Under the pieces are notes generated by a model. It was given only the letters and a program-made list of their open reading frames with translations, was not told the DNA's origin and did not search any database. This document shows, piece by piece, positions 1 to 64,000 of a DNA stretch of 64,000 bases. How positions within the stretch are numbered: the first letter of the stretch is position 1; the number at the start of each line of letters is the position of its first letter. The position numbers and the translations under genes were made by a program. The stretch covers positions 32,001 to 96,000 of the forward strand of contig CAVYES010000007.1 of the NCBI GenBank assembly GCA_963767735.1, read 5' to 3'. This DNA comes from Candidatus Bathyarchaeota archaeon (GTDB lineage: Archaea; Thermoproteota; Bathyarchaeia; Bathyarchaeales; Bathycorpusculaceae).

Positions 1-556
1 CTGCTGTCATCTACTGTGGAATCTTCATCATGAAAGCTCACTTGAAGTGCCTAAAATAAGTGGAGAATTAATGGCATTCAAAACTAGAATTGTACGCGAA
101 TTACCGCCCGCGATTATAAATGATGATGCTTACATTCAGACACTGGGCGAGATGAAAAAACGTAGAATAGCATATTGCCCCGAAGCAGAGGTACTTCTAA
201 AAGGTCCTTCAACTGCAAAAGATTTTATCGCCCAGAGAAGAAGAGTATTCGTCGGGCACAAACAACTCGAGTTGTTAGTTGGTAGAAAGATTTCAACAAT
301 GAAGGCACCTAAATGGAAAGATATCTTGAAAGCATGCCCTTTTAAGGGCGTCAAAGGGAGAACTTATGCCTTGGGTTTTCTTTTTCTTCAAGGGATAGCA
401 TTTCTATTAGCGAAATGGGACTTCGCCAGGCGTAATTTGCCTATCAAGTGGAGGATGGTCGAAACAACGAAGAACCTTCAGAGGGAAGCTGAAGCTATAT
501 TGCTTTCTAAAATGGAACCACTTGCAATTAGACAGAAAACTGAAAAAGCAAATTAG
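1..556 (+). CDS. Glycosyltransferase family 2, C-terminal part (5'-truncated by the window)
   Basis: ISGELMAF...INDDAYI...QRRRV motifs match the (E/D)D and QxxRW-like motifs of cellulose-synthase-like GT2s. Confidence 0.75.
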   Translation, partial: CCHLLWNLHHESSLEVPKISGELMAFKTRIVRELPPAIINDDAYIQTLGEMKKRRIAYCPEAEVLLKGPSTAKDFIAQRRRVFVGHKQLELLVGRKISTMKAPKWKDILKACPFKGVKGRTYALGFLFLQGIAFLLAKWDFARRNLPIKWRMVETTKNLQREAEAILLSKMEPLAIRQKTEKAN

Positions 557-575
557 CTTTTGAAAGTGGAGAACT

Positions 576-1703
576 ATGATTGAAACTGCTCTTGAGTTGG
601 CCCCGAGAATTGTACATTATAAGTCATCTCGACTTCTTGGTTTCAAACCCTCCTTGCCTATTAGCTTGACAGTAAGTGTTACGAATCAATGCAATTCAAG
701 ATGCAAGACATGCTCAATCTGGAGACATTACAGCAACCATCAAGAATTAAGTGCACGAGAGTTTAAGACTGAAGAATTCGAGAAAACTTTTCAGAAGTTT
801 GGAGGAAAAGTCTTCTGGGCCACACTTAGTGGCGGCGAGCCCTTCGTGAGACGAGATTTATCTCAAATATTTGAGGCGCTATGTGAACAATGCCATCCAG
901 CCGTTGTGAACATTCCATCGAACGGCTTGCTTCCTTCAACGATTGAAAGTCAAGTTAGAAAAATGCTTGAAAAGAGTTTCGATACGAATCTCACTCTGAA
1001 TCTCTCTCTTGATGGAGTAGGAGAAAAACATGAGAAAATACGAGGTGTTCCCGGAAACTTTGGGAAAGTGATAGACACATATGAACGAGTAAGGGGCCTC
1101 AAAGAGGAGTTTCCTCGTTTCCAAGTTGGAATACACACAGTTATTTCAAAGCACAACATTAACGACGCAGTCGATGTGTATAAGTTTGCTAAAAGTCTTG
1201 GTCCAGACTCTTATATTACCGAGGTTGCTGAGCACAGAACTGAGCTCTTTAACTTGGCCGATGACATTACTCCAGATGCGGAGTCCTACGAGAAGTTTGC
1301 TGACGAATTGTCTAAGCACATTCGCACTGACTATTTGCATTCGAAAAAGAACGTTTCAAAGTTGACTCAATGTTTTCGCCTCGAATATTACCGAGTTGCA
1401 GCTCAGGTACTTCGAGAAAACAGGCAAGTTATACCTTGTTACGCTGGGTATGCGTCATGTCAGATTACGCCGTTTGGAGATATTTGGCCTTGCTGTATCC
1501 TTGGATACGACAAGCCAATGGGGAATCTTCGTGAAGTCAATTATGAATTCAAGAAAATTTGGCACTCAAAAAAGGCTAATGAAATTAGAAAGTACATTAG
1601 GGGCAAGAACTGTGCGTGTCCCCTTGCAAATGCTCACTACACCAATTTTCTATGTAACTTTACGAGTCTTATTGAGGTATCCAAGAACCTAATGCCGTTT
1701 TAA
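576..1703 (+). CDS. Radical SAM protein with SPASM/twitch domain
   Basis: CNSRCKTC (CxxxCxxC), SGGEP, SLDG..HEKIRG, C-terminal CYAG..C..GDIWPCC. Confidence 0.9.
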   Translation: MIETALELAPRIVHYKSSRLLGFKPSLPISLTVSVTNQCNSRCKTCSIWRHYSNHQELSAREFKTEEFEKTFQKFGGKVFWATLSGGEPFVRRDLSQIFEALCEQCHPAVVNIPSNGLLPSTIESQVRKMLEKSFDTNLTLNLSLDGVGEKHEKIRGVPGNFGKVIDTYERVRGLKEEFPRFQVGIHTVISKHNINDAVDVYKFAKSLGPDSYITEVAEHRTELFNLADDITPDAESYEKFADELSKHIRTDYLHSKKNVSKLTQCFRLEYYRVAAQVLRENRQVIPCYAGYASCQITPFGDIWPCCILGYDKPMGNLREVNYEFKKIWHSKKANEIRKYIRGKNCACPLANAHYTNFLCNFTSLIEVSKNLMPF

Positions 1704-1734
1704 GAATTTAAATAAGATTTTAGAGGTGTACTAT

Positions 1735-2499
1735 TTATCCTAAGTTGGTGCATATTGCGTTCGCTCCAACGGTTATACCTCGTTGATCTTGGCAAAGCAT
1801 AGAGACAAGAAGAGGGTCGCTTAACTGATCTGTTTGAGTCGTAAATGATATTGCGTATGTTCCATTGCCAAAACCTGTTATGCTCGGCGAATCTACCTTT
1901 ACCCAACCATCAGTTGCATTCTCAAAGCAAAAAGTGAAGTTTTGCGCTAAAGCGGGTTTGCCCTCGTTGAGTATGTTGACTGTTAAGTTTACTTGCGTGT
2001 AGTTGCTGTAAAGTTGCAAATAACCGCTCAAAACGGCCTCTGTAGTTACGTTTACATCATATACCAAATTAGAATATGTTGAAGAGCTTGAAGAGTCAAA
2101 GACAAAACTGACAAAAGCACTTGAGACCCCTTGGCCGTCAGCACCCCAAGAGATCCAGACGCCGTTTTGGTAGGGGGCTGCGTTTAGCGGAGTATAATTC
2201 ATTTGGAGCATGGCTTGGTATGAGTCGTTAGTGATTGCCGCATTCAATATGTTTAAGTCACCGGTCAAAACGGCTGAGTCGCCACCGTTAGTGATGTTTG
2301 CCAGTGCACTAGTCAGAGTATTTCTTGTGCTTTGCTGATATGCTGGGAAAACGTTGTTTTCTCCGGTGTCAACAGTCGGCACCGCTTTTTCGGTTTCAAA
2401 GACACAGATGGCGGTGGAGAGTAAAAGCGACGCTACCAGTAAAGCTGTAATTATAATCACTTGGCCTGAATTGTTGCGTTTTAAGCTGCGCCTTTTCAT
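1735..2499 (-). CDS. Pilin-like protein of the type IV pilus locus
   Basis: Class III signal MKRRSLKRNNSG|QVIIITALLVASLLL; last gene of the pilus operon. Confidence 0.7.
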   Translation of the reverse strand: MKRRSLKRNNSGQVIIITALLVASLLLSTAICVFETEKAVPTVDTGENNVFPAYQQSTRNTLTSALANITNGGDSAVLTGDLNILNAAITNDSYQAMLQMNYTPLNAAPYQNGVWISWGADGQGVSSAFVSFVFDSSSSSTYSNLVYDVNVTTEAVLSGYLQLYSNYTQVNLTVNILNEGKPALAQNFTFCFENATDGWVKVDSPSITGFGNGTYAISFTTQTDQLSDPLLVSMLCQDQRGITVGANAICTNLG

Positions 2500-2924
2500 G
2501 TTAATCCTTCCTCGGATAGTTGCAGCCTAAGGATGTAGAGTGTATATGTGCTGTTTGGGCTTGCGCAAACGTAATCCACTGAAACGATTTTGTCACTCAC
2601 TGCGCCTGCGTTGCAAATTGGATAAGGATTAATGACATGCATATTCTGGTCGAAAACTGTTAAGTTAAACCACATTGTAAGCGGAAGAGCGGACTCCACG
2701 CAATCTTTAAGCGCTGCCCAATTTTGATTCTCAACTAAGGTTGCTAAGTGCCCGTTGCTGTCTAAGCTTAACAGAACGTTTTGAGCTGTTGAAATAAGAT
2801 TTCCCTTGGAATCCGTCGCGCTTGATGATGATGGAATAAGAGCTAAGCATGCCATCAGAAGGATTGTAGCGAAAATCGCTTCTATTATGCGCACTTGCCC
2901 TCTCTTGTCTTTTAGCAGTCTCAG
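2496..2924 (-). CDS. Minor pilin-like protein (probable CTG start at 2924, upstream of the ORF-track start)
   Basis: The frame extends upstream to LRLLKDKRG|QVRIIEAIFATILL, a class III signal; the CTG overlaps the upstream TGA. Confidence 0.7.
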   Translation of the reverse strand: MRLLKDKRGQVRIIEAIFATILLMACLALIPSSSSATDSKGNLISTAQNVLLSLDSNGHLATLVENQNWAALKDCVESALPLTMWFNLTVFDQNMHVINPYPICNAGAVSDKIVSVDYVCASPNSTYTLYILRLQLSEEGLT

Positions 2925-3967
2925 GAAATCACATCTCCAAAACTTACATCAACCTTATAGAGCACACCGTTTATTGTCACGATGTAGCTGAAGACGTTTT
3001 GCTCTGAATCCTCAAAGCTTGAACCTGCTTTCAATGGAACTTGAGGATAAGAGGTCCATTCTTGAAAATAAGTGCCCTTACTGACACCGCAGAGAACCAT
3101 GACGAAGGGGCTTTGGTCAATTATCCTAGGAATCGCATATTGAGTTGCGTTCTGTATGGGAGTGAGATTTTGTTGATATGTGTAGGAGAAGATGTAGCTG
3201 TTTTGGATTGTTAAGTCAGTTGAATTTGTAGTGTAGCTTAACGTGTAATTAAGCGGGGTTAATGTTAAAATGTCGTTGCTCGGGGCTGATTCCTGGGTTG
3301 AATTTTGGAAGTTATAGATTGCGTATGAAGTTATTCTGCCGTCGAAAGATGCTCTTGCGAACATAATAAGCATAGCACCGTTAGTTGATGCGCTTGGGAC
3401 TTGAACAGTAACGTAACCAACTCCAATGCCTGAAGTACTTTCGGTTACGTTGCTCAGATAGTTGTCCGCTAAAACATAGCAGTTTAGGCTTGCGCTTGTG
3501 GGTTCGGAATCAATGCTTGTTAAAATCGCAAAGTTAAAAGATTCATTGTTGCCTGTTGTGATGTTGCTTGTTTGTTCCATGTTTATGGACATAACTTGAG
3601 AAACCGTTATGCCTAAAGCTACATTGTTTAGTTTAGCGGCGTTTTCCATGTCAAAGTAGGACAACGAGTAACTGTTTAGGTTGTTTAATCGAGTGATTTT
3701 ATCCATGTCGAGTTCATAGGGAGTTGTGGAAGAAGAGGCGGCTAACCCGAAGTCGAAGGGAACACTGCTGCTTGTTCCCCAGTTAACGGGGGTTCCAGGA
3801 GTTGTTATGATGTCGTCGGCTATGGCTTGCAGGTAACTATCTTTGTTGATGTTTTGTGTGTCATTTATGCTGGTTTGCATTGTGGAGCATAGGAAAGCGG
3901 TTGCTATCAAAGCAACGGTCACAATTATTGTGCATGCAAAGAAAGTGTCGATGGATGTTGATGGCAA
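2921..3967 (-). CDS. Pilus-associated membrane-anchored protein
   Basis: N-terminal hydrophobic helix (SIDTFFACTIIVTVALI), PGTPVNWG motif, S/T/N-rich; in the pilus operon. Confidence 0.65.
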   Translation of the reverse strand: MPSTSIDTFFACTIIVTVALIATAFLCSTMQTSINDTQNINKDSYLQAIADDIITTPGTPVNWGTSSSVPFDFGLAASSSTTPYELDMDKITRLNNLNSYSLSYFDMENAAKLNNVALGITVSQVMSINMEQTSNITTGNNESFNFAILTSIDSEPTSASLNCYVLADNYLSNVTESTSGIGVGYVTVQVPSASTNGAMLIMFARASFDGRITSYAIYNFQNSTQESAPSNDILTLTPLNYTLSYTTNSTDLTIQNSYIFSYTYQQNLTPIQNATQYAIPRIIDQSPFVMVLCGVSKGTYFQEWTSYPQVPLKAGSSFEDSEQNVFSYIVTINGVLYKVDVSFGDVIS

Positions 3968-3982
3968 CGCATGTTTCTCCTT

Positions 3983-5512
3983 TTAGCTGCCGGTTAGTCC
4001 CCCGGTTAGTCCTCCAAAAAGGTGTGAAAGAACAATTTGGGAAACAACTAAAGACACGTATGCAGTTGTTGCCAACAATGCTGCATGTTTAAATCCGGCG
4101 CCCAAGTTACCTTCGCTGATTTTTCCGATGAAGAACCCTGAGACCCAGCATTGAATGATAATGCCTACAGAGAACATGTTGAGCTGGCCTGACATGGGTA
4201 CTGCAGCGACAGAGCCGAGATTTGTGCTGTTTACAGTTGTCATCATGCTGGTGGTTAAACTGGTAGTTATGCCCACTATGGTAGTTGTGACAGCTATTAA
4301 TCCGCTCCACATGAAAGCGAGAAGTATGTAAGGCTTCAAAAGTTCACGTCGATTCACTTGCAATTCGCGTTCTTTTTCACTGTATTCTGAAAGTATCTCT
4401 AGCGATTGGGTTGAGTTGCCGCCGATTTCAATGGTTTCCACCATCATGGAAAAGTTAATTGTGACAAACCAACTTCGAATTTCCTTACGTATGTTATCAA
4501 AAGTTTTTCTTAACGGTATGCCCCATTCAATTTGGCTACGCATTAAATCTAGAAATTTTGAGAAGGGGCCGTAATCTTTGCGTTTCGTCGCTTGGATTAT
4601 GCTTTTTTCTGGGGAAAGCCCTGTTTTCTGTGATTCTGTAATGTCTCTTATGAAGCTGGGAAGTGATTCTTCCGCGTTGTAGTTGATTTTTGCGATCTTC
4701 CGATATTGAAGTGCAATCGGCAATGAAGCAGCAACTAAGCATATGGTAGCGATTGCAGGTAACCCCACAGGGCTCACGGCTTGTGAAAGTTGAGGAACAA
4801 TTGCAATGAGAGCTATTACGGCGAATGCTGGTGGTACGAAGAATAAGGCTTTTTTGTAAAGGTCGCTCAAGTCGGGGAAAGCGCTTTGCTGCAGGTTATG
4901 CGCCATCAAAATGAAGATGCACGACCCCACAGGCATAATGATAAACGCGATTAAGTAAGACAACATAGGTGAAGTGGATGCTGAACTGCTTACCAGCAGT
5001 GACATAACGTTTGATGATGATAAAACAACAAAAAGAATATACGAGCATAAAACAACAATCAGCATGACCGAGTAGGCTTCAACCAAAGCGGCGATTTTCT
5101 CAATTGATCGGTTCAGATTAATGTAACGCAACTCAAAGATTGCTTTCAACTGGCTTTTCATGTAATCAACCATTTTTCCGCCACTTCTAACTGAAGAAAC
5201 AAAGCCGCCTAGAAAATTTCTATAAAGCTTGGAGCCAGTGGCTTCTGCCCGCATCTGCATGACAGTTAAAGGGTCTTTGCCTAAAACTTCAACTTGGCGC
5301 ACGACTTCGTCTGCTTCTTTTTTGAATACTGGAAGGAATGTTAGCTTTCGCATTTTTTTCCAGCTCTCGTAGGGGGATATTCCACTTGCAGCCATAAGCG
5401 TGAAAATCATTACTGCAAACGGCAGTTCCCGATCGGTTTTCTCTTTTTCTTCACTAGTAGACTTAAATAGTGAACCGAAGATTTTGCCGAAAAAACCGCC
5501 AGAAGCACCCAT
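3983..5512 (-). CDS. Type IV pilus platform protein (TadC/FlaJ, T2SS-F family)
   Basis: Two T2SS-F repeats (ELPFAVMIFTLMAASG; LPSFIRDITESQKTG), multiple TM helices, next to the ATPase. Confidence 0.9.
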   Translation of the reverse strand: MGASGGFFGKIFGSLFKSTSEEKEKTDRELPFAVMIFTLMAASGISPYESWKKMRKLTFLPVFKKEADEVVRQVEVLGKDPLTVMQMRAEATGSKLYRNFLGGFVSSVRSGGKMVDYMKSQLKAIFELRYINLNRSIEKIAALVEAYSVMLIVVLCSYILFVVLSSSNVMSLLVSSSASTSPMLSYLIAFIIMPVGSCIFILMAHNLQQSAFPDLSDLYKKALFFVPPAFAVIALIAIVPQLSQAVSPVGLPAIATICLVAASLPIALQYRKIAKINYNAEESLPSFIRDITESQKTGLSPEKSIIQATKRKDYGPFSKFLDLMRSQIEWGIPLRKTFDNIRKEIRSWFVTINFSMMVETIEIGGNSTQSLEILSEYSEKERELQVNRRELLKPYILLAFMWSGLIAVTTTIVGITTSLTTSMMTTVNSTNLGSVAAVPMSGQLNMFSVGIIIQCWVSGFFIGKISEGNLGAGFKHAALLATTAYVSLVVSQIVLSHLFGGLTGGLTGS

Positions 5513-5516
5513 CTTA

Positions 5517-7094
5517 TTATTGCTCCTTTGTCTGTTCTTTAGCGGCTAAATCAGAGAGGATAAGTGAACTGTTTAATGCCTTGTGGACGCTTCTAAAGTC
5601 GCGAAGGTTTTGCTCAACCATTCTTAGCATAATTTGTTTTCTTCGCTCAAACTCCTGTTGAACAACGCTTAATGGAGCATCGAGGTTTTTGGCTATCTTA
5701 GATAGTAAATAGCTTTTGTCTAGGTTCTGTTGGAAAGTATCTGAAGACATGTTCCAATTAAACACTTCATGTGGAACACCATTGTTATCGATTTCATCGA
5801 CACTAACAAATTTTCTAGTGGATTTTTTTCGTTCTTGCGGGTTGATGCTTGAGGTGTTGACTTGCTTGACAACGATTACACAGTTCATAAGTGACAATAT
5901 GTTTTGCGGGATGTTCATGGGTGGCTGTGTTAGCCGTTTAATGACTGTTTCTACGTCGTCCGCGTGCATAGTGCATAATCCGCCGTGTCCGGTTGCTAAG
6001 GCTTGAAAGAGAACGTATGCTTCTTCTCCTCTGATTTCGCCCACAAGAATTAAGGCGGGTCTGTGCCTAACGGCTGATTTAATTAAGTCGTAGAGTGTGA
6101 CTTCGCCTTCGCTGTCTCCTCCGAATCCTGTTCGCGCAATAGTTGATACCCAGTTTTCCTGAGGCAAGTTAATTTCTTGAACTTCCTCAATCGAAATCAT
6201 CTTAAAGTCTGGTCGCACCAAACATGCAATCGCGTTTAGGGCTGTTGTTTTTCCTGCGCCTGTTGGGCCCACAATCATGACTGACATTTTGTTTTCCATT
6301 AGCATCCAAAGGTACGCTGCGATTGACTCGTCGATTGTTTCGTTGATTATTAGGTCAACGATGGTTAATGGATCTTCTTTGAACTTTCGTATGGTGAAGC
6401 TTGTTCCGGCTGGGGTTGTTTCTTTTCCGAAGGATATTGCAAGTCTGTGCTTTCCTGGAAGGGTTAAGTCTACTATTGGGTGAGCTATGCTTACGTGTTT
6501 GCCTTGTCTGTGCACTATTCTTGTCATGAAATCGTCTAATTCTTCTTCATCAGTGAAAATAATGTTGGTTCGTGCGTTAGCGTATTTTCTATGATAAATG
6601 AAAACGGACTTGTTTAGGCCTAAACAGCTTATATCTTCTATTAACGGATCGTTTATGAGCCCTTCGATTTTTCCGTAACCTATCAAGTCTTTTTCAATGT
6701 AGTAACTGATTTTTCTTAGACCCACTTGGCTGATTCCTTCGAGAGCTTTCAGGTGCTCTTCCAATATGGTTGGAAGTTGTCTGTGGAACGAGTCAACAAG
6801 CGTTTCATCTATTCTTGGAGCTTTAAGCTCATATTCAAGAATGCTTTTTAGGCGTTTGTAAGATTCTCTTTCTTCTCTGGACATGGGAAGTTCATCAACA
6901 ACATAGAAGAAGCTTCCTTCAGAGTCATCTTGGAATATCCAAGCGTAAGAGAACGGGGGATTGAGGGGGTAACTTTCGACTTGCGTGTAACCTTCGGGCA
7001 CCTGATAGCCCTGAATGCCTAAGTAAGCTATCATTTCCTCGTCTGAGGTTTTTTCTTTTTCTTGGACTTCTTGTTTCTTTTTGCCTAAGTTCAA
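5517..7094 (-). CDS. Type II/IV secretion ATPase (FlaI/TadA/VirB11 family)
   Basis: GPTGAGKTT Walker A, RHRPALILVGEIRG Walker B, TGHGGLCTMHA His box. Confidence 0.95.
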   Translation of the reverse strand: MNLGKKKQEVQEKEKTSDEEMIAYLGIQGYQVPEGYTQVESYPLNPPFSYAWIFQDDSEGSFFYVVDELPMSREERESYKRLKSILEYELKAPRIDETLVDSFHRQLPTILEEHLKALEGISQVGLRKISYYIEKDLIGYGKIEGLINDPLIEDISCLGLNKSVFIYHRKYANARTNIIFTDEEELDDFMTRIVHRQGKHVSIAHPIVDLTLPGKHRLAISFGKETTPAGTSFTIRKFKEDPLTIVDLIINETIDESIAAYLWMLMENKMSVMIVGPTGAGKTTALNAIACLVRPDFKMISIEEVQEINLPQENWVSTIARTGFGGDSEGEVTLYDLIKSAVRHRPALILVGEIRGEEAYVLFQALATGHGGLCTMHADDVETVIKRLTQPPMNIPQNILSLMNCVIVVKQVNTSSINPQERKKSTRKFVSVDEIDNNGVPHEVFNWNMSSDTFQQNLDKSYLLSKIAKNLDAPLSVVQQEFERRKQIMLRMVEQNLRDFRSVHKALNSSLILSDLAAKEQTKEQ

Positions 7095-7100
7095 TTTTCA

Positions 7101-7541
7101 TCACTCACTAGTTAATGTTAAAGTAACAATCTGGTGCTCGATGTAACATTGAAGAACAGGCCTTCCCCAGCCGCTTATGAAAGTCCCTGACGCGTTAATT
7201 TCGGCGGGTATGTATATTTGTGGTTGATTTTGGACGGTGGCTCCGAAACCAGATTCAACCCATGCACTTGATGAGTCGTTTGCTATGGATATTGAGTATT
7301 CGTGGTTTCCGATTTGTGAAGGAAGATCAAGAAACATGGTAGCGTTTTGGCTGTCTTCGGTTACATGAGTAACAAGAGTAAGGCTTTGTGCGGCTACATA
7401 TTCATCCACATTGGTTAACTGTTGGTGTTCAGCTTCATTTTTTACGTTCAGCATTGAAAGGCTGCAGCTTGAAACTATGATTGTGCCAACGATAAGGGCA
7501 GCAAAAATCGAGTACACGTAGCTTGGAATTATCGTGACCAT
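7101..7541 (-). CDS. Small pilin-like protein
   Basis: N-terminal hydrophobic helix followed by a beta-rich LDLPSQIG..YSI segment; in the pilus operon. Confidence 0.6.
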   Translation of the reverse strand: MVTIIPSYVYSIFAALIVGTIIVSSCSLSMLNVKNEAEHQQLTNVDEYVAAQSLTLVTHVTEDSQNATMFLDLPSQIGNHEYSISIANDSSSAWVESGFGATVQNQPQIYIPAEINASGTFISGWGRPVLQCYIEHQIVTLTLTSE

Positions 7542-7544
7542 GGT

Positions 7545-8384
7545 TTATTGGATCCACCTCTGGATTGATATGTTAGAGATGACGGTTTCAATGTAGATTA
7601 TTGCGCCTTCAGGTGTGCTTGAAATCGGAACGGAAACGCTTCCGTCGGCGCCATTCAGCTGCGAAGTTATCGTCAAGTTTTCAGGTTGGTTGGTAACTAT
7701 GGGAGGTTCAGTTGTTAATTGTGTGTTTGTGCAGGAGATTTGTAAGGGAAGTTCGCCGCCTAATGATATCGGGTCTGAAGAGTTCAGATTGACAATGTAG
7801 ATGCGAATATCGTTGATGGCTTTACCATTTTCATATCCGGCAGATGCATACGTTAGTGATGGTCGATACTGGAGCTGGATTTCGGGTCCCTGAAGACCAT
7901 CTGTTATGTAAAGCTGACTTGGTGACGCGCCGCTTTGGTTGGTTATTGTTTGGCTATCTCCTTCCAGGTAAAACCCTGTGTCAATTGAGCCCGAACATGG
8001 AAGTTCATAGGTGGCTTGACCTACTGACGAGTGAAAGATAGTTTCATCGATGCCAGAGCCGCCAGCGACGTTGAGGGTTAGGAGGTTGCTGGTTGGTTGA
8101 ATGTTTGTTGTTCCGCCTGAATCGCTCAGAATAATAGTGCTTGAGGAGCCGGGCTGCCCTAAAGTTGAAAGAATATCATTGTCCAACGATATGAAGTCTT
8201 GCTGTGCTGTGGAAACTTTGAGAGCTTCGCTTTGAGTGTTTATGTTTCCAACTGCAAAGTAATAAGTAACTGTTATGAGGGCTAACGTTGACACAAGAAG
8301 TATAAGGAAGGTAACTGGCAATGCTAATGCACGTTTAGATCGAACAAACCTTCTGAAGAGTTTACTGTGCAAGATTACCGCCAA
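7545..8384 (-). CDS. Minor pilin-like protein
   Basis: RRFVRSKRA|LALPVTFLILLV class III signal. Confidence 0.7.
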   Translation of the reverse strand: MAVILHSKLFRRFVRSKRALALPVTFLILLVSTLALITVTYYFAVGNINTQSEALKVSTAQQDFISLDNDILSTLGQPGSSSTIILSDSGGTTNIQPTSNLLTLNVAGGSGIDETIFHSSVGQATYELPCSGSIDTGFYLEGDSQTITNQSGASPSQLYITDGLQGPEIQLQYRPSLTYASAGYENGKAINDIRIYIVNLNSSDPISLGGELPLQISCTNTQLTTEPPIVTNQPENLTITSQLNGADGSVSVPISSTPEGAIIYIETVISNISIQRWIQ

Positions 8385-8575
8385 TTACATCCTCTCGTAA
8401 ATGTGCATTTACTAAAGGAAAGCTCCCAGAAGCGATTATACCATTTGTGTGTATGAACAATTCACATATTATTTCAAAATGCCACTGGAGAATGTATAGA
8501 CAAAATAATTCGTTTGTAAAAATTAATATTTTAAAAAGAAAAGAAGAGGGGAAGGGGGATACCTTTTTGCTTTTT

Positions 8576-9127
8576 TTAAGATAAACCTGTTGATGATGCT
8601 TGAACGTTTGTTTCTTGGTAGTATGCTGCTTGGGCTGTGAAGACTGTGAAAGCTATGGTTGTGCCGATGTCTGCTGTGGAAACACTACCTGGACTAACGA
8701 TGTAAACACTGATAGAGTTGCCGGAAGATAGCACTATGGGGCCTGTGGTTGCTTTGTATGGTGTGGTGCCTGATAGCAAGGCTGCTGCTCCTACAACTGT
8801 TAAGTCTGTTCCAGGTGTCGCTGATGCAGTATATGCTTTATCTGTTGGGAAGACTGGTTGTCCACGCACTTCAATCTGGCTAATTACAACGTCGCGTCCG
8901 CCAGTATTAGTTATCATAAGCGCACCCACGGCATTACCGCTTGCGTCACACCAAATATGAGCATAATTAACGGTGAGACTTTCCTGTTGAACCCTAGTGC
9001 TAACAACGTTAATAGCAAAGTAAGTAACGACGCCTGCGAGAAGCACTGCAACCACTAGAATAATCAGCGTAGTTATGACTGTACTGAGAGCCAAACGATT
9101 CTTCATCAATTTATGCATATTTATCAT
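8576..9127 (-). CDS. Archaeal type IV pilin (paralog 1)
   Basis: MKNRLA|LSTVITTLIILVVAVLLAGVV signal and hydrophobic helix; ITNTGGRDVVI motif. Confidence 0.85.
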   Translation of the reverse strand: MINMHKLMKNRLALSTVITTLIILVVAVLLAGVVTYFAINVVSTRVQQESLTVNYAHIWCDASGNAVGALMITNTGGRDVVISQIEVRGQPVFPTDKAYTASATPGTDLTVVGAAALLSGTTPYKATTGPIVLSSGNSISVYIVSPGSVSTADIGTTIAFTVFTAQAAYYQETNVQASSTGLS

Positions 9128-9302
9128 TTTATTTTAAACTCCGTTGAAAAACTCTTACGCATTTTCTGGATAAGTAAACTTGTGCGTAAAAAAAAATACA
9201 CAAAACAGCTAGTGGAAAGCCAAAAAAATTCCGTGCATGTTTGTGTGGAATGAAAAGAATAGAGAGAGGTAATATCCTCTCATAAGTTATTTGATTTTTG
9301 GC

Positions 9303-9902
9303 TTATGTACCGGTATATGCTTGAACGTTTGTTTCTTTGTAGTACATTGCTTGTGCTGTGAAGACTGTCAAGCCGACTGTTAGGCCGATGTCGTTGAGGC
9401 TGACGCTGCCTGGTGATAGGATGTAAACGACCATCGTGTCACCGGAAGGCAACACTAAGTCACCTGGAGATGCGGCTAGTGGGTTGGCAAAGGTTCCTAC
9501 GGTTTTAGTGGCAAGTGTTGGGCCAGTGAGGGTGTCCGTGTATGCTAAGCCTTGGTTTAGGTTGTCAGGTGTTTGACCTGTGGTAACGGCTTCGAGGAAG
9601 AATACGCTTGCGCATGGTTGTCCAAGTACTTGAATCTGGCTTATGACTACGTCGCGTCCGCCAGTGTTGGTTATCATCATCGCAGCTTCAATTGGCCCAG
9701 TTGCTGCGGATGAAGGTACCCAAATGTGGACGTTTGAAACCGAGAGACTTTCCTGTTGTACCCTTGTACTTACGACGTTTATGGCGAAGTAAGTTAAAAC
9801 ACCAGCAAGTAATATTGCCACTACGAGTATGATGAGGGTAGTTATTACAGTGGCTAACGCGTAACGGTTTTTTAATAGCCGGTTTATTGTTAATCGGGGC
9901 AT
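9303..9902 (-). CDS. Archaeal type IV pilin (paralog 2)
   Basis: LKNRYA|LATVITTLIILVVAILLAGV; shares long blocks with 8576..9127. Confidence 0.85.
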   Translation of the reverse strand: MPRLTINRLLKNRYALATVITTLIILVVAILLAGVLTYFAINVVSTRVQQESLSVSNVHIWVPSSAATGPIEAAMMITNTGGRDVVISQIQVLGQPCASVFFLEAVTTGQTPDNLNQGLAYTDTLTGPTLATKTVGTFANPLAASPGDLVLPSGDTMVVYILSPGSVSLNDIGLTVGLTVFTAQAMYYKETNVQAYTGT

Positions 9903-10222
9903 TGCTTATTTTTCACCTGTAGCAAAAAGAACAGACAATTCATTATAAATATCTTCCGTAGCAAGACTCAATATACACCATCATTATTGAAAAAACGAGA
10001 AAACCAACTCAGCACAAAAACAATAACACCCATAATATAGGGGCAAAATTTTAACCGAGTTTCTACCGAACTTCACTGATTTAAAAAACGTCCACGAATT
10101 CAGCCTTGAAACAAAAGCGTTTTTCGAACCCTAAATCCTGTTTTGAAAATATAGATTCAGCCTTCATAACCGATATGGTCTAGCACCCGTAAATACCATA
10201 ACGTTCGCAAGCTGATTTAGCC

Positions 10223-12319
10223 ATGCATATGAAAATCAACCCCCAAACAAAAATCCTATCACTGATCACAATTATCGTCTTAGTTTTCAGTCCAATAATT
10301 ATTACTCAAGCAGCCACCACTACCCAAACTCAAACATCAACTCTTCCAACCGCCCAATTACTCACAACGTCAGAATACACAAACTACGTGCATAACTTCG
10401 TTAACGCTGAAGGAAACTGCACTTACATGGAAAAACCAATGTTTCCAGTATTATTTAACAGTAGTCAAATACCGATCGGCGAAAACTGGACCATCATCTG
10501 CCCTCTGCAAGCCGGTCACAACTACCATATTTACTTTTATGGAGCATGGATAGACACTTCACCTCAAGCAACAACAGACTACAATATCTTCGTTTATGAT
10601 CCAAGTGGAAACTTGGAAAGCGCCCACATTGAATCAGCCGGTTTTCCACCACATTTAGGAACAACCGTAAATGACACGCTTTTTACGCCTACTCAATCAG
10701 GCAACTACACGTTTGTCATAAATAACAACCCATTTGGAAGTAAAGGTGCTCAGCAAGCAACTTTTATGATAATTGAAAATCTCGCTTGCGACACATGGTA
10801 CACCAGTTATGTCGAAGGCACAAGCAGCAGCACCCCAAGTTTCTACACAAACTGGGCCTATGAGTTCGAAACCAACGCGTCACACGTTCAATTATACATT
10901 AAGGTTCCGGATACGCTGGGCATGTATGAAGCTAGGCTTTACTTAATGAATAACGCGCAATCTCCAACTTTAAACAATTTTCCACTGGCTTGGGAACCAG
11001 GCTTATATGGCAACTTAACTGGTTCAGTCGGCGGCTACAACTTTGTACCTAACGACTATAGAGGCGTAGCCTACACAACCGACGAACACATGGGCCAATT
11101 CTTGACTCTAAATTACACCTCAACTAATACTGGAGACAATCTTTATCAGCTAGTACTCATCGGCAATGTAGGTTCAGGGAACATACAGTTAATGTTGAAA
11201 GATAATTTTGAAAAGGATGCCTTGACACCTTCAGCTATCACAATTTTTCCTGACACTCCAACAGAACTCACCTACACATCAAATGGCACCAATTTGGAGA
11301 CAGCTCAAATATCATACACCACCAACAACTGGATCAACACCAATACCATAAACATGAATATCAGCAACCAAACATGCAACGCCACAATCCCAGGCCAACC
11401 AGCGGGAACATTAGTTCAATACCAAATTAACGCAACAGACATTCTGGAGAATAACTTGTTTGCATTAGGCAACTTCACCGTGGAAAATGCTTCCTTGATA
11501 CCCTTGACTGTTCCAAGTAGAGTTTATCCTGACATTCCAACCGAGCTTACTTACACCTCAAACGGCACAAAGTTGGAGATAGCCCAAATATCATACACTA
11601 CGGATAATTGGACTAGTACTAACACCGTGAAAATGGATATCGGCAACCAAACATGCAACGCCACAATCCCAGGCCAACCAGCAGGGACACTAGTTCAATA
11701 CCAAATTAACGCAACAGACATTCTGGAAAATGGCCTGTATGCATCAGGCAACTTCACGATAAAGGAGCCGTTAACTCTTAACATTACTACAACTAAAAAC
11801 AAAATAGCTCAAGGCGAAAATATCACGATCCATGGAGTTCTATCTCCGAACTATAATGATTTTATAACTACCCCAAACTCCTATGATTCCAATACGATCA
11901 CAAACTCCAAGACGACTACAAGCTCCAAGGATTCCAAGGCTGCTTCAACCTCCAATGAAACTGCGACTAATGCAAACTATAATGATTCTGCAGATATTCC
12001 AAGCTATAATAATTACAACGATTCTATTGGTGAAGTACAATTCAGCAACGTTGGCTCCACCCAAACGGTAGATTGTGTTGTAAGCAGTAATGGCACTTTT
12101 GAAGCAACTTTCCGACCTAACGCCTCTGGAATATGGGCTGTTACCGCAATTTGCCCTGAAACCCAAACCGCCTACAGCTGCTATAGCCAACCGTTAACGG
12201 TAACTGTGACGCCAACGCCACTCTATATCAAATACTCTATGTTTATTATTGCTGCACTTGTCGCCGCTGTGGCAGCTGGTAGCGCCGTCTACTTTTTAAA
12301 GCTCCGAAGCAAATGGTAG
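10223..12319 (+). CDS. Secreted, C-terminally anchored cell-surface glycoprotein with an internal 93-aa repeat
   Basis: Signal peptide, many N-x-S/T sequons, S/T/N linker, C-terminal TM helix plus basic tail (KLRSKW). Confidence 0.8.
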   Translation: MHMKINPQTKILSLITIIVLVFSPIIITQAATTTQTQTSTLPTAQLLTTSEYTNYVHNFVNAEGNCTYMEKPMFPVLFNSSQIPIGENWTIICPLQAGHNYHIYFYGAWIDTSPQATTDYNIFVYDPSGNLESAHIESAGFPPHLGTTVNDTLFTPTQSGNYTFVINNNPFGSKGAQQATFMIIENLACDTWYTSYVEGTSSSTPSFYTNWAYEFETNASHVQLYIKVPDTLGMYEARLYLMNNAQSPTLNNFPLAWEPGLYGNLTGSVGGYNFVPNDYRGVAYTTDEHMGQFLTLNYTSTNTGDNLYQLVLIGNVGSGNIQLMLKDNFEKDALTPSAITIFPDTPTELTYTSNGTNLETAQISYTTNNWINTNTINMNISNQTCNATIPGQPAGTLVQYQINATDILENNLFALGNFTVENASLIPLTVPSRVYPDIPTELTYTSNGTKLEIAQISYTTDNWTSTNTVKMDIGNQTCNATIPGQPAGTLVQYQINATDILENGLYASGNFTIKEPLTLNITTTKNKIAQGENITIHGVLSPNYNDFITTPNSYDSNTITNSKTTTSSKDSKAASTSNETATNANYNDSADIPSYNNYNDSIGEVQFSNVGSTQTVDCVVSSNGTFEATFRPNASGIWAVTAICPETQTAYSCYSQPLTVTVTPTPLYIKYSMFIIAALVAAVAAGSAVYFLKLRSKW
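11249..11760 (+). repeat. Intragenic tandem duplication, period 279 bp
   Basis: PDTPTELTYTSNGT...NQTCNATIPGQPAGTLVQYQINATDILEN occurs twice (starts 11249 and 11528), with identical DNA blocks. Confidence 0.9.
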
Positions 12320-12446
12320 AGCTGCAAAACAACCATTCAGAAATAACTTAACGGATGCTAAAGAGTTCGAGGTAATTGGCTGAAGCCACAAAACTTATCT
12401 CATAATTAACGAGTAACATTTGATAGAGCGGCAGAAGTTGGATAAA

Positions 12447-12764
12447 ATGGATGATTTTGTTTCTGTTTTAGAAGAAAAAGATCTGCAAGAAGGCACAATG
12501 AAGCATGTGTCAGTTGAATGCTCACCGGTTTTACTGATTAAACAATCTGGCCAAATTTTCGCTATCGATAACCGCTGTCCACACATGGGCTGTGCTTTTT
12601 CAGGCGGTACTCTGGACGGCTTCTTAATAGTTTGTCCTTGCCATGATTGGCGCTTTGACTTAAGAACAGGTGAGTACCAGGATGAACCATCCATTAAATT
12701 AACAAAGTATAATTTGAAAATTAAGTCTGGAAAAATTTGGATCCAACTCGAAGAAGAAACATAA
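12447..12764 (+). CDS. Rieske [2Fe-2S] ferredoxin
   Basis: CPHMG and CPCHDWRFDLRTG motifs. Confidence 0.92.
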   Translation: MDDFVSVLEEKDLQEGTMKHVSVECSPVLLIKQSGQIFAIDNRCPHMGCAFSGGTLDGFLIVCPCHDWRFDLRTGEYQDEPSIKLTKYNLKIKSGKIWIQLEEET

Positions 12765-12810
12765 TCCTACTATAGGCACACTTGCGTTTAGGATATGCCA
12801 TCGAAGGGCT

Positions 12811-13743
12811 TTAATCCTTTGGACATGAAATAGCGGCGTTTTTGAACGTATATTCTTTGCAAAAATCCCAGAAGACCTCACACGTTTTAGGAAGAGTTCT
12901 TTTAGGTCTTACCATGTAGAGTTTTCTTTGCTTTTTTGCTTCTTCAATTTTAATTATGTTTGCTAAGCCTGCTGCTTGGGCTTTTTTCGCAGCGATTGAA
13001 GAAATCACGCTTATGCCTCTGCCTTCTGAAACGGCTGTAATTACTGATTCTGTGCTTCCCAACTCCAATGCGAGCATCAATTGCGACATTGAGATGTCGT
13101 TGTTTTCAAACATTTTCTCAATTTCCTTTCTTGTGCCAGATGTTTCTTCTCGATTAATGAAGGGATACTTTTTGATTTCATTTAGCTTGACAGATTTATG
13201 ATTGGCTAACTCGTGATTGCACGGCACAATTAACACCAGCTCTTCTTCGCCTATCTGGACAGCATCGAATTTTTCTTCGTAACCTAATATGGTTCCAACC
13301 GCCGCAAAATCTGCATCGTTGGCTTGTAAACTTTGAAGGCTTGTTATGCTGTCCTGCGCTTTTATTTTGAATTTGACGTCAGGATGCTTTTTTTGGAATT
13401 CAGAGATTAAGCTGGGAATTATATGTTCTTCCGGTATTGTACTTGCGGCAATCTTTATCGTTCCTGCCAAATTGTGTTTAGCTGAGGATATTTTTGTTTT
13501 AGCATTTTGGGCTTCTTGCAGAATTTTTTCCATGCTTTCCTTCAGCGTTGCTCCTGCTTCGGTAACTTCAACACCGCTGGCTGTGCGCTTGAATAGTTCA
13601 GCGTCAAAGTATTCTTCTAATGCCGCTATGTGGTGGCTTACTGTGCCTTGGCTTGTTCCTAATTCTTTGGCTGCTGTTGAGAAACTGCGCGTTCTGGCTA
13701 CTGTGAGAAACGTTTTGAGGTAATCGAACCTTATGGTTTCCAT
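12811..13743 (-). CDS. LysR-family regulator, resembling the selenium-metabolism-associated subfamily
   Basis: LysR HTH (SFSTAAKELGTSQGTVS), IAASTIPEEHIIP, REETSGTR, ELGSTESV; divergent from the selD operon. Confidence 0.88.
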   Translation of the reverse strand: METIRFDYLKTFLTVARTRSFSTAAKELGTSQGTVSHHIAALEEYFDAELFKRTASGVEVTEAGATLKESMEKILQEAQNAKTKISSAKHNLAGTIKIAASTIPEEHIIPSLISEFQKKHPDVKFKIKAQDSITSLQSLQANDADFAAVGTILGYEEKFDAVQIGEEELVLIVPCNHELANHKSVKLNEIKKYPFINREETSGTRKEIEKMFENNDISMSQLMLALELGSTESVITAVSEGRGISVISSIAAKKAQAAGLANIIKIEEAKKQRKLYMVRPKRTLPKTCEVFWDFCKEYTFKNAAISCPKD

Positions 13744-13814
13744 GTGCTTCTTAGCCTCTACGTTATTGTTTAGATTGTTGTATGCTATTTGTTTTTTGTT
13801 TTAGAAAAGGCTTA

Positions 13815-13831
13815 TATTAGTTTTTTTAATA
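13815..13831. promoter_or_regulatory. Putative LysR box (T-N11-A dyad)
   Basis: TATTA-N7-TAATA between lysR and dsrE; a similar TATCA-N7-TAATA lies at 14477-14493. Confidence 0.5.
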
Positions 13832-13864
13832 ACAATTATTCAGCAATATTGGAGGTGAAATAAT

Positions 13865-14216
13865 TTGGCAACATTCACATTAATAATATATGAAGCACCT
13901 TACGCAAAAGAACGTGCACTTTCAGCTTTAAGATTCGCATGGACTTGCGACGTGGAAGGACACAAAGTAAGAATCTGGTTGTTTGAAAACGGCGTGTACC
14001 TCGCCAAGAAAGGCCAAAAACCTGCTCAAGGCTTAACCAATTATGGCCAAATGCTTGAGGATTTAATGAAAGGCGGTACCGAAGTGAAAGCCTGCGTCGT
14101 CTGTGTAGACGCTCGAGGCTTAACCCAAACTGACTTGACTTGATGGAGTAAAAATTGCGACTGTTCATGAACTTGTTGAGTGGACAGTTAACAGTGACAA
14201 AGTAATAGCGTTCTAG
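13865..14216 (+). CDS. DsrE/TusD-family sulfur relay protein (1-nt insertion near 14139)
   Basis: APY..ER, WLFENGVYLAKKGQ, KACVVCVDARG; continues in another frame as DGVKIATVHELVEWTVNSDKVIAF*. Confidence 0.85.
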
Positions 14217-14225
14217 TGGAATTGT

Positions 14226-14450
14226 TTGGAAACTGAAAAGTTAGATGTCAAGGGAAAAATGTGTCCTATGCCTGTGGCTTTTACAAAGCGTAAGCTTGAA
14301 AGCATGGCTTCTGGGCAGTTGCTTGAGGTTGTTGGCGAAGGAGAATTGGAGTTTGATAATGTTCAGCGTTGGGTTAAGAATAACGGGCATGAGGTTGTTG
14401 AGGCGGCTAAGTCTGGTGCAGAGTTTAGGGTATTAATTAGAAAACACTAA
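14226..14450 (+). CDS. TusA/SirA/YedF-family sulfur (selenium) carrier
   Basis: LDVKGKMCPMPV (CPxP motif), 74 aa. Confidence 0.9.
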   Translation: METEKLDVKGKMCPMPVAFTKRKLESMASGQLLEVVGEGELEFDNVQRWVKNNGHEVVEAAKSGAEFRVLIRKH

Positions 14451-14476
14451 TCTCCATCAATTTTTCTAATAATATT

Positions 14477-14493
14477 TATCAGAAATTTTAATA
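14477..14493. promoter_or_regulatory. Second putative LysR box, upstream of the double-cubane gene
   Basis: TATCAGAAATTTTAATA, same half-sites and spacing as 13815-13831. Confidence 0.4.
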
Positions 14494-14533
14494 AGCCAAT
14501 GGGCAATACACTTCGCATTAGCACGTGATTATC

Positions 14534-15822
14534 ATGGCAGAAAAATACGTTGAAATGTGGAAAAATCTTGGAATGGATATTGAAAAACACAATCAACTCC
14601 TAAACGGTCTAGGCCAATATTACACCAGCGCAATTTTGTCCCAAAAGAACAGGCCCAAAAAAATGGATTACTTCGACTTTGTAGTCTCAGAGGTTCACGG
14701 TTTAAGAATCAAAGAACTCAATGACCTTAGAAGTGCACGGAAAAAAAGTGGTTGGCGCATTCTGCATTTACGCGCCCGAAGAAATAGCATACGCAGCAGA
14801 TGCAACAATGGTTGGATTATGCGGAGGCGCAGACTTCTCAGTTCCCGACGCTGAAGCGGTTTTACCCCGAAACCTTTGCCCGCTGATAAAGTCATTTTAC
14901 GGCTTCAAACTAAACCGCACCTGCCCATATTTCCAATCCAGCGACCTTGTAGTTGGAGAAACAACATGCGATGGCAAAAAGAAAGTCTACGAGCTACTCA
15001 ACGAGCTTGTCCCAACTTACGTGCTTGAAGTTCCCCACAAACCCGACACTGCAGCAAGGCAAAGCATTCTGGTTTAAAGAGTTAGAAGCATTCAAAACTG
15101 AGATGGAAAAGCTCACAGGCAACGAGATTACCGCTGAAAAACTAAAAGAAGCCATCGAACTAATAAACGACAAACGCAAAGCCCTCAAGCGTTTATCCGA
15201 TTTACGTGCAAATTCACCCTCACCAATCAGCGGCTTAGACGGATTACTTATCGACCAAATAGGCTTCATGGATGATGTGAAACGGTTCACAGCTAAAGTG
15301 AACGAGCTCTGTGACGAACTGGACCAGCGTGTAGCAAAAGGCGAAGGCGTCGCAAGCAAGGATGCACCAAGAATTATGATTTCGGGTTCTCCAATGGCAG
15401 TTCCTAACTGGAAAGTGCACAGCATCGCCGAGTCACTTGGCGCAACAGTGGTTGTTGAAGAAAGCTGCGTTGGAACAAGATACTTCACTGACTTGGTAGA
15501 ACCGAAAGGTGAAAGCTTGAATGATTTGCTTTGGGCTATAGACGAAAAATACTCCAAAATACCCTGCGCATGCTTCACACCAAACGACAGACGCATAGAA
15601 AGCATTACCCAACTTGCCAAGCAATTCAACGTAGAAGGCGTAATCTATTATACACTGCAAAACTGCCACGACTACAATGTTGAAGGAGTAAAAGTAGAGC
15701 GAGCATTGAAAGCCCAAGACTTGCCGATGCTGAAAATCGAAACCGACTACACAATGGGCGACTCAGAGCAGATCAAAACCAGAATTCAAGCCTTCATGGA
15801 AATCATTCAGGCGAAAAGGTAA
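14534..15822 (+). CDS. Double-cubane-cluster reductase-like protein (2-hydroxyacyl-CoA dehydratase/HgdD family); two 1-nt insertions near 14730 and 15050
   Basis: Joined frames give [87 protein letters not shown]. Confidence 0.85.
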
Positions 15823-15930
15823 CAAAACCTTTTCCACATTTTTTATCTTTAAATATTTTTAAATCATTAAAAGTAGATTATGATGTTTCTAGAAACTTCA
15901 GAATCGTAAGTATTAGGAGGAAAAACAGAG

Positions 15931-16951
15931 TTGGCTTACAGGTTAACTAAAGTTGTTCCAGTTCATGGTTGCAGTTGCAAGCTTCCACAGTACCAGCTAG
16001 GTGAATTGTTGGATAAAGCTGGTTTGACGGCTGATTTCGGCGAGGATGTGTTGGCTGGTCCATGGGAAAACTCCAGCGTTGTAAAAATCGCCGACGGCAT
16101 TGCTGTTTTGAATACGCTTGATTTCTTCACGCCTATGGTTGATGAACCTGAAATTCAAGGCAGAATTGCTGGAAGCAACGTGACAAGCGACATTTACGCT
16201 TTGGCCGTTACAAAGATAGTCAGCGTTTTGTCGATTATGGCGTTTCCCGAGAACATGCCTGACGAGTTAGCTGTGGGCATGCTGAAGGGGTTTGGCGATT
16301 TTTGCCGCGAAATGGGTGCGCCTGTGGTTGGCGGTCACACGATTCGGAATCCTTGGCCAATTATCGGCGGCGCAGCAACGGGCGTTGGTGACCCAGAAAA
16401 AATCGTTTACACCCGGGGAGCCAAGGTGGGTGACCGCTTGTTTTTGACTAAGCCGCTTGGGATTGCGCCTGCGATGGCTGCTTACAGGCTTAGGAAAGAA
16501 GATGAAGGACAAGAATTGCTCAAAGAGATCCCAGAAGAGCTGGTTGAAGCAGCTGTTAATGAAGCCATTGAGGGAATGATTAGTTCCAACAAGCCCGTTG
16601 CCGAAGCCATGCAGAAAGTTCCAGTTCACGCCGCAACCGACGTGACGGGTTTTGGTCTTAAAGGTCACGCTGAGAACATGGCGGTTCTGGGCAAAGTTGA
16701 CATTGTGATTAACCAGTTGGCGGTGATTCGTGGGACACCGGTTTTGGCTGAGCTTTTCGGTTACCCGTTGTTGACTGGGTGAAGCAAAAGAAACTGCAGG
16801 CGGAATGCTAATTGCGGTCGCGAAAGAGAACGCTGATGACTTGCTGGATGAGTTGGATAAGCGTAAAGTTAGGCATTTTGAAGTTGGCTACGTCGCTGAA
16901 GGTTGCGGGAATGTTAATGTTCTAAAAAACGCGAAAGTGATAGAAGCATAA
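15931..16951 (+). CDS. selD: Selenophosphate synthetase SelD, Cys-type (1-nt insertion near 16779)
   Basis: HGCSCKLP active-site loop, DFFTP, SDIYA, GGHTIRNPWPIIGG, TDVTGFGLKGH; continues as EAKETAGGMLIAV to TAA 16949-16951. Confidence 0.9.
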
Positions 16952-17028
16952 TATTCGCGTTTTGACATTGAGTGTGATAGCTAAACTTAATTCTTCTGTG
17001 TCCTTAAGTAAGAAGTGGTGACTAATCA

Positions 17029-17358
17029 GTGTGTGCTTTAGGCTATGCGATTAAACTTTGGATGGTCAACGAAAAGAAAGAAGCAGTGTTCGGGGACGGC
17101 TTAGCTGAATTGATTGAGGAGATTGACAAGTATCACTCGATATTGGCGGCTGCAGAGCACATGGACATGTCTTACAGGTATGCACTGCACAGGATTACTT
17201 TGGCAGAGGAACGGCTGGGGCAATTGCTGGTTATACGAGTTCGCGGCGGAGCCAAGGGCGGCGGCTCTTCAGAAGTTACTGATTTCGGAAGGGATTTAGT
17301 TAAGCGATACCGGCGCGCTCAATCGGAGCTTAGCAAGATACTGGAAAAAATGCCCTGA
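17029..17358 (+). CDS. ModE-type winged-helix regulator (HTH only, no Mop domain)
   Basis: FGDGLAELIEEIDKYHSILAAAEHMDMSYRYA..RGGAKGGGSSEVT. Confidence 0.85.
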   Translation: MCALGYAIKLWMVNEKKEAVFGDGLAELIEEIDKYHSILAAAEHMDMSYRYALHRITLAEERLGQLLVIRVRGGAKGGGSSEVTDFGRDLVKRYRRAQSELSKILEKMP

Positions 17359-17463
17359 GCTTATCGAGATATTTTTAGGCGTCGCTCTGCTTAAGCGATG
17401 TTGCTGATTTTTCTTTATTTTTTATTGTTGTTATTTATCGTTTTCAAGAAATGTTTATAATGT

Positions 17464-17489
17464 TCGATATTACTGATTGATAACATCGA
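17464..17489. promoter_or_regulatory. ModE-like operator upstream of modA
   Basis: TCGATATTA-N8-TAACATCGA dyad immediately downstream of the TATA box TTTATAA (17454-17460). Confidence 0.65.
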
Positions 17490-17501
17490 GAAGGATGAAA
17501 A

Positions 17502-18353
17502 ATGAACACTAAATATCTCACTATAGCATTAGTAGTAATAATAGTAGTAGCTGGAGCATTAGGCTACATGGCATACAACGGGACATTCTCTGCCAAGAAA
17601 CCCACGCTCATAGTTTTCGCTGCATCAAGCATGATCAACGTCATCGCCAACATGACCCAAGCATTCGAAACAGCAAACAACTGCAAAATAGTAGTTAACT
17701 CTGCCTCATCCAGCACCTTATACACGCAAATCACTTCCGGCTCACCATGCGATATCTTCATGGCAGCTAACAACAAATGGGTCATAGATCTATACAATTC
17801 AAAATCGCTATATCAACAATATTATGATAATTTCACGAAGAATAGCCTTTGCATAATAGTTGCAGCAGGAAACCCGAAAAATATTACATCACTTGCAGAT
17901 TTAGTTAAACCTGGAGTAAGACTAATAGTAGCAGACGCATCAGTACCCGTAGGCGAATACACAAACGACACCGTTTATAACATCGCAACAACATGGGGCA
18001 ACCCGAGCAGCCCACTCTACGTGACCTCAGGCGTTTACCTAAATTACCCAGCGAAATTTGCGGCAAATGTTGTCTCCTATGAAGACACTGACGAAAACAT
18101 AGTTGGAGATGTCTCCCTTAACGTGGGAACAGCTGACGCAGGCATCGTATTTTACTCTGATTGGGCTTACGGCAACATGACACACGAACAAGTGCAGTTC
18201 CTTTCAGTACCTGCTTCTGTAAACACTGTTGGCACCTACGCCATTTGTATACCTAGCGAAGTGAAACAAACAGCTTTAGCACAAGCGTTCGAGAATTATT
18301 GGCTTTCTGCCCAAGGACAAGCTTTACTCACGGAATTTGGGTTCGGAACATAA
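17502..18353 (+). CDS. modA: Molybdate/tungstate ABC transporter binding protein
   Basis: FAASSM, NSASSSTLYTQI, DIFMAAN, VPVGEY, ADAGIVFYSD. Confidence 0.9.
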   Translation: MNTKYLTIALVVIIVVAGALGYMAYNGTFSAKKPTLIVFAASSMINVIANMTQAFETANNCKIVVNSASSSTLYTQITSGSPCDIFMAANNKWVIDLYNSKSLYQQYYDNFTKNSLCIIVAAGNPKNITSLADLVKPGVRLIVADASVPVGEYTNDTVYNIATTWGNPSSPLYVTSGVYLNYPAKFAANVVSYEDTDENIVGDVSLNVGTADAGIVFYSDWAYGNMTHEQVQFLSVPASVNTVGTYAICIPSEVKQTALAQAFENYWLSAQGQALLTEFGFGT

Positions 18354-18406
18354 AAGTGAATATAAGGCGCTTCTTCACGTTTTTTTAACTAACCGGTGTA
18401 AAAATA

Positions 18407-19225
18407 TTGAAGCACACCTTCAGTAATTCGTTATCTGACAAAATTGTACTGGTAATTTTTGGCCTTCTGGTGTTAACTTACTTTCTTTTCGTAACCTTGC
18501 CAATCATAGGAATTTTTTTGAAGATCGAGCCAGGTCAAGTCAACGCTCAACTGCATAACTCCGCGATCATAGACGCCATACAGCTTAGCTTATTTACATC
18601 GGGCATAGCTACTTTAATTGCCCTCGTTTTAACGGTGCCAACTGCTTATTTTATGGCGACAAGAAATTTCCCCGGGAAATCAATCTTAGATACATTGATG
18701 GATTTGCCTATCGTGTTGCCGCCTGCTGTGGCTGGTGTAGTGCTGCTGTATGCTTTCGCGCCGAAGGGACTATTAGGTCCAATATTCAATAGATTGGGAT
18801 TAATTATCCCGGGCAGCACAATAGCAGTTATCATTGCTGAAAGTTTTGTAGCGTCACCCTTCCTCTTAAGATCTGCCAAAATTGGATTCGAAAATATGGA
18901 TAAGGACGTTATTAATAGCGCCAAAATGTTAAGTGGCTCTCGCCTCAGAGTATTTTTCACGATTACTCTTCCTCTGTCGATACGTGCAATAGTTTCTGGA
19001 ACTATGATGACTTGGGCAAGAGCCATGGGAGAGTTCGGCGCAACTTTAATGTTTGCGGGAAACTTGCCGGGTATAACGCAGACGATGCCGCTGGCAATCT
19101 ACGTGTTACTGTATTCTAATCCTTTCGGGGGCATCATGTTAGCAATCATCTTAATCATTATTTCCTTCTCGATTCTTATCGTTGTTAAGCTTCTTGAACA
19201 AAAAAGGTTTGGAGTCAAAAAATGA
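18407..19225 (+). CDS. modB: Molybdate ABC transporter permease
   Basis: DLPIVLPPAVAG, WARAMGEFGATLMFAGN. Confidence 0.92.
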   Translation: MKHTFSNSLSDKIVLVIFGLLVLTYFLFVTLPIIGIFLKIEPGQVNAQLHNSAIIDAIQLSLFTSGIATLIALVLTVPTAYFMATRNFPGKSILDTLMDLPIVLPPAVAGVVLLYAFAPKGLLGPIFNRLGLIIPGSTIAVIIAESFVASPFLLRSAKIGFENMDKDVINSAKMLSGSRLRVFFTITLPLSIRAIVSGTMMTWARAMGEFGATLMFAGNLPGITQTMPLAIYVLLYSNPFGGIMLAIILIIISFSILIVVKLLEQKRFGVKK

Positions 19226-20331
19226 TTAGAGTTGATTCAATAAAAAAATCATTTGCGGAAAAAACAGTTATAGAAAACCTAAGTCTTGAAGTAAAAAAAG
19301 AAGAAATCGTATCATTGCTTGGGCCAAACGGCTGCGGAAAAACTACTCTGCTAAACATAATTTCAGGATTAACGAGACAAGATGAGGGCAACATTTACCT
19401 TAACGAGGTTTTAGTCAGCGGGAAAGCGGGCACAAAAAAAGTTCACATTCAGCCTTCGGAGCGCAAAGTTGGCTACGTCTTTCAAACCACATCTCTTTTT
19501 CCGCATATGCGAATTGAAGACAATGTTGCATACGGCTTAAAGTCACTTCATTTTCCTGCACAAGAAGTTAAAAAAAGAACCAATGCTTTGCTTGAGTTTG
19601 TAGGTCTTCGTGAATACGCAAAGTTTTATCCGCATCAACTCAGCGGTGGGCAAAAGCAGCGCATTGCATTGGCAAGGTCTTTAGCTACTGAACCGCAAGT
19701 TCTGTTTTTAGATGAGCCCGTTTCCGCCGTAGATCCTCAATTAAGAGAATCTTTCAGGCTGGAACTCAAAAACTACTTGCAAACACTTAAAATTACCGTG
19801 ATTTACGTGACTCATAACTTGTCTGAAGCGTTTATAATGTCAGACAAGATAGCAGTGATGGGCAATGGACACATAGAACAAATAGGCAACAGAACAGAAA
19901 TCTTTGATAAGCCAAGCTCATCATACGTCGCCCAGTTTCTCGGGATAAACACGTTCAAAGGCAAGGCAGTTAAAACCAATGCGGGACTCTTAGAAATCGA
20001 TGTAAACGGAACAGTACTTTTGGCAGCCCCTATGGTGCCTAATCTGGTTGGAAAAAATGTTATTGCCACAATTAAACCTGAAGACATAATGCTTTCAAAA
20101 TCAGCCGATTTCAATTTTAATCGAGTTTTAGGCAATTCTGTTGAAGGCGTCATAACTGAGATGGTTCAAATGAGATCGAACGCTCAAGTCACAATAGACG
20201 CAGGGTTTCTGTTAAAAACAAGATTATCTTTAAGCGCTATTAAAAATTTAAACCTAAACATAGGGGATAAAGTGAACGTGCGCTTCAACGCTGACGCCTT
20301 AAATGTTTTTGCCGACAACTGCACTGAATAA
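19222..20331 (+). CDS. modC: Molybdate ABC transporter ATPase with TOBE domain
   Basis: GPNGCGKTT, LSGGQKQR, LDEP, C-terminal TOBE-like region. Confidence 0.9.
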   Translation: MIRVDSIKKSFAEKTVIENLSLEVKKEEIVSLLGPNGCGKTTLLNIISGLTRQDEGNIYLNEVLVSGKAGTKKVHIQPSERKVGYVFQTTSLFPHMRIEDNVAYGLKSLHFPAQEVKKRTNALLEFVGLREYAKFYPHQLSGGQKQRIALARSLATEPQVLFLDEPVSAVDPQLRESFRLELKNYLQTLKITVIYVTHNLSEAFIMSDKIAVMGNGHIEQIGNRTEIFDKPSSSYVAQFLGINTFKGKAVKTNAGLLEIDVNGTVLLAAPMVPNLVGKNVIATIKPEDIMLSKSADFNFNRVLGNSVEGVITEMVQMRSNAQVTIDAGFLLKTRLSLSAIKNLNLNIGDKVNVRFNADALNVFADNCTE

Positions 20332-20394
20332 TATTTGGATTATTTGAAATTTTCAGAAAATAAAGAAATTCACTTATCCAGGATTTATTGGCAA

Positions 20395-20515
20395 TTAGGC
20401 AGATTTGCGGCGTTTTTTAGACGTTTCCATCGCAATGGCAGCGGTCTCGCTGTTCTGGGTCGTCAGGTTCCTCGAAGAAACCGAAAAGTTTATGTCTAAT
20501 TTTCTTTTTGGACAT
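20395..20515 (-). CDS. Possible small protein with a CHC motif
   Basis: MSKKKIRHKLFGFFEEPDDPEQRDRCHCDG(T)SKKRRKSA* if one extra base is removed; TATA-like TTTATATC about 37 nt upstream. Confidence 0.35.
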
Positions 20516-20599
20516 TCTGGTTCTCTCGAATTAAAGCGTAGGGCAATGAGTGATATAAACATATTTTTAATTCTTTGTAAATGCGGAATTAATTTTAGA

Positions 20600-21121
20600 T
20601 CAAGTTCGGTTGAAGGTCTTGCTTTTTTTCTCAACTAAATTGGCGAGCTCCCCAGCTTGCGTTAAGCTCTTAAACATCGGAAGCTTGAAGCTCACAGCTT
20701 TCCTCTCTTCCTCTTCGGAATACATTATTAATCCAGAAATTGCGACAACTGAAACATCCAAGTATTGCTTTGCTTCTTCGGCCGTTTTTGCGGCGATGAT
20801 TTTAGGCATGTTTTTTTCTGATTCGAAACCTTCTAAAATAACGTAATCGAAGTCTTCAAAGAAGGGCATAAGCTCCATTATGCGGAGTCTTTTTTTTATG
20901 AAAATTACAGTTTCGTTTCTTGGGGCCGCAGCTATTATTTCTGCTCCTGCACGGGTGTACCTGTCAGTTTCAGTGGCAGGCGTGTCCAAGGTTGGGATGC
21001 GAACCATCTCTTTGATTGCCCCAACATGGTATCCGCGGCGTTTAAGCTCGGCGATTAAATGCTCAATCACCGTCGTTTTTCCCGAGTGTTTTCCACCGAC
21101 AACCGCGACCAGTTTTGGCAT
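20600..21121 (-). CDS. mobB: Molybdopterin-guanine dinucleotide biosynthesis protein B (paralog 1)
   Basis: VAVVGGKHSGKTTVIE, VGAIK, DYVILEGF. Confidence 0.85.
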   Translation of the reverse strand: MPKLVAVVGGKHSGKTTVIEHLIAELKRRGYHVGAIKEMVRIPTLDTPATETDRYTRAGAEIIAAAPRNETVIFIKKRLRIMELMPFFEDFDYVILEGFESEKNMPKIIAAKTAEEAKQYLDVSVVAISGLIMYSEEEERKAVSFKLPMFKSLTQAGELANLVEKKSKTFNRT

Positions 21122-21254
21122 TGCTTCACCGTCCAAGCTTGTACCGTGAATGAGCCATATATTGTTTAATGCATAAAAGAAAAAGCGAGAGGCGCAATTT
21201 ATAAAGCCAAGCAAAAGTGATTTTCTGTCAGGAGCGTGAAACCTTACGGTTTTA

Positions 21255-21818
21255 GTGGTTGCCGCGGTCGGCGTTAGCGGTTCAGGAAAAACAGTAACTT
21301 TAGAGTATTTGATTTCTCACCTCTCAGCCGAAGGCTACAAAATCGGCTCAATAAAACATGTCCACCACAAAGGCTTCACCATGGATAGGGAAGGCACCAA
21401 CACCTGGAGATACGCCCAGGCAGGCTCCAAAGTAATTGTGGCGATTTCTCCTGAAGAAATAGACATTATTAAGAAAACCCAGATGGCGCTCAACGATTTA
21501 GACCAAATAATCGCTCTGCTTGAGCAGGAGAAGCTTGATGTTGTTTTCATTGAAGGCTTCCACAGTTTAATCGCTAAAAGACAAGACGTGCCCAAAATAA
21601 TTACTGCTAAAGACCAAAATGGACTAGAGCGGACTTTGGAAGGCACAGTTCAGCCGATCTTGGCGATTGCAGGCATAGTGGCCCAAAACGCGAGCAGCCC
21701 CACCTACACCAATATACCAGTGATTAAGGTTCCTGAAGAAGGGCAAAAACTCGTAGAACTAATCAAAAAACAATTAGAAAAGCCACAGAGCGCACTCACC
21801 AAAAAAATGGGTAACTGA
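21255..21818 (+). CDS. mobB: Molybdopterin-guanine dinucleotide biosynthesis protein B (paralog 2)
   Basis: GVSGSGKT, IKHVHH, DREGTNTWR, DVVFIEGF. Confidence 0.88.
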   Translation: MVAAVGVSGSGKTVTLEYLISHLSAEGYKIGSIKHVHHKGFTMDREGTNTWRYAQAGSKVIVAISPEEIDIIKKTQMALNDLDQIIALLEQEKLDVVFIEGFHSLIAKRQDVPKIITAKDQNGLERTLEGTVQPILAIAGIVAQNASSPTYTNIPVIKVPEEGQKLVELIKKQLEKPQSALTKKMGN

Positions 21819-21827
21819 GGAAACGAC

Positions 21828-22916
21828 ATGACTAAACGGGCTGCACTTATTCTGTCAGGGGGAAAAGCCCGCAGGTTTCAGTCAAAAAACAGAAAATGGG
21901 AAGACAAAGCCCTAGCCGAGCTTGAAGGAAAACCTCTTTTAATTCATGCCATCGAAAGCGTTGAAGACGTTGTTGATGAAATTGCAATATCCGTAAACGA
22001 TGAGGAAAGGAAAGCAAAATATAACCAAATCCTAGAAAAATTTGCTCGTGCAAACATACCGATAGTTGTCGATGAAAAAAATAAGCATGTTGGTGGACCT
22101 AACGTGGCAATCATGTCGGGGTTAAAATCTGTTAAAGCTGATTATTGTCTTACTTTGCCCTGTGACATGCCCTTTCTGCAGCCGTCTGTTGCTGATTACA
22201 TGTTCAGTGAAGCGGAAGGTTTTGAGGTGGTTGTTCCAATGTGGCCTAACGGCAGGCTTGAAACCCTCTTAATGGTTCTTGAACGACGCGGCGGTTTAGA
22301 AATCGCAGACACATTGTGCAAGATGAATCGGCCACGCTCAGACGACATACCTAGGGGCGCCTCCAAAATACTTTTTGCTTCTCCAGTGAATCATATTAAA
22401 ACGCTCGACCCTGAACTTAAAAGCTTCATCAACGTCAACTTTAAAGAAGACTTAAATCAGCCGCAGATCCGCCCTACAAACGGCGCAGTCACAGAAAACT
22501 TACAGGTAAACTTGGGTGTTTTATCAATTTCTGATTTGCAGCACCTTCGAGAAGGCGAAGACATGTTGCTAGCAGGCAAGCTTTCAGAGGCGCAGAACAT
22601 GTTCGCTTCATGCATCAGCAACTTTGAGGTTTCTAACAGCTTTTTTTGGGCAGCTGTTAGCGGAGAAAACCAAGGTGAAGCATTTCTGAGGCTATTTCAA
22701 CGACAGCTTGAAAAGCAAGCGGCTACTGAACTGGATTTTGAGGGCAAAGAAACTTTCCTAAAGGCTGCAAACAACTATCGAGTTGAAGCTGAAATACATG
22801 AAGAAAACCGCTGCTGGCTACTTGCTGAACGGGCATGGGCTGATAAAGCATGGTGTGAATCACGGGCTATGGGAAAACATACCCACGTTCATAGGTACCC
22901 GTCAAAAGCGCCGTGA
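21828..22916 (+). CDS. mobA: Molybdenum cofactor guanylyltransferase with a helical C-terminal extension
   Basis: LILSGGKARRF..DKAL, GP...GL, PCDMPF, SFINVN; about 140 extra aa. Confidence 0.85.
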   Translation: MTKRAALILSGGKARRFQSKNRKWEDKALAELEGKPLLIHAIESVEDVVDEIAISVNDEERKAKYNQILEKFARANIPIVVDEKNKHVGGPNVAIMSGLKSVKADYCLTLPCDMPFLQPSVADYMFSEAEGFEVVVPMWPNGRLETLLMVLERRGGLEIADTLCKMNRPRSDDIPRGASKILFASPVNHIKTLDPELKSFINVNFKEDLNQPQIRPTNGAVTENLQVNLGVLSISDLQHLREGEDMLLAGKLSEAQNMFASCISNFEVSNSFFWAAVSGENQGEAFLRLFQRQLEKQAATELDFEGKETFLKAANNYRVEAEIHEENRCWLLAERAWADKAWCESRAMGKHTHVHRYPSKAP

Positions 22917-22922
22917 ACCAGC

Positions 22923-24200
22923 TTAGGCGATCTGAGCCAATTCCAGTTTTCCGAACAAGCGAACATTTACGTTGGCGCCTTTAGCTAAATTTGTGTGCGG
23001 CGGAATTATTGAGTATCCGTTTGATTTGACAATGGTTGTTAACGCGCTTGAACCGCCCTCAACTTGCTCCGCTAAGAGTTTGTTTTCGGCTCGTTTTAGG
23101 TGAAGGAGCAGAAAACGGTATTGCGGACCAGAATCCACAAATTCAGTTAACTCAGCCGGTAAACATGGAAGCAAACCGTCTCCGCTCAGACCGCAATAGA
23201 GGCGGATTAAGGGAGCTGCAAAAAGGTAAAATCCAGCAATGCAGGACCCGATGTGACCAGGCAACATTACAACTGGCTTCCCTTCAACAATGCCGAAGCC
23301 CGATACAGCGCCCGGTCTCAACGATACGCCTTGCACAACAACGCCTGGTGGGCCAAGATTGTTTACGGCGTCTGGGACAAAATCTTTCATGCCTACCGAT
23401 GTGCCGCCAATCGTTACGACTATATCGGCGTCTGAGAAGGCTTCGCCGATTTTAGCTTGCACTTGATCTAAAGCGTCAGGCATTATTCCTTTCAGCTTCG
23501 CCGTGGCGCCCAATTCAGATGCTATCCCTTCAATGACTAGGGCGTAGTTATTTGCGATTTTTGCTGGGTCTTTTTTACATTGCCTGATTAACTCGTCTCC
23601 ACCCGAGAGAATGGCTATACTGGGTTTTTTGAATACTTCAGCCGCCGACACTCCAATCGAGGCGAGCAAACCAACGTCTTGCGGTCGCAGAACTTGCCCT
23701 TGCTTAAAGATTAACGTGCCTTGTTTAACGTCGTCGCCGAGCGGTATAATGCCCTCTCCTGGCTTTATTTCGCGGATTATTTCGATTTTGTCGCCATTTA
23801 GGCGGGTTTCTTCCGCTTTAACGGTTGATGCTGCTCCTTTGGGTATTGGTGCTCCGCATGCGACGTAAATTGCTTCGCCACTTGCCACTTTGGCGTCAGT
23901 TGGGTAGTCGGCTGGAAACAGCTTCCCCACAACTTTGAAAACGGCGGGCTTTGATGTTGATGCGCCTACGGTGTCTTTTGGGTTGATTGCGTATCCGTCG
24001 ATGAAAGTTTTATCGTAAGCTGGAATGTTAATGTTTGAAACGGCGTTTTGAGCTAAGACTCTGCCTAAAGCTGCCTGTAACTGGACAAATTCAGTGGGCA
24101 ACTTGACTTCGCGCATAGCGTCAAGGAGTTGTTTTTGCGCGTCTAACGGGTTGCCGCGTTTAGGCAGCCTTTTTATGTCTGGTCGATTCATAGCGGTCAC
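22923..24200 (-). CDS. moeA: Molybdopterin molybdotransferase
   Basis: ALGRVLA, IDGYA, GAPIPKGA, SGGDEL, GGTSVG, LPGH. Confidence 0.92.
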   Translation of the reverse strand: MTAMNRPDIKRLPKRGNPLDAQKQLLDAMREVKLPTEFVQLQAALGRVLAQNAVSNINIPAYDKTFIDGYAINPKDTVGASTSKPAVFKVVGKLFPADYPTDAKVASGEAIYVACGAPIPKGAASTVKAEETRLNGDKIEIIREIKPGEGIIPLGDDVKQGTLIFKQGQVLRPQDVGLLASIGVSAAEVFKKPSIAILSGGDELIRQCKKDPAKIANNYALVIEGIASELGATAKLKGIMPDALDQVQAKIGEAFSDADIVVTIGGTSVGMKDFVPDAVNNLGPPGVVVQGVSLRPGAVSGFGIVEGKPVVMLPGHIGSCIAGFYLFAAPLIRLYCGLSGDGLLPCLPAELTEFVDSGPQYRFLLLHLKRAENKLLAEQVEGGSSALTTIVKSNGYSIIPPHTNLAKGANVNVRLFGKLELAQIA

Positions 24201-24986
24201 CTACAGGATTATTCTTTCGGCTCCAGTGTAAACGTTCATGCGGCATCCACGCACAAACCCTACTAGAGCAATGTTTGCTTTCTCCGCGGAAGAAATGCCT
24301 GAGTTCAAAACCGCGGCCACCGACGCAACGATGGGCAAACCGACTTTCGCCGCCTTGTAAATCATGTCTCCTGGCACACGCCCAGTTATAATCATGAAGC
24401 ACTGGCCGAAATTCTCTTTTTTTAATGACGCCTCGCCGATGACTTTGTCAACAGTGTTGTGCCTTCCCACATCCTCGGAAAATGATACGATTGAGCCATC
24501 TGCTTTGACGATTGCGGAGTCATGCAGACCCCCAGTCTCCTTGAACCCCCGAGCAAGACCGTTGATTTGGATCATTGCATCCAGAATAACTTGGGCTTTA
24601 ATTTTCAGCTGCGATTTTACGACGGGGATTCTCTCGTCATGCTGATAAGCTGAAGTGCTAGCTTTGATTAGTGGGATAATGCGGGTGCTTCGCCGCGAGT
24701 TTTTCATTCGCTCATCCAAATCCACGCTTGCCTTAAGCTTGATGTGGCATGTATACGCTTTTTCTTCGGAGCATAAGGATTCGATTTCGTCAACTGACCT
24801 CAAAATGTCCTCGGCAAGCAAGTAGCCGACTGCAAGCTCCTTAAACTGGGAGGGAGAACACCAAATTACAAACGTGTAAACATCATTCAACGAGATTTGC
24901 AGAGGGACTTCTTCTGCAACACAGTCCTTTGTTTTCTCCGCTTTTCCGGTTGATAAGTCAAGCCTTACCATGTCAACTTGACGCAT
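24201..24986 (-). CDS. fdhD: FdhD sulfurtransferase (Mo/W-bisPGD sulfuration)
   Basis: EEVPL, ELAVGYLLAE, FKETGGLH, EDVGRHNTVDKVIG. Confidence 0.92.
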   Translation of the reverse strand: MRQVDMVRLDLSTGKAEKTKDCVAEEVPLQISLNDVYTFVIWCSPSQFKELAVGYLLAEDILRSVDEIESLCSEEKAYTCHIKLKASVDLDERMKNSRRSTRIIPLIKASTSAYQHDERIPVVKSQLKIKAQVILDAMIQINGLARGFKETGGLHDSAIVKADGSIVSFSEDVGRHNTVDKVIGEASLKKENFGQCFMIITGRVPGDMIYKAAKVGLPIVASVAAVLNSGISSAEKANIALVGFVRGCRMNVYTGAERIIL

Positions 24987-25152
24987 AACTTTGTCCTTCT
25001 TCTGTTGTTGTGTTTTGAACTCGGCGGTGTTGATAAGGCATTCGGCTACCCAAATGTTAGATCAACAAGGTTGGCAAATAGAAGAAAATTCAACGGTTAA
25101 AGCAAGAAGAGACAAATAGGCTAAAGGCGGACCTCAAAAGCGTTAAAAAGTG

Positions 25153-25362
25153 CTAAGGCCCGAAAATAACTAAATAGTCTTTGCTCTCTTCTACGGAGAA
25201 CTTGTTCCTTAGAAATATTTCAACATCTTGAAGATTGTAAACGCCTTTAATTTTCAACTCGTAGCTATCAGGCTTTCTTCGGTCTATAAGAACGAAAGAC
25301 GGCTGAATTAAATGTTCAGCTCCTAATTCTTTCAGTAAAGCCACCGTTTCTTCTCTCTTCAT
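25153..25362 (-). CDS. Small hypothetical protein
   Basis: 69-aa ORF starting MKREETVALL with a TATA box (TTTATAA) about 37 nt upstream. Confidence 0.5.
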   Translation of the reverse strand: MKREETVALLKELGAEHLIQPSFVLIDRRKPDSYELKIKGVYNLQDVEIFLRNKFSVEESKDYLVIFGP

Positions 25363-25618
25363 ATACACTTCACTCAACCCACTTGAAGGCACTAGACTTA
25401 TAAACAATATTCCCAAAACAACAAACACCCCAAAAGATAACCCAAAACAGAATCCTGCAAACCTACGCCGAGGTATTTCAAAAAAACGATCAAGCCTCGC
25501 CTCCTTACTATTTACAACCAATTCGGCTAAGCAAATAGCAAAACATTAAGCGAAAAACTTGATGGTTTAATAGAAATAGAATCGAGCTTAGCCCGAAAGC
25601 ATTGCCCAAAAAGGAAAT

Positions 25619-26440
25619 TTATAGGTATTTTTCGTATGTTTTTAGTTGTGGGTTGTTGGCTTTTGAGACGAAGATTTTCCCTGTGCCGTGCTCTGCCAAA
25701 TCACCTAGGAATACGTAGAAGGGTCCGTTGACGCTTTGGGTGTCGTCGATTTTGACTTTGGGTTTGACACTGTCGATGGTGAATGTGGGCATTACTTCTG
25801 GGATTGTTCCTGTTATAACGATTTTACCGCCTGTCATGCATGCGCCAGCTCGGGTGTCAACGTCTTTGTCCACCAGGATTGCGCCGTCACTCATGTGGTA
25901 GCCCAAGAATCTGCCAGCGCCGCCAGCAATTTTGAGGACGCCACCATGTAGATAGCATCCGACGTCGCTGCCGACTTTGCCGTCAATAACTATTAAGCCG
26001 CCTTTCATGCCTGTGGCTGTGCCGCGATATGGGGAAGCTAAATAGTCACCCGCGTCCCCATGGACTTCAATTAAGCCGCCCTTCATGTCGTCACCTGACC
26101 ATCCCCCTATGTTGCCGTTTACTGTGATTTTGCCGCCGGCCATTTTTTCGCCTGTGTGCATGCCGCAGTCGCCGTTTACTACGATTTCGCCTGTTTTCAT
26201 GGCTTGGCCGATTCGTTTGACTTTGCCTGCGTCGCCGTTGATGGTTATGTCCGGGGTTGCTGTGTCATCTTGTGTTATTTCGAAGAGGTCGCCGAGTTTT
26301 AGGTTGCGGTTACCTTCAGTGACGGGCAGGTTTGCTATTTCAGCTGTGTCTTTGTCTTTGAAGACGTCTGGGCTGATGCATGCTGCTTGAACTGGCACTT
26401 CGAATTTTCTTTTAGGTACTAAGGTAATCATTTTAGACAC
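25619..26440 (-). CDS. fwdC: Formylmethanofuran dehydrogenase subunit C
   Basis: GxGxxM repeats, YRG..GMKGG, FLGDLAEHGTG. Confidence 0.93.
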   Translation of the reverse strand: MSKMITLVPKRKFEVPVQAACISPDVFKDKDTAEIANLPVTEGNRNLKLGDLFEITQDDTATPDITINGDAGKVKRIGQAMKTGEIVVNGDCGMHTGEKMAGGKITVNGNIGGWSGDDMKGGLIEVHGDAGDYLASPYRGTATGMKGGLIVIDGKVGSDVGCYLHGGVLKIAGGAGRFLGYHMSDGAILVDKDVDTRAGACMTGGKIVITGTIPEVMPTFTIDSVKPKVKIDDTQSVNGPFYVFLGDLAEHGTGKIFVSKANNPQLKTYEKYL

Positions 26441-28130
26441 TTGCCTTTATCGTTAATTTTTCTGGAACCTTAAGGTAATGGTCAAACACCGGGTAATTGT
26501 CATATTCGATTGTCCAGTACTGTTTGAATTTGCGTTTCATTTCCTCATTGATTATGCAGGGTTCTTTTGTTTGGACATCAAGCCACATGGTTCTGCCAGG
26601 GGTATTGTTGTCTACTACTTGGCCGTCTTTAACAACGATTTTTCCATCTTTAATCGTGTAAGCGGCGTGCTTGAAGGCTTTGCGTGCAACTTTGAATTTT
26701 TGAGCGATATCAAGTGTTTCAGGGTTAATGTTGAATATTGCAACGTCTGCATCTGCACCTACGCCAAGTTGACCCTTATTAACGAGACCTAAAGCTTTTG
26801 CTTGCGCTGCACGAGTCATAATTGCTATCTCGTACATTGTCATTTCACGGTCAATGGTTGGGAGCAAACTCTTTTTCTGGGCTTTCTTGTTGCAGTGGTT
26901 AAGTGTGGCTTCACGGGCTTTCTTGCTGTATAACCAAGCCAGTACACGTGGGTAGGCAAAGAATGGCCCGGCGTTGGGGTGATCGGTTGTCATCATCATT
27001 TTCCACGGGTCTTTAATTAGCAGAGCTAACTCCAACCCAATGGACCATTGAAGCGCGTTCACCGGGCTGTTTTTCTTGTAGTGTATAGGTATGATACCGC
27101 CGCTGGTTTCAGTTTCGATGTCGCTGTTGACCCATTTGTTGTGTCCGCCAAGCTCGTAGAGTGAAAATTCGAAGGGTCCATCAGCGGTCATAGTTGTGGT
27201 TTCTGAGAATACGATTTGTCCCATGTCAAAGGTCATATGGTTGTGTGCGTTGATGTAGCTTGAGATTTCCTCTGACGCTGATTGGAAGTGTACCCAACTG
27301 TCACCTGCAAAGCTTGAGAATTGCAAGTGGGTAATGTGGCCAACGGGTTTGCCGTTGTATGGCACGCTTTCAAGCGCTCTCATGGTTTCAAGTGTGGTTG
27401 TGTAGTTGCCTGGTAATCCAAGATTGTTGGTGTGAAGATGTATAGAGTGAGGCAGGTTTAGCATTGCGTTAACTTTAGCTAAGCCGCATATTATTTCACG
27501 TGGAGTAATACAGAAGTTAGCTACTTGATCGTCGATGCTGTGGACGTTGTGCCCAAACCCCCAAGATTCTAAACCCCCTGGATTAACAATTTTTATGGCA
27601 TAGCCCTTGGTTATATCCAGCATCCAAGCGACGTGCTTAGCGCATTCTTCAATGTTGCCTTTGGATAGGTTTTCTAGTACAAACCACCAGTCGCCCAGAA
27701 GCGGATAAGTGGCTTTGTCAAGCAAAGGTATGTCATTTAATTCTTCATGAGTATGCTTAGCTTCCAACGGCGCCATTGACGGATTCATAACAGTTGTGTA
27801 ACCCATACGTGAATACCGGTAACCAGTAGTGAAAGTGGAAGGAATAGAATAGCCAGTGCCGCTACGAGTCATGACTGTTTTGCGTTCGACATCTTTAACG
27901 TGGTCATCTGGACGAATTATTCTGCCAGTGTTAACTTCTCCACCCGCGATGTGTGTATGAATATCAACTCCGCCCGGCATGACCGTTAAACCTGAAGCGT
28001 CAATAACCTGAGCTTTACTGCTGACTTTGCGGACAATTTTACCGTCTTTAATGGCTATATCCATTTTTTCCCCGTTAATCTTGTTCATAGGGTCAAAGAC
28101 GAAACCGTTTTTTATTAGTAATTCAGTCAT
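26433..28130 (-). CDS. fwdA: Formylmethanofuran dehydrogenase subunit A
   Basis: GGVDIHTHIAG, KIVNPGG, HLHTNNLG, TTDHPNAGPF. Confidence 0.95.
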   Translation of the reverse strand: MTELLIKNGFVFDPMNKINGEKMDIAIKDGKIVRKVSSKAQVIDASGLTVMPGGVDIHTHIAGGEVNTGRIIRPDDHVKDVERKTVMTRSGTGYSIPSTFTTGYRYSRMGYTTVMNPSMAPLEAKHTHEELNDIPLLDKATYPLLGDWWFVLENLSKGNIEECAKHVAWMLDITKGYAIKIVNPGGLESWGFGHNVHSIDDQVANFCITPREIICGLAKVNAMLNLPHSIHLHTNNLGLPGNYTTTLETMRALESVPYNGKPVGHITHLQFSSFAGDSWVHFQSASEEISSYINAHNHMTFDMGQIVFSETTTMTADGPFEFSLYELGGHNKWVNSDIETETSGGIIPIHYKKNSPVNALQWSIGLELALLIKDPWKMMMTTDHPNAGPFFAYPRVLAWLYSKKAREATLNHCNKKAQKKSLLPTIDREMTMYEIAIMTRAAQAKALGLVNKGQLGVGADADVAIFNINPETLDIAQKFKVARKAFKHAAYTIKDGKIVVKDGQVVDNNTPGRTMWLDVQTKEPCIINEEMKRKFKQYWTIEYDNYPVFDHYLKVPEKLTIKASV

Positions 28131-29685
28131 TTAAGCTGCCTCTGCTTTCTTTGTTTTCTTTTTATGTTTAATTTCAATTCTAGGTGCCAGTTTGTTGCGT
28201 GCTTTAAGTTCCGCCTTAGTTTCGGTCTCTGGCTTTTGAGCTTTGATTGCTCGGACTTCTTCCAGTATTTTCGTTAATAGTTCTTCGTCGTTCAGTATGC
28301 CTTCCGGTGGCTCGACGACCTTGCGGAGCATTATTGGCACATGGTCCATGCGATAAGCTGTGCCCTCATATTCGATGCCGCACCACTGAGTTGGAAACAC
28401 CACGTCGCCGAGTCTTGAGATAGCGTTCATATCCGGGTTAATGGTGATCAGGGGGTGCTTCATCATATTCTGCATGGCTACCTTGGGAAAGTGCGCGCCT
28501 GGATCAGACGAAATAACCAGAGTTGCGTCGTTGTCGCCGCGTCTAAGCAAGTCGATGGTTGTGAATTCACCCGGGTTATATTGCGGGTACCCTTGCGAAA
28601 AGTCAATAGCGTAGGGGTAACCTGTTAGTCCAAGCGAAAACCACGTTTGCGCCTGTAACGTTGAAGTGCCCTCGCATTGGCGAGATGACAAATTTGGTTC
28701 TTCTGTTAAGATCCCGTGTTAGGGCGATTGCTATTTCGATGTTTCTGAATCTGCCGGCGCTCTGCGTTAAGCCAAGACCGAAGAAGATAACTCCGAAGTC
28801 GCAGTTCACCATAGCGTCAGTTACTTCTTTGAGGTATTCAACTGGGACACCGCCGACTTTGTCAACATCCAGTTCCTGGTCAGCTACTAAACATCTCATG
28901 GCATCAAGTATTTCATAATCCTTGTTTGGTTGAACCTGAATAAAGTAATCAGCAGCCTCGGCAGTCATGGTTTTTCTTACATCCACAACAATCAGTTTAC
29001 GCCCCGCCTTCTGCATCGTCCCTGGAGGCGCACCTACACTGCATGATTGCGGAGGAATCGTAGGAGTAGATTCACCAAGGATTCGCTTTGAGGCGGCTTG
29101 CACTTTTTTCTTGCTTTGGGTACCTTTTAATTTTTCCAGGAAACTTTTCCATTCGCTGCCCTCAAAACGTCCGTCAGTGAAACTGGTGTACCTCTCAAGG
29201 TGCCTTGGGTGTGAAGTCCACGGGTTGCATGCCCAGTAAATTATTAGGTCTGCGCGGTGCCTGATTTGCCCCAGAGTGCATGCGGGAATACCGATTTCTT
29301 GTGTCGCCATAACTGATGGCCCGTGGCAAACGCTGCAGCAATTATCGAGGGCTGAACCTAATTCTTCAGCTAACATAACACCGATTCGCTGTGCTTCGCT
29401 GGTTGAGCTGCTCCAGCCGAACAGCAGCGGATACTTTGCGTCCGTGAGAATTTGGGCTGCCTTGTGTACTGCTTCATCCATCGATACAGGTTCTAACTTG
29501 CCGTCTTTTCGCACCATGGGCTTTAGAATTCTCTCTTCGCTCTTGTAGCCGTGAACCATTTTGGCTTCACATTGGGCACAGCCATTCTTCATTTTAACAA
29601 TCTCGTTGTTTTCCACTGTTACTTCTATGTCATCGCATAGGCAGCCGCATATTGGACAAACGACTGATTTTATTATTTCTGGCAT
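28131..29685 (-). CDS. fwdB: Formylmethanofuran dehydrogenase subunit B (1-nt insertion near 28628)
   Basis: CPICGCLCDD, SVCHGPS (Cys ligand), HPRHLERY, MRGHFNV, then TGYPYAIDF in the shifted frame. Confidence 0.92.
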
Positions 29686-29692
29686 TACGATT

Positions 29693-30094
29693 TTACCTTC
29701 CATACTCTTCTTTCAAAAGTTCATCAAGCGTTAAGATGACTTGGTCTGGCGCAGGTTCAACTTCAACCTGAAAACCCTTAAACAGAGGCATGCCCATGCC
29801 GAAGGTTTCGTCTCCGCAGATGGCGTTTGCCCATAAGCCGCAGGGGATGAAAACTAAGCCGGGGTTGGAGCCGTAGGGGTTCTTGGTTGCTTTTACGATG
29901 ACTGAACCGTATTTTGAAGTGACCTTAACGTTTGCCCTGCTTTTTATGCCCAGTTTTTTCATATCAACTTCATCAATAACGCAGATTGAGGAGCTGTCAA
30001 AGTACTCTTTGGAGCCTTTCCCCATCTCTTTTCCAACTCCCTGATCGATTGTTCTACCAGTAATTAGAATTGCACGTAACTTTGGCTCTACCAT
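29693..30094 (-). CDS. fwdD: Formylmethanofuran dehydrogenase subunit D
   Basis: LITGRTIDQG, FIPCGLWAN, GMPLFKG. Confidence 0.92.
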   Translation of the reverse strand: MVEPKLRAILITGRTIDQGVGKEMGKGSKEYFDSSSICVIDEVDMKKLGIKSRANVKVTSKYGSVIVKATKNPYGSNPGLVFIPCGLWANAICGDETFGMGMPLFKGFQVEVEPAPDQVILTLDELLKEEYGR

Positions 30095-30269
30095 GGTCCA
30101 TGACCTTACCCAATAGAGTTTATGCAGTTATATTTAAAATTAAGTTACAAAAAACATCAAAATTCACCATTAACTCAATACATCAAAGAGTTTGCGGATA
30201 ATTAAGGCTATTTTCAGCTTAATTTACTAAGCTAAAAAACTTGAAGAGTAGAATTATTCAAAAAGATCT

Positions 30270-30641
30270 TTATTTTAGTTTGGCGTGTTCAGCTTGGAAA
30301 GCTGCGTTATACGTTCTTTTGCCAGCTTGGTTAAGTGCGCAGGTAACTTGCCCCTTAAGGGTAACTCCTCGTAGGCGCCTCAGGTCTTTAGTCATGTCAG
30401 GCTCAGTGTCGTCGAACCAGCACATTACATAACGGTCAGCTGATCCTTCAGGCGACAGCAGATAGTCAGCGTCACCCATCAAAGTAAAGAAATCGACAAT
30501 GCTACCGGTGACTTTTGAGTCTCCAGAACGGGAAAGCGTTAGTTTCTTTGCTTTAACAACCACAAACGGGTCTATTTCAGGGTTAACATCGCGCTCCTTG
30601 AAAATGCACAAGACAGGTTTATTCCAAACAAGCTCCGACAA
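30270..30641 (-). CDS. Hypothetical protein
   Basis: 123-aa ORF with a TATA box upstream; no recognised motif. Confidence 0.55.
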   Translation of the reverse strand: MSELVWNKPVLCIFKERDVNPEIDPFVVVKAKKLTLSRSGDSKVTGSIVDFFTLMGDADYLLSPEGSADRYVMCWFDDTEPDMTKDLRRLRGVTLKGQVTCALNQAGKRTYNAAFQAEHAKLK

Positions 30642-30820
30642 AACAGTTTCCTCAAAAGAAAAATAAGTTCAAAGAATTATATAATCATATTGCACAAACA
30701 GATTTCGGTGGTTTGTGTTCAGACAGCGCTGCCTGATTTTGCACAGTAACAGCACAAAGGACCCGAGGTAAGCCAACTAAAAACGTAGTTTAGAGATTTT
30801 TCGGAAAGGTTTTGCGAGTC

Positions 30821-31159
30821 TTATAATACGCCTAATAGTGCTGCTACTGCAACAGCTATTGAAGCTCCGACTACCAGAAACATGAGTCCTTTTGATTTAA
30901 AGAAACTGGTTTGTGCTGCTTCGCCTTCTTGGAGTTCATATTCTTTTATTTCTTTTGTTGTGGAGTTAATCTGGACTTTAGCTGTTAGTTTTTGAAACAT
31001 CATTTCAACAATGTATAGTTCTCCTTCAAGCGAGACTTTCATGGGCAACCAGTTTCCTTTGTAGCCTAATCTTTTCAGGAAGTCAGCTGTCAAATTTGTA
31101 GCGTTTTCGGCATCGAACCGTGAGACCTCTGCTGTTTCACTGGACATTAGTCTTCTCAA
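30821..31159 (-). CDS. Hypothetical protein with C-terminal membrane anchor
   Basis: Small soluble domain plus a C-terminal hydrophobic helix. Confidence 0.6.
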   Translation of the reverse strand: MRRLMSSETAEVSRFDAENATNLTADFLKRLGYKGNWLPMKVSLEGELYIVEMMFQKLTAKVQINSTTKEIKEYELQEGEAAQTSFFKSKGLMFLVVGASIAVAVAALLGVL

Positions 31160-31280
31160 AGAGAAAGTGGCGCTTTGGCATTTTAGGATTTATGAAGCTA
31201 AAAACCATATTTAAAATCATCAGATGCCCATAAGAAAAAAGCTGGCACTTCAACGTTTAACCAGAAGAGAAAAAGTGGGT

Positions 31281-31517
31281 TTAAGGCGACATTTGGCCTG
31301 GCAGTTGCGGTTGAGTTCCGTTAAATAATCCCGTTTGGTTTAAAAGGTTGTTTTCGAGATTTTTTAGCGGAGCAAGTTGCGGGATGTTGTTTGTGTTGAG
31401 GGTTTGCTCTACCGTATTTACTGCGTAAGTGACAACTACGCAGGTGAGCACCACTGCTGCCGTTATCAAAAGCAAAGTAGCTACTGCTGTCTCCAAAGCT
31501 TTCTTCTCCTTCCTCAA
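31281..31517 (-). CDS. Orphan small type IV pilin-like protein
   Basis: TTG start gives MRKEKKA|LETAVATLLLITAAVVLTCVVV, a class III signal. Confidence 0.7.
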   Translation of the reverse strand: MRKEKKALETAVATLLLITAAVVLTCVVVTYAVNTVEQTLNTNNIPQLAPLKNLENNLLNQTGLFNGTQPQLPGQMSP

Positions 31518-31702
31518 ACGTACTTTGCCAAAAAAGCATTTAACAGCTGTTCTTTTTCCTGAATTATTCCCAATACAAGAATATATCAAAAGCGTAATGA
31601 CGTGCCTTCGACTAGCCAGTTAAACTTTTATTGCTCATATTCAAGCAATTTCAGAAACTTTTTAATTTAATCTCTCTTTTTTAGGTGCATTTTCATCTGC
31701 GG

Positions 31703-32216
31703 TTAAGTGGGCGCCGCAGGACTTGCAGTAGTTGGCGGTGCGGTTTCAGGTTTTTCTGGCGGCGGTTGAATTTGGGGTGCACTTGATAATATCTGTATTT
31801 TTTCTGCCATCGGGTGGAGAAGGTCAGGCGGTGGATATGGCGTGTTTAGGTTGGATGATAGAATGTATATAGCGTTGAAAACATGCTGGTAGATGGTGAA
31901 GAGGATTTGGGGAATTTTGGTTTTAGGGTTAACCTCTAGTTTTTTCTTGATGTCATCCGCTTTGCCTACCAGAGTTACCGTGCCTGTTGTGTTGTATTTT
32001 ACCACGTTTGGCTTGGTAGAAATCGCCAAGGCAAAGCTGAGTGTTACTTCGTTTGTGCCTTTTTTTTGCTCTTCCAGCTTCGCGTTCACATCAAAAAACA
32101 GCTCTTCTTTTGAGAGGTATTCGCCGGTTCTTTCAGCCTGTAAACTATTAAGGGTGATCGAAACGATGACTCCTGAGACAGAATACTGTGGGTTTACGGC
32201 TGATTCCTCGCTACAT
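31703..32216 (-). CDS. Hypothetical protein, possibly SecB-like fold, with Pro-rich tail (start probably displaced by a 1-nt insertion)
   Basis: Frame is open upstream of the ORF-track start to 32212; beta strands, then a helix, then PYPPP. Confidence 0.55.
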
Positions 32217-32290
32217 CATGCTGTGATTTTAATATTTAACTTTGTTTGTAGCCCGCACGCGGACCTCCCTTGCAGTCGATGGTTCTGGTT

Positions 32291-32863
32291 TTAGGGTTGG
32301 TCGGAGCTGTAGAATGCCGGCACTGAAAGCTCCCCTACAAACTTGAACGTTTCATCTCCTTTTGCGTTTGCTTTTGGTTTTAACACGATTTTTTTGGGGA
32401 TGTCTTCTTCAATGTAAACTATGTAGCTGACGGTTGTTCCTAATCCCAGGCGAGCAAGCTGCTGCACGGTTACCTTAAATTTCTCGATTTCATGAATTTT
32501 TTTGTTTATTTTTTCGATTGCTTCAAACAGAATTTCCGTTTGCCCCTGCTCAGTGAATGAAATTGCGATGTCGCCTGATTGAACCCAGCTTGAAGTTTCT
32601 TCTTTTCCTTTGCCGCCCTTTTTGCCTTTATCTGCCGGCTCTGCAGGTTTCTTTGATTGGCTGCGCAGGGTTTTTTGCAGGGCTGCCGATTTTTGAAACC
32701 ATTCTTCGTTTTTGTGGGCGCCTTCAAAATCTCTCAGCAACGTGCCCAGCCATTGGCTGTAATCTTCGAATAACCCACGGAACTGTAGAGTTTGGTTTGC
32801 TAAAAAATCTGTAAGGTCTTTTAACGACGTAAATGAGCGAATTTCCGTTCCCGTTTTTTCCAC
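32291..32863 (-). CDS. Hypothetical helical protein
   Basis: 190-aa ORF with TATA box upstream; Lys-rich loop. Confidence 0.65.
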   Translation of the reverse strand: MEKTGTEIRSFTSLKDLTDFLANQTLQFRGLFEDYSQWLGTLLRDFEGAHKNEEWFQKSAALQKTLRSQSKKPAEPADKGKKGGKGKEETSSWVQSGDIAISFTEQGQTEILFEAIEKINKKIHEIEKFKVTVQQLARLGLGTTVSYIVYIEEDIPKKIVLKPKANAKGDETFKFVGELSVPAFYSSDQP

Positions 32864-33275
32864 TTCCTACCCATATTTTCCTTGAGCTTTAGCTTGAATG
32901 TATAAGTACGGTTAGTTTTTGAATAATAGGATTTGTCCATTGCAGAAATTACATACTTTTCAGGGCATCAAAAAAGTTTCTACATTGACTTTCGGGTGAT
33001 TGATGGAAAAGGCTCACGTGGAACTAGGTAAATTAGTGGCAATGAGCTGCCCCCACCCCTCTTCTTTTTGAATCGCCCAAGCGATGCTTAAACAATCCAA
33101 CGTTTGCTAATGCTCAATGGTTTGCTTTCCACTTTATTTTACCCTTTTCCACATGAACCTCTCCCATGGTTTGGCTCTTCTGGTTGGAAAGGTCTTGTTT
33201 TAATTTGTCTGCTACGATATAAAAGTATTATGTATTGCTACACAAGACGCATAAACAGTAACAGCCCTAATGTTT

Positions 33276-34349
33276 TCAAAGGTTTCTTGCTTTATCGTAA
33301 GCCTTCGCTACAGCTTCACTCGTAAGAACACCCACCACTTTTGTAGGCGATTCTTTATCAACAACGGGCAGCAGGTCAATTTTTTCTTTTGTCATGACCT
33401 TGTAGGCTTCAAAAACTGGTTCCTCTGGATGTGTTGAAATGTTTTTTAGGGGCATCTGCTCCACTTTCAGGTTGTCACGCTGCCCTTTTGGAACCTTTAT
33501 TATTTCATTCCAAATTACAACCCCTTGAAAAACTCCGTCTCTCTCCACCAGCGCGTCATGGTAACGATTCTGGAACATAACTTCGAAGGCTTCAGCGAGG
33601 GTTTGGTCAGGACGAACTGAACCGACCTCAGATTGCATGACATCTTTAACTTGGACACTTGCCAGCGTCGTGGAAACAATCGTCTGTTCTGCTTCTTCAC
33701 TGGCACCGATGTAAATAAAAACTCCAATAATAATCAGCAGCGGATCAATTAAAAAGCCCACCAAAACCATTATAATACCAAATATTCTGCCAATATACGC
33801 CGCGTATTTGGTCGCTTGAGAAAACTTCATCCTCTCCGCCAGCAAAGCCCTCAAAACCCTGCCGCCGTCCATTGGGAAAGCGGGAATAAAATTGAATGCG
33901 CCAAGCACCAAGTTTAAGAATCCTAGGTCAAGCAGGATGTTTCCTGTAGAAAACAATAATACAGAAATCGGGTGAAATACTGGTATCTTCACGGGTAACA
34001 CATAGTTTACACCAATCAAGGCGGCTCCAAGAACCAAGCTTGTGATTGGTCCAGCGGCTGCCATTCGCCACTCTATTTTGGGGTTTTCGGGTATTTCCTC
34101 TATTTCTGACACTCCGCCGATGGGGTAGAGGACAATTTTACGAACCGTGATGTTGTAGCGTCTTGCGACAACTGAATGTGCAAGTTCATGAAAAAGCACG
34201 AAAACAAACAGGAACACGATAAGGATGAAAGCGTAAATTTGATTATAATAGATGGCTAAACCTAACACACCTAAAATTAGCAAAATAAAAGTAAGATGCA
34301 ACTCAATGGGAATACCCCAAGCTGAACCAATTTTAAAAGACAACTTCAT
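33276..34349 (-). CDS. Site-2 protease (M50) with CBS pair
   Basis: HELAH, NFIPAFPMDGGR, C-terminal CBS domains. Confidence 0.93.
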   Translation of the reverse strand: MKLSFKIGSAWGIPIELHLTFILLILGVLGLAIYYNQIYAFILIVFLFVFVLFHELAHSVVARRYNITVRKIVLYPIGGVSEIEEIPENPKIEWRMAAAGPITSLVLGAALIGVNYVLPVKIPVFHPISVLLFSTGNILLDLGFLNLVLGAFNFIPAFPMDGGRVLRALLAERMKFSQATKYAAYIGRIFGIIMVLVGFLIDPLLIIIGVFIYIGASEEAEQTIVSTTLASVQVKDVMQSEVGSVRPDQTLAEAFEVMFQNRYHDALVERDGVFQGVVIWNEIIKVPKGQRDNLKVEQMPLKNISTHPEEPVFEAYKVMTKEKIDLLPVVDKESPTKVVGVLTSEAVAKAYDKARNL

Positions 34350-34670
34350 AACCCAAAAGAAGGCGACAACTGCTTTTTAAATTTTCTATAGGCGTGCATT
34401 TTCAGTTTTTGGGCTTTGTTTCGGCTTTTCTTTTTGTTGTTGAATTTTGCTACAAAAAACAGGCGTATCTATAGGCTGCAGTATTTCATTGGTGAGCCGT
34501 GCACGATGAAAAGAACAGGCATAGTTTCAGACGGTTTTGCCATGACATTACATTGGAACAATTGGCATTTAAGCGAAAATATGCAGCGCCGGCATCACAG
34601 CTGAAAGCGTAGAATTTATCGGAACTTTTAATTACTAAACTCCCTTTCAAAAATGCAAGTGAAGTTTAAA

Positions 34671-34904
34671 ATGAGTAATTCAACCGAAAAAAGAGTACAA
34701 GAAGTCCTTGACCAAATAAGACCTCAGATTCAAATGGACGGCGGAGACGTAGAACTAGTAGCAGTAGAAAAGCAAACTGTGAAAGTACGCTTAACCGGAC
34801 ACTGCGCAGGTTGCCCCATGTCAGCGATGACGCTGAAAAACGGCATAGAAGCGCTCATCAAAGAAAAAATCCCGGAAATACAAAAAGTAGAAGCAGTTCA
34901 ATAA
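34671..34904 (+). CDS. NifU C-terminal-domain Fe-S carrier
   Basis: IRPQIQMDGGDVELV..GHCAGCPMS. Confidence 0.92.
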   Translation: MSNSTEKRVQEVLDQIRPQIQMDGGDVELVAVEKQTVKVRLTGHCAGCPMSAMTLKNGIEALIKEKIPEIQKVEAVQ

Positions 34905-34998
34905 GAAACCCAAAATTTCTTTTTATTATTTTTTGAAGCCCATTTTACAAAGACAATAAAGAACATTTTTGAAAAGCCTCTTTAGCCTTAAATAACTT

Positions 34999-35075
34999 TG
35001 GTGGGGCTGGAGAGATTTGAACTCTCGTCTATAACGCCCGAGCTAGAAGCTTGGATCAAGTTGGTTGAATATTGC
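34999..35075 (-). pseudogene. Decayed copy of tRNA-Pro (att-like direct repeat)
   Basis: 34999-35042 is identical to 35826-35869 (tRNA 3' 44 nt); the 5' half still aligns but is heavily mutated. Confidence 0.85.
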
Positions 35076-35077
35076 AG

Positions 35078-35482
35078 TCAAGGAAGTTTCTGGAAGCCAA
35101 CTTGCATGAAATGATTATCGAAGGTGAATGCTTCAGTAATCGAAAGGTCTTTCATTAAGGCGAAACTTGTGCAGTCTGTAAAACTCCATCGTGAGTCGCT
35201 TGTTTTCTTAAATATGTCTAGTGCTTTTTCAAATATGCTTTCACTTACCCAAAAGGTCCGTATGCTTTTGCTTTTTCTTACCTTATCAATAAAAGCGAGA
35301 GCAACAGGGAGCCCTTTTTTGGATTGCAGAAGCGTCAGGGCTTCATCAAGCACATAATCTGTGGTTACTGCGACGCCATGTTTTCCTGAGGCGATCTCTA
35401 AGAGGAATTTTCTGGCTTTTTCGTGGTTGATGTCATCTTCCACTTCGGAGGCGTACCATGCGCTTGTATCGATGAAAATCAT
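35078..35482 (-). CDS. vapC: PIN-domain VapC toxin
   Basis: IFIDTSAWYA, VLDEALT, SFTDCTSF, AFTFDNHF. Confidence 0.92.
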   Translation of the reverse strand: MIFIDTSAWYASEVEDDINHEKARKFLLEIASGKHGVAVTTDYVLDEALTLLQSKKGLPVALAFIDKVRKSKSIRTFWVSESIFEKALDIFKKTSDSRWSFTDCTSFALMKDLSITEAFTFDNHFMQVGFQKLP

Positions 35483-35715
35483 GACCTTTCACTATAGAGA
35501 TATTTGTCGTGGTCTATTGAAGTGGTGTCTCGTTTTCCTGTTCTTTTTGAGCTGGGCGGCTCAGCGAAGATTGGGTCATGGGGGTCTATGCAGCCTTCTA
35601 CAGTGTCTCGGATTGCTTGCCTGAGGACCTCCTTGATTGTTTTAGAGTTTTTCTTGGCATACTCCTCAAGCATCTTATGTTCAGCTTCCGTTAAAGTTGT
35701 TTGAACAACTCGCAT
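35479..35715 (-). CDS. RHH/CopG antitoxin (VapB-like)
   Basis: RVVQTTLTEAEHKMLEEYAK..EVLRQAI; ATGA overlap with vapC. Confidence 0.8.
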   Translation of the reverse strand: MRVVQTTLTEAEHKMLEEYAKKNSKTIKEVLRQAIRDTVEGCIDPHDPIFAEPPSSKRTGKRDTTSIDHDKYLYSERS

Positions 35716-35825
35716 GTTTCATCAAACATGTAAAATGAAGAATGAACGTATAAACCTTACCCATCCAATAAGCAGCAAATAAGTTGAAACAATACACTCA
35801 AAAAACATCATAAAACCCAAAGTGG

Positions 35826-35903
35826 TGGTGGGGCTGGAGAGATTTGAACTCTCGTCTATAACGCCCGAGGCTACAAGCCTAGACCAAGCTAGCCGACAGC
35901 CCC
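35826..35903 (-). tRNA. tRNA-Pro(CGG)
   Basis: GGGGCTG/CAGCCCC acceptor stem, anticodon loop CTCGGGC, GAGAG-TTCAAAT-CTCTC T-arm, encoded CCA. Confidence 0.95.
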
Positions 35904-36196
35904 GCTTTTTTTGGCTTGGTTTTTTGTGGGTTCATAGAATAATGTAGGTTTAGGCTTTAAACTTTAACGGTGAATGCGAAATAATTCGGGAGGCTAGGCT
36001 TTCATATTTGGATCCTTCAGATGTAGCTATTATGCTTCTGAGGTTAAATGCCCATTTTCCTCATTTTTTCATAAAACTGAATCGACCGTTTTCAGACGCT
36101 AAATCAGAAAATAAACCCAAAAACAACGTTTTAACCGAAGCAGCCTACCTATACTCCCACCTAATTTTTGTGGCAAAAAACCAGCACAAAAAAGCG

Positions 36197-36805
36197 CTAT
36201 GTGCTGACTGCAGGGGTTGTCTCGGGTGGCGGGCTTAATGTTTCAGTTTTGGCTACGTGGCTGTGGAACAGTCTGGCCGCGATGCATAATGCGGCTGCTG
36301 CTATTGCTAGGTAGAAGGGCAATTGAAAGCCGCCTGAAACTAAAGCGCTGATGCTCAGGCCACTGGAGATGAGTTGTGTGGGCAAACTAACGGTTGCTGA
36401 GCCGGTAAGAGGAATGTGCATTCCAAAGAACCCAGCGATTATTACAATCACTACCAGACCAACAACAAAAGATATCACCGCGTACAATGGCTTTCTGTAA
36501 GAGAAGCCAAGCAGGTGCTTAGAGTAAGATTTTGTGGGATTCACTGAGTAAATCAGCATAACAAGACCGCAGGCAGTAAACGTTAGTATGCTTATGATGT
36601 TTAGAGCCCAAATTAACGGTATCGTGAATTGGGCACCACCAAACAAGCCGAAATTTGTGTTCACTGGGGAAGCATTAACTTTTATGAGATTTTGACCAAT
36701 TGTTAACTGCCACCAAGGGATATAAAAGGAAATAACAAGCACAATTAAAGTGATGATTCCGGCAGCCATGCCAAACCAATTTATTTTTCGGACCATCATA
36801 GTCAC
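36197..36805 (-). CDS. Membrane protein
   Basis: About 4 TM segments, PWW motif. Confidence 0.7.
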   Translation of the reverse strand: MTMMVRKINWFGMAAGIITLIVLVISFYIPWWQLTIGQNLIKVNASPVNTNFGLFGGAQFTIPLIWALNIISILTFTACGLVMLIYSVNPTKSYSKHLLGFSYRKPLYAVISFVVGLVVIVIIAGFFGMHIPLTGSATVSLPTQLISSGLSISALVSGGFQLPFYLAIAAAALCIAARLFHSHVAKTETLSPPPETTPAVST

Positions 36806-37332
36806 TCTGGCAGCTGAAGCTGCCCCGCATTATTTACCTGGTCCATATGCACTGTGACGCCTGCAACATTGGTATTTAGGTTTGCGAGGGAAATGTTAAT
36901 CCCATTGGCTCCTGGATTTTGAGCTTCAATTTGGCTTATCGCGTTTTGACTTAAAACGCCTGAAACGTTTATGGTGGAAGTTTCGCCGGCCAGTATCTGG
37001 ATTGGTTGATTTAGAGTTATATTGCCTAAGTAGACACCACTGTCTGATTGCACTTCTGCTGACAGTTTATCGATTGAAATGTCATTTGTTAATGGGTTGG
37101 TAAAGTTGAAGGAAACAGTAACCGCGCCCGTCTGAGCATTATACTGCGGTTGCCCAACAAGCTGAGGCATTTGAAACTGCGACCCTGCGGAATCGCCACT
37201 CTCCAAGCTCTTAACCTGGGGAGGAACCACTAACCCAGGCAAATTATCCCTGTACAAGAAAGTCACAGCGGCAAGAGGAACAACTATAATTAATATTGAC
37301 AGAATTGTTAGAGCAATCTTTACTTTGTCCAT
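36802..37332 (-). CDS. Membrane-anchored beta-rich (LEA-2-like) protein
   Basis: N-terminal TM helix, FNFTNPLTNDISI. Confidence 0.6.
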   Translation of the reverse strand: MDKVKIALTILSILIIVVPLAAVTFLYRDNLPGLVVPPQVKSLESGDSAGSQFQMPQLVGQPQYNAQTGAVTVSFNFTNPLTNDISIDKLSAEVQSDSGVYLGNITLNQPIQILAGETSTINVSGVLSQNAISQIEAQNPGANGINISLANLNTNVAGVTVHMDQVNNAGQLQLPE

Positions 37333-37396
37333 GCCATCCGCAGTCTCGTTAGATGCTACAAGCTTTTAACCTTTCGCTAAACAGCGCCTAAAGCAT

Positions 37397-38123
37397 CTAC
37401 TGTTCTACACATGTTTTATCCTTGTAGGGTGTGCTTAAAACCTCTTTCACTTTGTTAGTTATCACGGGACCAAGACCATTCACAGCCTTCGACCAATCAT
37501 CCACGTTAATTAACGCATTTATCGGTGTTTGATAAGAATTCAGAATGGCTGTTGCTTTTTCCCGTCCAATATTTGGCAAACTGGCAACAAAATATACTTG
37601 AGCATCTGAGAGTGTCTCGCATTTTTTGAAAGCATGCACAACTGGGCTTCTTTTCTCAACAATTTGCTCCTGCCTTGCCGCTGCATAAAGAAAATCAATG
37701 GTTTCTTTATACGACGAGGTGTTAACCAGCGAAATTCCGTTTTTGGCTAAATTAAACATCGCACCCCAAACTGCGCTTGGCTGAAATATTGCTGTACTTG
37801 TAAATTATGGGCAGGTAACCTTCAAGAACGATAAGCGATTTCGGGTAAGCCTCTTTAAGCCCGAAAAGCTGCTCGAAAAGGTACCGACGTGTGAGGGTGT
37901 AAACAAAATCGTTAACGGTTTTACGTTCTACCGCACATTGGTCTGAGAGAATGTAGTCGCCTTTCTCTAATAATTCAGTTTTAACGTTAACTCCACGTTC
38001 AACTAAACCTTTAACAATCTTTTCTGCACTGCTTGCCTCTCGGCTATCCACTATAATAGTTGGTTCGTCACCCTTCTTCTTTTTATCATTCATAAAGGGA
38101 ATCAACGTTTCAGTTCCAGACAT
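37397..38123 (-). CDS. xpf: XPF/ERCC4 structure-specific endonuclease, short form (1-nt insertion near 37785)
   Basis: VDSRE, GDY..AVERKT, HhH motifs LPNIG and VNGLG. Confidence 0.9.
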
Positions 38124-38670
38124 CCAGTCAACTCTTAATACGTAACCATAACTGCACGTTTATTTTGCTTGTGCTTCTAAGAATCGGAAATTATAAAACA
38201 TAAAAAAACAATTTAACCCTAAAAAATTCTCAACTTCTCTAGTAAAAAAGGTTAAAAATTAGAAGATATGCTGAACCAATAGCTTGCTTTGTTAATTATG
38301 GTTTTACTCATATCTAATTAAGAATAATGGTTTTTTTGCTTCTTTGCGCCTAACTTCGAGTGGCAATCTTTTAATGCCACAACAAGCTCAAGCTTTTCCC
38401 TTAAGCAGTTCCCTTTTAGCCCCATCCAAATTCTTGTTTAAGAGCATGCTGGATTTCTCATTTTGATAATCCATTAAACCCACCTTACTAAGCAACTCTA
38501 TACCATACGATATATGCAGTTGTGATTGTCATATAACTACAACAAAACTTTCATAATTTAAACGAAAAAAATCAAAAAAATGAATAGTTTAACCTATTAG
38601 CTCTGCAAATATGATGTATTAAATATAAAAATACATGTTTATTAATTAAACAAAAAATAAAATGGAGGGT

Positions 38671-39976
38671 TTATGGTCCCTTTTTGGTGACTTCTTTTAT
38701 TACGCCTGCTGCTACGGTTGTGCCCATGTCTCTGACTGCGAATCGCCCGAGCTCTGGAAAGTCTGTGTAAGCCTCGACTGCTATTGGGTGCAATGGCTCC
38801 ATTCTGACCCAAGCTGCATCGCCTGTTTTAAGGAAGCTCGGGTGCTCTTCTGTTACTTGGCCTGTGCGTGGATCAATTTTCTTTATTAGCTCTGTGAATT
38901 TGCATGCGATTTGTCCAGTGTGGTAGTGAAGTACTGGTGTATATCCTGCTGCTATAGCGGTTGGGTGGTAAATCACGATGATTTGACCGATGAATTCTTT
39001 AGCTACTGTTGGCGGATTGTCGGTAGTTCCTGCTACGTCTCCTCGGTGAATGTCGGTTTTTGCGATGCCTCTTACGTTCATGCCGATGTTGTCGCCTGGT
39101 TCAGCAAATGGGATCACTGTGTGGTGCATTTCTAAGTGATTTAAGTTCGCCTGTTTTGTTGCTTGGCATGAAAATTAAGATTTGACCTGGTTTGAGAACG
39201 CCTGTTTCAACTCTGCCAACTGGAACTGTGCCGATTCCTGTGATGCTGTAAACGTCTTGAATTGGTACGCGTAGAGGCTTGTTAGTTGGTTTAACTGGTA
39301 CCTCTAGCAAGTCTAATCCTTCCATTAAGGTTGGACCAGTATACCATGGTAATTTATCAGCTTTCTTAATCAGGTTTTCGCCTGTCCAGCCTGAAACCGG
39401 TATAAAGTTGATTTTATCGACTTTGAAGCCTACCATTCGAAGCATTCTTGAAACTTCATTCTTTATTTCTTCATACCTTTCTTTGCTGTAATTAACTGAT
39501 ATATCATCCATTTTGTTAACTGCAACAATTAGTTGGCGAATACCTAAAGTGAATGCTAAAAAGGCGTGCTCTCGTGTTTGTCCACCTGCACCGATGCCTG
39601 CTTCAAACTCACCTTTTTTGGCTGAGGCAAAGAGTATGGCGGCATCAGCTTGGCTTGCGCCTGTAATCATGTTTTTGACGAAGTCTCTGTGTCCTGGTGC
39701 ATCGATGACTGTGAAGTTGTATTTTTTGGTTTGGAATTGTAGGAATCGAAGGTCAATGGTGACTCCTCTTTCTCGTTCTTCCTTAAGGTTGTCTAGTACC
39801 CAAGCGAACTTGAATGTGCCTTTGCCCATTTTTTCGGCTTCTTCTTCAAAGGCTTTGATTGTTCTCTCGTCGATTGCGCCTGCTAAGTAAAGTAAGTGCC
39901 CTGTAGTTGTGGATTTTCCCGCGTCAACGTGCCCCATGATGATAATGTTTAAGTGGGGTTTTTCTGATTTGCTCAT
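38671..39976 (-). CDS. tuf: Translation elongation factor aEF-1alpha (1-nt insertion near 39135)
   Basis: [45 protein letters not shown]. Confidence 0.96.
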
Positions 39977-40206
39977 TTTTTCTTCCTCAATTAATCTTAC
40001 CTAATTTATGAATTCGTTAACACATCAGTCCTTCCAATTATTTTAAGATTACGATGTTGTTTCCGCTTGCAACATGACTGAAAAATCCAAGACCAGTCGA
40101 AAAAGACCAAAGCGCTATGCTCAAAATAAGATTTCGTGTGATCATTAAGGCAACATAACTTATAACGCAAGAAGGCTGATGGCTACTCATGAGAGGCGAC
40201 GGCGAA

Positions 40207-40891
40207 ATGGTTCAGGGCATCTCCGTGGTTACCACGACTTTGAATGAAAGAGAAAACATTAAAGAATTAATTCTTAGAGTAAGGTCAGCGCTCAAAGATT
40301 TTCCGCATGAAATAATTGTTGTAGATGATAGCTCTTCAGATGGCACGTTTGATGTTGCTAAATGCTTTGCAGATTTGGCGGTTTCAAAAACTCGGGAAGG
40401 GCAAACTAAAGGCTTGCTGTACGGGATGAAACTAGCCAAGTTTCCAGTAATAGTAACAATAGACGCCGACTTAGAAAACAATCCAGATATTGATACCAAA
40501 CCTTGTTAACAGATTTGACGCGTTTGATTTAGTAGTAGCCTCACGAACGGTTGTCCCTAGAATTTCAGAAAGGCTAGCTTCCAAGACCCTAGGCAAAATG
40601 GTCGGGGTATCAGATTTTTTCTCAAATTTCAGAGCTTACAAAAAAGAAATCATTTCTCACTTAAGCATTAGGGGAGGAGAAACGTTTGGTGGCGAATTAC
40701 TGGTAATTGCCAAGAAACATGGCTTTAAGATTGGCGAAGTACTGTATGAGCCTCCGCCTAGGCGCAGAAACCCGCGGATTGGCGGCAACGTTAGAGCCAA
40801 CCTGAGGATAATTGCTGCTTCGCTGAAATGCTGCATTATTTATTTATTTACTCACAATCAAAATCCGCAAGAGTTAACAGTTTGCTCATAA
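40207..40891 (+). CDS. Glycosyltransferase family 2 (DPM1-like; 1-nt insertion near 40489)
   Basis: TLNERENI, VVDDSSSDGT, IDADLEN, DLVVASR. Confidence 0.85.
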
Positions 40892-40995
40892 ATTCGTGCC
40901 GAATCCAGACATGCGCTGGTAGCCCCCGTCTTCGCTGGAGACTATCTGGCTCACACTACTTCAAAGCAGAACTGCCGGTTTGGCAATCTTCCAAT

Positions 40996-41967
40996 TTATG
41001 GGTGCTCTGGAGAACTATTTTTTTCAGGAATTTTGTCGGCGAAAAGTAGTGGTATTCCAAGCAATGGAAGCGACAGTATCCACAGGTCTTCGTTGTGCCC
41101 CATGAACCACGCGTACCAGGTGCTCCAGCCTCCGAAGTAAATCCATGTCAGATAATTCCACAGGAAATACAGACCAAGAGCCAAGATGATTACCCCCACA
41201 ATCTTCAGGTTCAATTCCTTGAGAGTTTCCGCTCTTCTTGACTTTACAGTAAACCCCGCTGCATAAAAGCCTAAAGCCAACAGTCCAGCCACGGTTAAAA
41301 TAAAACTTAGAAGGTTCTGCGGGTAGGAGGTCAGGTAGGCCCAACCTTTCTCATCTATTACCGAGAGCCACAAAGTGGTGTTAAGTAGCCAATATAAGAA
41401 AACATAGAAGGTACCCGTTATCAGCCCCCACCGTATAGCGCCTTTCAAAGGTTTGTGGGGATTCAGCTTGTAAACGAGAATAAACAGTATGATGGGAGTG
41501 GCTATGGATTCGACCAGAACAGGTAGTGTATTTATGGCAAAGAAGTGCAGAAAAGACGGAGTGAAACCGTCGCGGAAGGCTGCGCTGAAAAATGTGTCTT
41601 TAACTACGTAATACCCTGTGGGAAGGAACGCCAGTAACCAATAGATTCCTTCAAAAACTAGAATCAACCGCAGTACGTTGAATGTTGCGGATTTTGAGAT
41701 GTTTCTTTTGGCAAAGTAATAGGTGATGGCGGCGAAGGCTATGATTCCAGCTGTGAACCTGAAGATTGTTCCGACTAAGCCGATGATGTCTTCAACGTAG
41801 ATATCGAACAGGAAGTGCCCTGGGTAATCGCGATTCCATTCGCCGACCCAGGACAGTGTAAACGTGTCATGCAGAGCAAACAGGAAATAGGATAAGACAA
41901 CTATGAACAACCCTATTTTCAACGGCGAATAGAATTTTTCCGCACGCATAACTTTACCAATTAGCAA
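40996..41967 (-). CDS. Polytopic membrane protein
   Basis: About 8 hydrophobic segments. Confidence 0.75.
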   Translation of the reverse strand: MLIGKVMRAEKFYSPLKIGLFIVVLSYFLFALHDTFTLSWVGEWNRDYPGHFLFDIYVEDIIGLVGTIFRFTAGIIAFAAITYYFAKRNISKSATFNVLRLILVFEGIYWLLAFLPTGYYVVKDTFFSAAFRDGFTPSFLHFFAINTLPVLVESIATPIILFILVYKLNPHKPLKGAIRWGLITGTFYVFLYWLLNTTLWLSVIDEKGWAYLTSYPQNLLSFILTVAGLLALGFYAAGFTVKSRRAETLKELNLKIVGVIILALGLYFLWNYLTWIYFGGWSTWYAWFMGHNEDLWILSLPLLGIPLLFADKIPEKNSSPEHP

Positions 41968-42209
41968 CCATAATTGTAAAGGAGTGCTTAAACTTTTCAG
42001 CAGATGCGAAAAACATTGGCTACAAAAGAAAAATTTCCATATTATTAACTATTCCAACGAGGTTTTAGCGAGCTAACTCTAAATTACTTTGTCAATTGCG
42101 GTTAGCGCAGTTACCCCCATGTTAATAAGGCTTGGCTGCCTAAGCAGATAATGGTTAACGTTAAATACCAATTAAACTTAATCATAAAAACGCACGAAAT
42201 GGATTCGGA

Positions 42210-42434
42210 ATGACTTTAACAGACAAGAAATTAACCTCGTTGTTATACTCTATTGAAGCAGTTGGCGCGGCCTTCGTAGTTCTTTTCTTAGCAGCTTACC
42301 TAGGCGGCATACCGACAACCAATGTCCTGCAGGACCAACCAGCATTCAGAATCCCCCTCCAAGTCTTCGGGGCAGCGCTTTTGATATTGATTCTGACAAC
42401 AGTTGTTCTATCATTTCTTAAAAGAAAGAAGTAA
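42210..42434 (+). CDS. Small 2-TM membrane protein
   Basis: Two hydrophobic helices and a basic tail. Confidence 0.6.
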   Translation: MTLTDKKLTSLLYSIEAVGAAFVVLFLAAYLGGIPTTNVLQDQPAFRIPLQVFGAALLILILTTVVLSFLKRKK

Positions 42435-42685
42435 AGTGTTTTCGTTAGCTTTAGGTTTAAAAATAGTTGTGGTTGCTTCGTGCAGTCACATATGCTTAAG
42501 TACATTATCTATGTAGTTTATTTATTCTATTTAGTTCAAACGGTTAGTGGTTAGGGTAAGGAGATAATGCTATGGGATGTAAAACTGCGGAAACCGAGAG
42601 CAGCCAAAAAGTGTATTTGAAAAGAGTAAGGGAAGGACCTCAAGCTAAAAACCAACCGTTCAAAAAAGGCACATTTGGAAAAGGC

Positions 42686-42877
42686 ATGCTTGACAATAAC
42701 ACTTACAACTTGATGGAGCAGCTGGAAATTGAGAACAAAAGCTTATGGCGCATACAAAACAACTATAAAAAAGATGCTTCGACAGACAATGAAAGTAAAC
42801 AACTTTGGAGTCTTATTGAAAAAAATAAGGAAGAAGTTGTGAGGCTTCTTACAGAAAAAGTGAGAGAACGACTATAA
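42686..42877 (+). CDS. Small helical (ferritin-like half) protein
   Basis: MLDNNTYNLMEQLEIENKSLWRI..YKKDA. Confidence 0.55.
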   Translation: MLDNNTYNLMEQLEIENKSLWRIQNNYKKDASTDNESKQLWSLIEKNKEEVVRLLTEKVRERL

Positions 42878-43501
42878 CATCCTCTTTATGCCATCATCAA
42901 ACAAGTACACGTTTCCAATAAACGAGTAAGCATCACACTTGTAAACAATCGCTGAACCCTCAGGCACAGCGTAAATTTTCTCCTGTCGCGACAACCTTAT
43001 TAACACACTATCTTTTTCAGGTTTATAGTGGACCTTAAGTGTAAGGTCTGCTAATCCAAGCCCATCGACAATTTTGACTTTTGAATTGCTGCGGCAAGTG
43101 ACTATGCATTTTCGGCAAAGCGCCAACGCTCCAGCACTTCTGCCCACAATTACGCCGCCGTAACTATGCAGCAAACGGTCAACGCCCATGTTTTTCAGTC
43201 GCTCAACAAGAACGCTTGTAAGTCCACCCGTTAAATAAACCAGGTTAGAATCAGCCATTTTTTCAGCAATCATTTCGTTCGAATCAGAGTATTCAATAAA
43301 GTTAACCGAGCTGGCGCCAAGACTTATAAAATAATCAACCAGTCTCTTCCTCTTTTTATAGCCTTTGTCGAATGATGCTCTTGCCCAAGAAAACACAAGG
43401 ACAACAAGAGGTTCGGCTGCATCTTGGAAAGCTCTTTCATTAACTTCTTTTGCACTTCTTTTAAATACGTTTTCTCCGCCTAGGAGGTAAAGTTTGGGCA
43501 T
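42872..43501 (-). CDS. Peptidase S51 (dipeptidase E/cyanophycinase-like)
   Basis: LYLLGG, VYLTGG, GRSAGA nucleophile elbow, VHY. Confidence 0.85.
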   Translation of the reverse strand: MPKLYLLGGENVFKRSAKEVNERAFQDAAEPLVVLVFSWARASFDKGYKKRKRLVDYFISLGASSVNFIEYSDSNEMIAEKMADSNLVYLTGGLTSVLVERLKNMGVDRLLHSYGGVIVGRSAGALALCRKCIVTCRSNSKVKIVDGLGLADLTLKVHYKPEKDSVLIRLSRQEKIYAVPEGSAIVYKCDAYSFIGNVYLFDDGIKRML

Positions 43502-43687
43502 ACAGCCAATAAATCGAAAACGCACCTTAAAAGGGCATGCTGCTTTTTATCACTGAGGCTTTTTAGGTGCTTGGGAAAAAGTATATAACGTTGTTATATA
43601 TTCCACTTTTGGCATGTCCACAATAACAAAAAATTGCCGGTTTATTTTTTGTTTGGTTGGCGTGGTATGGAGCCAAGGAGATAGAGG

Positions 43688-44830
43688 ATGAGTAAATTTG
43701 ATTACATAGAACTCAAGGCTGAATTGCTTACAAACGGAATTAATGCTACTTCAGAAGCCCTAAGAGAGTTAGGAAGCAAATACAAGGAGCAGAATCATGG
43801 TCTTTTCGGCTGGGATTTTGAGGATCACGCTGGTATAGCTTTACCGGATGATTTTGCTCTGCCAGATGGGACGATTGTTCAGTTCAGAAGAAATAGCCAC
43901 TCCAAATACTTGGTCAATCTGACAAATCATGAGTTAATATTAAACAATGGCGAAAAGGAACTGTGCCATGTTAAGTGGCTTCCTAGACCTGATTTCTATA
44001 ACCAGAAAACTACCTCCAACAACAAGATGGTCAAAATTGGTCAAATTGGAGGCGAGGATTGCCTATTCTTCTGTTACCAGAACTATTGCAGTCACTTTTC
44101 CCAAAATGAACAGTGCCTCTTCTGCAATCTAGTTGCAACCTCAAAGACTTATGATTCGGTTTTGAAAAAGAAGGATACAGAAGACATCGGAGAAGTAGCC
44201 AAAGCTGCTTTTTCTGAAGGCAAAGTAAGACATGTCCTGCTTACAGGTGGATGTTTTAGTCACCAAAGAGAAATAGAGCTTGTGTCAGAAATTGTCGCCT
44301 CAATACGTGAACATACTGGTCTTAGCAGCGTTCCCGGAACAATTCTTCCGTCACCAGCTATAAGCATGAAGGAGATACAGAAATATCACGACTCAGGCAT
44401 CAAAGCCATCGGTTTCAGCATGGAAATCTGGAGTGAAAGACTGTATCAAGCCATTTGTCCCGGAAAATCCAAAAGTGTTAGCCACGGGGCGTTTATTAAA
44501 TCCATTCAAAACGCCGTTAAAGTCTTCGGTGATGGCAACGTGTATGGAGTTTTCGTAATGGGATTAGAGCCGAAGGAAACATTCTTAGAAGGCATAAGGG
44601 AGCTGGCAGGCTTAGGAGCCAATATTGTACCTTTTGTTTGGTCACCCAATCCTGGTTCAAAACTTGAGGGACACCGAGCTCCTACCAGCAAATGGTTCGT
44701 CGAGACAATACTGGAAGCAGCTGAGATTGTTCATGACGCCAAGGTTCCACCAGGTACTGAAAATCACTGTTACAAATGCGATGGAAATTCACTGCTTCAT
44801 GATGCTCTGCGGTTGAAGGGAATAGAATAG
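43688..44830 (+). CDS. Radical SAM protein with CX8CX2C motif
   Basis: CSHFSQNEQCLFC, LLTGG, MEIW..ICPGK, VMGLEP. Confidence 0.85.
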   Translation: MSKFDYIELKAELLTNGINATSEALRELGSKYKEQNHGLFGWDFEDHAGIALPDDFALPDGTIVQFRRNSHSKYLVNLTNHELILNNGEKELCHVKWLPRPDFYNQKTTSNNKMVKIGQIGGEDCLFFCYQNYCSHFSQNEQCLFCNLVATSKTYDSVLKKKDTEDIGEVAKAAFSEGKVRHVLLTGGCFSHQREIELVSEIVASIREHTGLSSVPGTILPSPAISMKEIQKYHDSGIKAIGFSMEIWSERLYQAICPGKSKSVSHGAFIKSIQNAVKVFGDGNVYGVFVMGLEPKETFLEGIRELAGLGANIVPFVWSPNPGSKLEGHRAPTSKWFVETILEAAEIVHDAKVPPGTENHCYKCDGNSLLHDALRLKGIE

Positions 44831-44901
44831 GTCAATTCAACTTTGATAATGGGGCTGCTTTAAGAAAACTTATAAACTTTGAATTAAGTGGGTAACTCCA
44901 G

Positions 44902-45273
44902 ATGAACATGTCTTTAGATGGGTTTGTTGAATACAAGCGAAGAGAATTCTGCAAAGACGTAAAATGCCCCGTACAGATGGAGCTAAACAAGCTAACGGAG
45001 GATTCCCCAGCTTACGAACCAACAAGGCAAAAATGCAGTAACGCGTGCCTATATACCACATGGCGGTTTCATCACTGGCTCATAGAAAAAGGATATATTA
45101 TCGCAGTTAGCTCGAAACTAAAAAATAATGAAACAACAGTTTTAGCAAACATTGACAATCAACTAGTCGATTGGATTGACAGGCAAGTTCAAAAAGGAAA
45201 TTTTACGGATAGAAGTCAATTGATTGAAAATGCTATAGCTCAATACAAAAAACGGCAAGAACAAATGCAGTGA
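44902..45273 (+). CDS. Cys/His metal-binding domain fused to a ribbon-helix-helix domain
   Basis: FCKDVKCP..CSNAC..FHHWL plus VLANIDNQLVDWIDRQV..DRSQLIENAI. Confidence 0.65.
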   Translation: MNMSLDGFVEYKRREFCKDVKCPVQMELNKLTEDSPAYEPTRQKCSNACLYTTWRFHHWLIEKGYIIAVSSKLKNNETTVLANIDNQLVDWIDRQVQKGNFTDRSQLIENAIAQYKKRQEQMQ

Positions 45274-45334
45274 ATGATGTCCGCCCTCACTTCTCGATAA
45301 AAATACTTCTTATCTAAATGCTTTCATTTTCATT

Positions 45335-46108
45335 CTAACTGACCACTTTTCTGAATTGATACAATGTCGCCGCGAAGGCCAATAGGGCGATTAACCCGAT
45401 TGCGGTATACGCAGACACTAAAGTGCTCCAAGTCAACCCGCCTTGGACTAACGCACGCGTCACATTTGAAGCATAACTCACCGGATTATACCTAGAGACA
45501 GTCTGCGCCCAGGCAGGGAAGAAGGAAGTAGGGAACACGGCGCTACTCACAAAGATGAGCGGAAAGAACAGTACACCAGAAAGCGCAGAGATAGTCTCGG
45601 TTTTCCTAGTCTTCATCCCGACCGCAAGGAAGATTCCTGACAGGGCCAGCTCAAAGAATGCGGCTGTCACCAACATGAGCAGCACTCCTGAAACTCCTGT
45701 GGCGATAGTCACACCCAACACAATTGCAACGACGATTGTAATTAATGACTGGGCTACTACTACAAAAGCATCCGTTAATAATCTGCCCAGCAAGATTGCT
45801 GGTCTACTAACCTGAGTGAGCATCAGCTTCGAGAGGAACCCCGAATTCAGATCATTCGCAATCGAGACCCCGCCTTGAGGTGCGCTAATCATAGCGTTTA
45901 GCATCACTATTCCCGGCGTCAGATAGGCGAGGTAGTTCCCCGAGACACCTGGAAAGAGGCTGAACTTAGTAAGCAACTGCGAGAAGAGGAGGAGCATAAG
46001 CAAGGGCGTAGCAAGATTCGTCGCTAGCAAGGTAGGATTCCTAACAAGCTTCGTCAGATATCTAACAAGAAGCGATTGTACGTCGTAGAGTAATGCCACA
46101 TCGATCAC
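45335..46108 (-). CDS. ABC-2 exporter permease
   Basis: YLTPGIV, FPLIFVSSAVFP, NPVSYA. Confidence 0.92.
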   Translation of the reverse strand: MIDVALLYDVQSLLVRYLTKLVRNPTLLATNLATPLLMLLLFSQLLTKFSLFPGVSGNYLAYLTPGIVMLNAMISAPQGGVSIANDLNSGFLSKLMLTQVSRPAILLGRLLTDAFVVVAQSLITIVVAIVLGVTIATGVSGVLLMLVTAAFFELALSGIFLAVGMKTRKTETISALSGVLFFPLIFVSSAVFPTSFFPAWAQTVSRYNPVSYASNVTRALVQGGLTWSTLVSAYTAIGLIALLAFAATLYQFRKVVS

Positions 46109-46109
46109 C

Positions 46110-47108
46110 TCACATCAGGAAGGGCTCAGTTTCCTTTCTGCCAAGCTCCTCTGACCTAATTCTCCTGCCTGTCTGATGCAGAAAGACATCGTCTAAGGTC
46201 GGAGAGGAAATGCTGAGAAAAGCTGGGCGAATGTTATTTCGGTCAAGCAAGGTCACAACATCGGCGATTATCTCACCAGCGTTCTTCGCGTAGGCAACAA
46301 CACCCCCATCCGAATCCATGACATTAGTAACTTCTGGAATCGTTTTGAGAATCTCCTTTGTTTTTACTCTCAAAGCAGCATCCGCCCTGTCCTTCAGCGT
46401 CAGCGTAATCGTATCGCCTCCCAACGCCGCTTTGAGTTCCGAAGGAGAACCACCTGCGATGAGCTTACCGTGATCTATTATGGAGAGCGCCCGACAGAGC
46501 CGGTCAGCTTCCTCCAAATACTGCGTAGTCAAAAAGATCGTTATGCCTTCTTCCTTATTCAGTTTCTCCAGATAATCCCAGATGGCCACACGAGACTGGG
46601 CGTCAAGTCCTGTGGTCGGCTCATCCAAGAATAACAACTTCGGCTTGTGAATTAGAGCTGAAGCCAAATCCAGCCTCTTCCTCATCCCGCCCGAGTAGCG
46701 ACCTGCAGGTTTCTTTGCCACATCCTCAAGCTGCACTAGCTTCAAAAGCTCATCTACTCGATCCTTGAGAACGGGATCATGAAGCTGTTGTAAACGACCC
46801 TGAAGACGCAGATTCTCCCTCCCGGTTAGGTCTACATCCAGACTCGTCTCTTGGCTTAGAACCCCAATGGCTTTTCGGATTTCTTTTGGTGATTTGTCTA
46901 AATCGTAACCTGCTACTTGGGCGTACCCTGAAGTCTTTCTGAGGAGTGTGGTGAGGACTTTGATTGTGGTGCTTTTTCCTGCACCGTTGGGTCCCAGGAA
47001 TCCGAAGAACCCGCCTTCTTTGACGTCAAAAGATATGTTGTCGACCGCTTTTGTGCCATCGGCGTACACTTCGACGAGGTCTTTTACGGTTATGATGTAT
47101 TTGACCAT
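46110..47108 (-). CDS. ABC exporter ATPase (DrrA-like)
   Basis: GPNGAGKST, YSGGMRKRL, LDEPTTGLD, PTLDDVF. Confidence 0.93.
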   Translation of the reverse strand: MVKYIITVKDLVEVYADGTKAVDNISFDVKEGGFFGFLGPNGAGKSTTIKVLTTLLRKTSGYAQVAGYDLDKSPKEIRKAIGVLSQETSLDVDLTGRENLRLQGRLQQLHDPVLKDRVDELLKLVQLEDVAKKPAGRYSGGMRKRLDLASALIHKPKLLFLDEPTTGLDAQSRVAIWDYLEKLNKEEGITIFLTTQYLEEADRLCRALSIIDHGKLIAGGSPSELKAALGGDTITLTLKDRADAALRVKTKEILKTIPEVTNVMDSDGGVVAYAKNAGEIIADVVTLLDRNNIRPAFLSISSPTLDDVFLHQTGRRIRSEELGRKETEPFLM

Positions 47109-47212
47109 CTTATTCTACCGCCTTACGGTAAAGTTCTCCGAACACCAGGCAGATAAGCGTTCTATCGAACATGTTCGGAGAGTTTAAATTGGCGAATGTA
47201 AGGTACTCCATG

Positions 47213-47240
47213 TTAGGTCAACCTAATTAGGTTAACCTAA
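47213..47240. promoter_or_regulatory. Double palindromic operator
   Basis: TTAGGTCAACCTAA followed directly by TTAGGTTAACCTAA, between divergent genes. Confidence 0.65.
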
Positions 47241-47412
47241 ATCCGCAATAAAAATCTTTCGCAACCATCCGCACCTTCATCACGTCACGTCAAGAGCCGT
47301 TCTAACAAGCATCGGAGCAATTTTCTTTTTGTTGTCACCTTTAACGTAAAGAGCATGCGATAGGGAAGCTTTTACTGGCAGTTTAAACTATGATTTTTCT
47401 GGACGTGAAAAA

Positions 47413-48177
47413 ATGAAGAGGGATGATCTATACAGTGCGATTTTCAAGAGAAAATCAATTAGAAACTATGATTTGACCTCTCTAGATCAAAATCGTCTGG
47501 ATGAAATTTCTCAGAACCTTCGCAGTTTGAAACCAATGACCACTGAAATTAAGACAGAATTCAAAATCATTTCGCCAGATCAAGTAAAACGAGGCGTTAT
47601 GAAGAAAGCTCCCCACTATATAGCGGCATTCTCTGAAGCAAAGGACGTTTATTTGTCTAACGTGGGTTTCATGTTACAGCAAATGGATCTCTATTTTTCA
47701 GCTACTGGCTTAGGCAGTTGCTGGGTGGGTATTCCCAAGCCTACCAAAGAAGCAATAGATTCGTCGAATCTTGAATTTGTCATTTTGATGGAATTCGGAA
47801 ATTCAAGGGAAACATCACAAAGGACTAGTGTTTCGCAGTTCAAGAGAAAAGCTCTCTCGGAAATAACAAATATTAAGGGTGCTGATGAATTGCTGGAACC
47901 CGCCCGTCTGTCTCCATCAGCAATTAATTTTCAGAATTGGTACTTTACTGGTGACAAGAATTTGATTCATGCTTATTCTTTCAAACCGAGCTTATTTAGG
48001 AAGATTGCTGGGGGGAAGTATTACCCTATCAACATGGGCATTGCTGTTTGCCATTTGGATATCGCAGCCGAGCACTTTGGTAGAAAAGCTTCGATTGTGT
48101 TTGAAGAAAAGAAAGACAAGAATCCACCAAAAGAGAGTGATTACATTGCTAGTCTTGAGATTGAGAGCGCGCCGTGA
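47413..48177 (+). CDS. Nitroreductase family protein (duplicated domain)
   Basis: RKSIRNY, GLGSCWVG, ARLSPSAINFQNW. Confidence 0.88.
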   Translation: MKRDDLYSAIFKRKSIRNYDLTSLDQNRLDEISQNLRSLKPMTTEIKTEFKIISPDQVKRGVMKKAPHYIAAFSEAKDVYLSNVGFMLQQMDLYFSATGLGSCWVGIPKPTKEAIDSSNLEFVILMEFGNSRETSQRTSVSQFKRKALSEITNIKGADELLEPARLSPSAINFQNWYFTGDKNLIHAYSFKPSLFRKIAGGKYYPINMGIAVCHLDIAAEHFGRKASIVFEEKKDKNPPKESDYIASLEIESAP

Positions 48178-48475
48178 TAAACCGCTTGTGGGACGTTGTA
48201 ATATCGGAGCAACAAGAACTATGGTATCAAGACTCGAAGCCCTGACGGGAATTTCTGGTATTTAACCAGAGTTTTTGAAGCACTCGGCGCGCCAAGAAGG
48301 ACAGATAGCGGTGTCTTTGAAATTGCTAATTAAGTCTGCAAAAAATTATCTCCTTCAAAGAAGCTTTTGCACATATTTAACTCAGTGGTTCGAAAATATC
48401 AAAAGGAGGAGAATTGGAAAAGTCTTCCGATATTATAAATAGTTGGTAGCTCCTGTAACTCAATGGCGACCACCT

Positions 48476-49180
48476 ATGTTTAGACGGAGCAGGGCTGAGG
48501 AAATTGGCAGTTTTTTTGCATTAGAACTTTCTGAGAACCAGGTTGCTGTTATTTATCTTGGGGCTTCGGGAATTCTTGCAAGAACCTCAAAACTAAGCGT
48601 TCTAATCGACGCGGCAGGCTTTTTGAAGGATGATGAAACGGCGGCACTCAAAGAAGTCAACCTTCTGCTTTTTACGCACAGTCATCTGGATCATTTCAGT
48701 TCGGGCAAGACATTGAAGCTATTCAAGAAGACCAAAGCGCCCATATTGGCTGAGGCAAAAGTCGCAGACAAATTGAAAGGAAACATCCCCAGCGAAAAGT
48801 TAACCAGCGCGGTGTCTGGTCAAACGTACGTTTACGGAGACCTCATGGTAAAGGCGGTTCAAGGGGTTCACCGTGGCCCCATAATGCTCTTTCAAATAAA
48901 AATGGGGGACCTACTCGTGTTTCACGCGGGCGACTCAGGATACGTACCCCTTAAAGACTATCAGTCACAACTCGCTTTTCTGCCTACAGGCCGCTGGTCC
49001 CCAACGTCTTCCCCCGAAAACGCCTTCAAAATGGCATCTGAATTAAAACCCAACGTGGTTGTTGTCATACACGGATCCAAAGGGCAGCACAAAGAATTTG
49101 AAAACTTATTAAAGGAGAAAATGCCTCAGACAAAAGCAATCGTACCCATGCCCTTCACTACCCAAATCTTAGAAATTTGA
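48476..49180 (+). CDS. Metallo-beta-lactamase fold hydrolase
   Basis: THSHLDH, FHAGDS, VIH. Confidence 0.88.
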   Translation: MFRRSRAEEIGSFFALELSENQVAVIYLGASGILARTSKLSVLIDAAGFLKDDETAALKEVNLLLFTHSHLDHFSSGKTLKLFKKTKAPILAEAKVADKLKGNIPSEKLTSAVSGQTYVYGDLMVKAVQGVHRGPIMLFQIKMGDLLVFHAGDSGYVPLKDYQSQLAFLPTGRWSPTSSPENAFKMASELKPNVVVVIHGSKGQHKEFENLLKEKMPQTKAIVPMPFTTQILEI

Positions 49181-49227
49181 GAAATCATAGGGGTCACCAA
49201 AAAAACACTCCAAACATTTTTGCACAT

Positions 49228-49490
49228 CTATTTTGAGAGCAACTTCAGGGAAAGAATAATGATAACCGCAGAAAAAACGACTGCGAATAACGTTAGAACA
49301 ATGAAGTCGACTGCAAGACTTGTTATTCCTGTTAAGCCCAAAAGTGCTTGACGCGCAGTGTCATTTGCGTAACTAGAGGATAAATCCTAGTTACGTATTG
49401 AAGCCAAACCGGCATGGAATTTATGGGAAATAAAGAGTTGCTGGCAAAAAGCAGCGGCAAACTGATAAAGCTCATAACAGCCAACTGAAC
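49228..49490 (-). pseudogene. ABC-2 permease C-terminal remnant
   Basis: LPLLFASNSLFPINSMPVWLQ..P, then YANDTARQAL.. in another frame; N-terminus missing. Confidence 0.7.
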
Positions 49491-49726
49491 ATTCGCGCGG
49501 CGCGCTTGGAGTATTAGGAGTGAATGGTGGAAATCCAACTGAGAGAGCTCTTCAAATTGCTATTCCATTGATTGTAATTGCTTCTACTCTCTTGTTCATT
49601 GGTGTTTTCTCAATCTCCCTAATGATTTACAGGATAGGCAGAGAACCAGAATAAATTCAAGTTAGCTCTGAAATAAGCCTATGCCCACTTTAGTTCTTGG
49701 CTTTTAGCATGCGCTTTTTTCAACCG

Positions 49727-50047
49727 TTAATTAGGAAGATAGTAGGCTTTGAAAAGCGAGATTTTGTTGCTTATAATATTTGTTTTTTCTGGAACTTCCG
49801 TAGAAGCCTTATTTTGAGCGATTGGAACGTTCTTCTGAAGGTCAGAGGGTTTATCATTTCCAGATTTCACTTCTACTAATTTGCTTTCCACCTCTCTACC
49901 TGTGAATGGATCCCTTTTTCTAACTCGGAAATCAGAACATATTCCAGTTCTCTCAACTTCCCAACCTCGCACGGAATATGACGTTACTGTACAGTCATCG
50001 GCTGCTTTACCTTTGCTCGGCTGTTTGCTAGTGAAGGCGGATACCAA
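49727..50047 (-). pseudogene. Degenerate PD-(D/E)xK nuclease-like remnant
   Basis: GWEVERTG..SDF..VEVKSG..LQK pattern with aberrant ends. Confidence 0.45.
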
Positions 50048-50177
50048 CCAATACCCGATATGAGAGGGACGGACATTGAAAAAACTTTGCCAAGTCCCAT
50101 AGAGACCTAAACCGCTTCGGGCGTCAATCCAATTAATTTCGTAGGTACAACTCTAGCATGCGCGACTTCACCATCTT

Positions 50178-50606
50178 TTATGGAAGAGTGGAAGGATGGC
50201 GCCCCATGACCTCCAGAATTTCCTCGGAGATCGACTTTTTCCCAAGATTTCGCACAAAATCGGCAGCCACAACTATCCCAACCAATCTGTTTTGCTTCAA
50301 CACTGGAAGCCTCCTAATTCCATTACGTGACATCACCCTAGCAGCCTCCTTAATCGAAGCATCAGGATCAATCGTAATAAGAGACTTAGACATAATCTCC
50401 GAGATTTTGGTGTCCCCCGATAATTTTTTCGCCACAACCCTTCTAACAAAATCTCTCTCAGTAACAATTCCAACGGGCACATCCCCGTCCAAAATTACCA
50501 AACAGCCCAATTCGCAAGAACTCATTATCTCCGCCGCTTCAAAAACACTGTTATCAACACCGATTGAAACTACATCCGTAGTCATAATATCCTTTACCGA
50601 TGTCAT
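50178..50606 (-). CDS. CBS-pair protein
   Basis: VKDIMT, GIVTERD, IRRLPV. Confidence 0.9.
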   Translation of the reverse strand: MTSVKDIMTTDVVSIGVDNSVFEAAEIMSSCELGCLVILDGDVPVGIVTERDFVRRVVAKKLSGDTKISEIMSKSLITIDPDASIKEAARVMSRNGIRRLPVLKQNRLVGIVVAADFVRNLGKKSISEEILEVMGRHPSTLP

Positions 50607-50840
50607 AAGCTCTCTTAAGAAAAACCCACCTAAAAAAGATTTACAGGTCAAACATCAAAGATTCACTTATGCATAGAAATTAAGATTGCTATGTCTTTTC
50701 TGTGGGTTTTGGTCTTCCCTGAACATGTTTTAGTGCAGCTCTTTCTGGAGGCAATACAGAAGAGGATTCAACAGGCACAATAGTAGATCATTGTATCGCT
50801 ATAGAAATCTGGTTTAAATACTCAAACTCGCCCAATTAAT

Positions 50841-51053
50841 ATGTGGGGAAGTAGGTTGGAAGTACAATATGCGTGCTTCAATGAGTTCCCCGATCAATGC
50901 GCAGGATGCCCAGAATACAGTGAAATAAGGCAAGATCAGGCACCGCAAATCACTTTGCTTTCAGGGATGGGGATGACGTATTCGCCATATGCAGTGAAAG
51001 TTGTTAAAGAATGCAAGCTATATCACAAGCGTAAAGTCGAATATATGAGATAG
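50841..51053 (+). CDS. Small Cys-containing hypothetical protein
   Basis: C..CAGC..C motifs; TTTAAATA box upstream. Confidence 0.45.
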   Translation: MWGSRLEVQYACFNEFPDQCAGCPEYSEIRQDQAPQITLLSGMGMTYSPYAVKVVKECKLYHKRKVEYMR

Positions 51054-51067
51054 CAAAAACCATAGCG

Positions 51068-52094
51068 CTGCCTTGAATAAGCCCGAAATAGCCAAGGAAA
51101 AGTTTGATGAACTAGATTATCGGGGAAATATATCGATTTTTACGTCACTTCTTGGATGGGCTAAAATTAGCTAAATGAATGCTGGTAAATTTTTTCAGGT
51201 AAATTATCACGTGAACCGACTTTTAAATTAGCGTCGCTTTTCTTGATTGGGATTTGGAATTTTCTCAGAACAGTAGAGACGGTCTTGAAAGTGGCTTTCG
51301 AGTTATTGGAATCGAAGATTTTCAAAACCCGCATGGAGAAAGCTATAGAAGTGCTTGGAGTAGGAATCGAGTATCGCTTAATCCTGCAACATATCTCCTT
51401 GAACCGTTTTAGCATTTTAATTTCTATATCGTCTGCTTCATTTCTTTGAAACGCACGACTTTAGTCTTGGTTTTATCCAGAATAACCTTTCCATTCTGAA
51501 TGCTAAGGTAAGCAGCAATTGTACCGACAGTAGCCATCCCGGGAACTACCTTAAATGGTTCTGGCAACGCAGTTTTTATTCCCTCACTACCAGCATTACA
51601 ACTCAACGCAATTGCCGCATCATACTTCTCGCAAGCTTTACTTATCTTATTTCGGTCCTTTTGATTTAGCCAACATAAAGGAGAAGTAGGAAATCCGAAA
51701 ATTTTCACGCTTGCAGATACTCCTTTCTTTTCGAACAATTCCTTAATGCGATTAGCCTCTTGAGCGACACCATAGGGTTTATAAGTTAAACCACCAAGCG
51801 ATGATTTTCCGATCACTGACATGTCCTTAGAATAAGCAATGCTTTGGTTGGCACAGTAAGGGCATCCAATTATGCAAACAGACTTTTCATTTCCAACATG
51901 TTGCAGAAGATACGCGTCACTTGCAAGTTCAGAATAGCTTCCCAACAAGAATCGCCACTTTCTCCTATGAGATCACCAAGTAATTAAGATTCTTCTATTT
52001 GGGTCCCTGAACAAGCAACTATGGCTAAGACAAAGTTGATCGAGGAAACTAAATTATCGTGGAAAATATCGATTTTTACATCACTTCTCGCATG
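51068..52094. repeat. Imperfect direct repeat of about 90 bp (about 51068-51158 and about 52002-52094)
   Basis: Core AACTAGATTATCGGGGAAATATATCGATTTTTACGTCACTTCT vs AACTAAATTATCGTGGAAAATATCGATTTTTACATCACTTCT. Confidence 0.7.
51424..51948 (-). CDS. Cys-rich protein resembling the N-terminal part of MetV (MTHFR small subunit)
   Basis: IIGCPYCAN..PLC..DAAIALSC.AG. Confidence 0.55.
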   Translation of the reverse strand: MLGSYSELASDAYLLQHVGNEKSVCIIGCPYCANQSIAYSKDMSVIGKSSLGGLTYKPYGVAQEANRIKELFEKKGVSASVKIFGFPTSPLCWLNQKDRNKISKACEKYDAAIALSCNAGSEGIKTALPEPFKVVPGMATVGTIAAYLSIQNGKVILDKTKTKVVRFKEMKQTI

Positions 52095-52097
52095 TTC

Positions 52098-52405
52098 TTA
52101 AGAAGCGAATTCAGGCATTACTTTCTCGGCAAACAGCTTTAGTGCCTTTTCCTCATTTCCATAGTTCATATTCAAGATAAGATATTGCACTCCGCGTTAA
52201 CTAATTCCTGAACCTTCTCAACCATCTGCTTTGGCGTTCCGTAGATCACCATTCTCCCATACTGTGCGTCAGTTACGCCTCGTCCGCGGTCTTTCTGCAC
52301 CATCTGGACGACTTCTTTTGCATCCTCACCGATTATCAGATGACCCAGCTTAGTCTTAAGTACATCATCGTAATTTCTTCCAACCGCCTTACAGTGTCCT
52401 CTTAA
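52098..52405 (-). pseudogene. LLM-class (F420-dependent) oxidoreductase C-terminal remnant
   Basis: GHCKAVGRNYDDV..GTPKQMVEKVQEL..LFAEKVMPEF*; N-terminus absent. Confidence 0.75.
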
Positions 52406-52469
52406 CTTTTTGCGTCACCGTATAATGCATCAAAATGATGTGAATGGATTGAAATATTTGCTTGCGCCT

Positions 52470-53213
52470 TTAGCCTGTCCGCTTGAATTTGTTTAAGACA
52501 GTTTGATAAACAGCGATGCCTGCGTATAAACTGTACGAAAGTATAAGTTTGGGACGGTGAACCGCGTATTTGAGGTCGCTGACTACAAATTCGATTTGTT
52601 TCCGGGTTGTCCACACTGCATCTGGCCGAAAATGAATACAGTATGGTTCATAGACTCCCAAGACCACATAGCCCTTCTTTTCAATCCAATCTTTGATGTA
52701 TCCGTCCTCATAAGTGTGCAGCTTAAACGGTATTTTGATGTCTTCAACTGTTTTTCGTCGAATCAGCGTATCGTGAGTTCCGCCTCTTTTTTCAAATATT
52801 TTTAATGTGAGCCTCTCAAACAGCTTCAGTAATTTGCTTCCTTTCAGCACTGACCAAATTTCAATTCCCCAAATTGCACCCACATCGTCTTTTACTAGTT
52901 TTTCAGCCTCAGCAAACCAGTTTTTAGAAAGGATAACGTCGCTGTCTACAAACATGAACCAGTCACTTTTAACCAGTTGAATTGCAGTCTGCCTAGCACT
53001 GCCCCTTGTTCCTTTCTCTTGAACAAAGGTAACGTTCCCGTATTTTCCTTGAAACGCCTTAACTATGTCTGCAGTAGTGTCAGTAGAGTAGCCGTCAATG
53101 ATAATCAGGTTTTTAACTGGTACGTTATGGTAAATAGAATTAACGCATTCCCTCAACATTCGGTCGCTGTTCATCGTGAGGATTGCAACGTCTACGAACT
53201 TCATTATAATCAA
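52470..53213 (-). CDS. Glycosyltransferase family 2
   Basis: IIDGYSTDTT, FVDSD, YEDG. Confidence 0.88.
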   Translation of the reverse strand: MIIMKFVDVAILTMNSDRMLRECVNSIYHNVPVKNLIIIDGYSTDTTADIVKAFQGKYGNVTFVQEKGTRGSARQTAIQLVKSDWFMFVDSDVILSKNWFAEAEKLVKDDVGAIWGIEIWSVLKGSKLLKLFERLTLKIFEKRGGTHDTLIRRKTVEDIKIPFKLHTYEDGYIKDWIEKKGYVVLGVYEPYCIHFRPDAVWTTRKQIEFVVSDLKYAVHRPKLILSYSLYAGIAVYQTVLNKFKRTG

Positions 53214-53330
53214 CCTGTTTTAGTGTGCGGCGCGCAGTAGATACTTGGGTAGTTTTCTGGCTAATGTTATCATGCCATTAATCGAATGAAAGTCAAGCAT
53301 CATTCCCTCATCAAAAGCTGTGAGAGGATC

Positions 53331-54863
53331 TTAGTGTATTCGTTCAAAGAAATTATTTAGCGATCCGATGCCAGCGTCAAATAGTCTATTGACCGCTTGC
53401 ATGTAGATGGGATTTGTTAATTCACTAAGTAGTTGGTCGCGAACTTTTTGGGAAAAACAAAGACTTTGTTGCCAAGAAACCCAGAACAGCTCCCAGACGG
53501 CCTTTGGCATTGCCTTCAAGTTTGGATAGCCTTGCTTCTCAAGAGGCGTATTGTTTATGGGGATTGAAAGGAGCGGAAATGTCCACGCCATAGCCTTCAT
53601 GTTTCTTAACTCACTCACAAGCTCTATTGTCTTGATTATGTCATCTTCTGTCTCATCTGGGAAGCCAACTATCATCGTGTAACAAGGATACCAATGGTTT
53701 TCGTTCATTATTCTAGTAGCCTCAAGGGCTGTCTCACACCACTCTTGAGGCATCCAAGGCCTAGGCTTTCCAGACATGTACTTAGCAATTATTCTTGGAC
53801 TCCCGCTCTCTAATCCTACATCTGGAAATGTTGGATGCATAAAATCAAAGCCGGCTATGTCGGATATCTCTTTGACTAAATCCGGGTCTTGTCTAACGGT
53901 GGCAATAGAAACATGAGGAAAAGTCACTGACACTTTATACTTCTCTATTACAGCTCTGAAGAGTTTAGTGACGGCCTCGTGATTTACCCATATGCCGTTT
54001 GCATCATATAGCAGTATGTCGTCACTTCGTAAATCAATGTGTTTTGCACCATTTTTTACGTTAACTTTGACTTCCTCCAAAATTTTCTTAAGAGGCACAC
54101 TTCTGAATTCTAGCATAGTCGGCGAGCAGAACTGGCACCTTCTTGGGCACCCCCGGGTTATCTGGACTGCGCCTAATCTAGACGGATTAACAATAGCCGG
54201 AATTTCATCGACCGAAGGTGTTTCACCGTAAACGATTGAGGGCGTTTTTTCATCATTGATTATTTTGCGGGCTAGTTGGGGAAAAGTGACTTCGGCTTCG
54301 CCAAAAAACAGGGTATCTATGCCTAACGCTTTTTGGACTGGTGACAACTGCCAGACTCCTTGGCCTCCAACTATAAGCTTGAAATTGTATTCTTTCTTGA
54401 GCGCTTTGACTTCTTTCATCAGGGTTAGGAACTCGACTTTTGTGCATGAGTCTCCTCCGCCCAGCAGTGAGGCAAGCGTATAGGAGACTGGCGCCTTGCC
54501 TAAAGGGTCAACGACGCTTAAACCGACAATGCATGTGTTCTGGGTGATTGCTTTGTGCATTTTGTTTGGTGTGGTGACAATTACTTGTTTGCTTTGGAAT
54601 CCTGCACGAAGAAGGGCTGCTTCGACTTTTCTTAGCGCATATGTTGCTGTTCTGGCTCTTCCTTTGCTGTCTGTCTCAAGAGGGGCGGCTAAGATTTTTT
54701 TCAGGAACGGTTCTGGCACGAGGCGGTATGGGATGCAATGTCCAAAATCAAAGAAGGATATGCCGCTGAAATTTGTCATGAGGGCTTGGTCAGCTGTTAG
54801 CACTATGGTTTGACTGTTGCTAATTCTTTTTTCGTTTTCATTCGCACTTATTGAGAACACCAC
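53331..54863 (-). CDS. B12-binding radical SAM, GDGT ring synthase (GrsA/GrsB)-like
   Basis: IVLTAD, YALRKVEAAL, DPLG.APVS..GGG, QITRGCPRRCQFC, FPHVS, VGLESGS, YPCYTM, AWTFPL. Confidence 0.75.
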   Translation of the reverse strand: MVFSISANENEKRISNSQTIVLTADQALMTNFSGISFFDFGHCIPYRLVPEPFLKKILAAPLETDSKGRARTATYALRKVEAALLRAGFQSKQVIVTTPNKMHKAITQNTCIVGLSVVDPLGKAPVSYTLASLLGGGDSCTKVEFLTLMKEVKALKKEYNFKLIVGGQGVWQLSPVQKALGIDTLFFGEAEVTFPQLARKIINDEKTPSIVYGETPSVDEIPAIVNPSRLGAVQITRGCPRRCQFCSPTMLEFRSVPLKKILEEVKVNVKNGAKHIDLRSDDILLYDANGIWVNHEAVTKLFRAVIEKYKVSVTFPHVSIATVRQDPDLVKEISDIAGFDFMHPTFPDVGLESGSPRIIAKYMSGKPRPWMPQEWCETALEATRIMNENHWYPCYTMIVGFPDETEDDIIKTIELVSELRNMKAMAWTFPLLSIPINNTPLEKQGYPNLKAMPKAVWELFWVSWQQSLCFSQKVRDQLLSELTNPIYMQAVNRLFDAGIGSLNNFFERIH

Positions 54864-55045
54864 CTTTTAACAAGCTATAGAAGCGACTAAACGATAGACC
54901 TTGCATTCTTTGGGAAAGCGCCACATTTTTGGCTCTTTTTTATTCTGCCCATAAGTTAATATTTGCACAAAAAGTGTTCCTTTTCCATATCCTTCCTTTT
55001 CACATCTGCCTAAATTAGCCATAACATGCTTAATTTTAGGCACTG

Positions 55046-55258
55046 TTAGTCATCTCTCACTAAAACAATTATCATACATGAAGCGTTATTGATTAACTCT
55101 GGAATTACTGAAAAAACTCTCCAGCCTTCTTTCAGATAGTCGTTAACTCTATCTTGAAAGTCTATTAATTTCTCTGGCACAGTAACATAATTCTTGACTC
55201 CTTGAACTGATTTCACAGTGGTTGAAAAATTGCGCTGAATTAATTTTATCTGTTGCAT
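55046..55258 (-). CDS. Small hypothetical protein
   Basis: VNDYLKEGWRVFSV pattern; divergent from the HxlR gene. Confidence 0.55.
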   Translation of the reverse strand: MQQIKLIQRNFSTTVKSVQGVKNYVTVPEKLIDFQDRVNDYLKEGWRVFSVIPELINNASCMIIVLVRDD

Positions 55259-55302
55259 TTCTTCGCCTCACACAAAATATTTTTTTGTGCGCCCGAATTT
55301 AT

Positions 55303-55362
55303 AAAGTTACTTTACTTAGTAAACTATTTAAGCATAAGCTAACACAAAGTAAAGCAAGTAAC
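55303..55362 (+). promoter_or_regulatory. HxlR promoter/operator (TTTACT-T-AGTAAA dyad)
   Basis: Dyad next to a TATA-like element; repeated in inverted form at 55993-56053. Confidence 0.6.
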
Positions 55363-55377
55363 CAAAGAGGAAAAAAT

Positions 55378-55749
55378 ATGGTTCAAAATCATCTGAGTAA
55401 AGAACAAGTTATGAAACTGGTTGAACAGACAGTAGCAATCGTAGGCGATAAATGGAGCCTCCTTATAATTGGCCAAATTGCTTTTGTAAAAAGCCCCAGC
55501 AGATTCAACGAACTAATGAAGGAACTAAAACCTATAAGCTCAAGAACTCTGGCAATAAAACTAGCCAAATTATCAGATCACGGAATCATTGAAAAAACCA
55601 TCGAACCTGCCTCACCCCCATACACCCGGTACGCTCTAACAGAAAAAGGCAAAGACCTTCTTACTGCACTAAAAGCCATGGGCGAATGGAGTTTTAAGTG
55701 GCTCACACAAGACTCAACGCAAAATTGCAACCAAAACACAGTTAAATAA
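55378..55749 (+). CDS. HxlR-family winged-helix regulator
   Basis: IVGDKWSLLII..RFNEL..ISSRTLA..YALTEKG..EWS. Confidence 0.9.
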   Translation: MVQNHLSKEQVMKLVEQTVAIVGDKWSLLIIGQIAFVKSPSRFNELMKELKPISSRTLAIKLAKLSDHGIIEKTIEPASPPYTRYALTEKGKDLLTALKAMGEWSFKWLTQDSTQNCNQNTVK

Positions 55750-55849
55750 AAAATCGCGAATCAACTCCATCTATTCTTACAACTTCAAGAAGCGCTTAAG
55801 TTTCAAAACAACTGATGGGACCATTGCACAACCACTCGTTTTCAGCCAA

Positions 55850-56053
55850 CTCGTTTATGCTAAATAGATGATGGCCAGGAATGCAACCGACTCTGCATCG
55901 GTCCAAAAATGCAAGTTCCCTTATTATGAGAACTTCTAACTTCGACAATGGTGACGACTGTCTGGCTCAACTAAGTTCAAAAAATTTGTCCATGTTACTT
56001 GCTTTACTTTATGTTAGCATAAATTTAAATACTTTACTAAGTAAAGTTACTTT
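55850..56053 (-). pseudogene. Decayed inverted duplicate of the hxlR promoter and 5' end
   Basis: The reverse complement aligns to about 55303-55490, including the operator and the LIIRELAF/LIIGQIAF codons. Confidence 0.6.
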
Positions 56054-56098
56054 TAATCATTTTAAAAATTTAAGAGTTGGCGCAATAAGTTGGGATCC

Positions 56099-56260
56099 TT
56101 GAGAGCTGCCAAAAAAAGCGAGGTTCCTCTTGGCAAGATGATCCATGTAGAGATACACGGAAAAGAGATACAGATTACTAACGTTGAAGGCAAATTTTAT
56201 GCCCTTGGGCAACAAATGTGGTCACATGAATGCTAGACTCTCCACGCAGTCGCTAACTAA
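56099..56260 (+). pseudogene. Rieske ferredoxin N-terminal remnant
   Basis: KSEVPLGKMIHVEIHGKEI..NVEGKFYAL, then NKCGHMNARLS after a shift; second CxxH absent. Confidence 0.7.
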
Positions 56261-56321
56261 TAGGTTATTACTTTACCGGCGCATTTTAAATAATAAAATT
56301 TTCAATTAAGGTTGAAATTTT

Positions 56322-57323
56322 TTGAAAAACAAGCCACACACCTATCAGGAAACATTGAGAATAGGTCTTAGACTATATCGTGGATTCATTTTAAACTCGT
56401 TCGGAGGAAAAGCTCCGGTTTTTGGTGGACATAAGTTAACTTATAACTGTAACCTTAAGTGTAAAATGTGCCCCTTCTGGAAACGATCCAGCGAAAACTT
56501 GAGCACCCAAAAAGAAAAACAGATTTTAAGGCAAATTTACGATTCAGGTGTTTGCGCCATTGGGTTTGAAGGAGGAGAGCCACTCTTGAGAAAGGACTTG
56601 CCTGAAATTCTAGCTTATTCTCGTTCTCTGCCTCTGCATACAAGCATCGTCACCAATGGCACGCTCCTCAAATCAAGGATAGATGAAATAGCACCATACA
56701 TCAACGGCATCGTATTTGTTTCATTAGATGGTCTGGAGAAAACTCACGACCAAATAAGAGGTGTTAATGGATGTTTCAAAGCAGCGATAAAGGGCATAAC
56801 TGCAGCTAAAGACAAGGTTTCTGTGAGAATCAATATGACCATAATGGCTGATAACATCCATGACGTAGAAGATATGGTGAAATTGGCAAAGGATTTAGGT
56901 GTAAAAATAATATTGTCGGTAGCTCACAAGTACCACAACATCGATGAGTCTGCGCCTCAAGCCGATGAAATCAAAAAGATTGGAAAACAGCTTATTGAAT
57001 TAAAGAGAAAAGGCTATCCCATTATGAACTCAACTAATTATTTCAAAGTAATTGCTAAAGAAAAGAGCTGGAAATGCAAGCCTTGGTCGATTATCAATAT
57101 TGGGACAGACGGGCGGTTGGTTCTGCCTTGTTACGTTCATAATCAGTACGAGACGAGCGCTTCTGTTTTTGAGAATAGCATTAAAGCGGCTACTTCAAGT
57201 TTTGATTGGAAAGTAACGGATAACTGTGTAAAATGCAATCTTCACTGTTACGTGGAGCCTTCTCTTGTGCTTTCGTGGGATCTACGCAGCTGGATAGATT
57301 GGGCTTTCCCAGTCAGAACATGA
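56322..57323 (+). CDS. Radical SAM protein, PTO1314-like archaeal family
   Basis: GHKLTYNCNLKCKMCPFWKR, FEGGEPLLR, WKCKPW..LPCY, C..C..HC. Confidence 0.8.
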   Translation: MKNKPHTYQETLRIGLRLYRGFILNSFGGKAPVFGGHKLTYNCNLKCKMCPFWKRSSENLSTQKEKQILRQIYDSGVCAIGFEGGEPLLRKDLPEILAYSRSLPLHTSIVTNGTLLKSRIDEIAPYINGIVFVSLDGLEKTHDQIRGVNGCFKAAIKGITAAKDKVSVRINMTIMADNIHDVEDMVKLAKDLGVKIILSVAHKYHNIDESAPQADEIKKIGKQLIELKRKGYPIMNSTNYFKVIAKEKSWKCKPWSIINIGTDGRLVLPCYVHNQYETSASVFENSIKAATSSFDWKVTDNCVKCNLHCYVEPSLVLSWDLRSWIDWAFPVRT

Positions 57324-57383
57324 CATTTATAAATTTTAATTCCAGTAGCGCTTCCCACCCGATTACCTCTCCAGAGACATGAT

Positions 57384-57411
57384 GGACTACCGTCTCTTCT
57401 GGGGGTAGTCC
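57384..57411. other. GC-rich hairpin downstream of the radical SAM gene
   Basis: GGACTACC-N12-GGTAGTCC perfect 8-bp stem. Confidence 0.45.
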
Positions 57412-57509
57412 GGTCCGGCTTACTTTCCCGTAGAAATGCTTGCTGATGACTGTTGGTTCAGTGTTTTTCTAAAAAGTTGCTGATTTAAAATATGGTTCCG
57501 CCCCCTTTT

Positions 57510-57534
57510 TGGGGTCAAATCCCACCGGACCCGC
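57510..57534 (+). other. Possible tRNA 3'-end fragment (att scar)
   Basis: TGGGGTCAAATCCCACCGGACCCGC resembles a T-arm plus acceptor strand. Confidence 0.4.
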
Positions 57535-57908
57535 TCCGATTTTTGGGTTCAAATTAACTTCAACTCAACGAAATTGACTTCACGAACAAAAATCGCTCTG
57601 GGTTTTTGGTCGCCTGCACAGAGACGTCAAATCCACGTAAAACCACGTATAAACAGCGCAAAAACGAGTATAAATCACGTCTGGGAGCTTCACAAATTCA
57701 GAGGGCTCTAAGCGTTTTCCACCGCGCTTAATCGTTTCTAACCCCAATTTAAGCCCATTCGCACTTTAAAATATGAGTTTTTTGAAGATGTAGCTTCAAA
57801 TTAAACCAAATTCATATGGAAAAAACCTTTGCAGCCCCGATCTGTAAACCAAATAACCCCGCAAAAAAGGCAATGACTAAAAGCAAACAACACAGGGTTC
57901 TTTCCGAG

Positions 57909-58060
57909 AGGGGTATCCCCCCAAAATTGGTCAGAATTGACCAATGAAAAAATGTAAATTAAGACTTGAAAAAGACTAAACTGAGCCCCTTTTCAATAGG
58001 GGTATCACCCTAAATTCCTCAGAATTGAGGAATGAAGAGGTGTGAATTAAGATTTGAAGC
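57909..58060. repeat. Tandem 88-89 bp structured repeat with a covarying hairpin
   Basis: ATTGGTCA-GAAT-TGACCAAT (57926-57945) vs ATTCCTCA-GAAT-TGAGGAAT (58014-58033); each is preceded by AGGGGTATC. Confidence 0.8.
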
Positions 58061-58229
58061 AAAAGCAAAATCAATCAAACCGTAACGCATGGCTGGGAAG
58101 CAAAAATAGAGAGCAATGGTCTTTTGGTGATATCTCCCGCATGTTGAGGATTCAAACTGCCCAGTCTTCGAGGCAGTGTAGGAAAGGTTATTTAATTCTT
58201 AAAACAAAAGGTTCCACGGTGAGATAATT

Positions 58230-59024
58230 ATGGAGTGGGGTATGAAAAATAGGTTAAGCAGACTTATCCAAAAAGACGGAAAAGCTCTCTTCTTGCCCAT
58301 TGATCACGGCTATTTCCAGGGACCAACCCATTGCCTTGAGAAGCCAGGCGAAACGATTAAACCGATATATCAATATGCGGATGCCTTAATGTTAACTCGG
58401 GGAGTTCTTCGTAACTGCGTTGACCCAGCAATTGAAAAACCGGTTATTTTGCGGGTTTCAGGCGCAGTATCCGTGGTTGGAGAAGACTTAGCCAACGAGA
58501 GCATAGTTACATCCATGCAGGAAATCCTAAGACTAAACGCTTCAGCAGTATCTATCTCAGTGTTCGTCGGAAGCAAATACGAAAACAAAAGCCTAAGCAA
58601 CTTAGCCAAACTTGTTGATGAATGTGAAGACTACGGAATTCCAGTTATGGCAGTTTCAGCAGTCGGCAAAGAACTCGAAAAACGCGAAGCAAGATACTTA
58701 GCACTCGCAGCCAGAATTTCCGCTGAAATAGGCGCACGAGTAGTCAAAACCTACTATTGCGAGAACTTCCGCAAGGTCGTTGAAGGATGCCCAGTGCCAG
58801 TTGTCATCGCTGGCGGACCAAAAACCGAAACTCAAAAGCAAGTTTTCGACTTCGTTTACGACGGCCTGCAAGCCGGAGCTATAGGCGTCAATTTGGGACG
58901 AAACATTTGGCAAACCGAGTACCCAGTTGCCTCAATCAGAGCTATCCGAGCTATAATACATGAAGGCTACACTGCCCAAGAAGCCGACGACCTCTACAAT
59001 CAGGTAATTGCTGGCAAAGCCTAG
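58230..59024 (+). CDS. lsrF: LsrF-like class I aldolase/thiolase (DhnA family)
   Basis: WGMKNRLSR, DHGYFQGP, VKTYY, VIAGGPK, GRNIWQ. Confidence 0.85.
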   Translation: MEWGMKNRLSRLIQKDGKALFLPIDHGYFQGPTHCLEKPGETIKPIYQYADALMLTRGVLRNCVDPAIEKPVILRVSGAVSVVGEDLANESIVTSMQEILRLNASAVSISVFVGSKYENKSLSNLAKLVDECEDYGIPVMAVSAVGKELEKREARYLALAARISAEIGARVVKTYYCENFRKVVEGCPVPVVIAGGPKTETQKQVFDFVYDGLQAGAIGVNLGRNIWQTEYPVASIRAIRAIIHEGYTAQEADDLYNQVIAGKA

Positions 59025-59052
59025 CAAGCAGCTTTATTTTTTGGTGATTTTG

Positions 59053-60081
59053 TTGCTGACCGCCGTCTACTACAACAACCATGACGTCCGCATCCAAGAA
59101 ATGCCTGTACCCCAAATCGGCGAAGACGAAGCATTATTGAAGGTTATGGCAAGCGGCATATGCGGCAGCGACGTTATCGAATGGTACCGAGTTCCTAAGG
59201 CGCCGCTGGTGCTTGGTCATGAGGCTACAGGCGTCATCGATAAAGTCGGCAGCAAAGTTAAAAGCCTCAAAGTCGGCGACAGAGTCTTTGTTTCACATCA
59301 CGTCCCCTGCAACCAGTGCCGTTACTGCAAAAGAGGCTACCATACAGCCTGCCACACCCTGCACACGACAAATTATTACCCAGGCGGCTTCTCGCAGTAC
59401 ATCCGTGTTCCAACAATAAACATTGACTTCGGCATCTATAAGCTGCCAGATGACATGTCTTTTGAAGAAGGCACCTTCATTGAGCCGTTGGCATGTGTTT
59501 CGCGCGGTCAACGCCTATCTAACCTGCAAAAAGACGACAGGGTACTGATTATCGGCAGCGGTATAGCAGGAATCTTGCATACGCAACTTGCCAAATTCAA
59601 AGGCTTACAAAACATCATTGTTGCAGACATTAACCCGTATAGGCTGGAGCTTGCCAAAAAATTCGGCGCAACCCAAGCCCTAAACGCCAAAGACAACCTT
59701 CCCGCTAAACTCAAAGAAGTGAACGATGGAAGATTAGCTGACCAAGTTGTCGTCTGCACGGGAGCAACTTCTGCCTCCATGTCAGCGTTGGACTGCGTGG
59801 ACAATGGGGGGACTATCCTGTTCTTCGCCGTTCCAGACCCAACCGTGAAGCTGCCAGTGCCGATTAATCAGTTCTGGAGAAACGAAATAACCATGCAGAC
59901 AAGCTACGGCGCAGCACCAAACGATTTGGAAGATTCACTGCGTTTTTTGGCGACGAAGCGGTTAGATGTTAAGGACATGATTACTCATAGGCTTAGTTTA
60001 AGCGAGGCGCAAGAAGGTTTCAGGTTGATGGCTGAGGCTGGGCAATCGTTGAAGGTTATTTTGGAGCCTAACAGAGTTTAA
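59053..60081 (+). CDS. Zn-dependent (sugar/threonine-type) dehydrogenase
   Basis: GICGSD, GHE, CxxCxxCx7C, GSGIAG; GGTGA RBS. Confidence 0.92.
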   Translation: MLTAVYYNNHDVRIQEMPVPQIGEDEALLKVMASGICGSDVIEWYRVPKAPLVLGHEATGVIDKVGSKVKSLKVGDRVFVSHHVPCNQCRYCKRGYHTACHTLHTTNYYPGGFSQYIRVPTINIDFGIYKLPDDMSFEEGTFIEPLACVSRGQRLSNLQKDDRVLIIGSGIAGILHTQLAKFKGLQNIIVADINPYRLELAKKFGATQALNAKDNLPAKLKEVNDGRLADQVVVCTGATSASMSALDCVDNGGTILFFAVPDPTVKLPVPINQFWRNEITMQTSYGAAPNDLEDSLRFLATKRLDVKDMITHRLSLSEAQEGFRLMAEAGQSLKVILEPNRV

Positions 60082-60121
60082 GTTTGTAAGAGATAAAAAG
60101 CAAAACAACATACACTCTATT

Positions 60122-60736
60122 ATGTCACATGTGTCAGATTCAATTAAAGGGCGGCGAAGCGTCAGAAAATATTTAGCTCAGCCTGTACCGCAAAAAGCGA
60201 TTGAGGAGGTTTTGGTGGCTGCTGGCTGGGCACCTTCAGCACATAACGCTCAGCCATGGCGATTCATAGTTATAGCCGATGCTCAGGTTAAACGGGAGTT
60301 GGCGGGGGCGATGGCTAAAACTTGGGCTGCGGACATTGCTAAAGAAAGCGTCTCCGTTGAACCTGAAATATTTCGGCTTCGTATGGAAAGATTCGCCACG
60401 GCACCGGCATTGATTATGGCCTGTTTAAGCATGGATAGCATGGCTAAATTCTCAGATGATGAGAAGCAGGGGTGCGAGCGGGATTTAGCGGTACAAAGCG
60501 TAGCGGCTGCCTTAGAGAACTTGTTGTTGGCTGCGCATTCCATGAGGTTGGGTGCATGCTGGTTCTGTGCACCTGCTTTTTGCAAAGGAACCGTTCGGCA
60601 AGTTTTGGGGATTCCAGCACAGGTTGAACCTCAAGCGTTGATTGCGCTTGGGTACCCGGCTGAGGAGCCGCCTGTGCCACCTAGGAAGCACCTTAGCGAG
60701 TACTGTTTCAGGGACAAGTGGGGCGAAAAGTTTTAG
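60122..60736 (+). CDS. Nitroreductase (FbiB C-terminal-like)
   Basis: RRSVRKY, APSAHNAQPWRF, LGACWFCAP. Confidence 0.88.
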   Translation: MSHVSDSIKGRRSVRKYLAQPVPQKAIEEVLVAAGWAPSAHNAQPWRFIVIADAQVKRELAGAMAKTWAADIAKESVSVEPEIFRLRMERFATAPALIMACLSMDSMAKFSDDEKQGCERDLAVQSVAAALENLLLAAHSMRLGACWFCAPAFCKGTVRQVLGIPAQVEPQALIALGYPAEEPPVPPRKHLSEYCFRDKWGEKF

Positions 60737-60910
60737 GATTTTACTATTGCAATCTTTAGTATCTTTTCCATCTTTTGACATCTTTCCGTATCTTTTTTAT
60801 ACTCAACTTGCAACAGAAACAAACGCTAAACCAAAAAATAAGCTCAAAAACAAATCCGCTAACCTATAGACCTACTCTGCTTTTTGGGCCAAAAATGCAC
60901 TGTGGAAGTT

Positions 60911-61303
60911 TCATTCTTTCTTGTCTGGGATAAAATCCATTGATATCGAGTTTACGCAGTGCCGAGTGTCTTTTTCTGTGAAGTGTTCGCCGGTGAAGAC
61001 GTGGCCTAAGTGGGCTCCGCAGTTGGCGCATTGGATTTCAGTTCGCATTCCATCGGGGTCAGGCAGCCGTTTAACTGCCCCTGGAATTTCCTCGTCGAAG
61101 CTTGGCCATCCGCAGTTTGCTTCAAACTTGTTTTCTGAACGGTACAGCTTTGCTCCGCAGCGTTTGCAAACGTAGGTGCCTTTTTCCCAAAAAGCAAAGT
61201 ATTTGCCGGTGAAGGGCGTTTCGGTGCCTTTTTGGACGATGACGCGTTCCTCTTGGGGAGTAAGTGTCTTGGTTTCGTTTGGAAAAGTAGACATAATTAC
61301 CAC
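60911..61303 (-). CDS. msrB: Methionine-R-sulfoxide reductase (Cys form)
   Basis: GTETPFTG, CGWPSF, HLGHVF, RHCVNS. Confidence 0.95.
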   Translation of the reverse strand: MVIMSTFPNETKTLTPQEERVIVQKGTETPFTGKYFAFWEKGTYVCKRCGAKLYRSENKFEANCGWPSFDEEIPGAVKRLPDPDGMRTEIQCANCGAHLGHVFTGEHFTEKDTRHCVNSISMDFIPDKKE

Positions 61304-61401
61304 TAATAATCATGTTCTTGGATTGTAAAAAACATTCTGCCGCAGTTGTCGCCGACAAACAAATATAGGGGTAACTTGTTAAGTAAATATAGGTTTTTTA
61401 C

Positions 61402-61683
61402 ATGGTTGAAATTACAAGATTATTTTGGAAAAAAGCATTTACATCGGACGCAATTTTGTTAGGTGAAGTGGAAAGTGCTGAGGTAGATGAGAGTACTTGG
61501 CAGATAACTAATTTCTATGTGGGTTTAACTGATGAAGCAACGAAAATGCTGGGGTTTAAGAGGCCCTATCTTGGTAAAGTGCACGTTTGCTTGCCAGTTT
61601 CCACCATTAAAACATTTCAGGACACAGCTATCTTAAACCATACCCTGCAGGAGCTTCGCAACCTCAAAGAATGCAAAGAATAA
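61402..61683 (+). CDS. PRC-barrel domain protein
   Basis: KKAFTSDAILLGEV..VDESTWQI. Confidence 0.7.
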   Translation: MVEITRLFWKKAFTSDAILLGEVESAEVDESTWQITNFYVGLTDEATKMLGFKRPYLGKVHVCLPVSTIKTFQDTAILNHTLQELRNLKECKE

Positions 61684-61989
61684 CCAAATTTTACGGGCCC
61701 TAAAGTAAAAGGCAACCCGATAACGCTACTTAGTTAAATCGTAAGACCTTGGACGATACGGTTCTTAATGAAAGCTTTTCATATTTCTCACGTTTTAAGC
61801 GGCTACTGTAAATGTCGAGGGAAAAACATTGGCTTGCTGATGTCGACAGCCCGTTTTGGGTTTAATGATGAGATATTTTGAATTTAAAAAGCGTTCACTT
61901 TCACTCACCCCTCCACTGGGCAAAGTATCCTTTTCTTAGGTTGTTTTAAATACCCCATGCATTACATCATGTTCAAAGCGTGAAAGATA

Positions 61990-63051
61990 ATGAATGAAGA
62001 CGAAGACGTTGGAAACCAAAAAGAGACAGAAAATACAAAAACTGAGACGCCAGAAGCAGCCGAGAAAAAATACGAGTTCATAGAAGACCTTCCAGGAGTT
62101 GGCCCTGCAACAGCGCAGAAACTCCGAGAACTAGGCTACCACACTGTTGAATCTTTAGCCATGGCGACAGCGCGAGAGCTAGACCCAGTTGGAGTAAGCG
62201 AAAAAAAGGCTTTCCAAATCATAGATGCTGCACGCTCATCGATCGGAATTGCGTTCGTCCGAGCAGATGAACTTTTCAAAATGCGCCAAAACGTTTTACG
62301 ATTAGGTACAGGCAGCAAAGCCTTAGACAAATTAGTAGATGGCGGATTAGAATCTCAAACTATAACAGAGTTTTACGGCGAATATGGCAGTGGGAAAAGC
62401 CAAATATGCCATCAGCTTTGCGTAAACGTTCAGTTGCCCCCAGAACGAGGAGGACTCGACGGCGCAGCATTGTACGTGGATACCGAGAACACTTTCAGGC
62501 TTGAACGTATAGTGCAAATGTCTAAATTTTTAGGTTTAGATCCAGAAGAAGTAGCAAAAAAAATCATTTACGCTGAAGCATACACTTCAGATCACCAACA
62601 GTTTCTTCTCGAAAACGCTGATGAAATAATCAAGGCGAACAACATCAAACTAATCATAGTGGACTCGTTAACGGCACATTTCAGAAGCGAATATCTCGGA
62701 AGAGAAATGTTAGCTTCAAGACAACAAAAACTAAACAAGCACATGCACAAACTAATCGGTTTAGCCAGAGCATTCAACGCGGTGGCGGTCGTCACCAATC
62801 AAGTAATGGCTAAACCAGACCAATTCTTCGGCGACGCAATCCACCCGATCGGCGGAAACATCGTTGGCCACACAAGCCACACGCGCATCTACCTGCGAAG
62901 AGCACCCCATGGACCTACGCGAATTGCAAGGTTGGTTTCAAGCCCGTATTTGCCTGAAGGAGAAGAAATCCTTAAAGTAACCGAAAACGGAATAGAAGAT
63001 ATCTCTGAGGAAGAGAAAGCAGAGAAAGCAAGCAAAAGTCGTGGACGCTAA
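61990..63051 (+). CDS. radA: DNA repair and recombination protein RadA
   Basis: LPGVGP HhH, GEYGSGKSQ, DTENTFR, VDSLTAHFRSEY, TNQV. Confidence 0.97.
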   Translation: MNEDEDVGNQKETENTKTETPEAAEKKYEFIEDLPGVGPATAQKLRELGYHTVESLAMATARELDPVGVSEKKAFQIIDAARSSIGIAFVRADELFKMRQNVLRLGTGSKALDKLVDGGLESQTITEFYGEYGSGKSQICHQLCVNVQLPPERGGLDGAALYVDTENTFRLERIVQMSKFLGLDPEEVAKKIIYAEAYTSDHQQFLLENADEIIKANNIKLIIVDSLTAHFRSEYLGREMLASRQQKLNKHMHKLIGLARAFNAVAVVTNQVMAKPDQFFGDAIHPIGGNIVGHTSHTRIYLRRAPHGPTRIARLVSSPYLPEGEEILKVTENGIEDISEEEKAEKASKSRGR

Positions 63052-63053
63052 AC

Positions 63054-63515
63054 ATGCCAGTACCACAAGCCTTAGTCACACGGTATTTCCAGCTTATAGT
63101 AAGCAGGCAATTCACCGAAGCTGAACGGGAGCTGGAACGAGTCAAGCAAAAAATGCAGAAAACAGAGTGGAACAGAGGATACTTCCGAGCATTATATGGA
63201 ATGTATCTTTCACGGAAAAGTGGTGCTACCGACGACTACGCGTTCTTTTCGAAGCTTGACTTGAGCGATACGGCGGCTTTGCATACTTACAGAAAAGAGT
63301 TCCTCGACCACATGCGCAACGGCTTGCATGGAGATTTTGACCGCGGATACTTCTCAGCTTGGGCAGATTGTATGCGAATTTTAACACGCATGGAAATCCC
63401 CAAACCGCAAAATGGAAGCGACAAGGCAATAGTAGAAGAAAAAATTGAAACCCTAAGAAGCGACAAGAGCCAAGCCACAATCGCGAATTTCATCGAGAAG
63501 AGCGAAGACGAATAA
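63054..63515 (+). CDS. Hypothetical protein downstream of radA
   Basis: 2-nt spacing from radA; repeated W/F-x-RGY motif. Confidence 0.7.
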   Translation: MPVPQALVTRYFQLIVSRQFTEAERELERVKQKMQKTEWNRGYFRALYGMYLSRKSGATDDYAFFSKLDLSDTAALHTYRKEFLDHMRNGLHGDFDRGYFSAWADCMRILTRMEIPKPQNGSDKAIVEEKIETLRSDKSQATIANFIEKSEDE

Positions 63516-63532
63516 ACTTTTTTAAAAAAAGC

Positions 63533-63826
63533 TTATACGTAAACTTTTATCACTGTGTAAAATAGAACAAAGAAAGGTAACCAGGCGAAGAAGTACATGG
63601 CTACGGCTGTGCTTAATATTTTTGATTGTTTTTCTATCTTGTTTTTGTATACTGCTTTCAGAGCGTAGTATGATGCTAAGTAAATTATTAGGGCTACTGT
63701 GAAAGAGTTAACAAGGGTGGTTATGCTGGTCATGTCACCTATCAGATAAGCTACGACTGCACTTACTGCTCCCGCAATTATGCCTAACCCGACTCTTATC
63801 CAGTAAAGTTGTGTTATAGGCGTCAT
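63533..63826 (-). CDS. Archaeal EMC6/Rab5ip-like 3-TM protein
   Basis: LYWIRVGLGIIAG..YFFAWL.F..LFYT. Confidence 0.6.
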   Translation of the reverse strand: MTPITQLYWIRVGLGIIAGAVSAVVAYLIGDMTSITTLVNSFTVALIIYLASYYALKAVYKNKIEKQSKILSTAVAMYFFAWLPFFVLFYTVIKVYV

Positions 63827-64000
63827 GTCGCATCTAATCCATTGGCACAGTATATTTTACTCTTACTTAAAAAACATGCCTAGATATTAACCATTTCTTT
63901 CTGCCAAATGAAATTAATTGGGCACTTTGAATTTTTAGGTGAAAAGGTTATTTTATAATCAAGCTTGAGTATTACAAGCAGACCTGTGACGGCGGAAGCT

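Follow-up and report, generated by a model that had tools for sequence, protein, structure and literature searches.

A bathyarchaeal variant of the association between SelD and the double-cubane cluster protein

The genome of a Candidatus Bathyarchaeota archaeon (G000; 3.04 Mb, 94.9% complete) carries, in the 64,000-nucleotide stretch of DNA that was analyzed (the window), genes of a LysR-type regulator, two small carrier proteins, a double-cubane cluster protein (DCCP) and SelD. The locus is genuine and adds a new archaeal form to the known DCCP-SelD association. A fuller reading, in which it is a selenium-dedicated, Sec-independent operon of a Bathyarchaeia genus that works by the mechanism proposed below and owes its broken frames to assembly errors, is in our judgment evenly balanced between right and wrong. 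The initial annotation called the system undescribed, which is too strong. The text available of the Haft 2022 preprint (10.1101/2022.07.06.499078) places 955 of 970 strong NF040772 proteins in SelD-containing assemblies and lists a selenium-bridged 8Fe-9S analogue as a formal possibility, and the Fig. 5 legend of a 2023 preprint (PMC10418091) describes bacterial gene clusters of DCCP/DCCP-R with selD and selR.

The LysR gene is divergent from a co-directional four-gene run, DsrE-TusA-DCCP-SelD. The features of the locus are, in window coordinates:

12420..12764, plus strand: Rieske [2Fe-2S] ferredoxin-like gene (PF00355, 71.8 bits), converging on the LysR gene and perhaps associated with it
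12811..13743, minus strand: selenium-type LysR (LysR_Se/HrsM-like), 310 aa, intact (NF040786, 265.8 bits, profile positions 4-297 of 298)
13811..13830, plus strand: predicted promoter region upstream of dsrE, with conserved columns in the intergenic alignment
13865..14216, plus strand: DsrE-like carrier with CxxC (PF02635, 60.9 bits); frame broken, the ORF as given ending at 14143
14226..14450, plus strand: TusA/YedF-like carrier with CPxP, 74 aa, intact (PF01206, 70.5 bits)
14534..15822, plus strand: DCCP, 'type A', HgdD-family (NF040772, 181.1 and 317.7 bits in two pieces), in three frames
15931..16951, plus strand: SelD (selenide, water dikinase), Cys form (NF010705, 291.7 bits; TIGR00476, 234 bits); the ORF as given ends at 16782
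17029..17358, plus strand: ModE-like HTH regulator (TIGR00637, 54.3 bits, below cut-off), a neighbor that opens the adjoining Mo/W cluster

Profile HMMs confirmed all five genes in the order first read from the sequence; that reading had overlooked four extra bases, which break the frames of three of them. The cut-offs, in bits, were 250 for NF040786, 350 for NF040772, 291 for NF010705, 125 for TIGR00476, 79 for NF008242, 98.5 for TIGR00637 and 250 for NF038049. The assignments of a selenium-associated LysR and of a double-cubane protein both held up in this search, an intact orthologue of the latter scoring 498.6 bits against NF040772. The same orthologue matched the solved DCCP (PDB 6ENO/7YYL) with 493 bits over residues 9-427. 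Cysteine spacing in this protein is 18, 18, 29, 165, 32, 32 in 7/7 orthologues, and the G000 copy retains 10/10 conserved cysteines. SelD of G000 scores just over the NF010705 cut-off from its first 283 aa (331 bits in an intact orthologue) and far under that of the SelD-related sulfur family NF038049 (39.5 bits); its HGCSCK loop is invariant in 31 sequences.

The DsrE-like protein has the motif CVVC, and its intact orthologue (116-121 aa) scores 80.9 bits against PF02635. Its best NCBIfam matches are TusD, TusB and TusC, all below cut-off, and the YedF profile TIGR03527 gave no match at E 0.001 or better. In the TusA-like protein the CPxP motif reads MCPMP, with C13, P14 and P16 invariant in 32 sequences; its best NCBIfam match is YedF (NF008242, 50.6 bits), and it lies under both YedF cut-offs. 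The missing TIGR03527 match and these sub-threshold scores speak against equating the pair with YedF.

The region before dsrE holds a TATA-like box (13811-13817) that overlaps an ATTA-N7-TAAT dyad (13816-13830) of the T-N11-A type of LysR box. Conservation was scored as columns at ≥80% across 29 aligned intergenic regions, and these elements are a putative TATA box and LysR operator. Downstream of SelD, the ModE-like gene is followed by a Mo/W transport and cofactor cluster (ModABC, two MobB, MobA, MoeA, FdhD, FwdC and FwdA); it directly follows SelD in 12/53 related loci.

Gene order was scored around the operon in those 53 loci. In 46 of them the double-cubane gene stands between the carriers and SelD, with SelD no more than 200 nt behind it; by this count, the recurrence of the order is far above chance. 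The neighborhood, which the initial annotation had proposed to profile across Bathyarchaeia, is thus conserved there, in archaea of soil and peat. DsrE-TusA is upstream in 48/53 loci, a divergent LysR adjoins DsrE in 43/53, and a Rieske homologue stands convergent beside LysR in 35/53 and also in loci without a double-cubane gene (L007, L011, L012). In a survey of 120 genomes of the genus, which are kin so that the counts are not independent, SelD was found in 81 and this double-cubane type in 46, of which 45 have SelD. By coordinates, 43/47 over-cut-off double-cubane genes are directly beside SelD. About 54 of 73 high-quality genomes retain SelD. By a DNA search the operon behaves as a unit, being absent from relatives that lack SelD (for example G001, G003, G010 and G021). 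A second double-cubane paralogue (320-348 bits), distinct from the SelD-adjacent type, occurs in almost every genome, also in those that lack SelD. The SelD-adjacent type occurs as well in a sister genus and in one further family, beside a SelD in which TGA takes the place of the Cys codon; these genomes carry SepSecS, and in G333 and G230 it lies no more than 5-6 kb away.

An activase of DCCP-R type (TIGR00241, 290.8 bits) is encoded between DCCP and SelD in three of the 53 loci (L070, L071, L086). No DCCP-R gene was found in the operon of G000 or of 46 related loci; G000 has two TIGR00241 genes away from it (C2:31516-33209). DCCP is not reducible without DCCP-R according to the available text of PMC9351452, and an operon without this gene counts against the mechanism proposed below.

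Selenium-utilization genes selA/selB/selC, selU and yqeB/C had been noted as missing from the window, and this absence extends to the whole genome. SepSecS, PSTK, SelU, YqeB, YqeC and YedE were not found in G000, nor was a tRNA-Sec over cut-off, so that no known selenium trait explains SelD here. For this reason the locus is, by gene content, classed as a Sec-independent ("orphan") SelD module. The suggestion that SelD serves a Sec-independent use also agrees with the genus, where 71/81 SelD-positive genomes, and 39/46 genomes with the double-cubane type, are without SepSecS; SelU and YqeC are both at 0/120. G000 has one Mo-hydroxylase operon; such hydroxylases occur in only 12/120 genomes and therefore do not explain the 81 with SelD. 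The view that archaeal Sec use is known mainly from Methanococcales, Methanopyrus and Asgard does not hold here: SepSecS is present in 10/120 genomes, and Sec use in Bathyarchaeota has already been published (PMC9499178).

As the sequence stands, three of the four operon genes (DsrE, DCCP, SelD) lack an uninterrupted reading frame. The four breaks are single extra bases compared with every relative aligned: in DsrE at 14137-14139 (stop at 14143, the +1 frame continuing to 14216; the base is missing from 9/9 relatives aligned across the break), in DCCP in an A7 run at 14741-14747 (A6 in relatives) and within 15050-15054, and in SelD at 16774-16779 (GGG, GG in relatives; stop at 16782, +1 frame to 16951). 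Contigs from public soil and peat metagenomes have one base fewer at or near 14139, 14732/14737, 15054 and 16774. Genome-wide, 20/201 orthologous ORFs of G000 (~10%) are split over frames, mostly by one extra base, with 19 frame events, 15 of them extra bases, per 195,315 nt. An apparent tRNA with a four-base anticodon in G000 was rejected, being an intron-bearing tRNA-Met.

Judged by comparison with relatives, the four extra bases most likely reflect errors in the assembly consensus, not biology, because the broken genes are under purifying selection and every relative is without these bases. The initial annotation had named decay of the cluster as a finding that would count against a selenium system; the breaks do raise it, while the evidence favors assembly error. 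Were the bases real, the operon in G000 would consist of very recent pseudogenes, decaying after losing its purpose, which we consider unlikely though well worth weighing. Four breaks in 2.9 kb compare with 0.28 expected at the genome-wide rate (Poisson P = 2e-4 if events are uniform, yet they cluster elsewhere too: one 20-kb sample has 5 of them in its 13 orthologues). No break affects the neighboring LysR, TusA, Rieske, ModE-like and ModABC genes, and the closest relatives, G004 and G018, are without the double-cubane gene, so the locus is in flux. Against decay, skipping the four bases restores frames free of internal stops, all conserved cysteines are retained, and codon changes specific to G000 (N:S of 6:34 in SelD, 3:11 in DsrE, 7:17 in TusA, 4:19 in DCCP) resemble those of relatives with intact genes (SelD 5:27 in G004 and 11:38 in G018). 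Besides the regionally clustered splits in a tenth of G000 genes, splits of the same kind affect other few-contig genomes of the group (L003) and 14/53 public loci. It is extremely improbable that the breaks are programmed, through genome-wide ribosomal +1 frameshifting or transcript slippage. The same shift is needed at 4/4 operon breaks and 15/19 events genome-wide, and two operon breaks directly precede an in-frame TGA, but inspection by eye of 14 mapped insertion sites found no shared motif and relatives need no extra base to encode these proteins.

In the mechanism that we propose, the selenium-type LysR would control the promoter with the conserved dyad. The DsrE-like (CxxC) and TusA-like (CPxP) proteins would jointly act as the bacterial YedF fusion, holding reduced selenium as Cys perselenide for transfer to SelD at its N-terminal Cys loop. 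Where present, DCCP may be a supply-side accessory, which is the least certain step: energized by an ATPase of DCCP-R type, whose gene belongs to the operon in the sister genus and lies elsewhere in G000, it would free selenide from oxidized or bound selenium species by very low-potential reduction. SelD, by family membership, would make selenophosphate, whose consumer in G000 is neither Sec nor selenouridine nor the YqeB/YqeC cofactor route. A TusA-SelD contact is weakly supported by structure prediction from shallow alignments, with ipSAE 0.56 against 0.00 for the best control; the mark was reached by 58/80 solved complexes and 2/110 mismatched pairs, and at ipSAE ≤0.60 by only 7/80 solved complexes and both mismatched pairs. 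The runs share at least 91% of contacts, with partner pLDDT of at least 88.

That the double-cubane gene is nearly always accompanied by SelD (45/46), and SelD not always by it, fits an optional feeder; the same asymmetry fits a client role equally well. It is doubtful, if conceivable, that the double-cubane protein is the consumer, with selenium from SelD built in, for instance as [4Fe4S]-Se-[4Fe4S], and DsrE and TusA delivering it; this would amount to a further SelD-dependent selenium trait. Such use is a formal possibility in Haft 2022 (10.1101/2022.07.06.499078) and agrees with the place of the gene between carriers and SelD in 46/53 loci, with its presence in 39 genomes without SepSecS and with its distinctness from the widespread paralogue. 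Yet 36/81 SelD genomes have no over-cut-off copy (G000 and G131 among them have a split one), so another SelD client must exist, and the client role that had been suggested for the protein does not stand as the sole one. In addition, the solved DCCP has a sulfide bridge (PMC9351452), and Haft rates ordinary pathway links likelier, in the text available of both sources. More improbable is a module with no selenium product, as a Sec relic, a persulfide or thiophosphate handler or a maker of a LysR effector. DsrE and TusA are sulfur-relay families, with the sub-cut-off Tus matches of the DsrE-like protein, and Sec machinery in 10/120 genus genomes and the sister genus implies that the orphan state arose by loss. 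However, SelD is over two SelD equivalog cut-offs and far below the sulfur family, the Cys of its loop is Sec in relatives, the LysR is over a selenium-specific cut-off, and SelD is retained under strong constraint in most high-quality genomes.

TusA-DsrE sulfur relays include TusA/TusBCD of E. coli and DsrE3A-TusA of Sulfolobales. The bathyarchaeal pair shares their two folds, adjacent genes and conserved active cysteines, but falls below every TusA/TusD equivalog cut-off, shares the CxxC of its DsrE-like member with the YedF DsrE domain, and is partnered by SelD, not by tRNA thiolation or Hdr-like sulfur oxidation. The solved DCCP presumably comes from Carboxydothermus hydrogenoformans. The bathyarchaeal 7-Cys pattern is nearly as published for DCCP/DCCP-R (6ENO, 7YYL), an enzyme whose physiological role is stated as unknown in the available text of PMC9351452; here the activase rarely adjoins, and gene context points to selenium.

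The targets of HrsM, the LysR-type selenium regulator of Methanococcus, are operons for Cys isoforms of hydrogenase in methanogens that use Sec (Lin et al. 2015, PMC5322559). The bathyarchaeal LysR belongs to the same LysR_Se subfamily by HMM and is likewise archaeal and beside selenium genes, but its genome has no Sec, and its putative target is the operon of carriers, DCCP and SelD that it faces. The YqeB/YqeC Mo-hydroxylase trait (Haft and Self 2008, PMC2276186, as far as its available text goes) shares SelD without Sec or selenouridine, and the G000 locus adjoins a Mo/W cluster in a genome with a Mo-hydroxylase operon; YqeB and YqeC, however, were not found in G000, nor YqeC in the genus. 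Bacterial selD/LysR_Se/YedF/DCCP neighborhoods, as described in the available parts of PMC5322559, PMC10418091 and Haft 2022, contain the same families and show the same asymmetry, the double-cubane gene being almost always with SelD and not the reverse. Haft's SAO genomes (10.1101/2022.07.06.499078) all have Sec, whereas most bathyarchaeal hosts are without Sec, selenouridine and YqeB/YqeC. The bathyarchaeal locus differs further in its archaeal host, in separate DsrE-like and then TusA-like genes in place of YedF, which is reported absent in archaea (PMC5322559), and in a double-cubane gene directly between the carriers and selD.

An initial annotation had placed a divergent LysR regulator opposite four co-directional genes for DsrE, TusA, an HgdD-family double-cubane protein and SelD. 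Curated HMMs bore out all five names, and the motifs cited for them (CVVC, MCPMP and HGCSCK) are all present.

Genes of the operon and its upstream flank
12420-12764, + strand: Rieske gene (ORF list and translation)
12811-13743, - strand: LysR regulator, intact, 310 aa; NF040786 'selenium metabolism-associated LysR', 265.8 bits (cut-off 250)
from 13865, + strand: DsrE-like gene; PF02635, CVVC motif
14226-14450, + strand: TusA-like gene; PF01206, MCPMP motif
14534-15822, + strand: HgdD-family double-cubane gene; NF040772 in two pieces, 181.1 and 317.7 bits
15931-16951, + strand: SelD; NF010705 291.7 (cut-off 291), TIGR00476 234 (cut-off 125), HGCSCK motif

The LysR both passes the selenium-type cut-off and adjoins selenium genes, the two features by which LysR_Se membership is judged. 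The SelD scores are those of the first piece of a broken frame, which by itself passes both curated cut-offs; the intact orthologue at locus L002 of a relative reaches 331 with NF010705 (cut-off 291) and 228 with TIGR00476 (cut-off 125). Residues H12, G13, C14, S15, C16 and K17 are invariant in an alignment of 31 SelD sequences. The Cys or Sec and then the Lys of the N-terminal glycine-rich loop are the catalytic residues. The closest solved structure is human SPS1 (162 bits), and by family membership the operon SelD is a predicted selenide, water dikinase.

The double-cubane cluster protein (DCCP) of the source genome matches NF040772 in pieces only. Its L002 orthologue scores 498.6 bits, above the cut-off of 350, and comparison with the solved DCCP (6ENO/7YYL) gave 493 bits. 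NF040772 was built in a preprint (Haft 2022, 10.1101/2022.07.06.499078), the available text of which gives its members a seven-Cys ligand pattern, CX19CX18-19CX29CX166-170CX32-34CX32C. In seven of seven orthologues the spacings are 18, 18, 29, 165, 32 and 32, two of them one residue below the published ranges, possibly through a difference in counting convention. No gene for DCCP-R, the ATP-dependent reductase of DCCP (TIGR00241 activase family), was found in the operon of the source genome. The TusA-like protein fell below the YedF models TIGR03527 (36.7; cut-off 110) and NF008242 (50.6; cut-off 79), and the DsrE-like protein had no match at E 0.001 or better to TIGR03527, which describes the fused TusA+DsrE YedF. 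Judged from their sequences, the separate DsrE-like and TusA-like genes would at most work in a YedF-like manner.

Gene content thus stood, but gene integrity did not, since the initial annotation had omitted frame breaks. Three-frame translation revealed that, in the sequence as given, the reading frame is interrupted in three of the four co-directional genes. The DsrE frame ends at 14143 and resumes in the +1 frame, the DCCP gene is spread over three frames, and the SelD frame shifts at 16774-16779, meets an in-frame TGA at 16780-16782 and resumes in the +1 frame. In alignments each break corresponds to one extra base compared with relatives.

Extra bases in the operon
14137-14139, + strand: DsrE (alignment with relatives)
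14741-14747, + strand: DCCP, first extra base, an A7 run that is A6 in relatives
15050-15054, + strand: DCCP, second extra base (alignment with relatives)
16774-16779, + strand: SelD, GGG here and GG in relatives

Contigs of relatives from public soil and peat runs carry one base fewer at or near each of the four break sites, and one of them, an X4 contig 252 letters long, covers the 253 window positions 14009-14261 with a single gap. None of the public runs searched for the stretch of the source genome itself contains it (best share of words, 0.11), and no RNA run is listed as containing it.

To place these breaks against the rest of the genome, 20 stretches of G018, a close relative, were sampled for ORFs of at least 150 aa, and the 286 obtained were searched against the source genome; the 201 with a best match of at least 60% identity were kept and the other 85 dropped. 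Twenty of the 201 kept orthologues are split over frames. Under stricter colinearity there were 19 frame-break events in 195,315 aligned bases, 15 of them single extra bases outside homopolymers and four of them missing bases within homopolymers. Inspected by eye, 4-5 of the 18 sites of insertion have a CTNAG word close by, which might reflect a systematic base-calling error, perhaps at a methylated motif. Programmed +1 frameshifting was considered and rejected, no shared motif having been seen by eye at the mapped insertion sites.

We consider the operon breaks to be probably assembly errors. The rival explanation, that the genes were very recently inactivated and the extra bases are real, draws its strength from density: four breaks fall in 2.9 kb where 0.28 would be expected (P = 2e-4 if events were uniform), above any sampled region of the genome. 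Events are, by themselves, clustered: one of the sampled 20-kb stretches, with 13 orthologues, has five. Against inactivation, the frames run without an internal stop when the four bases are skipped, and DCCP retains all of its ten conserved Cys. Codon changes private to the source genome are mainly synonymous (non-synonymous to synonymous, 6:34 in SelD, 3:11 in DsrE, 7:17 in TusA and 4:19 in the double-cubane gene), as they are in relatives with intact genes (SelD 5:27 in G004, 11:38 in G018). Splits of the same kind also occur in other few-contig genomes of the group (such as locus L003; 14 of 53 loci). Recent inactivation is therefore the distinctly less likely of the two, although it keeps a real share of our expectation.

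Two other split genes were seen in the window. On the minus strand at 28131-29703, the counterpart of a 494-aa ORF of G018 is divided into two overlapping ORFs with an extra base near 28629; it sits between an FwdD-like gene (29693-30094, PF01568) and fwdA, and neither piece has a Pfam match. At 37397-38123, also on the minus strand, an ERCC4-domain nuclease gene lies in two ORFs with an extra base near 37786.

The neighbourhood is conserved among relatives. Through the double-cubane protein 53 loci were gathered with two very specific peptide patterns, which returned only close relatives; the named ones are nearly all Candidatus Bathyarchaeota or Bathyarchaeia.

Neighbourhood features among the 53 loci
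SelD at most 200 nt downstream of the double-cubane gene: 46
Gene of 257-259 aa between the double-cubane gene and SelD: 3
SelD absent from the flank: 2
Contig ending too early to show a SelD gene: 2
DsrE-TusA upstream of the double-cubane gene: 48
LysR divergent: 43
Rieske gene convergent with LysR: 35

Upstream of dsrE, an alignment of 29 intergenic regions shows two conserved elements, a TATA-like box and an ATTA-N7-TAAT dyad. The gene between DCCP and SelD, present in L070, L071 and L086 only, encodes a DCCP-R type activase (TIGR00241, 290.8 bits). In the same three loci a TGA occupies the C14 position of SelD (L070:8132-9151, L071:8149-9168 and L086:8131-9150); since this in-frame TGA stands at the active-loop Cys, these SelD proteins are selenoproteins. 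A search of relatives without SelD (G001, G003, G010 and G021, for example) turned up no trace of the operon. Gain and loss affect the module as a whole.

That the selenium pathway is Sec-independent, as had been proposed, agrees with what the source genome lacks. Searches of it gave no match for SepSecS (TIGR03531), PSTK (TIGR03574), SelU (TIGR03167), YqeB (TIGR03309) or YqeC (TIGR03172), and no YedE transporter was found. The best hit of the tRNA-Sec model RF01852 (40 bits, under the gathering score of 47) is a tRNA-Cys. A tRNA-SeC called by aragorn with introns allowed (C2:181623-181728) was rejected as an ordinary intron-bearing tRNA with a 7-bp acceptor stem and 41.8 bits to RF00005. A separate call at C5:186288-186389 has a four-base anticodon when introns are disallowed and is an intron-bearing tRNA-Met when they are allowed.

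Across 120 species genomes of the genus, 73 of them of high quality, SelD is above cut-off in 81 (54 of the 73, counted from the table). SepSecS occurs in ten (six of the 73), all SelD-positive, and neither SelU nor YqeC in any of the 120. From these three marker counts, 71 SelD-positive genomes are left without any of the three known traits. The SelD-linked double-cubane type (457-512 bits; cut-off 350) is found in 46 genomes, 45 of which have SelD, and the coordinates of its 47 genes show that 43 directly adjoin SelD. Thirty-six SelD genomes have no copy above the cut-off; in two of these, the source genome and G131, a copy is present but split.

Among 301 sampled genomes of the class, ten, from 4 of 107 genera, have the SelD-linked type. 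Three of the four genomes that have it outside the genus carry it 0.5-0.9 kb from a TGA-bearing SelD, with SepSecS present. Sec-containing SelD (in-frame TGA) was seen together with SepSecS in the sister genus and one other Bathyarchaeia family (L070, L071 and L086; G333, G345 and G230); in G230 the three genes, for SelD, DCCP and SepSecS, fit into 6 kb. The likely history is one of a Sec-using ancestor, with loss of the Sec machinery in most of the genus, replacement of Sec by Cys in SelD and retention of the carrier-DCCP-SelD module.

Since the module is under constraint, SelD must have a job other than Sec synthesis. The double-cubane protein had been put forward as the client or the reductase of this pathway; as the whole answer for SelD it does not suffice, given the 36 SelD genomes without an above-cut-off copy. 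Because its gene occurs almost only with SelD, but not the reverse, it is an accessory, either a feeder of the selenium supply or one client among others. The genomic data fit both roles alike and cannot separate them. We lean towards a feeder because the gene comes ahead of selD, placed between it and the carriers, and because this enzyme class, according to the available text of PMC9351452, performs ATP-driven reductions at very low potential. A more far-reaching and rather improbable proposal is that Bathyarchaeia keep a further SelD-dependent trait that outlived Sec, in which the double-cubane protein would itself be selenium-dependent, with Se in or at its fused cluster delivered from SelD via DsrE and TusA. 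If true, this would be the first physiological role for double-cubane proteins and would explain their near-universal co-occurrence with SelD.

A predicted TusA-SelD complex, from shallow alignments, scored 0.56 compared with 0.00 for the best control. Of 80 solved complexes 58 attain this mark, as do 2 of 110 mismatches, and scores at 0.60 or under include only seven of the 80 and both mismatches. At least 91% of contacts are shared between runs, with partner pLDDT of at least 88. The model lends weak support to a possible TusA-SelD contact.

A second double-cubane paralogue, at 320-348 bits just below the cut-off, occurs in almost every genome of the genus, SelD-negative ones included. In the source genome it (NF040772, 340.7 bits) lies at C2:29183-33209 (L089:5183-9206), where it shares an operon with a membrane ferredoxin of the NapH/MauN type and two activase-type ATPases (TIGR00241; BzdQ-like, 356 bits).

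Downstream of SelD, 17029-28130 encodes a ModE-like regulator, ModABC, two MobB, MobA, MoeA, the sulfurtransferase FdhD, and FwdC and FwdA, subunits C and A of formylmethanofuran dehydrogenase. The ModE-like gene directly follows SelD in 12 of the 53 loci, and selenium-Mo/W synteny recurs in the genus; synteny inside one genus is weak evidence for a functional tie of selenium handling with Mo/W. Elsewhere in the source genome, C2:106386-111352 holds a CoxMSL/xanthine-dehydrogenase-type Mo hydroxylase operon, which also contains putative XdhC-like and MocA-like genes, judged by their first residues. Mo hydroxylase was rejected as the SelD client on account of its rarity (12 of 120 genus genomes, all 12 SelD-positive). 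On the other side of the selenium genes is a pair of paralogues resembling archaeal type IV pilin genes (8576-9127 and 9303-9902, - strand; Pilin_N 23.1 bits, just below cut-off) and, next after them, a gene (10223-12319, + strand) for a surface protein of 698 aa that is rich in Thr and Asn and contains an internal repeat about 100 aa long.

Two questions meet in this operon: the role of double-cubane proteins, stated in the available text of PMC9351452 to be physiologically unknown, and the mechanism of their tie to SelD, which Haft 2022, in the part available, presents statistically and without mechanism. The archaeal operon is the tightest physical double-cubane/selD link in this analysis: in dozens of species the double-cubane gene has selenium-carrier-like genes on one side and selD on the other, all under a selenium-type regulator, and in those species the module cannot be explained by Sec, by selenouridine or by the YqeB/YqeC cofactor route. 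Four small soluble proteins make a clean test possible. The large orphan-SelD clade defined here (71 of 120 species genomes) is a place to seek a new use of selenophosphate.

The available text of Lin et al. 2015 (PMC5322559), where LysR_Se and YedF were defined, reports YedF as absent in archaea and one archaeal orphan SelD as known. Sec in Bathyarchaeota is reviewed in PMC9499178, as far as its available text goes. We found no description of the operon in Bathyarchaeia in the literature searched, and archaeal cases may be listed in the supplements to Haft 2022 and Lin 2015. The link between double-cubane proteins and SelD is itself not new: it appears in the available portions of Haft 2022 and of PMC10418091, where DCCP is 'provisionally linked to selenium metabolism' and drawn with selD in bacterial clusters. 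For bacteria, the DCCP-selD adjacency is taken from this published work, and the loci compared here add to it what we rate as the new element, an archaeal form of the already known double-cubane/SelD association.
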